A stretch of DNA of 64,000 nt, from contig NC_092066.1 in NCBI RefSeq assembly GCF_039877785.1, positions 5,187,152 to 5,251,151 on the forward strand, read 5' to 3'. Every line of letters starts with the position of its first letter. Within the stretch, counting starts at the first letter, position 1. Shown here in pieces: positions 1 to 64,000 of this stretch. The notes below the pieces were generated by a model. The model searched no databases. It had not been told where the DNA came from and saw only the letters and a list, made by a program, of their open reading frames with translations. The DNA is from Chaetodon trifascialis. Taxonomy: Eukaryota. The position numbers were made by a program, and so were the translations under genes.

Positions 1-531
1 GCGACGCATACAAATAGACCAATTGTTGATGAGTCAGAGTACAGCATTGACAAATATTTAACATCATCCCCTCGTGTCGATAGTAACGCTGATGGAGAGG
101 CGTTAAAATAAGGATGACGACGTTTGCATGAGTAACATTCAATGGGGGGTTTCCAGAAGCGAGCCGGTCCACTTTGTTAAAACCACCCAGATTTTATTCA
201 GCATTTATTAGCTTTCATTTTCTGGAGAATATTCAAAAAAATAATCTCTCTTCCAATTTAAGTTATTTAGGTTTATCTTAGATTTCCACGAAGCAAACCA
301 CCAGTTTTAACGCAGTTTAGCAGATTCATTCAGCTCTAGTGAATCCATGAATTGCTGAATTGAATAAGGGATAGATAATCGCTTTAGGTTTCGATATCCA
401 ATAACAGGGCTCAATGTAAAACTGATCTTTAGTAGTTTGAGACAGAAAACAACCATCTGCACATGCGTGAGAGATATGTTCATAAAAACATCAGTTTAGC
501 TGCAGATTTACTGCGTTTCTCTGCTTTTCAG

Positions 532-536
532 CCAAT
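532..536 (+). promoter_or_regulatory. myadm: CCAAT box (cagCCAATga) upstream of a putative non-coding first exon (about 690-829, donor aaaag|gtaacc) that may splice to the myadm acceptor at 4627.
   Basis: CCAAT sits in a canonical YY..CCAAT..A context. A GC-rich segment with GT donor lies 160-300 bp downstream. The linkage to myadm is inferred from the spliced acceptor at 4627 and human MYADM's multiple 5'UTR exons. Confidence 0.3.
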
Positions 537-622
537 GAAAATGTGGAGGAAATGTCATTTTAAAGGACGGTGAACTTCTGCTGCACTACATTGGGTGTGT
601 TAGGCAGCAGAGTCCCGGGCTG

Positions 623-652
623 GAGGAGGAGGAGGAGGAGGAGGAGGAGGAG
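623..652 (+). repeat. (GGA)10 microsatellite.
   Basis: ggaggaggaggaggaggaggaggaggagga. Confidence 0.9.
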
Positions 653-2060
653 AGTTCAGACAGATGTGAATAACGGTGCAGACATTTGATGCCTAATTTG
701 GCTTGCTGGGCGGGGAGCTGCTCCTCTGAGCTGCTTAGTCAAGTCTGGGAGCTGAGGAGTCGCAATCCACGAGTCTGCACCGCTGGACGTCCCGGAGAGC
801 AGAGACCATCCGCAGCCAAGGGTCCGAAAAGGTAACCAACATTCACACAAAGCTGACTGCGGTGAAGAGAAGTGTTGAGCCGAGGAGGAAAATACTTTGT
901 TCAGCTGCAACTTGTTGCATCTTGCGTACCTGCGAGGAAGAATGTGACATATGTGCAGCCGGAGTGCTTTTCTTTTTTGCATGTTAAAGGACATTTTCTC
1001 AGTTTTTAGCAAGGAATTGGGCTTTTGTTTTGAGATCACGGAGTCTACATTTGAAATGAGTTTGTAATATATATATATATGTATGAAAAAAAAGTTGAGA
1101 GTAGGAGGAAAAGCTCTGAAGGATTACATGTTTTTCTAAACTGCTCCCTGGTGAGCTCTGTTAGGATTTTCTACTGCAGTGTTTTTGGGGTGAGTGATTT
1201 TCAGGCATTCAGCAAAGAAAAGTGCAGTTTTTCTTCACTTATTTCTGTGTTTTGGGTCAGTTTTGTGTCAGTAGGCTGCAGTGTGGTGTGTGTGGTGTGA
1301 GCAGGGTGCGGCAGGCGGCACACCCACCTTCACCGTCAATGAATGAAGCTCTGCAGGAGCCTGACACACAGCTGTCACACTGACACACACTGTTTTACGG
1401 GGGTATTTACTCTCTGTCTGTAAACGTGCCTGAATTGCACTGAGGACATGTATTTAGATTCTCACCGACAACTTCTTCATTGTTCTGCATTTAAAGCAGA
1501 GAAGTAGTGGGTGTGGTGGGTCGGTCTGCCTGGAAAAAAGGTGGTGACCCTTGAAAAATAATCAGTGTGTGTTTCACAAGAGAGATTTAGTGTCTTATGA
1601 CGCTCAGCACGCTGTCAGAGTCTCCTCCAGTCTGGCAAGAAAAGCTATCTGGGCGAAAATGCTGAATATCTGGGATTTTTTTTTTTTTTTTTTTTCAAAA
1701 ACACACAGACGCACACTAATATACTAACAGTGAGCTATCTCACACACGCACACGAGGATGGTTTGCCAACAGAGCTCGTCTTGTGCTTTGACCCACGGAT
1801 CCCCTGTAAGTGGATTATGGGTGAAATCGAGTTAGCGATGTTGTGTCATGACAACCAAACAAGCAGCGCACATGACCTCTCCTCCTGAGACAAACACTTG
1901 TTTCCCGGCCATCTCGGCCCTGTGTGTGTGGAAGTGTGTTACTCAAGCTGCGGGGACGTAAATCTGTCCACGCAGTCACACCCCAGGGACCCGCCTCCCT
2001 TATGGGAACAAAATACAAGTCCTCATAATGTAAATCATAGCATTTTAGGGTGAGGACTTG

Positions 2061-2091
2061 GGTTAAGGTTAGGGTTAGGGTTAGGGTTGGG
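2061..2091 (+). repeat. Interstitial telomeric repeat, about four to five copies of (TTAGGG)n.
   Basis: ggttaaggttagggttagggttagggttggg. Confidence 0.8.
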
Positions 2092-4735
2092 CACTAGTGG
2101 CTATGGTAAGTCTCCAGGAAATGAATGCAAGTCTATGTAATGTCCCAGAAAGTGACGGAAACGTGACTGTCTGTGCAGGACAAACTCTCCTGCTATCAGT
2201 ATGAAAAGTGACTGTGCAGATGATGGTGTCACATCCTGCTTGCATGAACCGATTTTCAACGCCTCTCCAGTCGGGGAAATGCTCCCTGCCTGTGCGATCG
2301 TGTCGTGTTTTCCATGCCGCGCCGTGAAAAGACACTTTTCCACACTGGGCTCTTGCTTCTCCTCTCTTTTTCTGCTTCATTCCTCTGCCATTTTCCTCTC
2401 CCATTTCTTTCCTAACTCGATTCCATAAGGGGCAAAGTAATGGCGGCGAGAGTGGCGGGATTGATTTTTCCATTACGACCCTCCGTATACGTTTATTTTG
2501 AGTGGTTTACATGAAGCATAATTGGTACCCTGACTTTAAAGCTGGAGTGGGAGCTTTGAGCTGGGGAGGGAGAAAGAGGACAACTGATGGAAAAGAGAGG
2601 GAACAGCCGCCAAATGAGACTATGAGGAGGGAAGGAAGGAAAGAAAAAGAGAGGGGAGGAAAGAACTTGGCAAATATGACAAAGTTACCAGTTGTTCAGC
2701 AGCAGCCAGACTGCAGCACATCTGGAACGCATCAGCAAGTTGGAAAATCTTACAAGAAGTAAAGGAGAAGGGGGGAGAGAAAGGAGGAAAGAGAGGGGCC
2801 CAGTGGTGACTCACTCCTCTGCTATTCCACTCCATCACTGTGTTTAATCTATGTGTCCTTCTGTGGCTGAGGCACAGGGCTTCCCCCGTGTCCCTCCCTC
2901 TTTTTACTCCCCTCCCTCCCCTCCACTCCCTCTTGGCTTCAAGTGAGCCGACCCGCAGGAGTTTTAGGGGTCTCTTTTTCCATTTCTGCCTCTTCTCTCT
3001 ATTCATACCTCGCCACCGGTTCAGCTTTTCGCCTCTGCAGCCTTGACTGTTTTATAGGTGTTTAATGGGACTAATGTAAACAGGCCTCCTCGTCCTTGTT
3101 TAGAACTGTCTCTCTGTGTAAACTGGGACCAAGGAGTGCAGCGCTTGAGGAGCCAAGTAGGCGATGGGTGTCAGGAATGACGGGAGGGAGGACAGCCAGT
3201 GTGGACAGAGGGCCTCCGCTCTGTGAAAATGTCCACCATGTCTTCTTATATGTCTATTTGTTGCTTAATATCTTGTTTTTCTGAAGGCAGATCAGCTGGT
3301 TTCTAGACATTTTGTGCAGCCAGTTGAAAAAATTCTTACTCACATCCAGAAATATTTTCCAGAAATAAAACACCAGTTTTCATAAGTCTCAGCAAGAGCT
3401 TCTTCGTACAGTCTCCGTTATGCAGCAATGTTCAATAGCAATTTATCCCAGAGGAGGAAGACGATGACTGCAGTCTCATTAGATCACAGTAGATCGCAGC
3501 TGCACGGGTTGCGGTTTAAGTCATTTGTATTAACTGGAAAACCCCGTCACTGCCTTGCAATGAGTGCAACTGAATTCAGCCATTTCACACCTGATCTCAC
3601 GTCTCTGGGCCGAGCTGAAAACATGACATCACCCGTTACTTTCAGAATGGGCCTCATGAAGCCCGGAGTTGAGGTTGACACCTTTTTGTCAGATATCAGG
3701 GCCACAGAATTCAAATCTGAGGCCGAAGGTGCAGTAAAGGGACAACCAACAAGCTTGGAGGTTATATCCTGTCCGGATTGGAATCGTGCCAAAAGCAGAG
3801 CTGAAGAGATGTCAAATAATCAATGAGCTGATCACAAATAATTTTGATAATGCAGCTGAAAAAGTGATGAAGCAAAAATGGTTTCAGCTTTGCAAATGCA
3901 AGTTTTTTTAAGATGTAACATTCAGCTTTTGGGATTTCTGATGGCATCACTTCAGCCAATCAGATCAATGAAGTATGTGACATGATAAATCAAACGCTTG
4001 CTGAAGCCAGCGTCAGGAGAAGAGTGATGAATTCCCATCAGAACATTAGATTGTGTGTCCATCCCTCCTGATAAGAACCTGATTGAGAAAATCCTTTGAC
4101 TTTGATAAGACCCAGCAGTACTAAATTTAAAGCCTCGGTGAGAGCTGAGATTTGATTGCAGCGTAAACGGGGTCGCTGGGAGTGGGAGTAAAGAGCGCCA
4201 TGTTTAGAGCATGATGACAGACACACTGTAGGGTCGCTGGATGTTGAGGCGCCACGCCCGTCACCGAGGACATGAGCGTGGAGGAATGTCAGAGGGAAAC
4301 AGTCTGCACTCAGCGCAGGAATGCTGTTGAGAAAGAGCTTGATATGAGACTAAATAACCAGAGAAAAAGAAAGCGAGTGTTTACCACACGGTTTGACCAG
4401 ATGTAAATGTGATGTGGCCACAGTGCAGCCATTATTTGTGGTTTGAAATTGTGTTTTCATGCTTTCAGTTGTTGTTTCACCCATTCATAAAAATACAATA
4501 ACAGCATTGTGTGCTTCAGAAAACGGTGTGTAGGAGTACATAGGCTGCTCCAAGCTGTTGTCCTCATGTGGTCATAACTTATAAAAATCTTGCTTAATAA
4601 TTATTTTCAATATCTTTTTGTCTTGCAGTTTCGTCTCTGAGTGGCTGAGCAGAAAATCTGAGGAAGCGAAGAAAAAAGGCTAGAATCTCGCAGGAACCTT
4701 TTCAGCTTCTCTCATCACCTTCTACATCTCACATC

Positions 4736-5617
4736 ATGGCTATAGTCCTCCACTCCAACCCTCTCCTATGGACACGGTTGGCAGCCATGGTCTTCTCCTG
4801 CGTGGCCTTCTCTGTGGCCGTGCATGGCGGCAGGCTCTTCCACGGCACTGGAGACTGGTGCATCTTCTGCTGGGCCTTCAGTTTCGCCGGGACTCTTCTC
4901 GTCATCCTGGTGGAGGTGTTCGGCCTTCAGACCAGAGCCCCTGTTTCCTGGAAGAACTTCCCCATCACCTTCGCCTGCTACGCTGCCCTGCTCTGCCTGT
5001 CCGCCTCCATCATCTTCCCCCTCTACTTCCTCAAGGGCTCCACGGGCCCGAGTGAAATCCGCGACTACCGCATCGTGTCGACCGTCTTCTCCTGCCTGGC
5101 CACCATCGCCTACATGAGCGAGGTGAGCATCAGCAAGGCGCGTCCAGGTGAGGTGGCCGGCTACATGGCCACAGCCCCTGGCCTGCTGAAAGTCTGCGAG
5201 ACCTTTGTGGCCTGCATCATTTTTGTCTTCGTCAGCGACCCTGTGGTGTACGATCGTCACGATGCTCTCAAGTACTGCATGTCTGTCTACTGCATCTGCT
5301 TCATCCTGTCGGCGGCCATCATCCTGCTCTGTATTGGCGAGTGCACCGGCTGTCTCCCCTTCCCGTTCGCCCGCTTCCTGTCTGCCTATGCCCTGCTGGC
5401 CATGGTCCTCTATCTGTCAGCAACCATTATCTGGCCCATCTTCAACTTTGACCCAAAGCATGGCGGAACGAAACAAAGGCCCTACAACTGCAGCAGCGCA
5501 CTGGGGCTCTGTGTGTGGGATAAGCTCATGGCGGTGGCCGTGCTCACTGCTGTCAACTTCATCCTCTACCTGGCCGACCTGATCTACTCCACCCGTCTGG
5601 TGTTTGTCAGTGCTTGA
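4736..5617 (+). CDS. myadm: Myeloid-associated differentiation marker (MYADM)-like protein with two MARVEL-type four-TM repeats, 293 aa, single coding exon. An upstream acceptor at about 4627 suggests a spliced 5'UTR.
   Basis: The uninterrupted 882-nt ORF matches human MYADM along its length, for example [22 protein letters not shown] versus human [22 protein letters not shown]. The Thr-rich N-terminal extension of human MYADM is absent. Confidence 0.85.
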
Positions 5618-8600
5618 GGGAAGAGAAAGGATGTCAGGCCTGCAGTATGCTCCAAATGAAATTGAATTTGGCATGTTCTCAAAGGCTGTCGAGCTGCTGT
5701 CAAATACAGTGCTGCGAGCAAATGAGACTCTGGTCTGTTTCTTTAATGGCGTCCACACCAGCTGGAGGAGCCTGTGCGTCATGCTGGGAACAGACTGTAG
5801 AGTTATACCAGAACTGGTGTAGTTTATTGATGTATTTTAATCTAGTGTGACTTCAATGTTGTTTGATTTGGAATTTGCTCTGAAAATTAAAGAAATTGAT
5901 TCCACTGTAGTTCTGGTAGTACAAAATAGTAGGATAGGTGGAAGTGGCCCAAAGTACTTGTGTAATGCTTGACCCAGTATGTGCTGGAGATAATAATGTA
6001 TGTATAATGTACTGGGGGAATTGAATGTTGCCTTTTAAAGAAATTGGCAAGTTTAGCTGGCTAACCTGGTTAATCCAACCAAAAATGTTGTGGTTTTTGG
6101 CCCCAAACTCACAGTTTTGCCTCTGCAAACCTGCCAAATTTGATTCTGTGTAAAGTATACTGCCAGCTTGAGGACTGTAGAGTTGAGTGAGACTAGAAGG
6201 AGAGGTTGAGGTCAGTGGCTATGTTTACACGTACAACAATATTTCCTTAAATTACTAGGGCTTTCTGTTCATGTGTTGGAGCAAGTTAATGTCAAAACTT
6301 GCTTCCTGTGTCCTGGAAAGACTCTCATCTTAATTATAAGAGACCTGATGTGATTGCTGGAACATGCTGACATTACCCGAGTCATTTAAAAATCTTTTTT
6401 TTTTTTTTTTAAATCAGTTTTAATGGCAGAAAACAGGATTATTTCATGCAGATGAGTAAGCTATTAAAAGAATCTCCTGGACAAGACTCTAACAAGGATA
6501 CAAGCTAACACCCAAAATACTATGTGCATGTAAACATAGTCTGCAACGACAAATGAAGATAAGACAAAGAAAATGGCGGCTTGTTATTGTGTTTTCATTA
6601 CATTTTATTATATATATATAATGCATATGTCATTGCTCTGCCTTGTTTTCAATTTGACGCCAGGTATAAGAAAACTGTGGAGCAGTATTTCTAATTTTAA
6701 CCGCTAAAGGACAAAATGTAGAACAATAATGAATATTAGCTAAACGGAGCCAAGGTTAACTGTTGGAACAAATATTTGAATGCCATACAAATCTAAGAAA
6801 ATCCAAGATTTTAAAGAACGTTAATTCAGCAGTACGCAGAGCAGCTGATCGGGTCATATCATTCATCATTTGCCATTTTTTACGGCGCCACTGTTTTAAG
6901 ACTTGAAGTAGCTTCCATGATGTTAAGATGAATGCTAGGCTAGCTTTTTGCTCCTGTTATGATATATGTGTATCTGCGAGCTACAATCAATGGCAAGAAT
7001 ATATATGTGGCAAGAACATGTGCAAGATTGTGGATTTCAAAAACAAGAAAAGTATGTTCAAAGTGCACTTAATATTAGTATTTTCTATGCGTGTTTAAGT
7101 CTCTGGTGTCTCCAAATAGTAATGCATCTATTAACACCAAACTCACACCACTAAATTCCTAGAATTTGTCAATTTGGTCTATTGGTTTTGTACTGCTGTA
7201 GAAGAAATTGTCTCTCTCCAGATGTTGTTAGTGTTATATTCTTCAACTTTTTTATATTCCACTGTTCATGTTTCTAGTGTGCATACCACATCAGTGTTGT
7301 AGGAAACGTAATCCAGTGTTTCAATAAAACCACATGGTAAACAGATGTGTGTGTGGTTGTGTCATGGTTGGTTTGATTAAAGGTGCCGTATAACCCACTT
7401 TCATTCTTTCTTTCTTTTGTTTTTTTGACATGCTGGTGGAGTAGCTCTATAGCAATATCAGTCAGTCAGTTGGTCCACCACTTTGGAGCATATTGAAATA
7501 TCTCAACGGCTATTTGTACAGCTGTCATATCTGCTTGGCACTAATGAGTGTAAGAGACTGTCAAAAGTGATTCTACAACTGTCTTTAAATTTGGCAAATG
7601 TACGTCAAAACTTTCACAAGAAAAAAGAGCAATGTTGAGTTAACTGAAACAAAAACGAATAAGCATCTCCTTTATCTACACGTCACACTTCCCTGTTTAC
7701 TTTATCTCTCACCACATTTTCTCCTTTCCCACCTCCTCCCTCCACCACCAGATTCGCTCTAACTCTCTGCCTACCCCAGTATGACCAACAGGGGCTTGAA
7801 CATATCTCGGGACCCCTGGGTCTCGACTGTCAGGAGGACTGACTGCTGGGGACCACTGCGTCTGAGGGGCGGAGTGGGAGTAAACATTTCAGTCATCTAT
7901 GACCAGGAAAGGAGACGGCAGAGACGCCCAGTTCTGACACAATGACATGTCATGAAGTTCATTTTGTTTAAGGAAGGGTTGTACCCTGTGGGAACATGGC
8001 TACTGCAATGGCAAACCCAGCCACCGGCAAGTTAAGAGTTAGTCTACCTGGATCATAAGGCGGGATCATAGTGACATTTGCAGTGATTGTCAAGTTTGGT
8101 TTACATATATATTCAAAAATAAGTTTGTTTGAAGTCCCGTAAAATCAAAGAAAGAAGAAGGTGAAAGAGAAGCTGTTTTAATTAAAGGCTTGTAAAAGCA
8201 TTGGAGAACATTGTACATTAAATTTGCCAAATTTATATCTGATATTCTTTGCTCTGATAAACAATACAAAGTAGAGTTTTATGCTATAGGCTATGAGCTT
8301 TTATCTTAATTACCTTGTTTTTCCTCTCATCCCAGCTGCTGTTGTGTACAGTGAAAAGTCCTGCAGGGGGTGGCCTTCCTACTCCCCTTAGGTGACTAAA
8401 TCAATTCTTGGCCCTCCCACACTGACCCTAAAAAGAACAAAGGGTGCAAGTCATCAGCACTACAATAGCTTGATACAATCTCAAATGAAAGGGGCCACAG
8501 AAAGAACTGTGTCTCAAACGCAGCATCGCGTTTCCACTCTTTAAACGGATGTGTTGTTCTCAACGCAGCCAAGAGTGAAGTGTGTAACAACATGCTGAAT

Positions 8601-9250
8601 TACAGCACAACACAAAACTGAAAACATGCAGCTAATTAAAATAGACACACAGATACGCTGAGTGGTCGGAAAGAGCCGACATTCCTTCCGTGCAGTTGCA
8701 GCTTGCAGCTCTCTGTTTGGCTTTAGTTGGGACTCTAACCTCTTCTCTTTCCAAACCATAACTCTCACGGGCAAACAGCTGTCCAAGCTGTGTGTGAGTA
8801 ACAAGCAAAGTCATTTTGCTGGGCTATTCCCTAATATGATCATTTAATGTCAACACATTTGTGTCCTCTGACTCCACACTGACCCTTGACTGTGTTGTAA
8901 TTTGTCACTTCCACTGCAGCATCTCCAGTTAGCCACGGGTTCGAAGGGGAACTGGAACAGTTTAACATATAAAGGTCTGTGTATTCGTCACGGGGGGTAC
9001 TACTCATTCGATGAAGCAACATGTTGTGGTTTTATAGGGGGTCGTGCACGGGGCTATTTCTTGGCCACCTGCTGTGACTTCCTCTCTGCTGGTTGCCTGG
9101 CAACTTCAGTGCAACGTAGGAAGGAAGTTCCTGCTCCTTGCCAAGAAATAGTCTTGCACATAATCCCCTATAAACCCCAACTTTTTTGTTTTCACTCTTA
9201 ATTGTACAGCTAAAACACCTGTTAATTAGTGAACTCTGGAGGCGATGATA

Positions 9251-9352
9251 GGCGGATTATATTACCTTTGGATAGAACCAGGCTAGCGGGTTTTTTTTTT
9301 TTTTTGGTTTCCAGTCTTTATGCTAAGCTAAGCTGAGCTAAGCTAAGCTAAG
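9251..9352. repeat. Second, rearranged copy of the same MITE-like family (internal segment, T15 run, then terminal repeat gtttccagtctttatgctaagctaagct).
   Basis: ggcggattatattacctttggatagaaccaggctagc matches the reverse complement of 21385-21421, and 9306-9352 matches the reverse complement of the left terminal repeat. Confidence 0.5.
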
Positions 9353-12300
9353 TGCCCGCTGGCTGTAGCATCAAATTTCACATACAGACATGAGAGTGGT
9401 ACCAATTTTCTGATCTAACTGCTTTAAGTCTGTCTCTTGCAAGTCTGAAGTTGAGCGCTAAATCATTGGAGCACCCCTCCCCCTCTTTCATTCATTCAGT
9501 CTGCAAATGCTTGTTTCTCCCCAGGTCCTGAAAGCTTGCAGTGAATCACTCTAATGCAGTTTCGTTTTGTCCATGACTGCCTCAGCTGTCCAGTACGGAG
9601 AGATAGTACAGATAGATACAGTAAATGGAGTTGTGACTGTTTCTGATACTCACAGCTCAGTATTTTCATTGGAAATAGACTCCACTGGAGAAATATTCCA
9701 TATGAAAATGATTTAAAGCAAGTTTTAATGTCCTGGATTAGTCTGAGTAGTCCTAATAAACCTGGAAGCACACACTCCTGTATTTTAGCCAGGCAGCACA
9801 GCTTGATAGCCCTGTCACTCGTCAGTCCGCCACTATGGTTCAAACTGAAATATCTCTCTAATGATCGAATCTAATCTAATAACTGCTGGATGGATTGTCA
9901 TGAAATACTGTACAATATTGTATTGTTTGGTCCCCAGAGGCTGACTTTGACTTTGGTGATGCAAATGTTAGCATGCTAACAAGCTAAACTAAGATGGTGG
10001 ACATGGTGAACATTACAGGTTTCCTGGTTAACATTGTCATTATGAGTATGTTGCCATGCTAGTGTTATCATTTAGCACAAAGCACACACCTAAGTTTAGC
10101 CTCACATAGCTGCTAGCTTGGCTTTGTTTTGTTAAATGCCACTTATGCAATAATAACGAGTATTTGTATCAGTAGAGAGTATTAGTATGAGTTAGCATAT
10201 TAGTGTCACTATCGGTCAGTACCAGTCTTCCAGAGGCAGTATTAGCAGCAGTATTACAGTGGTTGTTTCAGTACTAGAATCATTATGGTACTAAAGTCTG
10301 TACATTTGTGTATTACTGTTAAATCACACTAACAGCAGGCAGCAGCAGCCCGACTGCTTGGTATTCCTCCCACATACCTCAGTCATCCTATAGTTAGCTT
10401 GTCTTTTGGGACTCCAGCTCTCCACTCGGGGGCTAGGTTTATACATAATGGTCAGTCTGTTAGCACATGTAGGCTCTTTGTGATTGAATGGAGGCATTTC
10501 CATTAAGGGTTAGGGTTTGCTGCTGTTTCATGAACCTGTGTGTGTCAGTCAAGCTGCTTCACAGAACTCGCTGTCTGATGTTTGAGATTATACCTCCCCC
10601 TGGTGTGTGGACAGAGGAGCACTGATTGCTCCTCCATACTAATACAAAACATTATAATGTAGGAAATAACAGGGCGTCAGAAGGACACTTCTTATTTCTC
10701 TATCTGATTATTGTGTTAAGATACGATAAATGAAATGAAGTACTTTTCCCGAGCGGAAGGCTGAGTGACCTCCTAAAATGAAATGTTTTAGTAGGTCATT
10801 CAGTAGCTTTAAGTCGGAGTGACCTCGCTTGTCTATTCATGAGCTGGGAAACTATGCTTTACAGATAATGACCAATAAAGTTGGCTGTAAAGAGAATTTC
10901 CGAGACTTTATCTTATCAGAAACATGTGGCCCAAAATTGAGCCAGCAAACAGTCACCTTGTTATGTTGCTCAGCGTTCTGGCAAATTAATAATTTCAAAG
11001 CATTTCAAGCAAGTCAAGGCTGTGCTTATTAGTTAACATTAAGGTGCTTGTTTTTTTCTTTTCTTGTTTTTTTTTGTTATTAACTGCCTTTTATGCTTAC
11101 ATAGTTGCTCATTGATGTTCTTTTCTACATTTTTCTTCCTTCCTTTAAATATGTGAGTTATTTCATGAGAGGAGTGTGTCGTAATAAAGGAAAAGTTTAT
11201 ATTCTTGAATTTTCTTCTTCCACTATTAAAGTGCTAAGTTGCCCAAGAAAAACATTCATGAGAGGAGAGGAAGGTAGAAAACGTATTCATCATCTTGGTG
11301 AGAGGTTTGTGTTTGAAGTTTTACTTCTTCATTATTTTTGCCACTTTCACCTCATAAACTTTCCTGAGCTGCAGCCAGACAGAAAAGAAGGAGCTGGAAC
11401 AACAATAGTCAGTGTCATGAAGGAATTATGGATTCAGACTAAAGCAGTAAGTTCTTCTTAGAAGATGTTCAAAGCTCTACACCAACTGTATCTATCTCTT
11501 ACCATTCAGGCTTTTTTGGGCTTGAGCTCCCAACATGCCCATTTATGGTCGCACCGATGCATTTAGTCCCATAAAACTGTCAAGAAAACATATAATGCTA
11601 CTTTAGCGTCTTTTGGTTAGGTTGCTGCGTTTTTATTGCCTTTGCTGTTGTGCAATAATTACGCACTTTTGTCTAACTTTCTTGCAGCCACACTCTTTTT
11701 AGTGGAGAAAGTAGAATTAGCAGAAAATGAAACCTGTAAATTTTACATAATCTGTCAAACAGTTGCTGATTTAGGACGGTGGAGGCGTCCTGGTCCCGAG
11801 TCCCCCCAGGTGGCACTGTTCTTCAACACATAGCTGCTTGCTTCAGAGAGGATTTAAATATTTCTCATACAAACCTTTCAAACAGCTTTAACAGTCATAG
11901 CTGAGTCATGTCATCTTTTCACGAGGTCAAACTACCTTTTGTCTCTTGTCAGCTTACTGATCAGTAAAGTCTTTGTGAACAGCAGCATATTTTACTACTT
12001 TTCTTCACTAATATGTTATGACATTGAACTACTATGAATAAATCTGGCGGTGCAGAAAAATTCTGAAATTTTTGCTGCTATTTGGCAAGACACGATCCTA
12101 AATCTTACTAAGGAAATTTCTATCACATCAAGGAACTGAGCAGATAAATGTGCTCTGTCTGCACATACTCAGGAAAAAGAAGTACTTATGTCTCCTGAAA
12201 CACAGGACATATATTTATATAGATATGTGTGATAATAGATGCCGTAGAGAGTACAGTATGTTGCATAATATCTTATTAAACCCTATAGTTTTCTGTAAGG

Positions 12301-12608
12301 TTTAAGCTTTTGTCCTTCAGTCCCTCTATTCTGGATTCACCTTCTATGAGTGTTAATTTTTCCTTGTAAAACACATGACACACCAAACCAAGCACGTTCT
12401 TGTATAATTTATATTGAAAACATGTTAAAAACATTAGTTTCCCTTTATAAAACAATAACAATTACCTGTGGTCATAATTACAACAGTGTCCTGGTAATCA
12501 AATTCCCCTGTCAACATTGCATGTAACTGGAGCCATGCATCTTCATACCAAGTGCATAATGGATTTAAAATGATGCTGAATATCAAATGGGGACGAGCTG
12601 CTCCGAGC

Positions 12609-12679
12609 TCAGTTTGGCTGGTTGTCCATCTGTGAGCCTGACTGGTAAGACTGGATGTCCTCCCCGATGAACTCCGTCA
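12609..12679 (-). CDS. nfatc4: nfatc4 terminal coding exon. The stop codon is at 12611-12609.
   Basis: Acceptor ttcctccgcag. Encodes [23 protein letters not shown], matching the human C-terminus EEVSEIIGRDLSGFP. Confidence 0.7.
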
Positions 12680-15600
12680 CTGCGGAGGAAGAGGAGAAAA
12701 TCACCATCCTGTTCATCCCTCCATCCTTTCATCCACCTCATATACCCAGTGTTCTTCTTAAATATTGCTAGAATCTGTATGTATAACCTGTAAATGCTCA
12801 TTTATTTGGAAAGCAGTAGGGACAGCAGCATCTGAATAACGTCTCTCATCCCTCACAAATCTCTTTGCTATGATTATACACATAATAACAGTGCAAAAAC
12901 CAAAGGAAAAAATCTATAATACATCAAAAGGAAAAGTGCAATGAGTTACAACTTGAGTTTTTGGGAACGTCCAAAAATGCTGCAGGTGTTGCATTTTTTT
13001 AGGGTATGCCCAAAGACTGCATTATACAGACTGATCAGCTGATATTACAACAATATTACCTGCAAAATTCTGCCCTATACAGTATTCTGATTGGCATTTT
13101 GCACTAAATCTGCTTTGATCAACCACTTGACTTGTCAGCTACAGCAGCAGGCAGACACTTATCACAATTCATCTCCACTCTGACTTCACCTCCTTGTCAA
13201 AAATTTGGATTTTCAGGCGGACAGTGTACAACCCCAATTCCAAAAGAGAATGCTAAGTGTGATAGCTTGCTAATCCTTTCTGACATATACTCAATTGAAA
13301 TCAGCACATATATTTAATGTTTTCCCTCATCAGCTTCATTGCTTATTCTGAATTTGATGCAGCAACATGTTTCAAACAAGCAACTAAAGACTGGGAAAGT
13401 TGCAGAATGCTCCAAAAACACCTGCTTGGAATGTTCCACAGGTAAACAGGTTCATAATACATGAACAGGTAAACAGGTCCATAACACATGCCACTCACCT
13501 TCTTCAAATGTAATGTGGTGCATCGAGGCAGAGCTGGTAAACTCCAGGGGGCACTCCTGGATCTTGGCATCTCTCTCTCCCCCATGCCCCGTCCCCAGCG
13601 CCCTCCCCTGGGGGTCCCAGCTATCGTAGTGGGAGTAGGGTGCTGGGCAGATGTCCTGATATGGGCTGGGTTTGGAGGGGGGTGAGGGGCACACCTCCTG
13701 AGGATAAGCAGAGTACTGGGGGTAAGGGGAGGTGGGGATGGGAGGCAGAGGGGAGGTCGAGATGGGACTGCTGGCAGGAAACGGGCTGAGAGAGGAGGAG
13801 TGGGAGGGAGAGGGCGAGGAGGAGAGGTAGGGTGAGTCCAGCCAAGGGGAAGGGGAGGGGGAGGGAGGCTGCGGCCCACGGGGATACAGGGGAGGAAGGA
13901 GCTCAGTGAAGCCCAGCTCCAGATTCTCAAAGCTGGGGTGACGCTCGGACAGGGTTGCCCTTGACCCACTGGGCTCCTCCACTGCAGCGTCGGGTTTAGA
14001 GCAATACTCCTCATGGTATCCCATGGCAGGGCAGGGGGGGGAGTAGGTGGAGGGGTAGGGGGGCAGGTGGAAGCCCAGGGCTCGATCATCAGCCAGGTGT
14101 TCTCCTCTCACGTGGAAGCCCCTGTCCATCCTGGGTTGACCCCCCACAGGACACACAGGCCCCCCATCCAGAGGCAACACAGAGGGCCGGGACAGCAGCG
14201 GGTCCTCCTCTTTGAACATAACTGTGAGGAGAAAACAGTTTAACTGATGTGTGGAAACAATTTTATTTATTCTACTCAATTTCCTCCAATGAAGAATATT
14301 ATTTTTTTGTTTCTGGCTTTTTTTTTAGTTTCAGAAGTTAATTCTTAATTCTGTGGTTCTCCTAATGAACACAATAAGGAGACTTAATTATTTGGAAAAG
14401 TACAATGCAGAGAGGACAATATCGAGGATACATTAAAAAAAAGGTAGATTTTGATGTGAAAAGTGATGTAAAAGCAGAATAAAAACAGCTACAGGAAGAT
14501 GTGTTCTTGGAACAGTGTTTCTATATGTAAATAATGAAGGGAAATACATGTGTGTATTTCTGTGTTTATTAATAAATCAATTAGAGTAAATGTATATTTT
14601 TTGTCTCAGTAGTTATTTGTTTTCATTGTCTTTGGGAAGAAAATCTCCCCTAAACCTGCTGGTGACAGTGTCACCAGAGGAGAATCTCCAAACACACAAA
14701 CAGCGCACACACAACAGAGAGGAGGCACACAGGTGACTCAGGTGAGACTGGACACTCACTGGGCAGATACTTGAAGCAGTGAGTGCTGCTCCTTTTCCTC
14801 TTCCCATTGGAGACGTAAAGACTAACCGACACCGGCCGGCTGACGGACAGGTCGCTGTATGCGGGGACCCTCACGCACAACAAACACTATAACAAACAAG
14901 GGTGTGGAGAGTTACACTCTAACCTGATCAGCGATGAAGAGACTCTTCATCACTTTGCTTTTTTTTTAGACATTTTTTAGACCAATGTCACACAAATTTA
15001 CCTCATTGCTGTTGTCCCGGTCGACGTGAGCCTCCTCCTCCCACTGTAATTTACCATCTAACAGATAAGAACATAAAGTGGAATTAAGTGTAAGCTACAC
15101 ACATACTCACACACATGCACAGAGTCAGTTTAATGAATATAGTTTGCTGTCACAGCGTCACACTAACATTAAAGCTTCAGCAAACCCGGTTGCTTCTACT
15201 CGTAAAGCCTCCATTAGTGGAGGAAGAAGCACTCAGATGTTTTACTGAAGTAAAAGTAGCAAAACTGCAGTGAAAAAACACAAACACAAGTCCTGCATTT
15301 AAACTCTACAAGCACAAAAGTATTAGTATCACAATATACTTAAAGTACTGAAAGTACTCATTGTGCAGAAAGGCCCATTTCAGTATACTGCGTATTACTG
15401 GTGATGCATTGATATGTAAGCATCACTTTAATGTTGCAGCCGGTAAAGGTGGAGCTCATTTAAATTACTTCATCAACGGCTGGGTGGCTTAATCTATCTA
15501 TTAATAACACATTCTGATTTATTAGTTGATTATATTTTGTATCAGTGTTTTGAATCTAAATAACTAAAGCAGCCAAATAAATGTGGAGGAATAAAAAGTG

Positions 15601-18600
15601 CAATACTTTCCTCCAAAATGTAATGGAGTAGAAGTATCATGTAATGGAAACACTCAAGTAAAGTAAAAGTGCCTCAAAATTGTACTTACGTACAGTACTT
15701 GAGTAAAAGTATTTAGTTACATTGCACTACTTCATATCAGCTGAGAACATCCAAAGAAACATAGAAAGGCTGAATTGTCTGAGGAAAAAACAAACTGGAT
15801 GCGGTCATGTGATTTTTAAAAGAGCTGCTGGTTTTTAACCTCAAAGTTACGGATGTAAAAGTTGATGAGATCTCCAGCATGAGTGCTGCTGGCCAGAATA
15901 AATACTGATTAGTTTGTAAACCCTACTCCTTCTCTCTGAAAATGTTTTTGTTTTTTGTTTTTTTTAAACATTTTATGTCGATACATCTGCTAAAATTTCT
16001 TTAAGATCAATAAAGATCTAAGATCTTTCTGTCCCTCTTAGACTTTAAACTCTTGAACTTTTTTCTTCCTTATTTACAAAAACTAAAAATAGAACAGCTG
16101 TTTTTCTTCCCAGAGACAGAAAAAGACCACAAAGCAACATTAGAACGGATTCTGTGTCCTGTGTGGACCTTTACCTGTCCCCCTCTCCATGAAAAGGACT
16201 CTGGAGATTGGCAGGAAGTTAGAGCCGCTCAGCAGAAGCTCCTCCCCTCCCTCCACGGAGCAGGAAGTGAGACTGACGGACTCGATGACGGGCAGCTCCT
16301 GAGCCGAACGCTGGGCTGAGACGGGGACAGTCAAGCAAATGAAACATCACTTCCGCTGCCACTAAACATGCTGCTGATTGAAAGCACCTCCGAGTGGTGA
16401 TGCACGCCACAAACTTAACACACAGCAGCTTTAACAACCCCTTTGCACTGAAATCTCAATAAAACTGCATCTGACCAGCTACTCACAGCACTCAATGGGC
16501 AGGGAGGCAACCTGCAGAGCCAGGACCCGACCAGGCGGGGCCACAGGGGGCGCTAGAGGGAGGTGAGTACGAAAAACCAAACGGACACGCGTGTTCTTCC
16601 TCCCCACATCCGTTTCTCCTTTCCTCAGCTCGATGTCCGAGTTCCTCAGCTTCAGAATCCCTGCGCAGTCGATGCTGTGACACAAAGAAGTACTTTTAAA
16701 CTGTAACCTTCACATTCATACAGCTGAGCCGCGCTGTCAGCAGCTGAAATGCATCAGTGGTTATGTTTGAGGGTCATGGAGTCTAAATGATCATGCTCAA
16801 TAATATGCACACATAGAAACCCTCTCTCTGCTACTTACAGTGCAGTCATGTTGTTCTCAGGGGTGAGGGGGATGTCCAGCAGTTTGGTGCCCACCTGGAT
16901 GCTCTCATGACTGGCAGTTCCCACCATCTTCCCTGTCACTCTGAGAGGGGAGAAACAGCTCAATTTAACGGCCCTGCATTTAGTTTTTATGCTGGATCCT
17001 ACAACCCTGAGCAGGATAAGACGCTACAGATCGACTGTGACATTTGATCTGTGATTTAAATCATTCATCAAGCAAAATATGTTTAATATTTGCAGCTTTC
17101 AGCTACTTAAATGTAAAGATTTTCAGATTTTTTTCTCCGTTATGTATCACTGAAAAGTTTAATAATTTGGATTTTGGAGGAAACAAGCAATGCCATCTTA
17201 GGGCTCCAAAACTTGCTGAGGTAGAATAAGAGCATAAACGAGGGCCTACAGTGGCTCTGCGTCTCTGAGGCACCTCGTCTGGAGTTTAAATGAATTTCTG
17301 TTGCTCTTCTGTGCCATTGTATTCAAAGGCCTTGCATGTTCAGCATTAAGCTGATGTAATCATCCAGAGCAATTTATATTAAAAACAACTGGTGCAAGAA
17401 ATTTCCTGGACCGACACTAGAAGCAGCTTGTGGTGAGTTACGCAATGGTTAAAGCCACAGTGGTCAGATAACGATTATGCAGTACGCTGTGTGGCCTTGA
17501 ATATTAATGTACCTTAGAGGGAAGCTTGGTAATAAGCTTGATCTCAAATTGAAATACAGCTGAGTACCTGTGTATCTGGTAGAAAGGATGAGGCCGGATC
17601 GATCGGTCGTCAGCTGTTCCAACGAAAACCTGAAGAGAGAGCGGCTTCCTCTCTGTGTATCCACACAGCTGTACAGAGAGACACAGGGAGGGGGACGAAA
17701 TCAAACCGTGACAAGGCCAACGGCAGTGAGCCACAAAGCATGTCCAAAGACTTTATTCCGGTATTATGAGAACTAAATGTCTGCTTCAGCTTCAACGGAA
17801 ATAGCCTCCTTATAAAAGCATCTAGATTGTGAATGTGTAGGTTTGTGCAGCTGCTGAAATCTGCAGGTTTGGCTCCCACCTTGACGAGGGGATGTCCTGT
17901 CGGTGCAGCCTTGACGGCTCCTCTGCTCCCCTCGGTCTCATAGTGGGCTCTGTGGTGAGGACGGGGCTGCACCTCAATACGCAGCTCGTACTGGTCAAAC
18001 TGGGACGGCAGCGGCCAGTCGAGAGGCGGCAGGGCGTTAGACCTACAAGAGTATAACATCAAAAACATTAGACACTCGTGAGCATGGAAGGAGCACACCA
18101 GTTACCAATGAAAATCTAGTTTATAGGCCAAATAATGCAAACATGACAGAGGGACTTTTTGGATTTAGTCATCTGGTTGAATAAATGATCATTTGAGTGT
18201 GTGTGAATCCAGACTGTTTACGGCGCTGATCCCTGAGCATCAGAAAATACTCAACAAAATCCATTTGCACATCTCTGCAAAGTAGACGGTGATGCAAGCT
18301 TGGAGATGTAACGACCACAGACACGTCTTGCCATCGCTGCTGGTTATAGCTTGTTTTATTCTCAAGGGTATGAAGAGAAAATCTCTATTGCTGTTACTTT
18401 TCATCCCACCAATATAAAATTGAACGGTGCAAAAACAGCTAACTTTTAAACCAATTTTTAATTTGGTTAACCGTCTTTAACACAGCACCAATATGTTGAG
18501 CCTCACACTGTGACGTCTTTGATGGATATTATCGCGTGTGTTGGGGTGTATGCTTGCCTGAACAGAGGGCTGTGGGCGCTGGCTCGGGTCCGGCCCCAGG

Positions 18601-21600
18601 CTAGAGCAGGGGGCACAGAGAGGTAGTCCATGCCCATCGAGGGGGGCTCCCTCCTGGTCTGCTGGGTCTCTGGCAGCAGGCAGGGGGAGCTGTGGCCTGG
18701 AGCCTGCTCCTGGTCCACCTCCCTGGGAGACAACTGGAAAACAAAAAGCATGTTTCAGTACTTTAATGTGACGCTGATTTTTAAATACTCGACATCTAAA
18801 TAATCTTTAATACGGAGCAAACGTCTTTACCTGCTCCAGCGATGTCTTCCTGGTTTTCTGTGGGATGCTGAGCTCACAGCTGCTGGGTGGAGCTTGTGAC
18901 AGAGTGATGGAGTCTCCACCCTCAAGGTTGCATCCCTGCAGGTCCTCTGAGTAGCTGCTCCTCCGTGAGGTACAGGGGGAGGCCAGGGGGGAGTTTCTAC
19001 GCTTTTTACCCCCAGGGGAGGTGGGCCTCGAGGACGGGGAGAGTCCAAAGTTGATCGTGGCCTCATTCAGCTCCTCCTCCTCCACCAGCAGGGAGTCGCA
19101 GCTGGAGGCGGGGCTGAGCCAGCCACGGGAGGAGGGGCTGGAGGCGGGGCTGGGACTGAGGGAGCCGGGGCATCTGTCGCGGTAAGAAAAGGGATCCAGC
19201 AGGGGGAGGTAGAGACGCTCTCGGTCCCACCCACCACCGCTGCCCATGTCCCAGTAACTGGATATAGTGGGTGCTTTGTCGTCCTCAGGGGAGATGGTGG
19301 TTATCTGGATGCTGGGACACTCCACCACACGAGACTCTGAAACCTGGAGGGAAGATGAGCGTGAGCAAGAGATCGCTTTGATTTCATATTGACTCAGACG
19401 ACAGACAGGAAATGACACATATTCAGCAATTATTTAACAAGCAAAGTTGCAAAAGCTTGCTTCTTCCAGCTTCTCAAATCTCAAAATTTGCTGCTTTTCT
19501 CTAGTTTTCAATATTGGAAATTGAGTAACTTTTAGATTTTGGTACTTTTGTTTTGACAAAAAAGCAACGTGAAGATGTCACATGGCCTGTTTTGGCAAAG
19601 CTGTATTATTATCAGCATAAAGTGAGGCAGGTGAGAAAAGGAACTGCTTAAGTCTCTGATTAAGTAGCTTTGCCTTAGTTCTAAATGAGGCAATCTCAAC
19701 TTGTGACCATTACATCATTGGTGGGTAGCTGTAAAAATGTGTGTGAGTGATAATGTTTGTCATTGTATGGAGAAAGGCAGCATGTGAGTGCTCTGCAAAC
19801 TGTACACAACAGGTGTTCTCACCTGCACAGAGCGCGCCGGCAGGCTCTCATAGGTCCCGCTGAACTCTCTGACGGGGGCTCGCCGCGGGGGCGGGGAATG
19901 CATCCCAGCTCGCTGATTGGCTGAGGGCGGCGGGCTGGGGATGCTGATTGAGTGTCCTGCGTGAGTGGCAGCCGTGTGGTTATCTGTGACTGAGAGAAAG
20001 AATTATCAGACTGAATGCGTGGAGACGTGACAACAACTGGCACCAGAACAGGATTTAGAGAATGAAATAGCAAACATCAGAAGTTCAGAGCACAGACTGA
20101 AAGTGTGTGACAGCACCCACAGTTTGCACTTGTTGACAAAAGATGGTGTTAAAAACACCAATAATCAAATGCTGTAAACATTTACTGTGTGTTCACTTTC
20201 CTAATGCACACCTTTACTTCCACATGGCAGCAATTTATTTTCTGGCTCTTTCTAGTAAGAAAATGCAACATTTTTTTGTTTCATTCAAACACATTTTCTT
20301 TTTATATCACATTTTGTGGGTTTTGGCCTCATGTGACCTCCCATTAATCTTTCCTCACAGCCACAAACTGACAGTTAGCTATCGAAACCTGCTGTTCTCT
20401 TACATCTGGCATGAGAAAGGCTCATTAGATGTCAATCAAACTACTATAAACACAATTTGTGGTAAGTAAAGAATCGTTTTTTATCATCAACACGCATACA
20501 TCATTCATTACGCATCAGTTTTTCTTCATTTGCTGATCTGTAATTGTTGCCATATGCAAAATGCATGCAACTGGAACTCTTCCTCAGGAAGTGCACAGTA
20601 AATAGCTGTGTCTCCATCAGCGTAGTTTTAGGCACTTTTTGAAGTATCACATTAGAAAAGGTTGATGGAAACTGCAAAATCCAAGAAAACTTCCACAGTT
20701 TCGCAAAGAAGTTTTTGCACTCGCTTGATTTTTGCCTTTTTCAAATAAAGAATTAATGCACTTAATAGGAGATGGAAACTCCTTTTCCAATTAAGTTCTG
20801 ACGTAGCAAACCTTTAGCTCACATGGCCGTTCAGCTGTTTCAAAGAAGAGGAAGAAGCTGTTTCTGCTGTTGGAGTCTTCCCGGATAACGTGCAAAAACA
20901 TGGCTGACAGTAGTAAACGTTCATGTGGACCGAAGAGGTGCACACACTTTCTTCTTCTTCTTTGAGGTTTATTGGTGGTTGGTGAACATCTGGTTTTGTG
21001 TCTACTTCTTCTACTCTGTTTTTTTACAACCATGCGTAACATCGCCAATACCACCAACGTGGTGTAGCCTAGTTTATTCGCTCCAAACCGGTCAATTAAA
21101 AAGTGCTTAACTCACAGTATATCTTTCTTTTGCGACATTTCAAAGGTTTCCTTCAGATTTTCTGGACAATTAGATGAAGACACTGCCAATGTCTTTGCGG
21201 TAAGTGCAGCATTTTTGTCACTTTTAATATAAAGACATTTTGGAAAAATAATTATTAGCTTTCCTGCTAAGTGTTGGGTGTTCAGAATGACACCACTCTC
21301 ACATCTATATGATAAATATGAAGCTGGAGCCAAGATGTGGTTAGCTTAGCTTAGCATAGAGACTGGAAACAGGGGGAAACAGCTAGCCTGGCTCTGTCGA
21401 AAGGTAATAAAATCCGCCTGCCTCTAAAGCTCACTAACTGCCACAGTAGGTCTTGAGTGCACAAAAACAAAAGTGTAAAAGTCACATGTTGCAGTATAAA
21501 GGGGGTTGTGTGCTACACTAGCTGTTTCCCTCTGTTTCAAGTCTTTATGCTGAGCTAAGCTAACCTTGACAACATGAGGTGGAGGAACTCTTGGTAAGAA

Positions 21601-24600
21601 AGTGAATAAATAATTTCAAAAATGTCAAACTACTGCTTTAAGTTACATACACTGATATTGAATTACATGAAGGCTACCTTGATTTAACTTTTATTCTTTA
21701 ATACTTCTTTACGTTGTCTTTTCTTGTTCACCTCACATAGATGACTACATTTTTATTTGATGGTATTTATTGGTAATTATTTTACAATATATTTCTACAA
21801 TCTGCTCAGAAACATTAAAAGTTATTACAAACTGTACATCAGATTTCAATAGTATAAAAACATCTAGGATTATCGCAGGATATCATAGTAGGATCTGGTT
21901 TTATATTCCATAATCTCACAAAGTCATGTGGAAATAATTTACTAAACACCAAATTAAAGTCTACTTCGAGTGTGAAGAAGTATTTCAATACATGTTTTCC
22001 ATGTATTATACTCACAAATGGTGCAATTAAGGGTGAAGTGAGAGTTGTAAGCAAATCATGAAGTTTATTTTTGGCTCACTGATCCAAATCTTAAACTGCT
22101 CAGAGTCTTGACCTCTGCTGCTAATCTGTACATTATCAGGATGATCTGAGGCTATCCTACATCTCTGCTTTAAAAATTTCAGGAAACATTCTCAGATGTT
22201 TGACTTTGCCGAAAGAATCATCTGAATGAGGACACGACCCCTCAAGGCCACAGTCCTCACCACAAAATTTCCCCAGCGTGGTGTGGTCGGCCTCCACGTG
22301 GAGCCAAACAGTAGTTACTGTGTAATGAGCGAGGCTCCAACTGATCATTGTTGCGCTGCAGTGGCGGCCCATACACGCAATTTTTGGGCAACGCGGACAC
22401 ACAACAGCAACTGCCAACAAATTAAGACTCGGGGTGAACAATCTCTTCAAATGTTTCCTGGCAACAGAAATATTTCCAAGTGATTAAAGCTGCAGCGCTG
22501 AGGCAACTCTTCTGCTGGATTTTTCACATGAAACAATGATTTAGATGTTTGTGTACAGACCAGCAGAGGAGTTTATGAGGCACGAAAACGTACCTAACAC
22601 TTATTGAACACAACAAAGCTCGTTTCAAGTGTGCAGGATCTAATACGCTGACATATTTTATTCTGTGTCCCGAGTTGAACCTCTCAAAGAAAATGATGTT
22701 TACATCAGTTTCCCAAACTGTGTCTCACATGGGACCACCAGATGATTCGCAAGAAAGCAAAAAAACACATATTTTTGGTACACAAACACAAATTTAATTG
22801 TATTTTTTCAGACCAGCTGGTGATTTATTTCTTTTTAAGTCTTCTAACTGTTTTAGGAAGCAATAATTTGTTTGTGTCCAGACCAGCAGAACAGTTTATC
22901 ATGACCAAAAGTTACCTGAACCTCATCTGAAGTCTAACAGATCTAAAATAACGTTTATGTACAGACCAATTCCGGGTTGCCCCAGATATTCTCAGATATG
23001 CCCAGATATTCATAAATCCTTCGCTAAGTTGTGTGAAGTCCTGCCTGAATTCTTTGTAGCTACTAGCTTTCAAAGCAATGAATTAATAAAACTTTAGGAG
23101 TAAAGACTTGAGCTCTGTCCAATGAAAAACACTCAGCTATGTAAACAGGAAGTTAGCGTAGCATCACAAGCTGAAATACACCCTTCAAACATAACATCTT
23201 TAAGAGGCCAGATGATGTTTTAAACTTGACTGTGAAAGTGAATTCATATGTGTGTTTATGTAGAAATCATCTGTGTTAAGAATGTGTGGAAAATATCTAA
23301 TTAAACTAATCTAGCCGACAGTATTTGGTTGTTCTGATGAATGTGAAGCATTGTGAGATAAATAACAGAGACAGCAAAGCACAAAAAAAGAAACACTATG
23401 TTGATTTTGTCCGATTTTCCACCAGTTATTGCATTTTTCTTGTAAATAAATAGCAAATTTGACCTCATACATTTAATATTCTGTAACACACTCATAAAGA
23501 GTGAGAATCAGAGACTAGTCGGGGGTCAGGACCCTCACAAGGGGTCATAAGATGAATCTGATGGGTCCTGTGGTAATGAGTAAACAGCCATATTGATATT
23601 TCCAGACAGAGCTCCAAAAGAGTTAATTACTAACAACATTTCCTGACAGTCAGCCTCATCAACTCAAAAAGAAAAGTCTCTAAAGTTTTATACTGTGAGG
23701 CTTTATTCTGTCTCCTCAGTTGAACCTCAAACAAGACACAAAATTATATTCTTCTCAGACATTCCTTGAACTGTTGCAATTTCCATGCAAATTAATTAGG
23801 AATTTCTCTCTTCAGACTCTCTTCTATAAACAGCGGCTGAATCATTTAGATGTTAAATAAGTTAATCTTTTCTTTTGAGAAGTGTAATGGATAAAATAAA
23901 TAACAGATTATTCTGTGTCCTGAATTGAACCATGTCAACAAAAAAGATCTTTAGATCAGTGCTTCCCAACCTGTGGGTCGGGAACCTGTCCAGGGGTCGC
24001 AAAACAAATCTGAGAGCTCGTGCAGTTTATTCATCACCGTCATTACAAAATACAGCGTTTCCGTGCTGTCGACTGAGCTTCTCGCACCACAACACTCTCC
24101 GGCCTCATGTTACTGTGTATAAAAATGATTCCAAGGATTGCAGGCAGCGAAATACACAGACTTTGAATTTGGGAGAAACAGAGCAGTGGCTCTCATTTGA
24201 TGAACCAGGAGAGAAAAACAGGGATCGGCGCCGCCCAACATTTTGCCTCTTCAGACATTTAAAAGTTATTCAACTAAAGAAAAGTTAATTACTGTTTGGT
24301 CGAACTGGTCACAACTGGTAGACACACCAAACCTCCGTTCTAAGCAAAAAACGTTTTGCCCCTCTGGTTTGCATGTTACATCAATAGAGCCATGTGGTCA
24401 GCTGAGGACATACTGTAAATGTGAACATGGAAGTGGCATGAGGAGAGCTGACAGCAAGGTTTATGCTCCGAAAAGTAAATCTGCATCACCTAGAGTGAAG
24501 AATCGCTCTCTTGTTTCTCCAGCAGTTCACTTTCATGCACTGGGTGTGGTAATGCAACTGTATGCCAGTGTGGGCGGGAAACAAATGAAAGAGGGGATGT

Positions 24601-25385
24601 GAGGATATGAGGTGTGTGTTTGTGAGTGTGTTTGTGTGTGTGGAGTGAAAAGGAGGATGGAGGCTGAGCGAGGGAGGGAGGGAGGGAGGGAGGGAGGGAG
24701 GTGTGTATGTGGTGCGTGTTCAGTACACAGAGGTTGAGGTTCCTTCCCAGATGGCAGCTGTTAACTCTACTCACACGCACAGCTGATTAGAAACACATTG
24801 AGTCTGGGGCTGCACGCACACGCGCGCGCGCGCACACACACACGCAAACGCGCTCACAAACAGGAATACACTCAAATATGCGCACACGTGCACACGGCAC
24901 ACAAAGCAAACACACAATAACAATATACACATGCTCACATGCTTACAGATGGAGGCACGCACACACAACACATGCAAGATCAAACACACACAGACACACA
25001 CACACATAAGCACAGGCATGCAGATGAAGGGCCTCATTATGGCACATGCGCATGCAACCGTAACTACACATGCGCGCGCACAGAAGTTCCCATGCATTAA
25101 CCCGCAGTGACAGGCCGCTCAGACCTCCTCTATCCAGTGTGTCCCTTTACTTCAGCACATTCAACCATCCAATAAATGACTCTAACCCAGGCTGCTGCTG
25201 CTGCTGCTGGAGGGGTCCAGGTGCAACAGGGCGCCCTCACTCTCCTCCCCGGGAATGGAGCTCTCCGGCTCGGCCGTGCGCACCGGGGATGGTCCCTGAC
25301 TCTGCCGCGGCGGCGGGTCCTCCTCAAACACCAACTTGAACTCAAACTCGCCCTCCTCCCAGCCCGAGCCCGGCGCGGCCCCCAT
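12609..25385 (-). CDS. nfatc4: Nuclear factor of activated T-cells cytoplasmic 4 (nfatc4) gene span, 13 coding exons, about 870 aa. Exons on the minus strand: 25301-25385, 19823-19989, 18831-19343, 18558-18733, 17880-18042, 17568-17668, 16839-16940, 16487-16674, 16175-16315, 15002-15057, 14760-14886, 13499-14221, 12609-12679.
   Basis: The N-terminus [23 protein letters not shown] matches human NFATC4 MGAASCEDEELEFKLVFGEE, and [11 protein letters not shown] is shared. A calcineurin-docking motif CPSIQIT and SP-rich repeats are present. The Rel-homology exons match human closely ([96 protein letters not shown]). The C-terminal [12 protein letters not shown] resembles human EEVSEIIGRDLS. The summed exon lengths give an integer 871 codons. 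Confidence 0.85.
13499..14221 (-). CDS. nfatc4: nfatc4 exon 10: Pro/Ser-rich C-terminal transactivation region.
   Basis: Acceptor ttttctcctcacag, donor GAAGAAG|GTGAGT. Encodes [10 protein letters not shown]... followed by low-complexity SP-rich sequence. Confidence 0.75.
14760..14886 (-). CDS. nfatc4: nfatc4 exon 9.
   Basis: Acceptor ttgtttgttatag, donor CCCA|GTGAGT. Encodes [42 protein letters not shown], matching human VTLTLTVPEYSNKRVSRPVQVYFYVSNGRRKRSPTQSFRFLP. Confidence 0.75.
15002..15057 (-). CDS. nfatc4: nfatc4 exon 8.
   Basis: Acceptor tatctgttag, donor AATGAG|GTAAAT. Encodes [19 protein letters not shown]. Confidence 0.8.
16175..16315 (-). CDS. nfatc4: nfatc4 exon 7.
   Basis: Acceptor ccccgtctcag, donor GACAG|GTAAAG. 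Encodes [47 protein letters not shown]. Confidence 0.8.
16487..16674 (-). CDS. nfatc4: nfatc4 exon 6.
   Basis: Acceptor tgtgtcacag, donor TGCT|GTGAGT. Encodes [39 protein letters not shown]...[10 protein letters not shown]. Confidence 0.8.
16839..16940 (-). CDS. nfatc4: nfatc4 exon 5.
   Basis: Acceptor ctctcag, donor CACT|GTAAGT. Encodes [34 protein letters not shown]. Confidence 0.8.
17568..17668 (-). CDS. nfatc4: nfatc4 exon 4.
   Basis: Acceptor ctctgtacag, donor CACAG|GTACTC. Encodes [34 protein letters not shown]. Confidence 0.8.
17880..18042 (-). CDS. nfatc4: nfatc4 exon 3: start of the Rel-homology domain.
   Basis: Acceptor tcttgtag, donor AAG|GTGGGA. Encodes [54 protein letters not shown]. 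Confidence 0.85.
18558..18733 (-). CDS. nfatc4: nfatc4 exon 2c, ending at a GC donor (GC-AG intron).
   Basis: Acceptor ttttccag. Encodes [10 protein letters not shown]...[25 protein letters not shown], matching human MDYLAVPSPLAWSKARIGGHSPIFR. The only phase-compatible donor is TTCAG|GCAAGC. Confidence 0.75.
18831..19343 (-). CDS. nfatc4: nfatc4 exon 2b: regulatory domain with the PSIQIT calcineurin-binding site and SP-repeat motifs.
   Basis: Acceptor ccctccag, donor GAGCAG|GTAAAG. The exon is 513 nt with phase 0 at both ends. It encodes [22 protein letters not shown]...[23 protein letters not shown]...[12 protein letters not shown]. Confidence 0.85.
19823..19989 (-). CDS. nfatc4: nfatc4 exon 2a.
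   Basis: Acceptor ctttctctcag, donor CAG|GTGAGA. Encodes ...[34 protein letters not shown], which aligns to human ...[26 protein letters not shown]. Confidence 0.75.
21340..21565. mobile_element. MITE-like palindromic element (terminal inverted repeats of about 48 bp around a roughly 120-bp core) in nfatc4 intron 1.
   Basis: The left arm ggttagcttagcttagcatagagactggaaacagggggaaacagctagc is the reverse complement of the right arm gctagctgtttccctctgtttcaagtctttatgctgagctaagctaacc, with a few mismatches. Confidence 0.55.
22440..23000 (+). repeat. Imperfect tandem/dispersed repeat block in nfatc4 intron 1; units share gtttgtgtacagaccagcaga..gtttat..ac.aaa.gtacctaac.
   Basis: Three related units lie at about 22545-22600, 22865-22920 and 22950-22980. 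The motif ttattctgtgtcc(c/t)gaattgaacc recurs at 22655, 23705 and 23910. Confidence 0.45.
24671..24701 (+). repeat. (AGGG)7-8 microsatellite, followed by a CA/GC-rich low-complexity tract (24800-25090) upstream of nfatc4 exon 1.
   Basis: agggagggagggagggagggagggagggagg. Confidence 0.85.
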
Positions 25386-25420
25386 CGCCCTCCGGCAGCA
25401 AGGACAGGATACAGATCGAG
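25100..25420. promoter_or_regulatory. nfatc4: CpG island spanning nfatc4 coding exon 1, with an embedded (CTG)6 at 25192-25210 (Leu/Ala-rich in alternative frames). It is the likely core promoter/first-exon region.
   Basis: Very high GC content with dense CG dinucleotides (ccgcggcggcgggtcc, ggcgcggcccccatcgccctccgg), in contrast to the AT-rich surroundings. It contains the NFATC4 initiator ATG. Confidence 0.6.
25301..25385 (-). CDS. nfatc4: nfatc4 coding exon 1. The ATG is at 25385-25383; the exon ends in phase 1 at a candidate GTCAGG donor.
   Basis: Encodes [28 protein letters not shown]. It lies in a GC-rich CpG island. The donor choice is the least certain part of this gene model. Confidence 0.6.
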
Positions 25421-26329
25421 TGATACAGCCTTATCTCCCTGCGTCGGATACAGTGACTCTAACGTCCTTGGTGCGCCTCGAAACTTTCCCGGAGATAATC
25501 CCAAAACTTTTGTCCTCCTATGTGCGTGTCATTGCGCAAATATCCCTCCTCCTGGAAGGCTTAGATGTAACTTCAGCAACTTTTCCACGCTGTTTCCACG
25601 CGATGGGGGCTGCTTCTTGCTCGGGTATTTGCAACTTTTCCAGCCTTCATGCCTTCAAATCTTCGCTCAAGATGTCTCACAGTCTTTTCCGAAGCATATC
25701 TCCCACATACAGTCGCTTCTTTCATTCTAGCTCCATCGACATCCTCATAGCTCCTTCTTCTTCTTCCCCGGTCAAGTCAGAGAGAGGAAAAAAAAAAGTT
25801 TATCAAATATTTTTGTCGTCCTTTACCCTTAATTGCCTTTGGGTGGGTTTCCCAGCTCCAGTTGGTCCGTTACTCATTCCCCATAGGACCTTGAGCCCGT
25901 CAGTCATGAATCCCCCCTGCCCAACCTCCAGCCTCCCTCTTCTCCCCCCTCCTCACTCATTCTGGAGGTTTCTCTTTTAGTCACTTCACATTAACTTTAA
26001 TACACCAACACATATTTTCAAGCCAGCACATTTGACTTTTCTTTACAGTTTACAGCTTGTTGCGCATCATCCACGCGTCATTTTCCTGCCGTTTTTCCAC
26101 AAGAGTTAGCTTTATCTCCGCATTACCCTCAGCATCAATAATTTTTTCCCCACTTTTTTTTTAAACCCAAAACAATATGATTATTATTCCAATCATGAGC
26201 AGGACTCATGGCAAGCAGCTCGCTGTCTCTGAAACCTGCCATTGTAGACCGGCTGCAGGGCCACCAGGGCTGTGATGTTAGTGATGTCAGCGAACATAAG
26301 CGGGCCTATTTCCTGTGCCGACCAAACCA

Positions 26330-26680
26330 CAGCCCCCCTTTTTTGGCTGTCACTCTTCCCTCTCCTCCCCCTTTCCTCCTCTCTTTCTTTTTTTTTCACC
26401 TCACTCCTCCTTCCTCTCTTCTCCCCACCAACTCTCCTCCTTGTCCCTCCTCCTCCTCAGCCTCCCCTCCCTCCCCTTCCTCTTCACCAAAGATCTGTTT
26501 CTCATTATCCTCTGTAGTCTGCTCTCTGTCTGAGTCAGGAGACGAAAAACTTAAATAAACACACTCTCTCTGGCTCTCTCCGCCTCGGTCCAGCTCCTTA
26601 AACCCACCGACCCAACCCCCACCTACCGTCTCTCCCCTCTGTCCTCCATCCTCACCCTCCTCCGATTCTCACAATCATTA
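26330..26680 (+). repeat. About 350-bp polypyrimidine (CT-rich) low-complexity tract in the nfatc4 5' flank/5'UTR region.
   Basis: ctcttccctctcctccccctttcctcctctctttctttttttttcacctcactcctccttcctctcttctcccc... with almost no purines on the plus strand. Confidence 0.8.
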
Positions 26681-28894
26681 GGCGTATGTTATACTGGCGT
26701 GTAACTGGGGGCTTGTTTCACTCTCCCTGTCGTCCTCTTGGGGTTGTGTGGGCTGGTCATGGATTCTGGACTGATCTCAAGATGTTGCCGTCTGGCCAGG
26801 GAGAGAAAAAGTGCTACCAGCAGGGCCGACACAAGACTTTTTGGGGCCAAAGGAATCATCTGATAACCTGTATCCCCATCAGACCCCCATATGGCACCAA
26901 TGGCCCCTGTAACAAAGTTAAGGATGGTATACATTTCCTACACAGCAGTGGCCAAACGTGAATCCAAAGAGAGTTCACTTCATTTTTGCAGTCATTCAGA
27001 TTGTTTGGGGGGTCCGTGGTGGCTGAGGGTCCCTGTAGGAGTTGTTAATTTTGCTACTTGCTGACTAATTAGCCTACCAGTCACAGCAAAGCACTGCGCA
27101 GCGCAGCGCTATAATGACTGCACGTTAACTTTTAACACTTACACATTTATGTCTTTCTTTATAATCTTTATATTTTAATATTATTCTCATCATTATTGTT
27201 GCACATTAGCCCTTTGGCACATCTTCATGAGTACACCACCCTCGCATTTCACTGCACTGTGCTGAAAATATGTCTGAGTGACAAGTAATTCTTCACATTT
27301 TTAATCCTTAGACAACCGATAACAGCTGTGGGAAATTATGATGACAATCACTTTATCAACAAGCAGGAGGCAAACAGAACTACAGCGTCACAGTTTAATC
27401 TACCAGCAATATGCATTTCCATGTATCTGACTGTTTGCTTTGCTGGATTACATCTCAGTGTGTTGAGGTGAAAGTTATTTCATAACAACTCATCGGTAAA
27501 TATTATACTTTTTCCTCCACTACATTCACTTCATAACTTAAGTGAGTAAGCAGATTCAGATTAAGAATAGATCATAAATAACAAATAAATTATGATATTA
27601 TTGCAACAATAAGATTTTATTGATACTTAGATGGAAATTCATAAGATATCCAGCAGTACATAAAGTAATATAAATTATTATAGGTAAATAAAGAATAGGT
27701 CAATGTTTACCAGCTGCAATATTAAAGTGATGAACACATTAATATATCAGTAATCATAATCAAATAATATAATATGCTTTATTCTGAAATGGGGCTTTTC
27801 TTTTTGTATGTTTTGCTTCAATAAAATTCTAAATACATGAATTATACTTGTGATATAGTATAAATGCACTGTGGTTTTTGGGTGTGAATAACGGTGGTTT
27901 GCTGAAGACGTGAAGCCAAAATGGAGAGAGAATAAAATATTTTCAAGGTCAAGGTTCAAGGTCAAATACAGGATTGTGCAGCGAAATGCAGCTGTAGCGC
28001 CTGCACACGCAAGAAATACATGAACAAATATTTGTTTTGAATAAGAATAGAATAAAACAGTATCAGACAATAAAACAGAACAAAGTATATAAAAGAAAAA
28101 ATAAAACTAAAACTAAATTATATCAACAAATCCAAGTTATTTTCTGATTTAGCCTCTTTGACTTGCGGGACAGTAACTCTGTTTTCAGGCAAAGGTGGCA
28201 AAAAGTTTTCATGAGCAATGGATCTCTAGTGATTACGGAGGAAACAAAAGTGAACCTGAATTGGAAAAACACTTCTCATACATAGGTATTGTATGCATGC
28301 ACATTTTCAGTAGTTGAGGCACAGAGCGTCTCTAAATGGAAAGTTTTGGGGGATTGTGAAACCATAGAGTTGAGTGGCTGATAAACTGCTGCAATGTGAT
28401 GGATGAGTGCAACACACAGGAGGAACTGCTGAGTGTCAACTTTATGGGAGGCTCAGAAACAGAAGAACTGGTTCCTGTGGAAGTGATGCCATCATGTGGC
28501 AAAAGGCAGAACAGTTTTACTCAGTTCTGCTGTCAGAGAGTCACAATCAGGTTTATTGCCAAGTATGTTTTCACATAACAGCGTCTGACTTGGTATTTTT
28601 GGGGGTGGTGGGGGGGTTTGCTGTGCCATCAGTGTGTGAATTCATATCTCTTTGGATAAAATGTGATACCAGTTTTTGTGTGGTGGTACATCCTGTAATT
28701 TACTCCCTCTGTATGATGGGCAAACAGAGCTCATCCTGGTCACATTCAGCACCAGGAACGTGAACACACTCATCCTGACCTGAATCCATTTACACGTCGC
28801 ATTTCACTCGTAAAACAGCTGCAGTGATCGCTGCTGTTCCAGAGAGACGAAGACCTGTTAGTCTCAGGAAAAGAGGCTACACTAAATATAAACT

Positions 28895-28912
28895 TACCCT
28901 AACCCTGACCCT
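28895..28912 (-). repeat. Short telomere-like tract (CCCTAA variants) inside a repeat unit that resembles the sequence flanking 2061-2180.
   Basis: taccctaaccctgaccct. The adjacent sequence aggaaatgacagac resembles aggaaatgaatgcaag next to the 2061 tract. Confidence 0.45.
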
Positions 28913-31586
28913 TATGTAACAGTACCCTAAAGTGACCTGAGCTAAAAGTCTGTCATTTCCTGTAACTAAAAACGACCCATTCATGTCAAGATATCTATTT
29001 CCTTTTGCTTTATATCCTATTTGATTGTGTGGATGAGCAAACTGCTGCCAAGTCTGAGGTCTTAATTTAGCGGAACCAAGCGAAATATTTATTTTTGGTT
29101 GGATTATTAAAATTTTACTAAATGATGTATATAACATAGTTGTACTGTTTACTTTGTAAATTTTATGCTAGTAGTGGCTAATGTAGCCACGAGCTGCGAG
29201 CCTCACATGGTGAACTCACTTCTTTCTAACTCCATAACCCCGAATTTTTTTTCATTTTCAGACTTCTGGTCTTCAGACCCAACAGATGCTGACTCAAGTG
29301 ACATCGCTTGAGGCAATTTTCAGATTTTACACAAAACGTCTAACAACTTTTTTTCAGCTATGTAACAGTACTCCTCAACACCTGTAAACAGACTTTGATG
29401 CGTGAAATTGGCGGCACTCCCCTTTAATCAATTCAACACGTCATTAGAGTCTTCAGAGCAAAGAAGTATTTGGTGTTTGCTCAGACAGTTACGAACGTCC
29501 CTCAGCTGATGGTTTTCAGTTGTCTGTCCATCTCTGCTGTGTAAATGTGAAATTGTGTGAATGTGAAGCATGATGTCACTTTCTAGGCTTCTCCACATTT
29601 TCCACTTCTTCCAGCATTCCTGTCAGCGTGAGAGGCTTGTATGAACTAGTGAGCGTGAGTTTGTGTGCTACCTTAATGCATGTTTGTGCTTGTGTGCTCC
29701 ACATCCATTACACATGGGAGCTTGTGCAAGAATCTGAATCACCTCTGATTTTGAGATTACGCAACAAGTTGACTCAGGCAACATGAAAAGTGCCTCAGGA
29801 CACACAAATTAGCATTTTGATATGTGACGCTGGGACATGTTGTATGGAAAAATGCATGTTTGTTTACATAAGATCCTTTTTGTATACAGTATCATTGCAC
29901 AGATACTTGAGATGCACTCCACTGGATAATCATATATGGAGATGATAAGATAGAAGGAGAGGGAGAGCTTTAAGGAAGGACACACCTCTCTCTCACCACA
30001 GCATGTTGCAGCCTGTGGGGCAGGATGTGATTCAGTTTATTATGGACTGAGCTAACAGAGACCGTCACATAAGGCTGGACGGAGTGGAGGTAACAGCAGA
30101 GGGATAATTGAATCTGACACACATCACAGAGAGACATCAGGTCCTGGAAAGGTCAGTCACACTTGAAGGCGAGCCTGAAACCTCTCAGCACCTCGGCTTC
30201 GTTGACTTGTTATTAACATTTTCACTTTGTTTTCTCTGTCAGACTTTGCTAACATTTACCTCTCTTTCATCTTTTCTTGACTTGAATATTTACATGAAGC
30301 AGATTTATTACAAACCAGTGACTCGTGATTGCAAAACTTTGGACTGAAGCTGCACTGATTTTTTGATTCTCTCAGGTCTTGTTTTGTTGTTTTTGTACCC
30401 AAATAACTGCTGAACATCATCAAAACTCGCATCTTCGCTGTATTTTTCCCCATTTGTTGTTTTTTCTTGCAAATGCTTTTTACAGTCCTTTCCTTAGTCA
30501 GTCATTTAAACATTAACGATATCAGATTAGTTTTCTTTAGCGCACTTTGTTCATTACAACATCATATGTATGTCGTATATCCACTACAATATCGGGTTGA
30601 AATTTACATATTTTTGTGTTTTTGTTCTTGTCTGTGTGTTGGAGCAGCTTTGTGACACCTGGCTTCATTATAAACTTTCATATAAACAGTTTTATTTTAA
30701 AAATCTGTCACTTCTGAGAAAAAGCGCTCTGCAATCCGTTGCATTTTCTTTGAATAGAGACACAAATCTGGCTTTGATTCACTTTTACTCATTCACTAAA
30801 GCCATTGGGGGAAAATAAACAGTTTTTTTTAGTGGGACCAGAGCAAGGAATAAGGACTTACTGTCATAAAGGGAAATGTGGTTTTACAAAGATCATATCA
30901 ACTCTGAACCAATTAAGTCCTCTCTACAAGTCAGGGTCTGTCAGGCATCTTTAATTGTGTTATTCCTTAAAGGTCAAGCGTCGTTGACCTCTGCACTGCT
31001 TGGTACTGGTTTCCATGAGCGCAGGGATTCAAAAGAAGTGAGACAAATGAAGAGAAGAAGAAAAAAAAACAAGCGAATCAAAGACTGTGTTGAAATACTC
31101 TCATGCTGCTCTTTGACGTAGTGCTGCGTTGGTTTGGCGTGTTTTAGCATGCCGCCTCTGAGTTGAAGCCACTCTGTTGGCTACAGGGTCTGATGTGAAT
31201 ACTTTAGAGGCTGCGTCAGGGTGGCAGCCATCCTCCAGCTCTGGAATCAGCCTGTGTACTATTGGGGAACAATAGTTTTCCATTCTCCGCTATTTTCTTG
31301 ATAGCGAGCCCTCACCCTGAGTGTGAAGTGTGAAGTGAAATATCCAAATTATCAGTGCGTAATTTAGCTCCTGTCTTTTCTATCATCTTTTTCCCTTTTT
31401 TACTACCTCTTTTCATCATTCACATTTAGAAACCATTTCCCAAAGAGGAAATTCTTTTTTACTGCCGGTTCCTGTTAGCTTCAAAGAAGAGTTGTGCAAT
31501 GGCAGTCACACAGACGAGTAAACATATCAGTGATATGTGAGGAGAGTTTTATCAAAATCTGACCAAGAAACTTACTGAAGCACACT

Positions 31587-31635
31587 GGGTGTAGGGTTAG
31601 GGTTAGGGATCAGAGTCAGGGTCAGGGTTAGCCTT
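31587..31635 (+). repeat. Degenerate interstitial telomere-like repeat (TTAGGG / TCAGGG variants).
   Basis: gggtgtagggttagggttagggatcagagtcagggtcagggttagcc. Confidence 0.7.
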
Positions 31636-32007
31636 TTTTGAGGCCATCAGGTGAGAAGAGTTGAGAAAAACAAACGCTGACTGACTTTCAGTGTTGAAAG
31701 CAGGTGTGCATCCGTCACCACAGACAAAACATTTCACCATCAGTGATGCAGACCCAGTTAATCTTTGTGAAGCAGGTGATAAACAGTCCTGTGCATACCA
31801 GGAAAGATGATCAGCAGTGACAAACAGACTGTTGACAGAGTTAGGTAAATCTTAAGTCATGCACTGCAGAAAGCATGGAAGCCCATCTTCTATTTGTAAA
31901 AATGATACATTTGTGTTTTTTTAGTCATACTTATTATTTATTATGTCAAAATAACTTAACTTTGTCTAACTTCGTCTCTCGTCCTCAGGATCAACACTCC
32001 TTCTAGC

Positions 32008-32574
32008 ATGAGCAACCTCAGTCGTTCCTTTCTCAATGACACAAACCAGGAGCATGACAGCGTTGTGAGCAATGACTTCTCCACAGCCTTGGGAGCCCTC
32101 ATCCTCAGCTTGGTCTTCCTCCTGGGCGTCCCTGGCAACCTCTTCATCGTCTGGAGCATCCTGGCACGCACCCGACGACGCTCTGTCACCACCCTCCTCA
32201 TCCTCAACCTGGCGTGCGCCGACGGCTTCCTCATGGCCCTCACCATCTTCTTCATCGTCTACCTGGCCAAGCAGACGTGGGTCTTCGGTGACGTCATGTG
32301 TAAGGGCCTGTTCTACCTGTGCAACTCCAACATGTATGCCTCCATCTTCCTGATCACACTGATGAGCGTGCACAGGCTGGTGGCCGTGGTGTTTCCCAAG
32401 AAAGTGCACTCCCTGGTCACCAAGAAGATTGTGAGGAGGATGATCATTGGCATGTGGGTGGTGGTGATGGTGATCGCTATCCCCTCGCTTGTGTTCCGAG
32501 ACGTGAGAGAGGACAAAGATGAGAGGAATAAAAAAAGGTTGGTGTGTGCGCCCAACCACACCCTGCCCCGACAT
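32008..32574 (+). CDS. ltb4r: ltb4r coding exon 1: TM1 to TM4/ECL2.
   Basis: The ATG lies directly after an acceptor (cctcag|gatcaacactccttctagcATG). Donor CAT|GTAAGT. The exon is 567 nt, ending in phase 0. Confidence 0.8.
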
Positions 32575-34262
32575 GTAAGTAGACTACAAGTAACAATTAT
32601 TTCCAGCATCTGTCATTAAGCTGATTTTTTTGGGGGGGTTGAGTCTTTATTGGATAGTGCAGCTGAAGAGAGACAGGAAAGTAAATGAGGGAGGACATTT
32701 AGCAAAGGGCCCCAAGTTGGAGTGAAACCAACGAAGGACACAGCCATAATACATGAGGTGCATGCTCGACCAGGTGAGCGACCAGGAAGCCCCAAATCTG
32801 ATGAACTGATTAATCATTTGCTCCAAAAGCCCGTCACAAATACCTGTTCTGTCTGACCAAAAGGACAAAATATATCTGAAGCCCTTTTAAATTAGCACAG
32901 ACAAGAAGTTCCTGACTGAACTAGTCTGAACTGCTTATTTGAAATCCATGACAAGTCCATCTGCTGAAGGTGGTCGTGAGATGTGTTGAAAGCTCTGGAA
33001 GAGCTCAGAAATGCACCATCTTTGGAGACCTTGCTGATTTTTGGGGGGCAGTGGAAACAAGTTGTGAACACAACAGTGATACATTGTCGTTGAGGGTGAT
33101 CTGGCGGACTTGTTAGCAAACAGTTTCACATCCAGCGGCTTTTCCTAGTTTTAATTGACCTTTAATTGTCCTTCTGCTTGTTTTATTTGTTTGCTACTCT
33201 ATTGGGCATTGTTTTTTTACGATCTACTTGTTATGAAGTTTGTGTGAGACACTGATTATTATTTGATCGATTGAAGGATTTAGATTCAGTATGTTGTCTT
33301 GCCATTATCTCGCCCTGCCATGTTTTAGCAGATCCATTCATGTCTAAACAGCCATTGCATTGAGCACACCTGCTTTGTGTCGTCCTGTGTGCAGGTGAGG
33401 TTTCAGTACGCCTTTGAGACAGTGGCGGGCTTCATTCTTCCTTATGCAGTCATCATATTCAGCTACGTGCTCATCCTGAGACGCCTGAGGCAGACCAAGT
33501 TCCGCAGAAAGGTCCGCAGTGAGAAACTCATCCTGGCCATTGTGGTGATGTTTGGTCTTTTCTGGCTTCCGTACCACGTTATCAACATGATACAGGTGTG
33601 TAAGGGCATGTTTATTTTTCATATGAAATACTAATTTCTTCTATTAAATCAATGATCTGATCCGTTGAATGAATGCTGAGTTTGTTCTGTTCTGTCCAAG
33701 GTGGCAGCTGAGTGGTATTCAGACAATTCTCCCACGAGAAATATGTGAGTAACAAAAGATTTTTACCATTTTCACCCTGCCTCTCAAACTAAATTTCACA
33801 TATTTTCACTGACATAAAAACTTTTTTCTGAAATTCTAAGCAAAGGACTGAGCTTTGATGTTTCACAGCAAATTTGACAGTGGGGTTTTGCTTGATGTAA
33901 CGTTTTTTGCAGTCAAAGCACTTATATGTGTTTTAAACCCTACAAAAACATTTTGGCTTTTGGTTGTGGTCTAAAACGGTCTGTCTATCTGCAGATTGGA
34001 CCATATCTCAAAGTCCAGCCGTGCAGTGACCTCGGCTTTGGCCTTCATCAGCAGCTGTGCCAATCCTGTCCTCTACACCTTCGCTGGGAAATCCTACATC
34101 AAGCAGAACGGCTTCGGCTTCATGGCCCGTCTCTTTGAGGGCACGTCTTTGGATCAGACAGGAAACAAAAAGAGTCGGATCATGGGGAAAGACAATGTGG
34201 GAACCAGTAACGCGGACTCCTCAAACAGCACAGGAACTCCTATGTCACAAAACGGGACATGA
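32008..34262 (+). CDS. ltb4r: Leukotriene B4 receptor (class A GPCR) gene span, 4 coding exons, about 359 aa. Exons: 32008-32574, 33395-33595, 33701-33744, 33995-34262.
   Basis: LNLACADGFLMAL, MYASIFLITLMSVHR, FETVAGFILPY, FGLFWLPYHVIN, ALAFISSCANPVLYTFAG and GFMARLFEGTS are colinear with human LTB4R (LNLALADLAVLL, MYASVLLITAMS, FEAVTGFLLPF, FAAFWLPYHVVN, ALAFLSSSVNPVLYACAG, GFVAKLLEGTGS). The summed exons give an integer 360 codons. Confidence 0.8.
33395..33595 (+). CDS. ltb4r: ltb4r coding exon 2: TM5 to TM6.
   Basis: Acceptor gtgtgcag|GTGAGG, donor CAG|GTGTGT. Encodes VRFQYAFETVAGFILPYAVIIFSYVLILRRLRQTKFRRKVRSEKLILAIVVMFGLFWLPYHVINMIQ. Confidence 0.75.
33701..33744 (+). CDS. ltb4r: ltb4r micro-exon 3 (44 nt).
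   Basis: Acceptor tgtccaag, donor AT|GTGAGT. Encodes VAAEWYSDNSPTRN. It is required to keep the reading frame between exons 2 and 4. Confidence 0.6.
33995..34262 (+). CDS. ltb4r: ltb4r terminal coding exon: TM7 and C-tail.
   Basis: Acceptor ctatctgcag. Encodes ILDHISKSSRAVTSALAFISSCANPVLYTFAGKSYIKQNGFGFMARLFEGTS...*. An AATAAA lies at 34435-34440. Confidence 0.8.
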
Positions 34263-34434
34263 GCGATGAACGAACTTTGTACATAAATCAGAGAAAATGT
34301 CTAAAATTACACATTTGTATATTGTTTATTATGGTGACAGCAACATTTGAGCCTTAATTTGCTGGGCTTAAAAAATATAGACAACACAGAAGCAGCAGCT
34401 GAGACCTGACCGACGAGTATTTTGAATTTATGTA

Positions 34435-34440
34435 AATAAA
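34435..34440 (+). terminator. ltb4r: ltb4r polyadenylation signal AATAAA, about 170 nt after the stop.
   Basis: tatgtaAATAAAtggtg. Confidence 0.45.
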
Positions 34441-37400
34441 TGGTGTTGAAAGAAACAGATGTTTGAAATGTAACTGTTTGCATCTGACTTGTATATCAGA
34501 GCTGTAAATATTCTTTTGTAATGTTTTATTTTATTACATTTTGTGTCACTTGCAGGGAATAACACTTGAACAAGCAAAACATAATGATAAATAACTACAT
34601 AACACAGTACTGTATGTACTCTGGGAGCGGTGGTATTATGACAAAAACACGGAATTTCATTTCTACATGAGAAACACTTTGATCACTTGAAGTCCCCCAA
34701 TTTAACATTTATGAGCAATAACTATTTAACACATGGTTTATATCACACTATAATGTAGTTTTAAGCAGATTTGACATTAAGTTGTACTTATTATGGTACA
34801 GTGTTTGTTGGTAATTATACAGATGTTTTTTAGTATATTGTCATTTATTATGTTGCTGCAGCAGCAGCATCCACTTATGGGTGCTGATAAATATATTAAT
34901 GCATTCTTTCAACGACATGATAGCATTATAAACCCCTTATAAATGTTTATATGCTGCTCAAAAATGGCAAATTGGGGGACTTAAAGTGCTGCTCATCAAT
35001 CTAAACAAACTCACCTTCAGATAAATTTCATTAAGAGTAATTCACTCACTTGTGCTCGTTCCAGCTTTAATCACTTTCAGGCCACAGAGACAACTGAACC
35101 ACTTATTTTTTATGTGAATCAATACTAAACCAGCACATTTTGGAGTTTCATCACAAACACGCCGAAAACATTAAGTCTGAATTGAATCTGGTGCGTGACA
35201 CATTTCATTATGAACAACTCAACTCCATCCTTGAAATACTTGATGTTTGATCACGTTCTTCCTCGCAACATGTGGCCACTCGGCAGCATCTGACACCATC
35301 AGACATGTTGTAATAGGTTTTGTATCAACTTCATACAAAAAGCTGATTTTCTACTCGATTGTCATGAAAGCCTGAATCATGGATGTACAAACTCTTTGGC
35401 CCTTTTATTTATTTTTTTTACTTATTTTGCAGTTTGCCACCACCAACACACTTTTCTGTAATGTGTGCAATGATGTCAACATCTTGAATTTCTGTTGCAG
35501 CACATGGATCTCAGCTTGAGTCATTTTCAGACTGTTAGGCACTGATATTGAATTTAAAACACTTAAATTTGTTTTAAATTTCCATTTGTAATTCAACATG
35601 CAGTTTGTTTAATAAAGCAGAAATTTACTGTTTGAGACTCAATTTTTATAGTCTACACACCAAAGAGCCCAGCTTTGCTTTAATGTAGTCACATCCCTGT
35701 TATCCTCCTCCCAACAGCTTTAGGGTCTTTACATGAAGACTGTACCAAATATTCAGTTTTTACACAAGCAATGTGACCTGCTCAGTGATTTAACACCATT
35801 TCTTCCTCATCAGGTTTCACTGAATCACACATTTTGTATCATCTACAAATCAAGACAATACAGTTTAATACTTAAATAACACTTTATTAGTCATTTTCAC
35901 AGTTCATACATCACAAGACTGAAGAGATTTGGAGATTATGTTCATAGATTATAAAGACATTACCATATTTTCAGGGAACAAATTGTATTTATGGGTTTCA
36001 AACAGCCCCTCTGAACACAACGCAGCATTCATTCATTGGCTCATGCAGCATCCCTTTACCTGTAAAAAGGAAAAAAAGGTGAATTAATATCCAACAGCTG
36101 AAAATGTTTAAGTGTTGACAGACTAAATATAAACCTCCCAGAGTAATGCAATGCAGGTTAACAGCCTCCAAAAAAGTAAGTTTTAATCAAAACCAAATGT
36201 CAATCATGAAGATTTACTGCAGTGCTCTGTGGACTATGGATTCATTTTACATAAATGGGTCTAAACTGGCTGCAAAGTTTACCATCAATGTGTAAAAACA
36301 CTGATACAGACCTTAAAGATGTCCAGTCCAGGCTCTTGAAACCTAAAACAGAGCACACGATGATCAGTCTCAGCTTGCATTGAAATAATCCTCTCAGCAG
36401 CATCTGAATCGTCAAACCCATCAGTGCAGTGAAAGAATAATCATGAGGTTCAGGTGAAACACGGACTCACATGCAGCTCATCATTAAGGTTTGACGGTAA
36501 AAAGCAGAACTAAATCTTCAGGTGGATTTGCTGTAACGGGCATTTGGCATCTTTTCTGAGCTGACTCTGAATTTGCTCAGATGGAGAAAAAAATAAACCT
36601 GCAGCAGGTGCAGATGATGTCTGACGATACTACAACATGCACTCTGCTCAGACACCAGTTTATTATTGGGCTGAAACTTTTAGAGACATTGATTCAGCTG
36701 GGTGGCCATTGTACTGTATTATGCAGAAGTGGCCTATTCATGATAATTTGCTCTCACTGCTTTAAACGTGGGCAAGATAGTAACTCATGTTAGTATAACA
36801 CATTTGAAATGATTATAAAATCTCTTGAATTTTAACAAAAACTGACTAATTTTAGGATTTAATGCAGGACTGTTGTATTAGACTGCAATAGTTTCAGCTG
36901 CTCTTAATAAACATGTAAATGCCCGCTTGTTGATCATCCTAATATTTAGATCGTGCACACATAATTAACTCGACTGCACAATTCATGCATAGATGCAAAG
37001 CAGTGCAAGTGGACGTCGAATGAGGCCCAGATCGGCTCATCAGAGACCATGAGGCCGCTTTGGCGCCGCAGCAGCAGCGAGCTAACGACACTAACCTGCA
37101 TTAACCGCAGCAAACCGCCGCACGCAGATGCACTAATACACCAACTGCGACATAATCAATGTGATCTGACACAGATCAGTGGTGAGAAATACCGTTAATG
37201 AAGCTCCACATGTGCTGGCCTTTGTCTCTCCACCGCGGCATGTCGGACCTTCATCATCGCAACAAGGAAAAGAGGCCGCTAATGAGGCTGAGGCTCAATT
37301 TATCTCCTCATCAAAACCACGTGTTTACTGTCCTCCGTCAGAAAACAGGCCGCTTCCGGGTCTGGCACGGTGGAGTATTAAAGTGCCAATCTTATAAAAC

Positions 37401-37921
37401 ACATTATTAAAGAACAACCAACTTAAATTATGAACAGTATCTTCCATTTAATGCAGGTTTATTGAAATTAAAAGTATGATATTGCGTTTTAACTGGAATG
37501 TGTCAACAAAAGTACAGACATCGTACATCCAGCAGCTAAAAGTGCATTGTTATGCACAGATATAGAATTTAAAAAGAATAAGACTATAAATAAGAAATGA
37601 AATATAATAGATGACAACAATGGGAAAAATATTGATCATCATCAAATAAAACTTTAATCAAAAGGCTCCATTGTCTACATTGTCCTGATATAAGGGTATA
37701 GACTATATGAGTTGAACTTAATTAATTAACTATAAAAGATATTTGTCTTACATCTGTAGCCCCCGACATGTTGTTGAAACCATGATTTACGCCTGAAAAT
37801 TGATTTAGTTGGTAAATATTAACAGATAACCTGATAGCTGTGATTAAATAAACCCGTGATTGAAATCCACCTGTTCTTTTAAAACCTCTTCCCACACGCA
37901 GCGCCGTCGGAAACTACAAAA

Positions 37922-37929
37922 TGACGTCA
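37922..37929. promoter_or_regulatory. sdr39u1: Palindromic cAMP-response element TGACGTCA about 150 bp upstream of the sdr39u1 ATG.
   Basis: aaaatgacgtcactagctgac; full-site CRE/ATF consensus. Confidence 0.4.
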
Positions 37930-38074
37930 CTAGCTGACTACGGAATTTCTCTAGGTCCAAAAAGCAAGAAACAAGTCAGTGATAGAACTGACGCTGGCGT
38001 GAGTCAAAGGGAACAGTGTATCCTGCTGTAGCCTTCAATTGTTTAAGTCAACATTTGACGGGGATTATTTGACC

Positions 38075-38090
38075 ATGAGAGTATTAATAG
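38075..38090 (+). CDS. sdr39u1: sdr39u1 exon 1 (ATG plus 13 nt).
   Basis: accATGagagtattaatag|gtatgt encodes MRVLI(G). A CRE-like site lies about 150 bp upstream. Confidence 0.75.
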
Positions 38091-40377
38091 GTATGTACGT
38101 TATTTAAAAATTAAATTTTTTTTGTCGCTCGAAAGGTCAATGTGACATAACGCTACCAGTTAGCTGGTAGCTAGTGTTAGCATTGCAGGCATAGATTGAG
38201 TCGATGTACCAGTAAGTTACGTGTGCGTGATCTCCGTACAGGAAATTACAGTAAAAACAAGTGTGCCAGTAACGCGATTACACCTAGAAAATGCCCAAAT
38301 GTTTTGTTAAATCGTTATCGAAAAAAAGTTATTAATGTTTGCAATGCAGTCCTGTTTTGTAAGCATGTACAGTACGCATGCGCAGCGCTCTGGTTGTCAT
38401 GCTCTGTGTGCAGACAACCGATTGAATTCAATACACTGTGTTTGCATACATATTAAAATGGCACAATCGTTATTCTGTATTAGTAGAATTAGGGTAAATA
38501 TAACCCAGACTGTCTTTTCTCTCATCCGTATTTATAGTAACTGGTCAGTGTCAGATTCTGTGTTTCTTCCGTTCGTGTGTATATTTCTCTATATTGTCCT
38601 GTTTGCAGGAGGGGGATCTGGCTTTGTGGGCCGTGAGCTGAGTCGCCTGCTCAAAGATAAAGGTCATGAAGTTACAGTGATATCTCGACAGCCTGGTCCA
38701 GGAAAGATAACATGGGTATGATCTCAGGTTAACTCAGATTTGCGGTCAGACAGAAGGGCCCAAGGTCATTTCTCATCTTGAGTGACTCCTGAGTCATCAG
38801 CATTTGTATTTATTTTTTAATCTCAAATGTCTGTCGAGTTTGTGAATTCCCCCATTTTGCTGCCTTGCCGGTCACAGTACTTGTCTCCAAATTCAGAGTA
38901 AATTGTATATTCCTGTGCCTCCTCTGTGCTTCTGCAGGGTGAGTTGGAGTCTAACGGGCTTCCACCATGTGAGGGCGCTGTCAACTTAGCTGGAGAGAAC
39001 CTGATGAACCCGCTACGATGGTGAGCAATAAATACATAGTGCCTGAGTGCAGGTACATGCAGCCACAAATGGTCAAAAGTTTGTGGACATTCCTGTTCAA
39101 AATTGTGGTCTTGGGCTGAGGTTTTCATGCCCTTCAACCCAATCAAACACCTTTGGGATGCAATGAAACACTAAAGCAAGCTGGGCCTCACTGCCACCAT
39201 CCGTGACTGACAACGCATGCTCAGTGTGCTTCAATGGAAGCAAATCCCTGCAGCCAGATCAGGCACAGAGTGAGTGTTGCTCTTTTAATGAAGCTGGATT
39301 TTCCCCTGGTCTGTCTTAAATGTGTCTTCAGGTGGAATGAAAGCTACAAAAAGGATCTGTTCTCCAGTCGTATCGACACTACCAAAACTCTCGCTCGAGC
39401 CATTTCTGCTTCCTCGAGTCCTCCTCGCTCCTGGGTCCTGGTTTCAGGTGTAGGTAAGTCTCTGCTTAATGACAAAACTAATAACATTCTGATTTGGCGC
39501 CAGTACAAAGTCAGACCACACAAACTCACAGATAGTAAGAGCAGTGACATCAATTATTGTGTACTTCTTACTTTGTTTTTTGCTGCACAGCTTGTTACAA
39601 GCCCAGTCTGACAGCTCAGTACACAGAAGACAGTGAATGGACTCCATTTGACCTCCTCTCCAGACTTGTGAAGGAGTGGGAGGCCTCTGCACTTCTTCCT
39701 GACGATGTGGCAAAAACCACCAAACAAGTTGTCATCAGGCCTGGTATGTAACAAGTGATTATTTCACTTTAAGTTGAAAATCCTGGCAGTTTGATGCCCA
39801 GTAACCACGGCAAGGACAATAAAATGAAAATGTAGATGTTTCAATAATACTTTTCATCTTTGAATGATTTATCATTCTTATGCACTGAAAACCTTGAGAG
39901 TACTTTATTTTGGTGATCTTACATTCCTACCTCTGTCCACCAGGGGCAGTACTGGGCCGCGATGGTGGTGCCATGAAGCAGATGCTGCTGCCTTTCTGGC
40001 TCGGCCTCGGGGGCACTCTGGGGTCCGGAAGTCAGCCGTTTCCCTGGATCCACGTCTCGGACCTGGCGGGGATCATCGTCCACGCCCTGGAATCCCCCGC
40101 TGCTGCCGACGCTCCCTCCCCTTCACCACAAGTGTTCAACGGCGTCGCGCCTGCTCTGAACACCAACTACGAGTTCACGAAAGAGATGGGCCGGGTCCTG
40201 AGGAGACCCACCATTTTTCCTGTGCCTGGCTTCGTCTTGAACACCTTAATGGGCTCTGAGAGGGCCGTGGTCCTCGTGCAGGGCCAGAATGTCATACCAA
40301 AGAGGACTCAAGAGGCCGGATTTCAGTACAAGTACCCGGACTTGAAATCAGCCCTGAAACAGATTGTTGGCAGTTAA
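38075..40377 (+). CDS. sdr39u1: Epimerase family protein SDR39U1 (NAD-dependent epimerase/dehydratase fold) gene span, 6 coding exons, about 304 aa. Exons: 38075-38090, 38609-38715, 38938-39020, 39332-39453, 39591-39743, 39944-40377.
   Basis: [41 protein letters not shown] matches human MRVLVGGGTGFIGTALTQLLNARGHEVTLVSRKPGPGRITW. AVNLAGENLMNPLRW, WVLVSGVACYKPSLTAQYTEDS, VLGRDGGAMKQMLLPFWLGLGG and SGSQPFPWIHVSDLAGII all match human. The summed exons give an integer 305 codons. Confidence 0.85.
38609..38715 (+). CDS. sdr39u1: sdr39u1 exon 2: Rossmann GxxGxxG motif.
   Basis: Acceptor gtttgcag, donor TGG|GTATGA. Encodes [35 protein letters not shown]. Confidence 0.85.
38938..39020 (+). CDS. sdr39u1: sdr39u1 exon 3.
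   Basis: Acceptor tctgcag, donor ATG|GTGAGC. Encodes GELESNGLPPCEGAVNLAGENLMNPLR(W). Confidence 0.8.
39332..39453 (+). CDS. sdr39u1: sdr39u1 exon 4.
   Basis: Acceptor tcttcag, donor TAG|GTAAGT. Encodes WNESYKKDLFSSRIDTTKTLARAISASSSPPRSWVLVSGV. Confidence 0.8.
39591..39743 (+). CDS. sdr39u1: sdr39u1 exon 5.
   Basis: Acceptor tgctgcacag, donor CCTG|GTATGT. Encodes ACYKPSLTAQYTEDSEWTPFDLLSRLVKEWEASALLPDDVAKTTKQVVIRP. Confidence 0.8.
39944..40377 (+). CDS. sdr39u1: sdr39u1 terminal exon.
   Basis: Acceptor ctctgtccaccag. Encodes GAVLGRDGGAMKQMLLPFWLGLGGTLGSGSQPFPWIHVSDLAGII...QGQNVIPKRTQEAGFQYKYPDLKSALKQIVGS*. Confidence 0.85.
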
Positions 40378-41314
40378 TTGTGTGCTCATATTTACTGCAT
40401 CACAAGAATATAAACAAGTACAACAGCTTAAATCAATACTTGAACAAGAGCAAGATCACCAATGGGAAGACGAAACATTCTGTAAATGCCAGATTTTTCA
40501 GATCTGTGGACTTTTGTCTCTGAGAGTTTGTTCATGCTTACAGGTGTGATGGGATCCCTGCTCTTATTTAAGGTGCGCTGGGATCTGATCGCTCAGGCCG
40601 GATTGCTCAGTACTAAGAGTGAGACAGGGTGACATTGAAGGACTGCAGAGCAGGAAAAACCTGCTCATGTCAAACAAATGGGATAAAGCTTAAAAGTCCA
40701 AATCACAGCAGTCCGCTCTTCATGCAGATGTGTGGGTTTTTCCTGTTCGGCAGCATTTACTCTTTTCAGATGTCTGTCTAATCTGGACAGAAGGGCTGCA
40801 ACTAAGCCTTATTTTCATTATCAATTAGTCTGTAGAACTGTAAAAAATGTTCATCACCGTTTCTTTCAGCCGAAGGTGATGACATGGCAAATGTCTTGTT
40901 TTATCTGACCAACAGTTAAAAAGCTTACATGTAAGACAAGGAAAAGTGGAAATTCTCACATTTGAGAAACTAAAATGTGGTATTTTTGCTTGAAATGAAC
41001 TTACTGCACTTGTTCTTGCCGACTGAGGGGTGTGTTAACTGTAAGACCTGTAGGACAGAGCAGGACATCCTCACACCCCCACTTTTCTATTTTCCCATGT
41101 TTTTAAATGTCATATGACTGTACAAACTGCAGCATGCTTGTTGCAAGAAACAGACTGTGTGGTTGAGGGTGGTGCATAATAAAGCTGGGCAAAGTGCAGA
41201 AAGACATGGTTATGACCTTTTTATTGATGTCATCAGTTGTGAAATGAGTTCCAGTTGTAAATGTTCTGTTGATCTAAAAGCTGATAAGTCTTTGGATGGC
41301 AGTTTAAACTCAGT

Positions 41315-41320
41315 TTTATT
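41315..41320 (-). terminator. mettl17: mettl17 polyadenylation signal (AATAAA on the minus strand), about 65 nt after the stop.
   Basis: Plus strand cagttttatt is minus strand AATAAA. Confidence 0.45.
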
Positions 41321-41383
41321 GTGTTTCCGTTCCTTCAACATAAATGTAAAGAATGAGTCTGTTTCCTCTTCCTCGCTGAATCG

Positions 41384-41477
41384 TCACTCTGAGTCAGTCT
41401 GGACGTCATCGTCGACTTTCTGAATGATTGGCAGCTGATCTCCCCAGTCACTGTTCCGAGCACAGCGGTACACATCT
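41384..41477 (-). CDS. mettl17: mettl17 terminal coding exon. The stop codon is at 41386-41384.
   Basis: Acceptor tcctccaatcag. Encodes [32 protein letters not shown] minus-strand AATAAA lies at 41320-41315. Confidence 0.75.
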
Positions 41478-44400
41478 CTGATTGGAGGAAATCAAACACA
41501 GTTGTCAGTCGTGATCAGACAGCGTAAACAGTACGAATTTAGTCCAGAGTCAGAAATTTAAAAAGCTGCCATTTAAGATCTTGGTGATTTGTAATCTTGC
41601 CAATCTTAGCCTGTTTTCTTTCTGAAATGTTCTTGCACAGCTGCACATTAAGACAACATTTGACATTTCTTCTTCTTTTGTTAAACTGGCGTTGGTGACG
41701 TTGGGTTGGACAGTTCCTGCGCTGCAGGACCTTCACCTGCTGTGCTTTCGTGCTGTCACCACCAGGTGCTGCAGCTGTCCGTCCGGGCAGCACATTCGAC
41801 AGTGGATGTGTCTTTTCCTGCGCTGCACAGGCCCGATCAGCCTGGCCCAGTCCACACCTGCTGTTTCAGCCTGCGGTGACTCTGTCCGGGTCAGAATAAG
41901 GTAGCTGAACTTCTCTGTCTGCAGGTCGTTGTGCTGAAGGGAAATAAGTCGAATCTTTGAATCACTGATTGACTGTTTCTCAGCAGAAATAAATTAGTTT
42001 CATAGAATTACTTTACATGTTTGCTACTGTCTGTCAGTAACCAACGGGACGTTCGGACCCTCAGTAAGGACAAAAATCTTGATTTTTAATTGAATTTGGA
42101 AAAAAAATCTGCGATCGGCTGGCGACCGGTCCAGGGTGTACCCCGCCTCTCGCCCGTTGACAGCCGAGATAGGCTCCGGCCACCCCGCGACCCCGAAAGG
42201 GATAAGCAGCATAGAAAATGGATGGATGGATGGAAAAAAATTATTGTGACTCCTGTTATTTTTCTTTGTCATACTTCTAAATCTAAACATATCAGAACGG
42301 GATATGTATAAGTATGTGTATTATGTCTTGACTGAGTTAAGACCCTGAGAAGAAGTCTGATTTTTGATGCAAACTGCAGCACTAAGGGTTTTAAAGTTAA
42401 ATCTTAATTAATCCATGAGTTATGTGTCAAAGCTGCTGTTAAGTGGGTCAAACTACAATAATTAACGTCCTGTTGTTTTTAGAGCACTGTCGTTCACCTT
42501 TCTCTTTCACCTCCCGCAGCATCTCTCAGCAACAAACTGACTGATTTGACAAAAAAATATGAAGTCACGCTCTACTTATTAGCTTTTTTAGAGCTAATTG
42601 AAAGTTCAGGAATGAACGTTCATGCTTAACTTATTGATGTCTGATTTGCAGGAAGAATGCTGCAGGCAGACATGTAAAACAGAGTTTGACCTTACCCCTG
42701 GCAGAGGCAGAGGTTGGTACCGCTGGTGGAAGTTGCAGGGCGTGGTGGACTCAGTGGCCAGTTTAGGACACATCAGTTCATGAGGACACTAGAAAAACAA
42801 AACAACAGAGAGACGATGTGAGAAAGACGAGACACTGCTGGCTGAAAGCATGACATGACATTTTAAAGCAGCTGGGATTCAAACGCACCGGAGCAAACAC
42901 AGACGCTGGTCTGGTGTCATGGACCGTCTTCTCCTGTTTCTGGAGATAGAGAACAGGAAGTTTTCAGTCTGCTTCCGATAACTGTGTCAAGTAATTTACA
43001 CAACAGCACATAACAAATAGAATACCTTTAACAATGTGTCTCTGGCCTCCATAAGAATCTGATGGCCCTCTTTGGTCCCATTTTCCACCAGCACCTACAC
43101 CAAGAAATGCAGAAAACAGATGTCATGAAATAAAACAGGACTTCTAGATACCAGAAGAGTTTTACATGTATACAGAAAGGTCTAAAGCGTAACATATATT
43201 CTTCATGTATGCACATCATCTATACATGAAGTTTTGCCATTTTTCCAACAAACCAGGTACGAGCTCGTCTTCCTCCACAGGGTGAACACCGCCTCCTCTC
43301 GCTCCTTCGCGTTGGCAAGCTCTGACAGGGTGAAGGCGGCGACCACCACGTCAAACTGCACCTGGAAGCCGAAACACAGGACGGTCAGCGCTCCTTATCC
43401 TTAAGATGTGTGTGAATAAATACAATAATAAATCCATAGACAAGAAAATGTTCCAAACACACAAAGAGGGGATCCTAAGGATGATCTTCATCTGACATGG
43501 TTCTACATGGATTTCCCAGAAATCCCTTTTCAACACAACTGTGAGAGTAGCACTTGTATTTCTGTGTGTTTCTCTTAATGAAATTTGGAAAGAATCTCTT
43601 TAACTCTCTAACACTGGACACAGACTTTGTTTATCTGTTGCTAAATTAAAGATTAAGGGATTTTACCTTAGGAGAGACAGGGAGGAACTGTCTGAAATAC
43701 ACTTGTTTGATGTGAGGTTCAGCTGCTTCGTCATCACCTACTCAACACACAGAAAAAACAACTCTTAGATTTTCTGATAAAACTCAAACAAAACTGTTAC
43801 AAATCAAACCTGACTGAAGTGTTTCTGCGTTCGTACCTTTGAGAAGTCGCTCAGCCAGGATGTTCATCGGCCCGGAGCTGTCCACGCACACCATCTCCTT
43901 CAAAGTGTCGCCCCAGCACGAGTGTGACGCCCTGTGGGAGAAGACTCAATTCAGAGTCTTGTGATTTACATGAAAACTCTCTTTATTCAAACCAGTTTTT
44001 TACACTAACCAGACGACTGTTCCCAGTCCTGAACCAAAATCCAGGAGCGACTGAGGGGCAAAAGAAGGATCTCTCTTCTTTATCTGAAAAGATAAAAAAA
44101 GGACATTTAGGACAGAAAAAGACCCCTGAACACATCATGGGGTAATAATACTCAGTAGTATAGATAGGTCTTTTGTAATTGTCCCTGCTTTAATGTCGGA
44201 GAACTGACTCTTTAAGGACGGCCTTGGTACTGTCTACAGTTAGCCTACAGCCTCCACCACTTGCTCATTACCTCGTTTATAGCTCTCCTCACTGCTGCGA
44301 AGCCCCCAGCCAGCCGAGCCGCCATGTAAACCACACCTGACTCTTCATCATACCTGAAACCCAGAGAGCGAGCTGTATTTAAGATCATCTGTATCTCAGA

Positions 44401-46132
44401 ATCGAGCAGGATAAATCACCAGCTACAAGCTCCAAAATGTAACTGCAGAGAAGAGTTCATGAAACCCTGTCGCCCCATTCTGAGCCTGATACTCTGAGAT
44501 TTTGTGACAGTGAAATGAATCCTTGTATGCGAGAACAGATAAAAGCAAGTGTTACTTCAGAGGAGTCCAGTGATAGGTGTTTCTTCTGAGCTCTGAAAGC
44601 ACCTTCTTCCTGATGCGATCCTGAAGCACTTGTACGTCTACATCTGCAACACAAGGTGAATTTAGTTTGCTGCTGCATCTTATCATCTCCAAAGATTTAG
44701 GTTTATTTGTCATATGCACAGCAATTACAGTGAAGCAGCTGCTGGCAATTAAATTCTTGTTCTTAGGCTTCCTTTAACAAAGAAATTCATCCAAGTAAAA
44801 TTAGAGATGAGAATAGACATAAATTGTGCAATAGTTACAATTTAAAATTAAAAACATATCAATTAAAATATTATATAAAATATCATACTGGTGCACAGTA
44901 GGGATGAACAGGTGATGCACAGGAAAATACATATTGTGACGGTTTAATAGGTTGTAAGCAGCAGTGAAACAAATGGAAATATTCTTTGCAGTCATGACAG
45001 ACATCCATGTGTCACCCACCTCCACTGCTTTCCATTGCTTTCTCCCAGAGTTGCTTCTCCAGGCTCACAGCTTTCTGCCTCAGAGTAAAATCATCGACTG
45101 CTCGCTTTCTGCTCCACAGGAAGTTTGTGAGGGCCTGAATGCGGCCAGTCATCCGATTCACCTGAGCGCCTGCAAGTGGAGAAAATGAACAATCGCACAG
45201 CATTTTGACTCATTTCAAGACCAGCAAAGACACCGACTGATGACCACATTAAAAATTTAACACACTGAGAATGATCGAGCGTGCAGCCGTCTGGAGCTCC
45301 ACAGGTAGGTGCAGCGTTTTCAGGTTGGTCACACCTGGGTGCTTCCTGTGGACTTCTCCTTTCAGGAAATCCACCTGGGACTGTGGGTGTGCAACAGCAC
45401 TCATTCCCTGAGGATGAAAAATAAAAACAAATGTTTCTTTACAACTTCTTTGAGCTTCAGCTATTTAACAGTAACTAATCTCATTCTGGTGGTTTTAGAT
45501 TCAACTAAAATAATAAACAGACAAAAAATACCATTGGACAGTTTGAAAAACAAGATTTTTGCATTCAACTTTAGTCTGTAGGCTGTCAAAGCATATCTTA
45601 TATTCATATTCATTTATGTCCTCTCTGATTAGCTCACAGTCTGAACTTGTGCTGATAGATTTAAGGCAATTTTACCTCTACAATTTTTGAGTTTTGAAAA
45701 TGCAGTTACAGGAAATTCACAGTCATGGTATATATTCCTATTACCATATATAATACCTGCAAGCATATACATATTGTGATTTAATTGTGATTAAAAGACT
45801 TCATCTGTATTAACCACCCCTTTAATTCGCAGCTTGTCGGGGTTGCAGAATATATTTCCCAGTGAAAAACTACGTGTTAGTTACAAGTAAGTTCACAGGA
45901 GAAATGTGCTAAATTAATTGACATGAATACTAAATTTACAGCTATATCAGCTTTTCTCTATTAAACTAACTAAACTATACTCAATTTGCTCTTTTAACAG
46001 CCTGTCTGTCTGACCTCCATGGTAAAGATGCTGCGTTCAATGACAGTCACAGACTGGGCTCACCGTGCACATCATCCTCACGATGGACGCCCTCTGACAG
46101 AGGACACAAGCTCCATAAGTCCGTAACGCCAT
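41384..46132 (-). CDS. mettl17: Methyltransferase-like protein 17, mitochondrial (Rsm22-family SAM-dependent methyltransferase) gene span, 14 coding exons, about 437 aa. Exons on the minus strand: 46064-46132, 45335-45407, 45020-45169, 44556-44643, 44272-44353, 44010-44083, 43837-43931, 43667-43737, 43254-43361, 43026-43094, 42889-42939, 42696-42788, 41737-41933, 41384-41477.
   Basis: Colinear with human METTL17: [30 protein letters not shown] versus [30 protein letters not shown]; [37 protein letters not shown] versus [38 protein letters not shown]; SAM motif [14 protein letters not shown] versus LMDFGSGTGSVTW; [19 protein letters not shown]; [17 protein letters not shown] (identical); [19 protein letters not shown]; [10 protein letters not shown]; [41 protein letters not shown]. 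The N-terminus [23 protein letters not shown] is presequence-like. The summed exons give an integer 438 codons. Confidence 0.8.
41737..41933 (-). CDS. mettl17: mettl17 exon 13.
   Basis: Acceptor tttcccttcag, donor CAGCAG|GTGAAG. Encodes [65 protein letters not shown]. Confidence 0.8.
42100..42240 (+). mobile_element. Partial copy (5' region, opposite orientation) of the same SINE family, in mettl17 intron 12.
   Basis: ctgcgatcggctggcgaccggtccagggtgtaccccgcct...ccgaaagggataagcagcatagaaaatggatgg is the near-exact reverse complement of 57481-57600. Confidence 0.6.
42696..42788 (-). CDS. mettl17: mettl17 exon 12.
   Basis: Acceptor ttgtttttctag, donor AGGG|GTAAGG. Encodes [31 protein letters not shown]. 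Confidence 0.75.
42889..42939 (-). CDS. mettl17: mettl17 exon 11.
   Basis: Acceptor ctctatctccag, donor TCCG|GTGCGT. Encodes [17 protein letters not shown], matching human GKEKSPLDPRPGFVFAP. Confidence 0.75.
43026..43094 (-). CDS. mettl17: mettl17 exon 10.
   Basis: Acceptor ttcttggtgtag, donor AAAG|GTATTC. Encodes [23 protein letters not shown]. Confidence 0.8.
43254..43361 (-). CDS. mettl17: mettl17 exon 9.
   Basis: Acceptor cggcttccag, donor CCTG|GTTTGT. Encodes [36 protein letters not shown]. Confidence 0.8.
43667..43737 (-). CDS. mettl17: mettl17 exon 8.
   Basis: Acceptor gtgttgagtag, donor TAAG|GTAAAA. Encodes [24 protein letters not shown]. Confidence 0.75.
43837..43931 (-). CDS. mettl17: mettl17 exon 7.
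   Basis: Acceptor tcttctcccacag, donor AAAG|GTACGA. Encodes [31 protein letters not shown]. Confidence 0.8.
44010..44083 (-). CDS. mettl17: mettl17 exon 6: SAM-binding motif I.
   Basis: Acceptor tttttatcttttcag, donor TCTG|GTTAGT. Encodes [24 protein letters not shown](W). Confidence 0.8.
44272..44353 (-). CDS. mettl17: mettl17 exon 5.
   Basis: Acceptor ctgggtttcag, donor GAG|GTAATG. Encodes [27 protein letters not shown]. Confidence 0.8.
44556..44643 (-). CDS. mettl17: mettl17 exon 4.
   Basis: Acceptor tgtgttgcag, donor CTGAA|GTAACA. Encodes [29 protein letters not shown](K). Confidence 0.75.
45020..45169 (-). CDS. mettl17: mettl17 exon 3.
   Basis: Acceptor ccacttgcag, donor GGAG|GTGGGT. 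Encodes [49 protein letters not shown]. Confidence 0.75.
45335..45407 (-). CDS. mettl17: mettl17 exon 2.
   Basis: Acceptor tttttcatcctcag, donor CCAG|GTGTGA. Encodes [24 protein letters not shown](G), matching human FLQKRPHRQHPG. Confidence 0.7.
46064..46132 (-). CDS. mettl17: mettl17 coding exon 1: putative mitochondrial targeting peptide.
   Basis: ATG at 46132-46130, donor ACG|GTGAGC. Encodes [23 protein letters not shown], which is Arg-rich with no acidic residues. Confidence 0.6.
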
Positions 46133-46531
46133 ATCTTCGGTGGCTTCTTGTGTTCAAACGGCTTTAATATTAACTTTGACTTCCATCCACACCTCGGTGA
46201 GGACGAAGGCACGTTCGTATAGTTTAACAATCCTTCAACAAAATAATTCCGACTATTGGTTAGTGCGGAACCTTTATTCCATGGTTTTGTTCCACATGAA
46301 AGAAAGCACAGACAGGAGTGCTCACTCTGCCTTCGTTTCCGGTGTTGTGTCCGGGTACAAGCCGAGAATACCTCTTGAGAATATAAATTTGGCATAGTGT
46401 GGACAAAATTACGTCTAAACGCAAAGTTTTAAAATTAAAGCTAACTTTTGAAATTTATTACAGGTTTGCACAAAAATCGTTTCTATGGTAACGGAAAAAA
46501 GTCTTCACGCTTTCGATGCGCATGCGCTAGG

Positions 46532-46565
<34 letters not shown>

Positions 46566-46696
46566 GGCTGCGTGATTCATCCTCGTTTTGAGCGACACCG
46601 GCCAGGAAATTGTGGAGGGGAAAGTTTTTCCGCCTTCTTTGTTGTCACTGTGTCCCTTTTATTTCTGTATTTATCTGGTTCTTTTCATAAACCGCC
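46133..46696. promoter_or_regulatory. Putative bidirectional promoter between the head-to-head mettl17 (-) and parp2 (+) genes. It contains a perfect NRF1 palindrome GCGCATGCGC at 46518-46527 and a T28 run at 46535-46562.
   Basis: The mettl17 ATG is at 46132 and the parp2 ATG at 46697, with no intervening ORF. tgcgcatgcgct matches the NRF-1 consensus YGCGCAYGCGCR. The homopolymer T run lies immediately downstream. Confidence 0.55.
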
Positions 46697-46769
46697 ATGA
46701 GACGCACAAGAAGTTCGAGAAATAAAAATCAGAGTGCACAAGAAAATGAAGAAGTCCAGTCGAAAACAG
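46697..46769 (+). CDS. parp2: parp2 exon 1.
   Basis: ATG at 46697, donor ACAG|GTTGGT. Encodes the basic N-terminus [24 protein letters not shown](G/V). Confidence 0.75.
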
Positions 46770-49700
46770 GTTGGTGCTTGTTTCCCGCTGGAAAGCTAGC
46801 TTGACAGGAGAGCTAACCGCTGTATCTACGTCACTTGCGGACTCGACTCGGGACATGTCTCGGCAGAGAAGCTTAGGGAAATAAATGTGATGCACTTAAG
46901 GTCCGTGCAGCATTTACTGTTGTTGCTGTTACTGTAGGATGCAGTCTTTTTTCTGCCTAAGGTGTCATCGATAACTGTTACAGGTTGAGCTTGTTCGTAA
47001 AAACCGTTAACGTTAAAGCTGTCAACTGTTGACACTGTCAACCGTTTATTACCCAAGTTATAGAGCTCTTGGATGCCTCGGGATGGAATTGGTATTAAGG
47101 ATATCAAACACGCACAGATATCCATGTTTATTAAGTGGAACCACTGTAATACAACAGCTCTGCAATGAAGGCTGGAGGTTATGATCCGTTTCTGTCGAAA
47201 GCAGACGTGTTGATACACATTTCTTGTCGTTTGGGGTGCTGTTGAATCAGAACAGGCATGCATTCATTCAGCAAAGCAATATGTAAGTGGTTTAAAAGAT
47301 AAACACATTCATTTCGAATTGCTAGTTGAAATTACAGTATTTGAATCATTACAGTGGTATTAGAGTTTGTACAACCCTGCTCTCACTGTGCTCAGTGTGG
47401 CAGTGGAAAGGAGATGAAGGACAGTGGGAAGCATACCCGCCTTCAGCCTGCGCCTTGTTGGACTCAGCCGTCTCTTCAGGAGAAACCTCTGTCACTCTGC
47501 CTCTGGGCTCTGGGACGTCCTATGAAGTGGACTTGAAGAAGATGGTCCAGATTAATTCTGTCACCAAGTACAAGAGGAAGATTCGCTCGCAGACAGTAAA
47601 AGCAGGTATGTGTGTTTTATGTGTTAAACTTGTGTTTTATTTTCAGTTGTGTCATTTGATTTCTGTCATCCTCCCTGCTGGGATTATCCCACTTATCATA
47701 ATTACTAAAACCTTGCTTCCAGAAAAATTGGAGCACTATAAAACATAAATATAACAGATTGTGATAATTTGCTAATCCCTTTTTAACATAAAAATATATT
47801 TACTGTTTTACCTCATCAACTTCATTGATTTTTCGTCTTTTATTCTCTGTTCAGAAAGTGTGAATGTTGCTGTTGATTTGACTCCTCATAATGGGACACC
47901 AGTTCAAGTTAAAGAGGAAGAAGAGGAGGCGAAGGAGCAACCTGTAGCTAAGAGGAAGAGAGGGCAAAACAAGAGCCAGACAAAAACTGAAGAAACGGCC
48001 ACAGAGGCAACAAAAAGTGAAGGTACCATAGATCTAATTTTCATGTATGTTGTCTATGTAGTAAGACAGGTTAAAGGGACATTGTATTACCCGTGCTTCA
48101 CATTCGATGTCAGTTGACCTTATTAATGTTTTTTCTCTGCTTCTTTGGATGTTTAGCAGAGGTTGTGAAGACGGTGGTCATGAAAGGAAAAGCTCCAGTC
48201 GACTCCGAGTGCAAAGCCAAACTTGGAAAGGTGCAGTATCTACATCCACACAAGATGCGAAACTCATGTTTCTGACAAGTTCTGTCAGCCACACCTTTGT
48301 CCTGTGATGTCCTTGTGTTCTTGTTTTAACCTACACTTAACACCTGTGCTTTGTATGAACTCGTTCCTAAATCACTGTTGTCTTTATAAACAGTATAAAA
48401 CATTGTAAAAAACACAGTGAAGAAGGAAATGAGAAGTTTACAGTACATTTTTAATTTCCTGCTTTCAAGATCAGGTACATTTACCGTCATATTTATTATT
48501 GATTGTTCAATTTCGCTTACAGGCTCATGTTTACAGTGAAGGTGATGATGTTTACGACGTGATGCTAAATCAGGTAAAATATTTAAATTCAAAAGCTGTC
48601 GTCTGCATTTCCATACTGAGTGGTGACTGACTGACTAAAATAGTAATTGTAAATATTTTGATAGATATTCCAATCACAGTCAGCAGTTTCTTGAATGTGA
48701 TCTGTGAAAACAGAAATCGAGTGACGGCTTGAAAAGTATTTTATTTTCATTTTACATTTTGATTTGTGGGAAAGTGAGTCGATTTTTAGACTTGCAGCAA
48801 ACGCTTTGCGTCTTATCATGCAGACAAATCTTCAGTTTAACAACAACAAATACTACCTGATCCAGCTGTTGCAAGACGACAGCTCCAAGGCTTACAGTGT
48901 GTGGATGCGATGGGGCAGAGGTGAGTTTATGTGAGCATATTTGATGTGTGTGTGTGTATTTACACAGGAAGTTAACACAAGCTGCACTTTGGAAGCTCTT
49001 TTCTAAAATGTAAACTAACTTATTAGATATATTTTGGCGGTTTCTCTCTTGTTTGTTTCAGTGGGAAAAGTGGGTCAGAGCAGTCTGTCATCTTGTGGTG
49101 GAGACCTACTGAAAGCAAAAGATATCTTCAAGAAAAAGTGAGATTGTGCAGTTAAAAAAAAAAAAAAATTCCAGATGTCTCACATTGAGGTGAGTTCAGT
49201 AAAATTCTGAAACTTGTTTTTGCCACAGGTTCTTTGACAAAACCAAGAATGAGTGGGAACACAGAGTGAGTTTTGAGAAAGTAGCTGGAAAATATGACAT
49301 GGTGTTCATGGACTACAGCACAGATGAAAAGGCAAGGAGCAATGCACAGCCAACGACCTATAAACCTCCTCAATAGCTTCGTAATAAGGAGTTGGCAGCT
49401 TGGAAATAGCTGCCATTGAACTGAAGTTGAGGTCTGTCAGTATGAACATTAATATATTTCACTGGTACAGGAGGAAAACCAGACCACAGTGGATGCAGCA
49501 CCTAAAAAGAAGAACTCCCAGCTGGATGTGAAGATCCAGTCGCTTCTGGAGCTCATCTGTGACATCAAAGCCATGGAGGAGTGTGTGCTGGAGATGAAGT
49601 TTGACACCCGGAAAGCTCCTCTTGGTCAGTCAAAATCAAAGCAGCAGAACGGGGAATTTGTCCTGTTATACTCTTTCATTTTATATTGAGCATATATCCT

Positions 49701-52456
49701 TTATGCATATTTAAGTTGCTACAGTTTGATCAAAGATTCAATAAAACAAGATACTCGAGTCATAATTTTAGCTGCAGTTGTGCCACCTGACTGTGTTAGG
49801 AGATTCAGCTGGTGACAAACATGTAAATAGCATTTCAAACCTTTCGTGACATCACATTTCAAATTCTTTTTCTTTCTACCTGCAGGCAAGCTGACCACCG
49901 AGCAGATCAATGCAGGCTACGCGGCACTGAAGAAAATTGAGGATTGTTTGAAGAAGAAGGGCAGCAATCGTGAGCTGCTGGAAGCATGCAACCAGTTCTA
50001 CACCCGCATCCCTCATGACTTTGGGTAGGGAATGTGTGGCTGTATTGTTAGAGAGATGCACTAATGCTGTTGGAAAAGAGATGTCTGAATCGATTGTACT
50101 TTATTTTGTGCTAACTTAAAGATATAATCCTCCAGGTTGAAAACTCCTCCAATCATCCGGACAGAAGATGAGCTGAAGGAAAAAATAGCACTGTTGGAGG
50201 TAAAAAGGGCTCTCTGCTAATGGATGTCTTCACTTAAATCTGTGGTCCATACTATAATATCTATGTTTTTTTAATCGTATTTCTTTTTTCCAGGCTCTGA
50301 GTGACATTCAGATAGCAGTGAAAATGGTCCAGTCCAGTGAAAAGAGTGACGAGCATCCTCTGGACAGACAGTATCGCTCCCTCCAATGCCAGCTGCAGCC
50401 TCTGGACTCCAGCAGCAACGACTACAAGGTCAGTGTTTGGCTTCTCATACACCGACGGTAAGTCAGTCAGGATGTTCAAAACATTCACTTTGCTCTTGGC
50501 TCACTAATATTCACAGTTTGTAGGCTGATCTGTAGGTTCTTGGTGTGTTAGACTGTCAAGGCATATGAATGAAACGTAATGCTTTTCTTGAAAACTTTCT
50601 TCTTCTCTGTGTGAAGGTGATAGATAAGTATCTACAGTCCACTCACGCCCCCACCCATTCTGACTACACCATGACCATCCTTGACATCTTCTCAGTGGAC
50701 AGAGACGGGGAGAGCAACAACTTCCTCTCACAGTTACACAACAGGTAAGACACAGTGGGCCTAGTGTTTGTATAGACTGTCAGTGCACCTGGAGGCTCAT
50801 AGCAGCAGATGTTCATGTTCCCTCAGATGTTGAACTGTGGTTCCATATTTTCCTGTATTACACCTGACAATGATGTAAATAAAAACAAGGTGCTGTCTCA
50901 CATAACCCATGTCTGTCTGCCTGCTTGCCAGGACTCTGTTGTGGCACGGGTCCCGTTTGTCTAACTGGGTCGGCATCCTCAGTCAGGGGCTCCGAGTGGC
51001 TCCACCTGAAGCTCCTGTCACAGGTTACATGGTAGGATGGATGGCAGAATGAAATTATCTATAAACTACAAGGAGTTTTTAAACCTATATTTTATTCCAG
51101 CATTAACAATTTCCCTGTTTCTCCTTCGTCTAGTTTGGAAAAGGTGTCTACTTTGCTGACATGTCTTCAAAGAGTGCAAACTACTGCTTTGCCAATCAGC
51201 ACAACCACATTGGCCTGCTGCTGCTGTGTGAGGTGAGATCATCATTGGCAAAGAACAGTCCTCTAAAAAAGTTTGAAGTTGAATGTGCGACGTGTTTGAG
51301 GATGCATACATGCTCTGTGTATGACGGCATTTGCAATTATGCTCTCTCTTACCTGGGAGGCAGCGTGTGTTTGGTGAAGGTGTTTCAGTCACCAGTTGAG
51401 CTAATTTCTGTGGTTCTCTGATTTGATGATTTACTCAGGATATATCTTTGTATGGAGCTGTTGTAATGCTTTTCTAAATACCTGATAAAGGTCGAGCACA
51501 TGAAACTTCATGAATAAGTAAATAGTTTGTCGGCTGTTGAGGTAAGCTTAAATTTCTTGACTTATCCTCCGAAGTTCCAGTAGTTGGTGCTTAGGGGCAG
51601 TTTATTTCATGTCCTGTTCACCTGCCCGTACAAGTCCACAACTTGTGTTAACAATAAAACCAACAGCACCTGAACATCATGACACCTGTTGGGCCTAAAT
51701 GTGGTGCAGAAGTGTTTCAACGTCCCTGCTGTATGTCTGTGTGGTCGCAGGTCGCTCTGGGAGACTGTAACGAGCTGCTGGATGCAGACTACGAGGCCAA
51801 CAATCTGCCTGATGGAAAACACAGCACCAAGGGCCTGGGACAGACCGGACCTGACCCCAAAAACTCTGTCACGCTGTTAGTCTGTCTCGTTACGCTGATA
51901 CAGTTCATACAGGCCAAACATTGATTTAACTGTGCTCACTGTTACACAACAAAAATCATCCCCTTATCTGAGAGGGGGACTTTGTTAATTACATTAGCAA
52001 AGAAAAATTCAGGTTGATGAGCACAGAGTGGGAATAATTGCTGGTTTACTTTGTTCTCTGTAATTGGAAACAAAATCTTTGGGTTTTGAACTGATGGTTG
52101 CTAAAAACAGGACTCTAGGACAAATGGATCTGGACTCTACGGATGCACGGCTGCTAATCCTTTTTGACAAATACTCAGTAAACAGAAAACAGTACTAAGA
52201 CAATTAAAACATGTAAAAGTATTGTAAAGAAAAGGCATTTTGTATTAAAACCACCTGATTGGTCCTTAAATAAACGTATCCCTCTCTCTTTCTCAGGAAT
52301 GGTGCGACTGTGCCGATGGGGCCGGGGGTGAAGACGGGGGTGGGTAAGCGTAACAGTTACTCCCTCCTCTATAATGAGTTCATCGTTTACAACCCTGCCC
52401 AGATCCGCATGAGGTACCTGCTGCGGATCAAGTTCAACTACTCTTCACTGTGGTGA
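46697..52456 (+). CDS. parp2: Poly(ADP-ribose) polymerase 2 gene span, 17 coding exons, 651 aa, with an additional N-terminal WWE-domain exon. Exons: 46697-46769, 47396-47605, 47855-48022, 48157-48230, 48523-48573, 48824-48920, 49062-49137, 49228-49330, 49471-49624, 49886-50024, 50136-50199, 50294-50428, 50617-50744, 50932-51031, 51134-51232, 51751-51875, 52297-52456.
   Basis: Colinear with human PARP2 from [16 protein letters not shown] and [17 protein letters not shown], through the WGR segment [38 protein letters not shown]. It continues through [23 protein letters not shown] and [13 protein letters not shown], then the catalytic core [70 protein letters not shown], and ends [28 protein letters not shown]. 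The summed exons give an integer 652 codons. Without the 210-nt WWE exon the product is 581 aa (human 583). Confidence 0.9.
47396..47605 (+). CDS. parp2: parp2 exon 2: WWE domain. It is 210 nt with phase 1 at both ends, so skipping it preserves the reading frame.
   Basis: Acceptor tgtgctcag, donor GCAG|GTATGT. Encodes [70 protein letters not shown]. The W-x-W...W-x-x-Y pattern followed by a Y-x-hydrophobic D-L/F...Q-x-N...R/K-R-x-I-R block is the WWE-domain signature. Human PARP2 has no such region. Confidence 0.7.
47855..48022 (+). CDS. parp2: parp2 exon 3: basic/acidic linker with a KRKR nuclear-localization-like stretch.
   Basis: Acceptor ctctgttcag, donor GAAG|GTACCA. Encodes [56 protein letters not shown]. 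Confidence 0.75.
48157..48230 (+). CDS. parp2: parp2 exon 4.
   Basis: Acceptor ggatgtttag, donor AAAG|GTGCAG. Encodes [25 protein letters not shown], matching human KGKAPVDPECTAKVGK. Confidence 0.85.
48523..48573 (+). CDS. parp2: parp2 exon 5.
   Basis: Acceptor tttcgcttacag, donor TCAG|GTAAAA. Encodes [17 protein letters not shown]. Confidence 0.85.
48824..48920 (+). CDS. parp2: parp2 exon 6: WGR domain.
   Basis: Acceptor cttatcatgcag, donor AGAG|GTGAGT. Encodes [32 protein letters not shown]. Confidence 0.9.
49062..49137 (+). CDS. parp2: parp2 exon 7.
   Basis: Acceptor ttgtttgtttcag, donor AAAAA|GTGAGA. Encodes [25 protein letters not shown]. Confidence 0.85.
49228..49330 (+). CDS. parp2: parp2 exon 8, ending at a GC donor (GC-AG intron).
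   Basis: Acceptor tgccacag. Encodes [35 protein letters not shown]. There is no GT between AAG and the in-frame TAG at 49373; AAG|GCAAGG matches the GC-donor consensus. Confidence 0.8.
49471..49624 (+). CDS. parp2: parp2 exon 9.
   Basis: Acceptor cactggtacag, donor CTTG|GTCAGT. Encodes [51 protein letters not shown]. Confidence 0.85.
49886..50024 (+). CDS. parp2: parp2 exon 10: helical regulatory domain.
   Basis: Acceptor tctacctgcag, donor TTTGG|GTAGGG. Encodes [46 protein letters not shown]. Confidence 0.85.
50136..50199 (+). CDS. parp2: parp2 exon 11.
   Basis: Acceptor taatcctccag, donor GGAG|GTAAAA. Encodes [22 protein letters not shown]. Confidence 0.85.
50294..50428 (+). CDS. parp2: parp2 exon 12.
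   Basis: Acceptor tcttttttccag, donor CAAG|GTCAGT. Encodes [45 protein letters not shown]. Confidence 0.85.
50617..50744 (+). CDS. parp2: parp2 exon 13.
   Basis: Acceptor tctctgtgtgaag, donor ACAG|GTAAGA. Encodes [42 protein letters not shown]. Confidence 0.85.
50932..51031 (+). CDS. parp2: parp2 exon 14: start of the catalytic domain.
   Basis: Acceptor ctgcttgccag, donor CATG|GTAGGA. Encodes [34 protein letters not shown]. Confidence 0.9.
51134..51232 (+). CDS. parp2: parp2 exon 15: nicotinamide pocket (GKGVYFAD..S motif).
   Basis: Acceptor ctccttcgtctag, donor TGAG|GTGAGA. Encodes [33 protein letters not shown]. Confidence 0.9.
51751..51875 (+). CDS. parp2: parp2 exon 16.
   Basis: Acceptor gtggtcgcag, donor CGCT|GTTAGT. 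Encodes [41 protein letters not shown]. Confidence 0.85.
52297..52456 (+). CDS. parp2: parp2 terminal exon. The stop codon is at 52454-52456.
   Basis: Acceptor ctctctttctcag. Encodes [53 protein letters not shown]. An AATAAA lies at 52903-52908. Confidence 0.9.
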
Positions 52457-52902
52457 GGCTGTGCTAACAGTGCAGCTGTGAGATTGGCTGTCTACAGAGC
52501 AGGGGTGATATCTCACGCAGCCACTCGTCGTGTGCAGTTAACACTGTTCAGATCTTGGCTTTGGGGATAGGATGTTCAGCCGATAAACAGTTAAATATTT
52601 TTCAAGCAAAAATGCCAAAAGTTACCGCTGCTTTTCTTTGTCATATGTGCCATCTTTGGGTTTTGAACTTTTGGTCGAATGAAACAAGCTATTTTAATAT
52701 GTCAACTTGGGCTGTGGAAAACTACAGCTGGCGGTTTTCACTATTTTCTGACATTTTATAGGCAAAACAAATCGGCAGATTGATCGTTACTTGCAGCCCT
52801 ACAGTGATATCCACAGTGAGGCTCGGCAGATCCAAAGTTCATACAACTCACGCATTATTTAAATGGGAATGTGAATTTTGAATTCAAGTAAGAAAAACAC
52901 CA

Positions 52903-52908
52903 ATAAAA
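52903..52908 (+). terminator. parp2: parp2 candidate polyadenylation signal AATAAA, about 450 nt after the stop.
   Basis: caccAATAAAacagc. Confidence 0.4.
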
Positions 52909-53590
52909 CAGCTTCTACGTTCTCCAGTGACACGACGATTTCATCTTTGCTCTTTTTGAGTCAGAAAATGATGTTGGACCCTGTAAAATGACGGTGAATG
53001 CTGCTTTAGAGTGAGGCTTCGGGTTTGGTGAAGGTAAAACATGAGGATGGATCCATGTGATACAGTAAGAAGAAAATATGTTGAATATTTTGCACTATTT
53101 TTTGTCCCTGTTGCTTTTTATTGTCCACGTCCTTTAAACAGTGTAAGCTGTATGTTATTGCATGTGGAATAGCATTCATTCATTATGTTTTGATTTCTGT
53201 TGCGGTGCTTTATGAAACATGAACGGCCTTATTGACCTACTGGACTATCACTCTCAGCCTTTCATGGGTAAACGCAATGATTTGGAGGATCTTTAGGCAG
53301 GTTTGATGTGAGCATTTATACTGAATAATTACCTAAATGTTATTGAATGTTTCCTGTTTTATGTCAACAATCTCGAAATTAAATGAAACAACGCAGTACA
53401 ACAATTTTTCATACTGATTTTTATTTGTGTAAAACTGAGACAAAGACAGGACTCTATCAAAACACTGATAATCCATATAATTTCAGTATATACATAATAA
53501 AAGTAATAATAAAGGACATTTTTGTTGTGGGTACAGTTTGGAGTGTCAGTCTGTGTGCAGTAATGTGTTTGTGTACATGCGTGACGTGCA

Positions 53591-53725
53591 TCACCTCCTC
53601 CCCAGCAGGTAGAGGAAAATCAGGACGATGTCCAGGTAGATGGTGAGAGCGGCGGTGATGTATTCCTCTGGATCCAGACGGTAGCTCATCATCCCCATCA
53701 GCAGCTGACAGTCAATCATCAGGAA
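53591..53725 (-). CDS. TMBIM terminal exon: TM7 and C-terminus. The stop codon is at 53593-53591.
   Basis: Acceptor tctgtctcag. Encodes FLMIDCQLLMGMMSYRLDPEEYITAALTIYLDIVLIFLYLLGRR*. A minus-strand AATAAA candidate lies near 53425-53420. Confidence 0.85.
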   Translation of the reverse strand, partial: FLMIDCQLLMGMMSYRLDPEEYITAALTIYLDIVLIFLYLLGRR

Positions 53726-56700
53726 CTGAGACAGACAGACAGGAAGGGAGGGAGAGGATGAGGAGGAGGAGAACGTTTAGGACAGGGTGAGAGATTAGCA
53801 CCAGATAAGAGCACATCATGACATCCTCTGTTTTGACATGTCACAGCAGGAAGAGCATGCGTGAATGATAAGTGAATGCTGGTTGAATTCCATTCGGCTG
53901 CTTCAGTTTCAGCGTCGTGGTGTTGTTTGTGCTGGCTCACGGTCACACTGGGACACTTCAGTAGAGCAAAGCCATCGTTAATATTATGAGCAACACCCGT
54001 GCTGTTCCCACTGTGACACTGAGCCTACGTTTACACGTAGCAGGGTATTTTGGAAAACGGATATTTTGGCCCCTCGAGCACATCATAACTGTGCCAAACC
54101 TATGGGTGCAAGTGTAAACATAGGTCGCTCACATGATGTTAAGTATTTTCAGTCGCATGTTGTGACGTTTCGGAACCTAAAACGCTGTTTAACCCAGTTT
54201 ACACGCCGACAAATAACTGCCGTTTTCAGAAATCTCCACTTTGGCCAGAGTTTTTAAGAATGATCATTTTCCGTGACTCTGAATCAAGTCTGTGAAAGCG
54301 TGTTGGTCTCATTTAAAATGCTGCTGTGGATGTTACTTTGTGATTGGATGAATTCCTCAAAAATCAAACTTATTAAATCCGCTCTCTGGCTTCTGGAGCT
54401 TTGGCCGTTGCACTCGCTCAGACACTTTATTTGAATGTTTTACAGCTGTGAGCAGCTCCTCCATTTCCTCTGTGCATTAAAGGCGCATTCAGAAATCAGC
54501 CATATTTAGTAGACGACTGTCTCATTTGAGTACAATTCATTTTCTCACTTTTCCCGAAAAAAAAAACCATGCCTAGAATCTGGATGTCGGATGGATTTGG
54601 GACATGCTGCGTATCTAACTTCCACCATTTAATTGAGTGCATCCACTCCTTTCTGCTAACAATCCCACAATGCAATCTGTCACATTTTATTCACCCAGCA
54701 GCCACTGTTGTGCTGCTCTACACCTGCCAATGAACCATGAGAATATCTTTTACATAAGGAGTGATGAGCGAATGAACAAGCCTGCCAGTAGGTGACGATA
54801 AAGTCTACATCAACCATACCAGAGAAGAACACTCTGAACATAGCGGACAAGGCCTCAGACATTATTCACAGGTGTTTTCATCTATTTTGCCAGATTAAAT
54901 CTCTTTTCAAGGCTGCCATCGTATGCACACTGTTCATTCGTCATCACTTTTCTGTTGAAGCTGTCAAAGACAGCACCTGTGTGGGAGGGCAGGGCCTTTA
55001 ATGCGTTTGATGAAGAAACTTATTCCACCGCTGTTCTACACTCCTTTACTAAAACCAAGTCACAAGGTCGGGGTATGTTGTTTTTTGTTAACTTACCAGT
55101 GAATACAGCAGAGCGCCCAGACATCCATAGGCGACATCAGCGATGTAGGAGTAGTAGAAAGTGCAGAAGAACCCGAACATGATCACGTCCACAGCCAGAA
55201 TCAGCAGAACACCATACCAAACGGTGAAATCAAAACGAGTCTGCAAGGAACACAAACAGACTGGGTGAGTGCTGGACAGCGTCCAGAGATTTCATTCTAA
55301 AGCTTTTCCATATGTAACATCCCCATAATTCAAAACAGATCAAAGTATTGATTCATCAGTTTAGTAGTTTTCATTTTTATCTTTTCCCAAATCATTTCAA
55401 GTTCTTTACATTAAAGACAACAAGTATCAAGACAGTACACGACACACATTTACATTTTCACATATTTCTACATTTTTTTTTTTTTTTTAACACTTATTTT
55501 TTTGTTTTTACCATAAGACAACACACAAACGAACAAACAAAAGAGGTCTGGGACAATATGTGATAGAATCTATAGGTAAAATAAAAAGGGAAAACAGTCA
55601 CAGGTACATATTATCAAGTTCAAGAAGTGTCCAGGAGATACAGCAGTCACTCATTGTCTATTCGGTAACAACAGTCCCACTTGTTCCACAATATATCTCC
55701 CTTCTCTTTTTGTAGTCGGAGGTTAAAAGTCATTTTCTCCATCAGACGGATAGAGTTGATCACACTGGTAAGGGCAGTTATAGTGGGGGGGCTCTTTTGA
55801 AGCCAGCATTTAGTTATTGTTTTCTTACTGGCCACAGTAAATATCTTCAGGAGATATCTGTCGCTTTTACAGAGGTCTTGGGGGATGCGCCCAAGGCACA
55901 GCACATTGAAAGAGAGGCCAATGTCCAGGTCCAGGATTTTCAATATCAAGCTACTCACTCCCCTCCAAAAGGGCTGAACCCGCGGGCACAGCCAGAAGAT
56001 ATGCGCATGATCTGCCCTATCAGAACCACATTCCCTCCAGCAAAAGTGTTGTATCCCACTTGATTTTGATTTTTGGTAAGGGGTAATAAAAAAACGAATC
56101 AAAACTTTCCAGTAGAAGTCTCTCCAGAAGAATAAACTTGTAGTAGTAGACCGGGTTCCCCAAGCATTGCTCCACATATCCTCAGTTATTGCAATGTTTA
56201 ATTCCTTTTCCCAGCGTTCCTTTATATAACCTGTTGAAGATTTATTCATTGAAATAAAAGCCTTGTATAGGTTACCCACGATGCCTTTGGTGTTCTTTAA
56301 GTTATAAGCATCAATAAATACCCCAATTATTTTGGAGTGCTCCAGAGAGTCATTACTCCTAACTTCTCTTAGAAAAAAGTTGCGGATCTGTAGGCACCGA
56401 AAGAAATCTCCTTTGTCCAGCTCATAAGTCATATTTCTACATTTTTATCATTGGATTTTTCTCATTTCTTTGCTAATACTTCATTTTTTCATTTGCACTT
56501 CTATTTCTACTCTTATTCTGGTTATTATTCTTCATTGCACACAAGCCTCGTAGTACAGCCTTGAATAAGCCACCCTGCAGCTTAGCAGCAGCAGCTGGGT
56601 TCCTAACGCAGTGTTTAACACAGGATTTGCACATAATGACTCAAACTCAACACTTTTTTTTTTTTTAAAATAAGGCCTAGAAATAAAAAGGGAGAAGCTG

Positions 56701-59700
56701 CTGTGCTGTGGTCTTGTTAAGTTCAGAGATGTTGTTTGTACAGAGGATACAGCTGAGTGAGAACAGCTGGATCTTCACAGGTAGATAAGACTGCAGCTAA
56801 TGATAATTTCAACACTGAGCTAATCGAGAAGAAATGTCTTTGGCTCACAGTTTCCTCCAGAAATGTCTTGTTTTAGTTGACTAACAGTACAGGACTCAAA
56901 ACTTAATAACTCTGCAATGCTCAAATCTCTTAAATGGAAAAACTGGATCAAAGAATTTTGGACTTTTTTTTATAAGATTATATATCAGTTATCAAAATAG
57001 TTGCTGATTAAATGTCATTAAATGTCAGGCATCTGATCAGTGCCACGTTCACGTTCGGCCTCTGTTTTCTAGAACTTGCATCATGTATCATCCTAAAGTC
57101 AAATATGGAAACAGTTGTAACTTCAACGCTGACACATAAAGCAGCTGAGACAGCTCTGCTTTAACGGACAGAGCATGATGGGAGGTTACAGAAGCACTTT
57201 GAAATGCTGTGCTTCGGCTCAGCCTGGCTGTCTGACCTGTGCGGAGAACGCAATGATGGCAACAGAAATGGCCAAAGTTGCTCCCATAGTGATGACAACA
57301 GCGGTGGTGTCGTGGAAGGAGGCGACGGTTCCCACCATGTATGACAAACTCAGGGTGACCACAACCTGTCGGCACAAAATTCAGCATATTAAACATATTC
57401 AGTACTGTTCAGAAAAGCTCTCTAAAGCTTAACTCCTTCAAACAGAGAGTCCCCTGTTAGGGTCCAGATTGTTTATCCATCCATTATCTATACCGCCTAT
57501 CCCTTTCGGGGTTGCGGGGGGCTGGAGCCTATCCCAGCTACGATGGGCGGGAGGCGGGGTACACCCTGAACCGGTCGCCAGCCGATTGCAGGGCAACATA
57601 TAGAGACAGACAACCTTTCACGCTCACACTCACACCTAAGGAGTCACAAATTAACCCAATGAGCATGTTTTTGGTCTGTGGGAGGAAGCCGGAGTACCCG
57701 GAGAGAACCCACGCATGCACGGGAAGAACATGCAAACTTCACACAGAAAGGCCCCGCCTGACCCGGGGATCAAACCGGCAACCTTCTTGCTGTGAGGCAC
57801 GCGCACTACCTGCTGCGCCACCGTGCAGCCCAGATTGTTTATATCTTTGAATATTTAAAGTCTTTTCTATTGCAGTGTTTGTGCCAGGCTCTGCATGGTG
57901 TACTACCAATCACAATACAGGAAGTGCCTGTCCTAATTTAACATACCAACAAAACCTCAGTGGCTCAGAGTGAATCTGCAAGCATGTGAAAACAACTTTA
58001 GAGGAAACTGAGGTTTTCATCTGGAGACAATAAAAACAAAAGAACAGAACTGCTGATAATGGACCAGTTTCTCAGAGGCCAATTAAACGACTCAGAGGTC
58101 TAAATGTTAAAGAAAACCAAGCAGTGATTAAAAAAATATGGGCCAAAATTTGTTATCAGTACTACTTTAATGGTTTTTGTCTCATACACATCTTTTGAGT
58201 ACTTAGATTGAATACCTTTGCTTCTCTTTGGGCAGTTGTTTGTGTTTTTGACTGAGGAGCATTTAGCTGAGGCAGCAGTCTGCCTGCTTGACCAAAATAT
58301 TTTCACTTCTCTCTGTAGGATGTGACCTCAGGTGTTTCATATCCAAAATACTGTATTTCCTTATACAACTGTGATTCTTCTTTCATATTGTCTAACTGTC
58401 CCTCCAGTCTGTTAAATATTGTGTTATATAGATATTAATGACAAAATCTACTGTATATTGTGTCAAATGAATTTCCCCATTAGATACAGTATTTGGGGCT
58501 TTACGCTCCCATGTTTGTCACCCACCAGTCCCACGATGTTCCAGGGGTGACGCCGACTGAAGGACTTGCAGCAGTTGAGGGCAATGGCGACCACGGCGAA
58601 GACGATGAAGGAGCTGAGGTAGGCCCACAGGTTGGTCTGCACTGCGTCTTTGACCACGCTGGAGAAGGTGAACACACACACCACGCTGAAGGTGAACAGC
58701 AGCTGGAGAGTCAGGATGCTGAACACCTGCACAGAAAACAAGGGGCTTCATTAAGGGGTCCAAGCAGTGAAGCTTTGCTGCTGGGACTCCATTGTTTTTT
58801 ACTCTTCTTCTTCTACACTAAAAGTGTTCATACAGCAAAAACCGTAATACCAGCACGTTTGACCTAACGCTCCAGAAACACTGATGCTTTGATGTGCTTT
58901 GCAGTGTCAGTACAGGGGAAGAATATGTCTTATGCCGGTCCAAGTGGTGCTAGGATGAAGTCAAAGTAGACTAAACCTCCTGAAAACATTATTGTAAACA
59001 TGTACATGTTTATAAAATTAATAATATGACACAGATTTAGTTCAAAACCAGTCAAATGAACACTTCTGGAACAAGAACGACTTGTCCAGGAGTTAGAGAG
59101 ACACTTGTCATGTAAAAGTCTTGTTGTTGTCCTTGAACCAGCCATGATGGCTTCGGTTATTATGACCGTAAACGAGACACTGAACCTCTACCTGCTTGTT
59201 CAGTTAATCGTTTTTGAATGAAGGAAATTAATGCTTTGCACAAATCTCAGATTGATTTATTTTCAAAAGATTTTACAGGCCTGAGCAGTAGAGGGTCCTG
59301 ACACTGGGTTGAGAAATGGTGGTGCAGATTGCAAAACATGAACACAGTGAATACTGTTTACACCTAAAAGCAGCACGGCTCACACAGTTTTGTCATATAT
59401 AGAATATGCAGATGTGCCTGAAGTCGTTAAAACTCACACAAACCTTTCTAACAAACCCTCTTCTCACTGTCTTGTCATCAAAAGAAGATGAAGCTGTGAG
59501 TGGAGTTGTTTCTCACGGGGCCTCTGGGCAGATGTCACGGAAAGACTCATACCCAGACGTAGTTATTTCGACTTTGGGTGGAGGGTACATTGCCGGGGCT
59601 GCAGAGTAAGGTGGAGGTTGTTGGTGGTATGACGGTGGTGGTGGTGGTGGTGGTGAGGATGCATCATAACCAGGAGGGTCCTGTGTCTCTTTGGATATGA

Positions 59701-59722
59701 GGCGGTCCGCTGCATCAGACAT
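53591..59722 (-). CDS. TMBIM (transmembrane BAX inhibitor motif / Lifeguard) family protein, GRINA/FAIM2/TMBIM1-like, gene span, 6 coding exons, about 279 aa. Exons on the minus strand: 59553-59722 (or 59542-59722 under the micro-intron model), 59444-59493, 58526-58726, 57237-57365, 55097-55240, 53591-53725.
   Basis: SSFDDKTVRRGFVRKVFSILTLQLLFTFSVV matches FAIM2 FSWDDQKVRRVFVRKVYTILLIQLLVT. CCKSFSRRHPWNIVGL matches GRINA CCGDFRRKHPWNLVAL. VTLSLSYMVGTVASFHDTTAVVITMGATLAISVAIIAFSAQ, TRFDFT...YGCLGALLYSL and FLMIDCQLLMGMMSYRLDPEEYITAALTIYLDIVLIFLYLLGRR* match the TMBIM C-terminal motif D-T-Q-L-L-G...LSPEEY...LNIYLDII. The N-terminus carries PPxY motifs, as in TMBIM1/GRINA. Which paralog this is cannot be decided without a search. 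Confidence 0.75.
55097..55240 (-). CDS. TMBIM exon 5: TM5 to TM6.
   Basis: Acceptor ttccttgcag, donor CACTG|GTAAGT. Encodes TRFDFTVWYGVLLILAVDVIMFGFFCTFYYSYIADVAYGCLGALLYSL. Confidence 0.85.
55476..56432 (-). mobile_element. 5'-truncated non-LTR retrotransposon (L1/Tx1-like LINE) 3' fragment in TMBIM intron 4: the C-terminal part of ORF2 plus 3'UTR, with a minus-sense poly(A) seen as a plus-strand T run at 55476-55490.
   Basis: The 261-aa minus-strand ORF 55647-56432 ends in the LINE ORF2 C-terminal Cys/His module ...QHFCWRECGSDRADHAHIFWLCPRVQPFWRGV.... An A/T-rich 3'UTR and a homopolymer tail follow. Confidence 0.6.
57237..57365 (-). CDS. TMBIM exon 4: TM3 to TM4.
   Basis: Acceptor ttgtgccgacag, donor ACAG|GTCAGA. 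Encodes VVVTLSLSYMVGTVASFHDTTAVVITMGATLAISVAIIAFSAQ. Confidence 0.85.
57477..57829 (-). mobile_element. Full-length tRNA-derived SINE inserted in TMBIM intron 3, flanked by a perfect 13-bp target-site duplication ccagattgtttat at 57464-57476 and 57830-57842.
   Basis: The tRNA-like end ggatcaaaccggcaacc (reverse complement of the T-arm GGTTCGAATCC region) lies at the high-coordinate end. The identical 13-mer direct repeats abut both element ends. A second partial copy elsewhere in the window shows the sequence is repetitive. Confidence 0.65.
58526..58726 (-). CDS. TMBIM exon 3: TM1 to TM2.
   Basis: Acceptor ttttctgtgcag, donor GACTG|GTGGGT. Encodes VFSILTLQLLFTFSVVCVFTFSSVVKDAVQTNLWAYLSSFIVFAVVAIALNCCKSFSRRHPWNIVGL. 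Confidence 0.85.
59444..59493 (-). CDS. TMBIM exon 2.
   Basis: Acceptor ctccactcacag, donor AAAG|GTTTGT. Encodes (P)SSSFDDKTVRRGFVRK with phase 1 in and phase 0 out. It lies only 59 nt below exon 1. Confidence 0.7.
59553..59722 (-). CDS. TMBIM coding exon 1: Pro-rich N-terminus with three PY motifs (PPGY, PPSY, PPPY). The 3' boundary is unresolved.
   Basis: The ATG at 59722-59720 lies 1 nt after an acceptor (cctccag|aATG). Encodes MSDAADRLISKETQDPPGYDASSPPPPPPPSYHQQPPPYSAAPAMYPPPKVEITTSG. The strong donor GG|GTATGAG at 59552 is out of phase with exon 2. Confidence 0.55.
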
Positions 59723-62700
59723 TCTGGAGGAAACTGTGAGCCAAAGACAAAGTTCAGTCAAATAAAAAGATAAACTTATGCAAAAGCAAACACGGGCTGA
59801 TGGGAGACTTTGTGTTTAGGATGAAGCGGGAAGTTCCTGTTTTACATTATTAAATATAGTGTACAATTTACTCTTTACCTTTGGTGTCTGAACTACTGAG
59901 AAGGATGTTTCTAGCCAGCAGCCAGTGTTGCTGATACACTTTAAAGTTGAATAATACTGCAGTCAGTGTCAGCAAGGTGTAAGCCTGTGTGCGGTTGCAG
60001 TTACACCATGTCGAATGTTCATTCAGACAGCCAAAGACAGTCTCTCTCTCCACATTTCCTCTCTGTTGTTGGTTTAATTTAGTGAAACACTGGCAATTTT
60101 TCAGCATCCGCCCACCAGCACGTAAACGGCATCTCCAACCAGAACTGCTGCTGACTGGTTGCTAAAAAATGGAGTAAACACTAGGAAGTGAAACTTGAGC
60201 TGTGGGGCCACTTCTCTTACAGCAGACTGTGGGGAAATCAGTTTTGTGTCGTGTCCTTCAGGTTTTAAAAGCTGCATGTGGTCTAATAGTCATGATAACC
60301 AATAAAAATCCATAGATTTCATCCAAAGCGCACATTCTGACTCGTCACAGCAGGAAGAGCACAGGTGCTACTAATAATATGAACGATGGCTCTGTTATGT
60401 TCACATGTCCTCGTAATATAAATGGAATTCAGCCATCATTCATTTACTTATCCACACCTCTGCTCTGACCCCTGTGTCAAAAAATGTCTATAAATGAAGC
60501 CATTAAATTACAAAAGCTTTAAACAACCACCTGTCAATGCAGCTAAGTTCAAGTAAAACTACTTCTAAATACATTAGGGTGGACTGGTAATTGTTTTTTG
60601 AGCATTAAACATTGACGTACATGTTCAGTGGCAGTGGCTTTTTCTTCCTCTTCTGATGAATTAACTCAAAATAATACAAATATAATTAGTTTAGAAGGTC
60701 CATTGTTGCGGTTATACTTCCTGGACCTGCCTCCCTTTTAATTCAGATAACTTAAATTAACACAAAAATATCTGATCACCCTAAAGTTTGCTGTCATGTT
60801 GAAAAAAACTAAACACTACAAGCAAATAAAAAAGCAGCAAACAGTAGGATATTTTCTTTTACTTCACACAGCGAATAAGTTCTTTGAAGGAGAATGAAGT
60901 GAGTGTTCTGCTCACCTGTTCTGCTGGATTACAGTCTGATGCTGACAGCAGCGATAGTCCAACACCACACAGAGAGGAATTGAAAAGCCTGTCTGGTGAT
61001 GGTGTCATTTATTCTACCAACCTGTGGTGAAGCGTTTCACTTCCTGTCAGCTTTTGGTCTGTGAGGACTCAGTGCGGAAATGGGAAACTCCACCGTTGCT
61101 TCACAGTAGGTCAGAGGTCATCAAAGTGGGGTCTGGGGACTTCCAGGGGTCCCTGTGCCACTCACACGGGGGCCAATGCAAACCCCGATGTCCAGACTTG
61201 AGCATAATAAGATTATTCACATAAATTATGCTTATTATGAAACTGTCTTCTCTTTTTTACCAGCTCGGTATAAAATCCTAAATTTATAAAACAGTCGACA
61301 AGAAACTCAGCAGAAATGACACGGTAGATGTTCAGAATTCAACTGTTTCTTGCTCATGTTGAAAGTGAAATTAAATTTTCCTTGTTCAGGGAGCTGAGGA
61401 AGATCATGTGATACCATCAAAAGCTCCAGTACGGCCACTTTGTGGTGATGTAGAATTAAGAGGTGAAATGATTAGGCTGAAAATTAATCTAAAACTGTTT
61501 TTATAATCGACTGTTTTATTCTCTTGAAAGACTGAATATGTTTTGGTTTTCAGTTGTTGGACAGATTTGAAGACGACACCTTGAGCTCTGGGAATTTTTA
61601 ATGTGAGTTTGTTGGTTTTTTCATAGCCAAAACAATTAAAAAAAGCTAATAATCATCAGATTAATCAATAGCAAAAATGATCACTGGTTCCAGCTAGGAC
61701 AAAATTAAAGCTTCATTTTCAAAGGCTTCAGTGTTGATAGTTTAGAATGAGGAGAGGAGCTTTAACTCAACTTTAGTCACGTACTAAATAAAATAAGATG
61801 CCGTTCTTTTAAACGAGTAAAAAGTGTCATTTAAATTCTCTCATTAAAATAAAACTTATGGACAGTGTGGTCTGTTTTAGGTCTCGCTGAACATCACAAA
61901 CAACCACAAACGCATCATTGACACTTAAAAACACAAAAGTGACATTCACAAAACATCTCTCACACATATTTATTGTAAAAAATACATATAAAAACAATTT
62001 CTGAGACATACAAAAGATTGGAGCTTAGAAACAGTATATTGAACAGACAAAGACCAAGCCATTTTTCTTGAATTGCATTACATATTTACAATTTAATAAA
62101 TAAAATTCAATTTGTCTTTATACCAGAGTAAAGGCAGATTGTCCATATCTTGGGGATGCAGATACTGTTGTGGTGACTCTCTGAAAAACATTCTCATCTA
62201 ATACATCAGCCTCAATGCGCAGGGCACACAGGGGACCGCTGCCCTGCGATTCAAAACCAAGGATTTAGGGACATTTATACAAAACACCATCCTTGGTTGG
62301 AGAGGAGCAAGTTTACACACAGAGCGTTTAGTTAGCATTGGTAAAAATTGAGGTATTGCACCACACAGCTTAGAGGGGGTAAGAAAGTAAATGAGAGTAA
62401 TGTGGGGTTTTAGATTGTCTATTTTCTTTATTGACAACCCAACACCGCCACCAAACCCCACCCCCCAAACACACACACACACACAAACACCCCCGCCCCT
62501 CCCAGCCAGAGTACACAACATCATAACTTATCACCACAACAAATGTAACATCTAATGATCAATGCAGCTCGTCTTCCGCACACTCTCACACAATGCCCCC
62601 GGTGCACAGACAGACATTTGGCATCATTTTTTTTCTATTCACCAGTACAAAAAATGAGAAACATGCACAGGGCTGCCCTCTAGTGGCGAGACAAGTCGTA

Positions 62701-64000
62701 GCACCTCGGACTGCAGAACGTCAAGGACCGGAAAAGAAAGGAGGAGGGGGAAGAAAAGGCTGGGGTGAACAAACAGCCGGTGGGAGACCTGCACTCTGGG
62801 CTGACCTCTGAACTGATCCATACCACTGGTGAGCACACATGGGACAGACTTGCCTTTTGAAGAGGCAGTAAACACAATCACTGCGTGTTTTGTTCTTTCC
62901 TGTGGTCGCCTGGCCTGCGTACAATCTTAATCAGACCGCATCTGTCGAGCAGCCTTACTGCTGTGCTTCCAGCTCAGCTCAGCCCTAAAAACACTACAAG
63001 CACTGCTTGCACAAGAACCCCTTCACCAAGCAAAGGCAATCAAAACACACAAAAAGGCAAAGGAAAGCCATTTAACACATTTAGCAATTATCATGATCGT
63101 AATGTGATGATATATCTAAAATCCTAAAAACAAGGGGGGGGGGGGGTTGGGGCGAGTTATGTAATAATTAACCATCAGCTGTTCATAGCCTCCAGTGTTG
63201 GAAAGAGAGGCAGATGCCACATGGTGTAAACATGCCCCCAAAAATACATCCCTCAGTCCACCATCCTTTTGTCCTCCTCGATCTGGCATTAATGTAACCA
63301 GATGGCGAAACTGTCTCTTGGTCCAAAAATCCGGACTAAACCCCAGAGAGTGCTCAAGAGTTGAGGAGGGAGGAGTGGGTGGTGGGACAAAAACTCAGAC
63401 CGCATTCAACATACAAAGGGACCACATGAGCCGCCATGTTGCGTACCAATACCACACGTAACGGGATGTTCGCCAGAGTGACTGCACTTAAAAACGAGCT
63501 TTAAAAAAATGAGAAGGGTGACCCGCTCGACCAAGCAGACTTCCGGGCAATTTACAGTAAATAGACACAAAACCACACACTTTCAGTCATGCTCGGGACA
63601 TTTCCTGTCCCTGGTCATAACAAATACATACACACACAACCTTCACCCAGACATAATGTGGGGGGAAGGGAAAAAAAAAAATCAGCCTTGAAGGACAAAA
63701 GTGCTCAAATTGGTGCCAACACCAGCGCTACTATGGCCCTATGAAATACCTACAACCTCCATAAACACTCAGCAAGTAGCAGCACATTAAACTCAGAGCT
63801 AACTAACCACCTACAAGACAACTGACCTACTCAGAACAAGCCTCCAAACTTCCCCTGAAATGTTTACAGGTAATAAAAAAAGGAAAACACCAAGTAACGG
63901 CAGCCCCCATTCACCAAAAACAAGCCCTCAACCTCCAGCCGGTTCAAAATAAAGCATGTTTATGTGTCAACAGTTCACGCTTTCAGTGTGAGGTTGGTTC

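What the first reader, a model, noticed from the sequence alone, without database searches (positions are those of the whole stretch)
47396..47605. Extra WWE-domain cassette exon in parp2 (WWE-WGR-PARP architecture)
Between the basic N-terminal exon and the linker exon there is a 210-nt exon encoding a canonical WWE domain ([68 protein letters not shown]). Mammalian PARP2 has no WWE domain. Among human PARPs, WWE domains (iso-ADP-ribose/PAR readers) occur in PARP11-14 and in RNF146, and are not known in the DNA-break-activated PARP1/2/3 clade. The exon is symmetric (phase 1 in, phase 1 out, length divisible by 3), so inclusion or skipping keeps the frame. Without it the product is 581 aa, almost exactly human length (583). 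A PAR-reader module fused to a PAR-writer could confer feed-forward recruitment to existing PAR chains. Isoform regulation of such a property would be functionally significant.
Basis: partly seen in the sequence, partly recalled or inferred. Interest (0 to 1): 0.65.

Follow-up and report, generated by a model that had tools for sequence, protein, structure and literature searches.

The report
Ancestral WWE-domain exon of fish PARP2
The 210-base exon is real and encodes an ADP-ribose-binding WWE domain in a fish parp2 gene, but it is the normal, always-seen second exon of fish PARP2 and an ancient animal feature already recorded in databases and in a 2014 paper, so it is ordinary.

Summary
Observation confirmed. 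Window 47396..47605 (+) is an AG/GT-flanked, phase-1/phase-1 exon. Its 70 residues match Pfam WWE (PF02825, E 5.8e-18, 65.5 bits against a cut-off of 21.1). The predicted fold superposes on the HUWE1 and TRIP12 WWE domains at about 1 Å rmsd. It is exon 2 of a complete 17-exon parp2 gene (46697..52456) whose 651-aa product reads WWE-WGR-PARP_reg-PARP.

- A spliced transcript contig from a closely related fish (98% protein identity) contains the exon with exactly the predicted junctions.
- All 120 best database homologues carry the WWE domain. They are teleost PARP2 from RefSeq and UniProt plus 22 transcript-derived clusters.
- No variant lacking this exon was seen.
- Outside teleosts, PARP2 of a ray, coelacanth, frogs, platypus, oyster, centipede, flatworm and sponge has WWE domains, usually two in tandem. 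So the domain is ancestral and was lost in therian mammals. It is not an "extra" fish cassette.
- Perina et al. 2014 (PMC4245714) already reported WWE domains at the N-terminus of non-mammalian PARP2.

The ligand-contact residues are invariant in 84 teleosts, so ADP-ribose/PAR binding is likely, though untested. Novelty: already known. Interest: low.

The parts
46592..46769 (+). parp2 exon 1: 5'UTR (transcript alignment starts at 46592) plus CDS 46697..46769. It encodes [24 protein letters not shown] plus the first base of codon 25. This is the basic N-terminal tail.
   Evidence: Sequence; gene model; collinear with transcript L001 positions 1-178 at 99.4%.
47396..47605 (+). parp2 exon 2, the finding. 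It is 210 nt, phase 1/1, and encodes residues 25-94, a single WWE domain.
   Evidence: Pfam PF02825 at E 5.8e-18 and 6.9e-17 in the full protein. PDB sequence hits to DTX1, HUWE1, TRIP12 and RNF146 WWE domains. AF2 model pLDDT 86.8. Foldseek TM 0.82-0.88 and rmsd about 1 Å to TRIP12 and HUWE1 WWE domains. L001 positions 176-388 align at 97.2%.
47855..48022 (+). parp2 exon 3, 168 nt, also phase 1/1. It encodes an acidic and basic low-complexity linker containing the [11 protein letters not shown] motif (likely NLS, inferred).
   Evidence: It is the least conserved region in 84 teleosts, with mean column identity 0.70.
48157..48230 (+). parp2 exon 4, with a NAGNAG tandem acceptor at 48155-48159. 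This is the start of the WGR region.
48523..48573 (+). parp2 exon 5 ([20 protein letters not shown]).
   Evidence: This exon is missing from some annotated variants.
48824..48920 (+). parp2 exon 6 (WGR).
49062..49137 (+). parp2 exon 7 (WGR).
49229..49331 (+). parp2 exon 8, followed by a GC-AG intron (donor AAG|GCAAGG).
   Evidence: The junction is confirmed by L001.
49471..49624 (+). parp2 exon 9 (start of the PARP regulatory domain).
49886..50024 (+). parp2 exon 10 (PARP_reg).
50136..50199 (+). parp2 exon 11 (PARP_reg).
50294..50428 (+). parp2 exon 12 (end of PARP_reg).
50617..50744 (+). parp2 exon 13 (catalytic domain).
50932..51031 (+). parp2 exon 14 (catalytic domain; contains His496 of the H-Y-E triad).
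51134..51232 (+). parp2 exon 15 (catalytic domain; contains Tyr530).
51751..51875 (+). parp2 exon 16 (catalytic domain).
52297..53390 (+). parp2 exon 17. The CDS runs to the stop codon at 52454-52456 and contains Glu626. The 3'UTR extends to about 53390.
   Evidence: L001 positions 1902-2966 align to 52297..53390.

Best explanation
The segment is the constitutive second coding exon of a percomorph teleost parp2 gene. It encodes one WWE domain, an ADP-ribose/poly(ADP-ribose)-binding module. The domain sits between a short basic N-terminal tail and a low-complexity linker, ahead of the WGR, regulatory and catalytic domains.

Shown here:
- The exon, its splice junctions in mRNA, the domain identity and the fold.
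- Invariance across 84 teleosts of the residues that contact adenine and the proximal phosphate in solved WWE-ligand structures.
- The same WWE-WGR-PARP layout, usually with two WWE domains, in PARP2 from sponges to platypus.
The architecture is therefore the ancestral animal PARP2 state. Teleosts keep one WWE domain, and therian mammals have lost both and retain only the basic disordered N-terminal region.

Inferred mechanism: the WWE domain binds ADP-ribose units on proteins already modified at DNA lesions, mainly by PARP1. This helps to recruit or hold PARP2 there and so favours secondary elongation or branching of existing chains. Human PARP2 does the same job with its disordered N-terminal region, which binds PAR and is required for branched-chain synthesis (Chen et al. 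2018). The fish domain has Trp at the position of RNF146 Tyr107 and Asp at the position of RNF146 Arg110. It therefore resembles HUWE1 and TRIP12, which prefer ADP-ribose to iso-ADP-ribose, more than the iso-ADP-ribose-specific RNF146.
For: - Exon and frame.
- Pfam WWE at 65.5 bits alone and 62 bits in the full protein, together with WGR, PARP_reg and PARP.
- Fold: AF2 pLDDT 86.8 with six strands and one helix. The top 24 Foldseek PDB hits are all WWE domains. TRIP12-ADP and HUWE1-ADPr match at TM 0.82-0.88, rmsd 0.9-1.0 Å.
- mRNA inclusion: Logan contig L001 (SRR28040511, 2984 nt) carries an uninterrupted 651-aa CDS at 98% identity. It aligns collinearly to all 17 exons, with junctions at 46769|47396 and 47605|47855.
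- Constitutive and canonical: 120 of 120 best homologues carry PF02825+PF05406+PF02877+PF00644. These include 22 clusters seen only on 2-4 kb Logan contigs, which must be spliced cDNA. Genomic ORFs from about 15 other fishes show the same exon ending in ...K.G followed by GT.
- Purifying selection: mean column identity is 0.87 for the WWE exon, against 0.70 for the linker and 0.76 for exon 1.
- Ligand residues: W28, W35, Y67, Q76, N78 and R85 are invariant, and T81 is at least 90% conserved, in 84 teleosts. By the alignment these correspond to HUWE1 W1619, W1627, Y1658, Q1667, N1669, R1676 and T1672, which are among the contacts named by Munzker et al. 2024 (PMC11269756).
- Ancestry: local HMMs find WWE-WWE-WGR-REG-CAT in many cluster representatives. 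These are named as frog, platypus, oyster, centipede, sponge, nematode, flatworm, electric ray, coelacanth, snail and tick.
- Literature: Perina et al. 2014. Human N-terminal region binding PAR: Chen et al. 2018.
Against: - No binding or recruitment experiment exists for any PARP2 WWE domain in the searchable literature, so the function is inferred from conserved residues only.
- One HUWE1 phosphate contact (N1674) is Tyr in the fish protein.
- The pocket that gives RNF146 its iso-ADP-ribose specificity is not conserved (Trp for Tyr107, Asp for Arg110). Binding to internal PAR units, as opposed to terminal or mono-ADP-ribose, is therefore uncertain.
- Clustering at 90% identity could hide a rare isoform lacking the exon inside a cluster, so 'constitutive' means 'no skipping seen' rather than 'skipping excluded'.
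Confidence: 0.85

Rival explanations
1. One reading: the WWE exon is a regulated cassette exon, so fish make both WWE-plus (651 aa) and WWE-minus (581 aa, human-like) PARP2 isoforms with different PAR-dependent behaviour.
For: The exon is symmetric (phase 1/1, 210 nt) and skipping keeps the frame, giving 581 aa. Clusters at 90% identity may hide shorter members (a limit).
Against: No WWE-less PARP2 appears among the 120 best hits, although such an isoform from a close species would score high enough to be listed. The shorter variants inspected lack exon 1 or exon 5, never exon 2. All 22 transcript-derived clusters and L001 include the exon. The acceptor has a good pyrimidine tract, the donor is CAG|GTATGT, and the flanking introns are short at 626 and 249 nt. 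Exon 3 is equally symmetric, so symmetry is not diagnostic.
Confidence: 0.07
2. The domain is a structurally intact WWE fold that no longer reads ADP-ribose. It would serve as a protein-protein interaction or autoinhibitory module, as proposed for some PARP-associated WWE domains.
For: Not all WWE domains bind PAR. The RNF146 distal-phosphate pocket is not conserved (Asp31 at the Arg110 position, Trp28 at the Tyr107 position). In tandem-WWE PARP2 proteins the first domain's consensus lacks the phosphate-binding Tyr.
Against: The adenine-binding Gln, the stacking Trp, and the proximal-phosphate Tyr and Arg are invariant across 84 teleosts. The closest structures are ligand-bound HUWE1 and TRIP12.
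Confidence: 0.1
3. The ORF is not part of parp2. It would belong to another transcript or be a chance or pseudo-exon.
Against: The spliced transcript L001 joins it to exons 1 and 3, and hundreds of annotated orthologues contain it.
Confidence: 0.01

Closest known systems
PARP2 of non-mammalian animals (WWE or WWE-WWE, then WGR, PARP_reg, PARP), as noted by Perina et al. 2014 (PMC4245714) and annotated in RefSeq and UniProt
   Same: Same gene, same domain order and same exon. 120 of 120 teleost homologues share it. This window is simply one more orthologue.
   Different: Teleosts have one WWE domain. The ray, coelacanth, frogs, platypus and many invertebrates have two in tandem. The teleost domain scores equally against profiles of the first and the second tandem domain.
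HUWE1 and TRIP12 WWE domains (PDB 6MIW, 8RD7, 9BKS)
   Same: These are the best structural matches (TM 0.82-0.88, rmsd about 1 Å, 33-40% identity). They share Trp at the RNF146-Tyr107 position, the Tyr, Gln, Asn, Thr and Arg ligand contacts, and acidic residues in the first beta-hairpin.
   Different: Those domains sit in HECT E3 ligases and couple ADP-ribose reading to ubiquitination. HUWE1 Asn1674 is Tyr83 in the fish protein.
RNF146 (Iduna) WWE domain (PDB 3V3L)
   Same: Same fold (TM 0.83). Tyr144, Gln153 and Arg163 have equivalents in the fish protein (Y67, Q76, R85).
   Different: The iso-ADP-ribose-specific contacts Tyr107 and Arg110 are Trp28 and Asp31 in the fish protein. Sequence similarity is weak (E 0.04).
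Human PARP2 N-terminal region (NTR)
   Same: Same position in the protein, ahead of WGR. It binds PAR and is needed for PARP2-dependent branched PAR synthesis (Chen et al. 2018, PMC6089979), which is the function inferred for the WWE domain.
   Different: The human region is a short, basic, disordered segment with no WWE fold. The fish protein has both a basic tail (exon 1), a basic linker motif and the folded WWE domain.
Clade 3 WWE-PARPs (PARP7, 11, 12, 13, 14) and plant RCD1 (clade 2)
   Same: A WWE domain lies N-terminal to a PARP catalytic domain.
   Different: Those enzymes are mono-ADP-ribosyltransferases or inactive. They lack WGR and PARP_reg and have variant catalytic triads. The fish protein keeps H496, Y530 and E626 together with WGR and PARP_reg, so it is a clade 1 DNA-dependent PARP.

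Membership tests
WWE domain (Pfam PF02825) | Profile-HMM score above the curated gathering threshold | tested here: met
   65.5 bits against a cut-off of 21.1, E 5.8e-18, covering profile positions 2-66 of 67. In the full protein the score is 62.0 bits.
WWE domain (Pfam PF02825) | Fold: a half beta-barrel of six strands covered by one alpha-helix | tested here: met
   The AF2 model has pLDDT 86.8, strands at 2-4, 10-12, 31-36, 40-45, 50-53 and 59-63, and a helix at 15-26. The top 24 Foldseek PDB hits are all WWE domains, the best at TM 0.85-0.88 and rmsd 0.9-1.0 Å. This is a prediction, not a solved structure.
WWE domain (Pfam PF02825) | Conserved Trp residues and ADP-ribose contact residues (adenine-binding Gln, stacking Trp/Tyr, phosphate-binding Tyr and Arg) | tested here: met
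   W28, W35, Y67, Q76, N78 and R85 are invariant in 84 teleost PARP2 proteins. They align to HUWE1 W1619, W1627, Y1658, Q1667, N1669 and R1676.
WWE domain (Pfam PF02825) | Actual binding of ADP-ribose, iso-ADP-ribose or PAR | not testable with these tools
   This needs ITC, fluorescence polarisation or pull-down with recombinant domain. No published test on any PARP2 WWE domain was found.
RNF146-type iso-ADP-ribose-specific WWE | Tyr107, Arg110 and Trp114 pocket for the distal ribose and phosphate | tested here: not met
   The fish protein has Trp28 at the Tyr107 position and Asp31 at the Arg110 position. Only the Trp114 equivalent (W35) is kept.
PARP2 orthologue (clade 1, DNA-dependent PARP) | [quoted passage not shown] | tested here: met
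   WGR at residues 186-265 (85 bits), PARP_reg at 300-430 (158 bits) and PARP at 444-645 (260 bits).
PARP2 orthologue (clade 1, DNA-dependent PARP) | Intact H-Y-E catalytic triad | tested here: met
   H496 (at least 90% conserved) and Y530 and E626 (invariant) lie in the motifs [15 protein letters not shown] and YNEFIVY.
PARP2 orthologue (clade 1, DNA-dependent PARP) | Best database matches are named PARP2, at high identity over the full length | tested here: met
   Identity is 77-98% over 96-100% of the query to RefSeq and UniProt 'poly [ADP-ribose] polymerase 2' entries from about 100 teleost species.
Alternatively spliced cassette exon | Length divisible by 3 with symmetric phase | tested here: met
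   The exon is 210 nt with phase 1/1, and the skipped product is 581 aa in frame. Exon 3 has the same property, so this is not diagnostic.
Alternatively spliced cassette exon | Transcripts or annotated isoforms both with and without the exon | tested here: not met
   Only forms including the exon were seen: L001, 22 transcript-derived clusters and all annotated isoforms among the 120 best hits. Rare skipping is not excluded, because no read-level RNA-seq was available.

The most novel reading that the evidence does not exclude
The PARP2 WWE domain is a working ADP-ribose reader that makes non-therian PARP2 a true reader-writer. It would be recruited and activated by PARP1-made ADP-ribose marks and would drive feed-forward elongation or branching. 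On this reading therian mammals replaced the folded reader with the PAR-binding disordered N-terminal region. A related possibility is that the single teleost domain is a hybrid of the two ancestral tandem domains, because it scores equally against profiles of both.
Probability: 0.4. Interest if true: 0.4.

Novelty: already known. Interest (0 to 1): 0.15.

Why it matters
As a discovery it does not matter much. The WWE-WGR-PARP layout of fish PARP2 is the standard annotation in RefSeq, UniProt and Pfam, and was pointed out by Perina et al. in 2014.

What remains of value is a small open question. Nobody appears to have tested what the PARP2 WWE domain does. Human PARP2 needs its N-terminal region to bind PAR and make branched chains. 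Fish, frogs, or even platypus could therefore offer a natural reader-fused PARP2 for asking how PAR-dependent secondary recruitment of PARP2 works, and why therian mammals dispensed with the folded reader. It is also a caution for people using zebrafish or medaka as models for PARP2 biology or PARP-inhibitor trapping, because the fish enzyme carries a module that the human one lacks.

Tried and rejected
- A homologue search with only the 150-aa N-terminus found 18 short hits: 17 ORFs from fish genomic contigs and one fragmentary Liparis PARP2 model. It found no full-length proteins. It was useful only for showing conserved exon ends. The full-length query was needed.
- I searched for a relic of a second WWE exon in introns 1 and 2 and upstream (window 46000..48200), using tblastn with ten WWE domains from tandem-WWE PARP2 proteins. 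Nothing better than E 0.03 turned up apart from exon 2 itself.
- I tried to assign the teleost domain to the first or second tandem WWE with separate HMMs. The scores were 79.5 and 76.2 bits, so this is unresolved.
- An Rfam scan of the whole window, asking whether an RNase P RNA gene sits next to parp2 as I recall for mammals (from memory, not checked here), gave no hits.
The Chelmon PARP2 protein (P0020) was not on record. So the species of the window was not identified. The closest named species is Chelmon rostratus at 92% protein identity.
- Six literature searches for a functional study of a PARP2 WWE domain found only the 2014 domain survey. Citarelli et al. 2010 list WWE only in PARP clades 2 and 3. 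Reber and Mangerich 2021 was not relevant.
- The human PARP2 sequence used to locate exons was recalled from memory and served only as a guide. All boundaries were then fixed from splice sites and confirmed by transcript L001.
Full report
**1. The observation**

Window 47396..47605 on the + strand is bounded by a good acceptor (a pyrimidine-rich tract followed by cag|TG) and a consensus donor (CAG|gtatgt). Only the frame starting at 47398 is open. It reads [69 protein letters not shown]. With the G left over from the upstream exon the first codon is GTG (Val), and the last G joins AA of the next exon. The 70-residue peptide matches Pfam WWE (PF02825) at E 5.8e-18 and 65.5 bits against a curated cut-off of 21.1, nearly end to end. 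It also matches the solved WWE domains of DTX1, HUWE1, TRIP12 and RNF146 by sequence.

**2. The gene around it**

I located the other exons by tblastn, using human PARP2 recalled from memory as a guide only, and then fixed every boundary from the splice sites. This gave a 17-exon model from the ATG at 46697 to the stop at 52454-52456. It encodes 651 aa with the WWE exon, or 581 aa in frame without it. Pfam finds four domains in the 651-aa product:

| Domain | Residues |
|---|---|
| WWE | 25-88 |
| WGR | 186-265 |
| PARP_reg | 300-430 |
| PARP catalytic | 444-645 |

The H-Y-E triad (H496, Y530, E626) is intact. Intron 8 has a GC donor and exon 4 has a NAGNAG acceptor.

**3. Is the exon spliced into parp2 mRNA?**

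The best database homologue (P0019, 651 aa, 98% identical) is encoded without interruption on a 2984-nt Logan contig from run SRR28040511. The gene spans 5.8 kb with 16 introns, so this contig must be spliced RNA. It aligns collinearly to all 17 exons at 96-100% identity (90.7% for the last exon with its 3'UTR). Block ends fall at 46769, 47393/47396-47605, 47852/47855-48022 and so on, with the 2-3-nt overlaps expected at junctions.

**4. Is it extra, lineage-specific or a cassette?**

No.
- Every one of the 120 best homologues carries PF02825 together with WGR, PARP_reg and PARP. These are PARP2 entries from RefSeq and UniProt for about 100 teleost species, from salmonids and smelt to percomorphs, most of them named 'poly [ADP-ribose] polymerase 2'.
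- Twenty-two of these clusters are known only from 2-4 kb Logan contigs that hold the whole CDS, so they are transcripts.
- The shorter entries I inspected lack exon 1 (alternative or miscalled starts) or the 17-aa exon 5, never the WWE exon.
- ORFs from genomic contigs of about 15 other fishes show the same exon ending in ...K-x-G followed by GT.
- Phase symmetry, the only argument for 'cassette', is shared by exon 3.

I therefore regard the exon as constitutive. Without read-level RNA-seq, rare skipping cannot be excluded.

**5. Distribution beyond teleosts**

I ran an exhaustive HMMER search of 1.84 billion cluster representatives with residues 1-279. I then scanned the hits with local HMMs for WWE, WGR, regulatory and catalytic regions. 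Many PARP2-like proteins have WWE-WWE-WGR-REG-CAT. Cluster look-ups name them as follows:
- Frogs: Leptobrachium, Ascaphus and Engystomops.
- Platypus: XP_028933514.1, 686 aa.
- Coelacanth and the electric ray Narcine.
- Oyster, the snail Bulinus and the centipede Strigamia.
- The tick Ornithodoros and the nematode Auanema, each with a single WWE match.
- The flatworm Macrostomum and the sponge Ephydatia.
- A turtle (Chelydra) PARP2 fragment also aligns across the WWE region.

WWE domains are therefore the ancestral state of animal PARP2. Teleosts retain one of two, and therian mammals lost both. 'Mammalian PARP2 has no WWE' holds only for therians.

No relic of a second WWE exon remains in this window. 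The teleost domain scores equally against profiles of the first and second tandem domains (79.5 and 76.2 bits), whereas genuine first and second domains discriminate at about 95 versus 47 bits. Its origin is unresolved.

**6. What is known**

I found no functional study of any PARP2 WWE domain in six literature searches. The architecture is already known, and its function is untested.

**7. How it probably works**

*Fold.* An AlphaFold2 model of the domain, built from a 24-sequence teleost alignment, has mean pLDDT 86.8 and the WWE topology of six strands and one helix. By Foldseek it superposes on TRIP12-ADP, HUWE1-ADPr and HUWE1 apo structures at TM 0.82-0.88 and rmsd 0.9-1.0 Å. The top 24 PDB hits are all WWE domains.

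*Ligand contacts.* Munzker et al. 2024 (PMC11269756) describe the conserved ligand contacts:
- a Gln that hydrogen-bonds adenine;
- a stacking Trp, which is Tyr in RNF146;
- a Tyr and an Arg on the proximal phosphate;
- in HUWE1, Y1658, N1669, T1672, N1674 and R1676 on the phosphates.

By the alignment, the fish equivalents are W28, Y67, Q76, N78, T81, Y83 and R85. In an alignment of 84 teleost PARP2 proteins, W28, W35, Y67, Q76, N78 and R85 are invariant and T81 is at least 90% conserved.

*Selection.* The WWE exon is under stronger constraint (mean column identity 0.87) than exon 1 (0.76) or the linker (0.70).

*Specificity.* The residues that give RNF146 its iso-ADP-ribose specificity are replaced: Trp28 stands at the Tyr107 position and Asp31 at the Arg110 position. 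This is the pattern in HUWE1 and TRIP12, which prefer ADP-ribose.

*Proposed role.* My best inference is that the domain reads ADP-ribose marks already laid down at lesions and helps to recruit or retain PARP2 for secondary elongation or branching. Chen et al. 2018 assign the same role to the PAR-binding disordered N-terminal region of human PARP2. The binding itself and its consequences are inferred, not shown.

**8. Verdict**

The sequence feature is real and correctly read. The claims that made it look interesting do not hold:
- 'Extra' domain and 'unknown in the PARP1/2/3 clade': contradicted by the evidence above.
- 'Regulated cassette': unsupported, with no skipped form seen, though not strictly excluded.

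It is the ordinary exon 2 of teleost parp2 and an ancestral metazoan feature. It is already annotated and published. The remaining interest is the untested function of this domain and its loss in therians.

Noticed in passing
window 49331-49333 (parp2 intron 8 donor): Intron 8 begins with GC (AAG|GCAAGG) rather than GT. The junction is confirmed by transcript contig L001, so it is a genuine GC-AG intron.
   Followed up: yes
window 48155-48160 (parp2 exon 4 acceptor): A tandem NAGNAG acceptor (TTTAG|CAG|AG). The window model and transcript L001 use the upstream AG, giving ...KSEAEVV... and 651 aa. Chelmon PARP2 (P0020, 650 aa) lacks the Ala, as if the downstream AG were used.
   Followed up: partly
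window 46535-46562: A 28-nt poly-T run lies about 30 nt upstream of where the parp2 transcript alignment begins (46592). An Rfam scan of the whole window found no RNA gene, so there is no RNase P RNA gene beside parp2 here. (From memory, not checked here, mammals have RPPH1 head-to-head with PARP2.)
   Followed up: partly
window 47396-47605 compared with P0141, P0142, P0145 and other tandem-WWE PARP2 proteins: The single teleost WWE domain scores almost equally against HMMs of the first (79.5 bits) and second (76.2 bits) WWE domains of tandem-WWE PARP2 proteins. True first and second domains discriminate at about 95 versus 47 bits. It could be either copy or a fusion. The first-domain consensus has Leu/Ile where the fish domain and second domains have the phosphate-binding Tyr.
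   Followed up: partly
P0142 (platypus PARP2, XP_028933514.1), residues about 35-177: A monotreme mammal keeps two WWE domains ahead of WGR in PARP2, so the loss is therian rather than pan-mammalian.
   Followed up: partly
window 4736-5617 (+): A single-exon 293-aa ORF with a MARVEL membrane-associating domain (Pfam E 2.2e-24). It is probably a MYADM-like gene.
   Followed up: partly
window about 13300-19500 (-): Proline- and serine-rich ORFs and an exon with a weak Rel-homology DNA-binding match ([25 protein letters not shown]; Pfam E 5.6e-4, below the cut-off). Together they suggest an NFAT-family gene on the minus strand.
   Followed up: partly
window 32008-32619 (+) and 38335-40377 (+): A rhodopsin-family GPCR ORF (7tm_1, E 8e-30), and exons of an SDR39U1-like epimerase-family protein (DUF1731, E 1.5e-19). 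Together with the NFAT-like gene and parp2, this looks like conserved synteny with human chromosome 14q11-q12. That comparison is from memory and was not tested.
   Followed up: no
window 55647-56432 (-): A 261-aa ORF with no Pfam match. Its sequence resembles the C-terminal part of a LINE-type retrotransposon ORF2, so it is probably a repeat remnant.
   Followed up: partly
window about 57000-59800 (-): Minus-strand ORFs encode a proline/tyrosine-rich N-terminus (PPPPPPSYHQQPPPYSAAPAMYPPP) and hydrophobic transmembrane segments. They resemble a TMBIM/Lifeguard (GRINA-like) gene downstream of parp2. The one fragment tested had no Pfam hit.
   Followed up: partly

What the first reader, a model, noticed from the sequence alone, without database searches (positions are those of the whole stretch)
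59444..59560. TMBIM gene: in-frame stop and only 59 nt between the PY-motif exon and the WDD-motif exon; candidate 45-nt micro-intron or disabling lesion
Exon 1 (MSDAADRL...PPGY..PPSY..PPPY..KVEITTSG) runs in the same frame into GYESFRDICPEAP-TGA. Just 59 nt after the strong donor GG|GTATGAG comes the conserved exon SSSFDDKTVRRGFVRK (FAIM2 FSWDDQKVRRVFVRK). The GTATGAG...CACAG intron is 59 nt, not a multiple of three, and breaks the frame (GG+C TTC ATC TTC TTT TGA). The only frame-preserving solution is a 45-nt intron, TTC C|GTGACA...CACTCACAG|CT. It gives ...GYESF-P-SSSFDDK..., which aligns well with TMBIM1 SDSFGPGEWDDRK. A 45-nt intron is at or below the usual minimum for vertebrate splicing. 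The alternatives are an assembly indel, an unusual splice, or a partly disabled paralog.
Basis: seen in the sequence. Interest (0 to 1): 0.5.

Follow-up and report, generated by a model that had tools for sequence, protein, structure and literature searches.

The report
Premature stop in butterflyfish lifeguard gene
The supposed tiny intron is ordinary coding sequence: a single uninterrupted exon of a butterflyfish "lifeguard" (TMBIM) membrane-protein gene carries one premature stop codon, most likely a very young loss-of-function allele or, less likely, a base error in the assembly.

Summary
The premise of two exons separated by a tiny intron is wrong. In Chelmon, Enoplosus and Pempheris genomic DNA, in 120 annotated teleost "protein lifeguard 1" orthologs, in 17 uninterrupted genomic ORFs and in a spliced cDNA contig, the PY-motif region and the SSSFDDK motif lie in one continuous coding exon (window 59722-59444). 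The orthologs have a sense codon at the TGA position: Ser in 78 of 120, TCG in the three outgroups, never a stop. The window most likely comes from Chaetodon trifascialis. No protein for this locus is in the protein collection, although a neighbouring gene's RefSeq protein is. The rest of the gene is intact: five phase-0 exons, canonical splice sites, no unusual residues in the Bax1-I domain, and 10 synonymous against 3 non-synonymous changes on this branch. Any inactivation is therefore very recent. Best reading: a young nonsense allele giving a 69-aa product and probably nonsense-mediated decay (about 0.7). Rivals are a single-base assembly error (about 0.2), rescue by splicing (about 0.04) and recoding (about 0.04). 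This is an ordinary finding of low interest.

The parts
59444..59722 (-). First coding exon of the lifeguard-1-like (TMBIM/Bax1-I) gene, continuous from the ATG (59722) to AAG|GT (donor GT at 59443-59442). It encodes the Pro-rich PY-motif N-terminus, a variable linker and the SSSFDDKTVRRGFVRK motif: 93 codons including the internal TGA.
   Evidence: The homologous exon is continuous in Chelmon (L001), Enoplosus (L002) and Pempheris (L003), and 17 genomic ORFs span it.
59513..59515 (-). Premature in-frame TGA (codon 70). Chelmon, Enoplosus and Pempheris have TCG (Ser) here, and the next codon is GAA against their GAC.
   Evidence: Residues at this column in 120 orthologs: S78 P16 T8 A7 L3 E2 V2 W1 I1, 2 gaps, no stop.
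59494..59552 (-). It is not an intron. It is coding sequence for (G)YESFRDICPEAP*ETTPLT(A).
59494..59538 (-). It has a weak donor and is not G-rich. The identical GT..AG pair is present in Chelmon coding sequence.
   Evidence: For comparison with validated ultra-short introns, see PMC4463651.
58526..58726 (-). Coding exon 2 (VFSILTLQ...WNIVGL), phase 0, acceptor ctgtgcag, donor gtgggt.
57237..57365 (-). Coding exon 3 (VVVTLSLS...IAFSAQ), phase 0, acceptor gccgacag, donor gtcaga.
55097..55240 (-). Coding exon 4 (TRFDFTVWYG...LLYSL), phase 0, acceptor ccttgcag, donor gtaagt.
53591..53725 (-). Coding exon 5 (FLMIDCQ...LYLLGRR plus the normal stop TGA at 53593-53591).

Best explanation
The region holds no intron. 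It is the 3' half of one continuous first coding exon (59722-59444, minus strand) of the Chaetodon trifascialis ortholog of the teleost gene annotated 'protein lifeguard 1' (si:ch211-284o19.8), a member of the TMBIM/Bax1-I family. On the lineage leading to this genome, the Ser codon TCG of a poorly constrained linker became TGA, and the neighbouring GAC became GAA. Shown: the stop is in the sequence. The exon is continuous and open in all relatives. The locus is the syntenic ortholog. The other four exons, all splice sites and the whole Bax1-I domain are intact and show strong purifying selection on this branch. Inferred: translation stops after 69 residues (MSDAADRL...PEAP), which carry only the cytoplasmic PY motifs and none of the membrane domain. 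The stop lies 69 nt upstream of the exon-1 donor with four junctions downstream, so by the 50-55-nt rule the mRNA should be a target of nonsense-mediated decay. There is no in-frame ATG after the stop until transmembrane helix 3, so re-initiation cannot rescue the protein. The allele is therefore a null. Because the domain shows no decay, the mutation must be very young. It may be fixed only recently, or it may be a segregating or heterozygous null captured in the reference individual. Other TMBIM paralogs would presumably make such a null tolerable (general knowledge, not tested here).
For: The stop and frames are read directly from the sequence. Orthologs read straight through the region, e.g. 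Chelmon GYESFRDICPEAPSDSTPLTASSSFDDK. The DNA alignment shows CCG TGA GAA ACA against CCG TCG GAC (T/A)CA with no gap. Annotated ortholog gene models have the same five coding exons, with a continuous first exon of 291-300 nt. Seventeen genomic ORFs from other species run from the ATG through FVRKV into the intron without a stop. The spliced cDNA contig L004 (Logan SRR27393483) retains the segment. Full-length ~293-aa proteins on ~1-kb Logan contigs (P0030, P0040), which by their size I infer to be cDNA, also contain it. Collinearity with the Chelmon and Enoplosus loci through exons, introns and the neighbouring PARP and Rsm22 genes shows orthology. Species: the window ORF 4736-5617 is identical to XP_070830557.1 of C. 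trifascialis. No protein for this locus is in the collection: the best hit is 82% identical, and exact look-ups of the truncated, X, S, W, C, R and 45-nt-intron models are all negative. The domain is intact: Pfam Bax1-I scores 83.8 bits against a cut-off of 34.1, with 0 residues unseen in 120 orthologs and 0 departures at columns at least 95% conserved. dN/dS against Chelmon is 0.158, against 0.16-0.25 for other pairs. Branch counts are 10 synonymous and 3 non-synonymous, and a Poisson bound puts neutral evolution at no more than 6-17% of the branch. The stop is 69 nt upstream of the donor.
Against: No read-level, transcript or population data for C. trifascialis could be reached, so a real mutation cannot be separated from a consensus base error, nor a fixed allele from a polymorphic one. 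The complete absence of decay downstream is equally what an error or a bypassed stop would give. Absence of an annotated protein is indirect evidence. The protein search returns only hits of roughly the query's length, and the gene-position index did not hold the C. trifascialis record, so the NCBI call for this locus was not seen directly. NMD and truncation are inferred from general rules, not observed.
Confidence: 0.7

Rival explanations
1. Assembly or consensus base error. The true sequence has a sense codon, for example TCA. TCG>TCA and GAC>GAA would be real, older substitutions, and only the middle base C>G would be wrong. The gene would then be fully functional.
For: Everything else about the gene looks functional: intact splice sites and frame, no unusual residues, a low dN/dS and a 10:3 synonymous to non-synonymous count on this branch. 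Only one wrong base is needed. All other lineage-specific changes in exon 1, a 15-nt deletion and a CCA-repeat change, preserve the frame.
Against: The difference is a substitution, not a homopolymer indel, which is the usual error class of long-read assemblies (general knowledge). No other lesion was found in the genes checked in the window: the MYADM ORF is identical to its RefSeq protein, and the GPCR ORF is interrupted by a normal intron. The annotators evidently produced no protein for this locus, which fits a stop they could not argue away. The sequencing technology and quality value of the assembly could not be checked with these tools.
Confidence: 0.2
2. Rescue by splicing. After the nonsense mutation, a cryptic GT..AG pair inside the exon is used as an ultra-short intron that removes the TGA in frame. 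Candidates are the 45-nt TCC|GTGACA...CACAG|CT span, giving ...GYESF-P-SSSFDDK..., or another of the in-frame pairs. This would be an 'intronization' of coding sequence that keeps the protein functional.
For: The 45-nt span has GT..AG ends and preserves the frame. It removes only a weakly constrained linker, where substitutions among orthologs are spread evenly over codon positions (14/11/13). One ortholog entry (P0018) lacks much of this region. Ultra-short introns of 37-65 nt have been screened in human, and splicing evidence was given for 15 of them (PMC4463651). The absence of decay downstream is compatible with a still-functional gene.
Against: The homologous segment is exonic in all relatives and is retained in spliced cDNA. 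The same GT..AG pair sits in Chelmon coding sequence, and 23-32 such pairs occur by chance in every ortholog. The donor has C at -1 and C at +5, whereas three of the gene's four real donors have G at +5 and all have G at -1. The span is C/A-rich, not G-rich like most validated ultra-short introns. The real introns of this gene are 717-1996 nt here and no shorter than about 120 nt in Enoplosus. The exact 280-aa product is not in the collection.
Confidence: 0.04
3. Recoding of the UGA. This could be translational read-through (inserting Trp, Arg or Cys), selenocysteine insertion, or A-to-I editing of UGA to UGG. Any of these would give a full-length protein.
For: The position tolerates many residues, including Trp in one ortholog (P0021). 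UGA is the leakiest stop codon (general knowledge). The downstream ORF shows no decay.
Against: No SECIS element or any other Rfam family was found in 52000-60500 at E<=1, apart from one chance-level hit. Orthologs have Ser or Pro here, not Cys or Sec. The context UGA-G-A-A is not the known high-read-through UGA-CUAG motif (general knowledge). The local RNA fold is unremarkable (z = -1.74) with only a 5-bp stem at the UGA, far too short for an ADAR substrate. The stop is a derived novelty of this lineage, not a conserved recoding site.
Confidence: 0.04

Closest known systems
Teleost 'protein lifeguard 1' / si:ch211-284o19.8 (GRINA-like LFG subfamily of the TMBIM/Bax1-I family, Pfam PF01027), e.g. 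Chelmon rostratus P0001
   Same: It has the same five phase-0 coding exons and the same synteny (RING-finger gene, lifeguard, PARP2-like, Rsm22/METTL17). Overall identity is 82%, and the membrane domain is near-identical. It shares the PY-rich N-terminus, the SSSFDDKxVRRxFxRKV motif, and the conserved Asp residues in FLMIDCQ and IYLDIV.
   Different: This copy has a TGA at codon 70 where relatives have Ser, Pro, Thr or Ala. It also has a 15-nt in-frame deletion (the CMYQP codons) and a longer CCA/Pro run in exon 1.
Young unitary pseudogene or segregating nonsense (loss-of-function) allele subject to nonsense-mediated decay
   Same: There is a single disabling stop in an otherwise intact orthologous gene. 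The stop is more than 50-55 nt upstream of the last exon junction (69 nt from the first donor). No protein model for the locus is in the collection.
   Different: It shows none of the secondary decay that defines an established pseudogene: no frameshifts, no lost splice sites, and dN/dS about 0.1-0.16. Loss of expression or function has not been observed.
Vertebrate ultra-short introns (37-65 nt; Shimada, Sasaki-Haraguchi and Mayeda 2015, PMC4463651)
   Same: The 45-nt GT..AG span falls in the same length range.
   Different: Those introns are conserved in length and sequence among related species and are mostly G-rich. This span is coding in all relatives, is C/A-rich and has a poor donor.
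Intronization of exonic sequence after a premature stop (Catania and Lynch model; cited from memory)
   Same: A new premature stop is flanked by latent GT..AG sites in a dispensable linker, which is the starting configuration that model requires.
   Different: There is no evidence that the latent sites are used. The configuration arises by chance in every ortholog.

Membership tests
TMBIM / Bax inhibitor-1 family (Pfam PF01027 Bax1-I) | The Bax1-I domain matches above Pfam's gathering score | tested here: met
   83.8 bits against a cut-off of 34.1, residues 89-292 of the conceptual read-through protein, covering profile positions 2-204 of 207.
TMBIM / Bax inhibitor-1 family (Pfam PF01027 Bax1-I) | An uninterrupted ORF able to produce the multi-pass membrane domain | tested here: not met
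   TGA at codon 70 lies upstream of the whole domain, and there is no in-frame ATG before TM3. The locus is a member by descent, but as sequenced it cannot encode the domain without recoding.
Teleost 'protein lifeguard 1' (si:ch211-284o19.8) orthologous group | Best hits to that group, the same exon structure and conserved synteny | tested here: met
   120 listed hits, of which the named ones are called lifeguard 1, lifeguard 1-like, si:ch211-284o19.8 or a GRINA-type name; neighbours are RING, PARP and Rsm22; the window is collinear with L001 and L002 through introns and intergenic DNA; the same five coding exons.
   The 45-nt span meets this and the 59-nt span breaks the frame. However, 30 such in-frame pairs occur by chance in this exon and 23-32 in the intact orthologs, so the feature does not discriminate.
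   The segment is CDS in 120 orthologs and in three annotated gene models. It is retained in the spliced cDNA contig L004. Transcripts of C. trifascialis itself could not be examined.
   The donor is TCC|GTGACA. The composition is A13 C16 G10 T6. Comparison is with PMC4463651 and with this gene's own donors.
Selenoprotein (UGA = Sec) | A SECIS element in the 3' UTR, and Cys or Sec at the homologous position in relatives | tested here: not met
   no SECIS hit in 52000-60500; relatives have S, P, T, A, L, E, V, W or I, never C.
Established (decayed) pseudogene | Relaxed constraint (dN/dS approaching 1) and multiple disabling lesions | tested here: not met
   a single lesion, dN/dS 0.158, 10 synonymous against 3 non-synonymous changes on the branch, and a neutral phase of no more than 6-17% of the branch.
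NMD substrate | A premature stop more than 50-55 nt upstream of a downstream exon-exon junction | tested here: met
   69 nt to the exon-1 donor, with four junctions downstream. Actual decay of the mRNA is not testable with these tools.

The most novel reading that the evidence does not exclude
The gene is still functional in C. trifascialis because the new UGA is bypassed. Either a newly recruited ultra-short intron formed from latent GT..AG sites in the linker removes it, or efficient read-through does. The first would be intronization of coding sequence triggered by a nonsense mutation, caught at its origin. Either would explain why the membrane domain shows no decay at all.
Probability: 0.05. 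Interest if true: 0.6.

Novelty: new member of a known kind. Interest (0 to 1): 0.12.

Why it matters
It matters mainly as a correction. The apparent micro-intron comes from reading a continuous exon as two, so it should not be counted as a candidate ultra-short vertebrate intron. What remains is an ordinary premature stop in one member of a multi-paralog anti-apoptotic membrane-protein family, in a reference genome. If real, it marks a very recent gene loss or a segregating null allele in a butterflyfish. That is useful for annotation (pseudogene against low-quality protein), and it is a small natural knockout of a lifeguard paralog. It opens no larger question unless transcripts show that the stop is bypassed.

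Tried and rejected
- **Micro-intron models.** The 59-nt model breaks the frame. The 45-nt model was rejected on ortholog CDS, cDNA retention, the weak donor and the chance GT..AG count.
- **Other cryptic splices.** The phase-2 donor GG|GTATGAG to GTGAG|A (90 nt) would delete the conserved FDDKTVR motif, and its acceptor is purine-rich. The new donor CCC|GTGAGA is only 23 nt from CACAG, and joining it to the next exon breaks the frame. Both follow from reading.
- **Selenocysteine and other RNA elements.** The Rfam scan was negative.
- **A-to-I editing.** The fold shows no long duplex.
- **Re-initiation.** There is no in-frame ATG before TM3.
- **Independent lesions in other species.** P0053 looked N-terminally truncated, but its contig carries the full ORF; the gene caller chose an internal Met. 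The Eleginops P0072 locus could not be fetched.
- **Same-species or congeneric data.** The N-terminal search gave at most 73% identity. Exact look-ups of seven candidate products were negative.
- **The C. trifascialis record and its gene calls.** These were not on record.
- **Species confirmation through PARP2.** The search returned only hits of similar length to the query and nothing at species level.
- **A second lesion as a sign of a poor assembly.** The GPCR ORF at 32008 simply has an intron.
- **Literature on the C. trifascialis genome.** No assembly paper was found.

Full report
**1. What is in the sequence**

The feature lies on the minus strand. From ATG 59722-59720 a single frame reads MSDAADRLISKETQDPPGYDASSPPPPPPPSYHQQPPPYSAAPAMYPPPKVEITTSGYESFRDICPEAP. 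It then reads TGA (59515-59513), then ETTPLTASSSFDDKTVRRGFVRK, followed by GT at 59443. GG|GTATGAG begins at 59552 and CACAG| ends at 59494, a span of 59 nt that shifts the frame. GTGACA at 59538 to the same AG is 45 nt and keeps the frame.

**2. Gene model**

Inspection of the splice sites followed. Together they give five coding exons, all phase 0 with canonical AG/GT sites:
- 59722-59444
- 58726-58526
- 57365-57237
- 55240-55097
- 53725-53591

The conceptual read-through product is 295 aa. It matches Pfam Bax1-I (PF01027) at 83.8 bits against a cut-off of 34.1.

**3. Relatives show one continuous exon**

The protein search returned 331 hits, of which 120 are listed. The named ones are teleost proteins called 'protein lifeguard 1', 'lifeguard 1-like', si:ch211-284o19.8 or a GRINA-type name. 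The best is Chelmon rostratus at 82% identity.

Aligned, they read straight across the supposed intron, for example Chelmon ...TTGYESFRDICPEAPSDSTPLTASSSFDDKAVRRGFVRKVF.... I fetched genomic loci for Chelmon (L001), Enoplosus (L002) and Pempheris (L003). The DNA alignment shows no gap at the site. The window has CCG TGA GAA ACA and the orthologs have CCG TCG GAC (T/A)CA. Stitching the annotated proteins back onto their loci gives the same five coding exons, with a continuous first exon of 291-300 nt.

A second search with the N-terminal exon found 17 ORFs on genomic contigs of other species. Each runs from the ATG through FVRKV and on into the intron without a stop.

The Logan contig L004 (SRR27393483) is a spliced cDNA, because all downstream introns are gone. 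It retains ...GYESFMDLRLETPSDTTPLICSSAFDDK.... Full-length proteins of about 293 aa on Logan contigs of about 1 kb (P0030, P0040), which by their size I infer to be cDNA, also contain the segment.

At the TGA column the 120 orthologs have S78, P16, T8, A7, L3, E2, V2, W1, I1 and two gaps, and never a stop.

**4. The GT..AG pair is chance**

Within exon 1 of this genome, 30 GT..AG pairs bracket the stop with a length divisible by three, and 13 of them are 100 nt or shorter. The intact orthologs have 23-32 such pairs. Chelmon has the identical 45-nt pair, tcc|GTGACA...ACTTACAG|ct, inside annotated CDS.

The proposed donor has C at -1 and C at +5. All four real donors of the gene have G at -1. 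The span is C/A-rich, whereas most validated human ultra-short introns are G-rich and conserved among species (PMC4463651). The real introns of the gene are 717-1996 nt here.

**5. Orthology and species**

The window is collinear with the Chelmon and Enoplosus loci through exons, introns and intergenic DNA, including the neighbouring PARP-type and Rsm22 genes. The PARP gene is PARP2-like. This is therefore the ortholog and not an extra paralog.

The intact single-exon ORF at 4736-5617 is identical to XP_070830557.1, the MYADM homolog of Chaetodon trifascialis. The window is thus most likely from that RefSeq-annotated genome, which belongs to the same family as Chelmon.

No lifeguard-1 protein from that species is in the collection. 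Nothing above 86% identity was found. Exact look-ups of the 69-aa truncated product, of the X, S, W, C and R read-through products, and of the 45-nt-intron product all failed. I infer that the annotators produced no protein for this locus, but I could not see the record itself.

**6. Is the gene decaying?**

It is not. In the 215 residues from FDDK to the end, the window has no residue unseen in the 120 orthologs and no departure at columns at least 95% conserved. Nei-Gojobori dN/dS against Chelmon is 0.158 for the domain, against 0.16-0.25 for the other pairs.

Polarising with Enoplosus and Pempheris, the C. trifascialis branch carries 10 synonymous and 3 non-synonymous changes in the domain, and Chelmon carries 10 and 7. 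A Poisson bound allows neutral evolution for at most 6-17% of the branch. TGA and GAA are derived on this branch, since all three outgroups have TCG GAC. The other lineage-specific changes in exon 1, a 15-nt deletion and a longer CCA run, preserve the frame.

**7. Alternatives to a plain null allele**

- Selenocysteine: there is no SECIS or other Rfam family in 52000-60500, and no Cys in relatives.
- Editing: the local fold is unremarkable (z = -1.74), with only a 5-bp stem at the UGA.
- Read-through: the UGA-GAA context is not a known read-through motif (general knowledge).
- Re-initiation: there is no in-frame ATG before TM3.
- Assembly error: this cannot be excluded without reads, and only the middle base of the codon need be wrong. 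However, it is a substitution and not a homopolymer indel, and the other genes checked in the window are clean.

**8. Mechanism and verdict**

Shown: a derived TGA interrupts a continuous, otherwise conserved first coding exon of the orthologous lifeguard-1-like gene.

Inferred: translation ends after 69 residues that carry only the cytoplasmic PY motifs. PY motifs are the class bound by the WW domains of Nedd4-family ligases (PMC8509885 abstract). The stop is 69 nt upstream of the first of four exon junctions, so the transcript should be subject to nonsense-mediated decay. The allele is a very young null, either fixed recently or segregating.

Confidence: no intron, about 0.95. Real null allele about 0.7, base error about 0.2, rescue by splicing about 0.04 and recoding about 0.04. 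This is an ordinary finding. The kind of lesion is well known and the micro-intron is not real.

Noticed in passing
window 59560/59561 (minus strand, between ...GAAATAACT and ACGTCTGGG): There is a 15-nt in-frame deletion relative to Chelmon, Enoplosus and Pempheris; it removes the five codons C-M-Y-Q-P in Chelmon. One other ortholog (P0012) has a 6-aa gap at the same place, so this stretch of the linker tolerates length change.
   Followed up: partly
window ~59634-59655 (minus strand): A (CCA)n run encodes seven consecutive prolines and is longer than in the three outgroups. The alignment there is ambiguous, which inflates the apparent substitution count on this branch (columns 28-33).
   Followed up: no
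window 59516-59510 and 59467-59461 (minus strand); also 59500-59496: The mutated site reads GTGAGAA, identical to a heptamer 49 nt downstream (the V-R-R codons). That heptamer is also present in Enoplosus and so is probably ancestral. One templated multi-nucleotide event could therefore explain all three clustered changes (TCGGAC>TGAGAA). Separately, the new GTGAG is the exact complement of CTCAC 11 nt downstream, whose C is also derived here (column 81). The heptamer occurs 14 times in the window counting both strands. By my own rough estimate, a cluster of three substitutions is not clearly beyond chance, so this remains speculative.
   Followed up: partly
window 55300-56596 (intron 3 of the gene), ORF 55647-56432 minus strand: An insertion of about 1.3 kb is absent from the Chelmon and Enoplosus loci. 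It carries a 261-aa ORF in the same orientation as the gene. The ORF has no Pfam hit at E<=0.01 and there is no second copy in the window. From memory it resembles the C-terminal part of a retrotransposon ORF2.
   Followed up: partly
P0072 (Eleginops maclovinus, 'partial', 4 member sequences): Its N-terminus (CILSTTTTTTTVLPRRATSSLLCSPGNAP...) is the +1-frame translation of the PY/Pro-rich region, and it rejoins the normal frame at RDFRDISPEAL. This points to a frameshift or an annotation problem in the same exon in another species. The locus could not be fetched.
   Followed up: partly
L004 (Logan SRR27393483 contig), nt 88-1008: Database protein P0053 (234 aa) starts at an internal Met. The contig in fact carries the full ORF from MLDSEDLL... 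(ATG at about nt 88), so the short protein is a gene-calling artefact and not a truncated isoform.
   Followed up: yes
P0021 (Scophthalmus maximus), alignment column of the TGA: Turbot has Trp (PEAQWDETP) at the column where the window has TGA. The position therefore accepts the residue most often inserted by UGA read-through or produced by UGA>UGG editing.
   Followed up: no
window 1-52500: Other genes in the window include a MYADM homolog (4736-5617, +) and exons of a gene with an NFAT-like Rel-homology motif (about 17610-19418, -). There is also a GPCR with one intron after ...NHTLPRH|gtaagt (32008 onward, +), an SDR39U1-like exon (39910-40377, +), a PARP2-like gene (about 46900-52456, +) and Rsm22/METTL17 (about 44500-45900). 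From memory this gene set resembles human 14q11.2-q12, which has no TMBIM gene, so this lifeguard paralog may be absent from mammals.
   Followed up: partly
tool behaviour: the search for homologous proteins returned only proteins in a length band near the query: 101-172 aa for a 101-aa query, and 126-398 aa for a 227-aa query against a 651-aa target family. Absence of hits of very different length, such as a 69-aa ORF, is therefore weak evidence.
   Followed up: no
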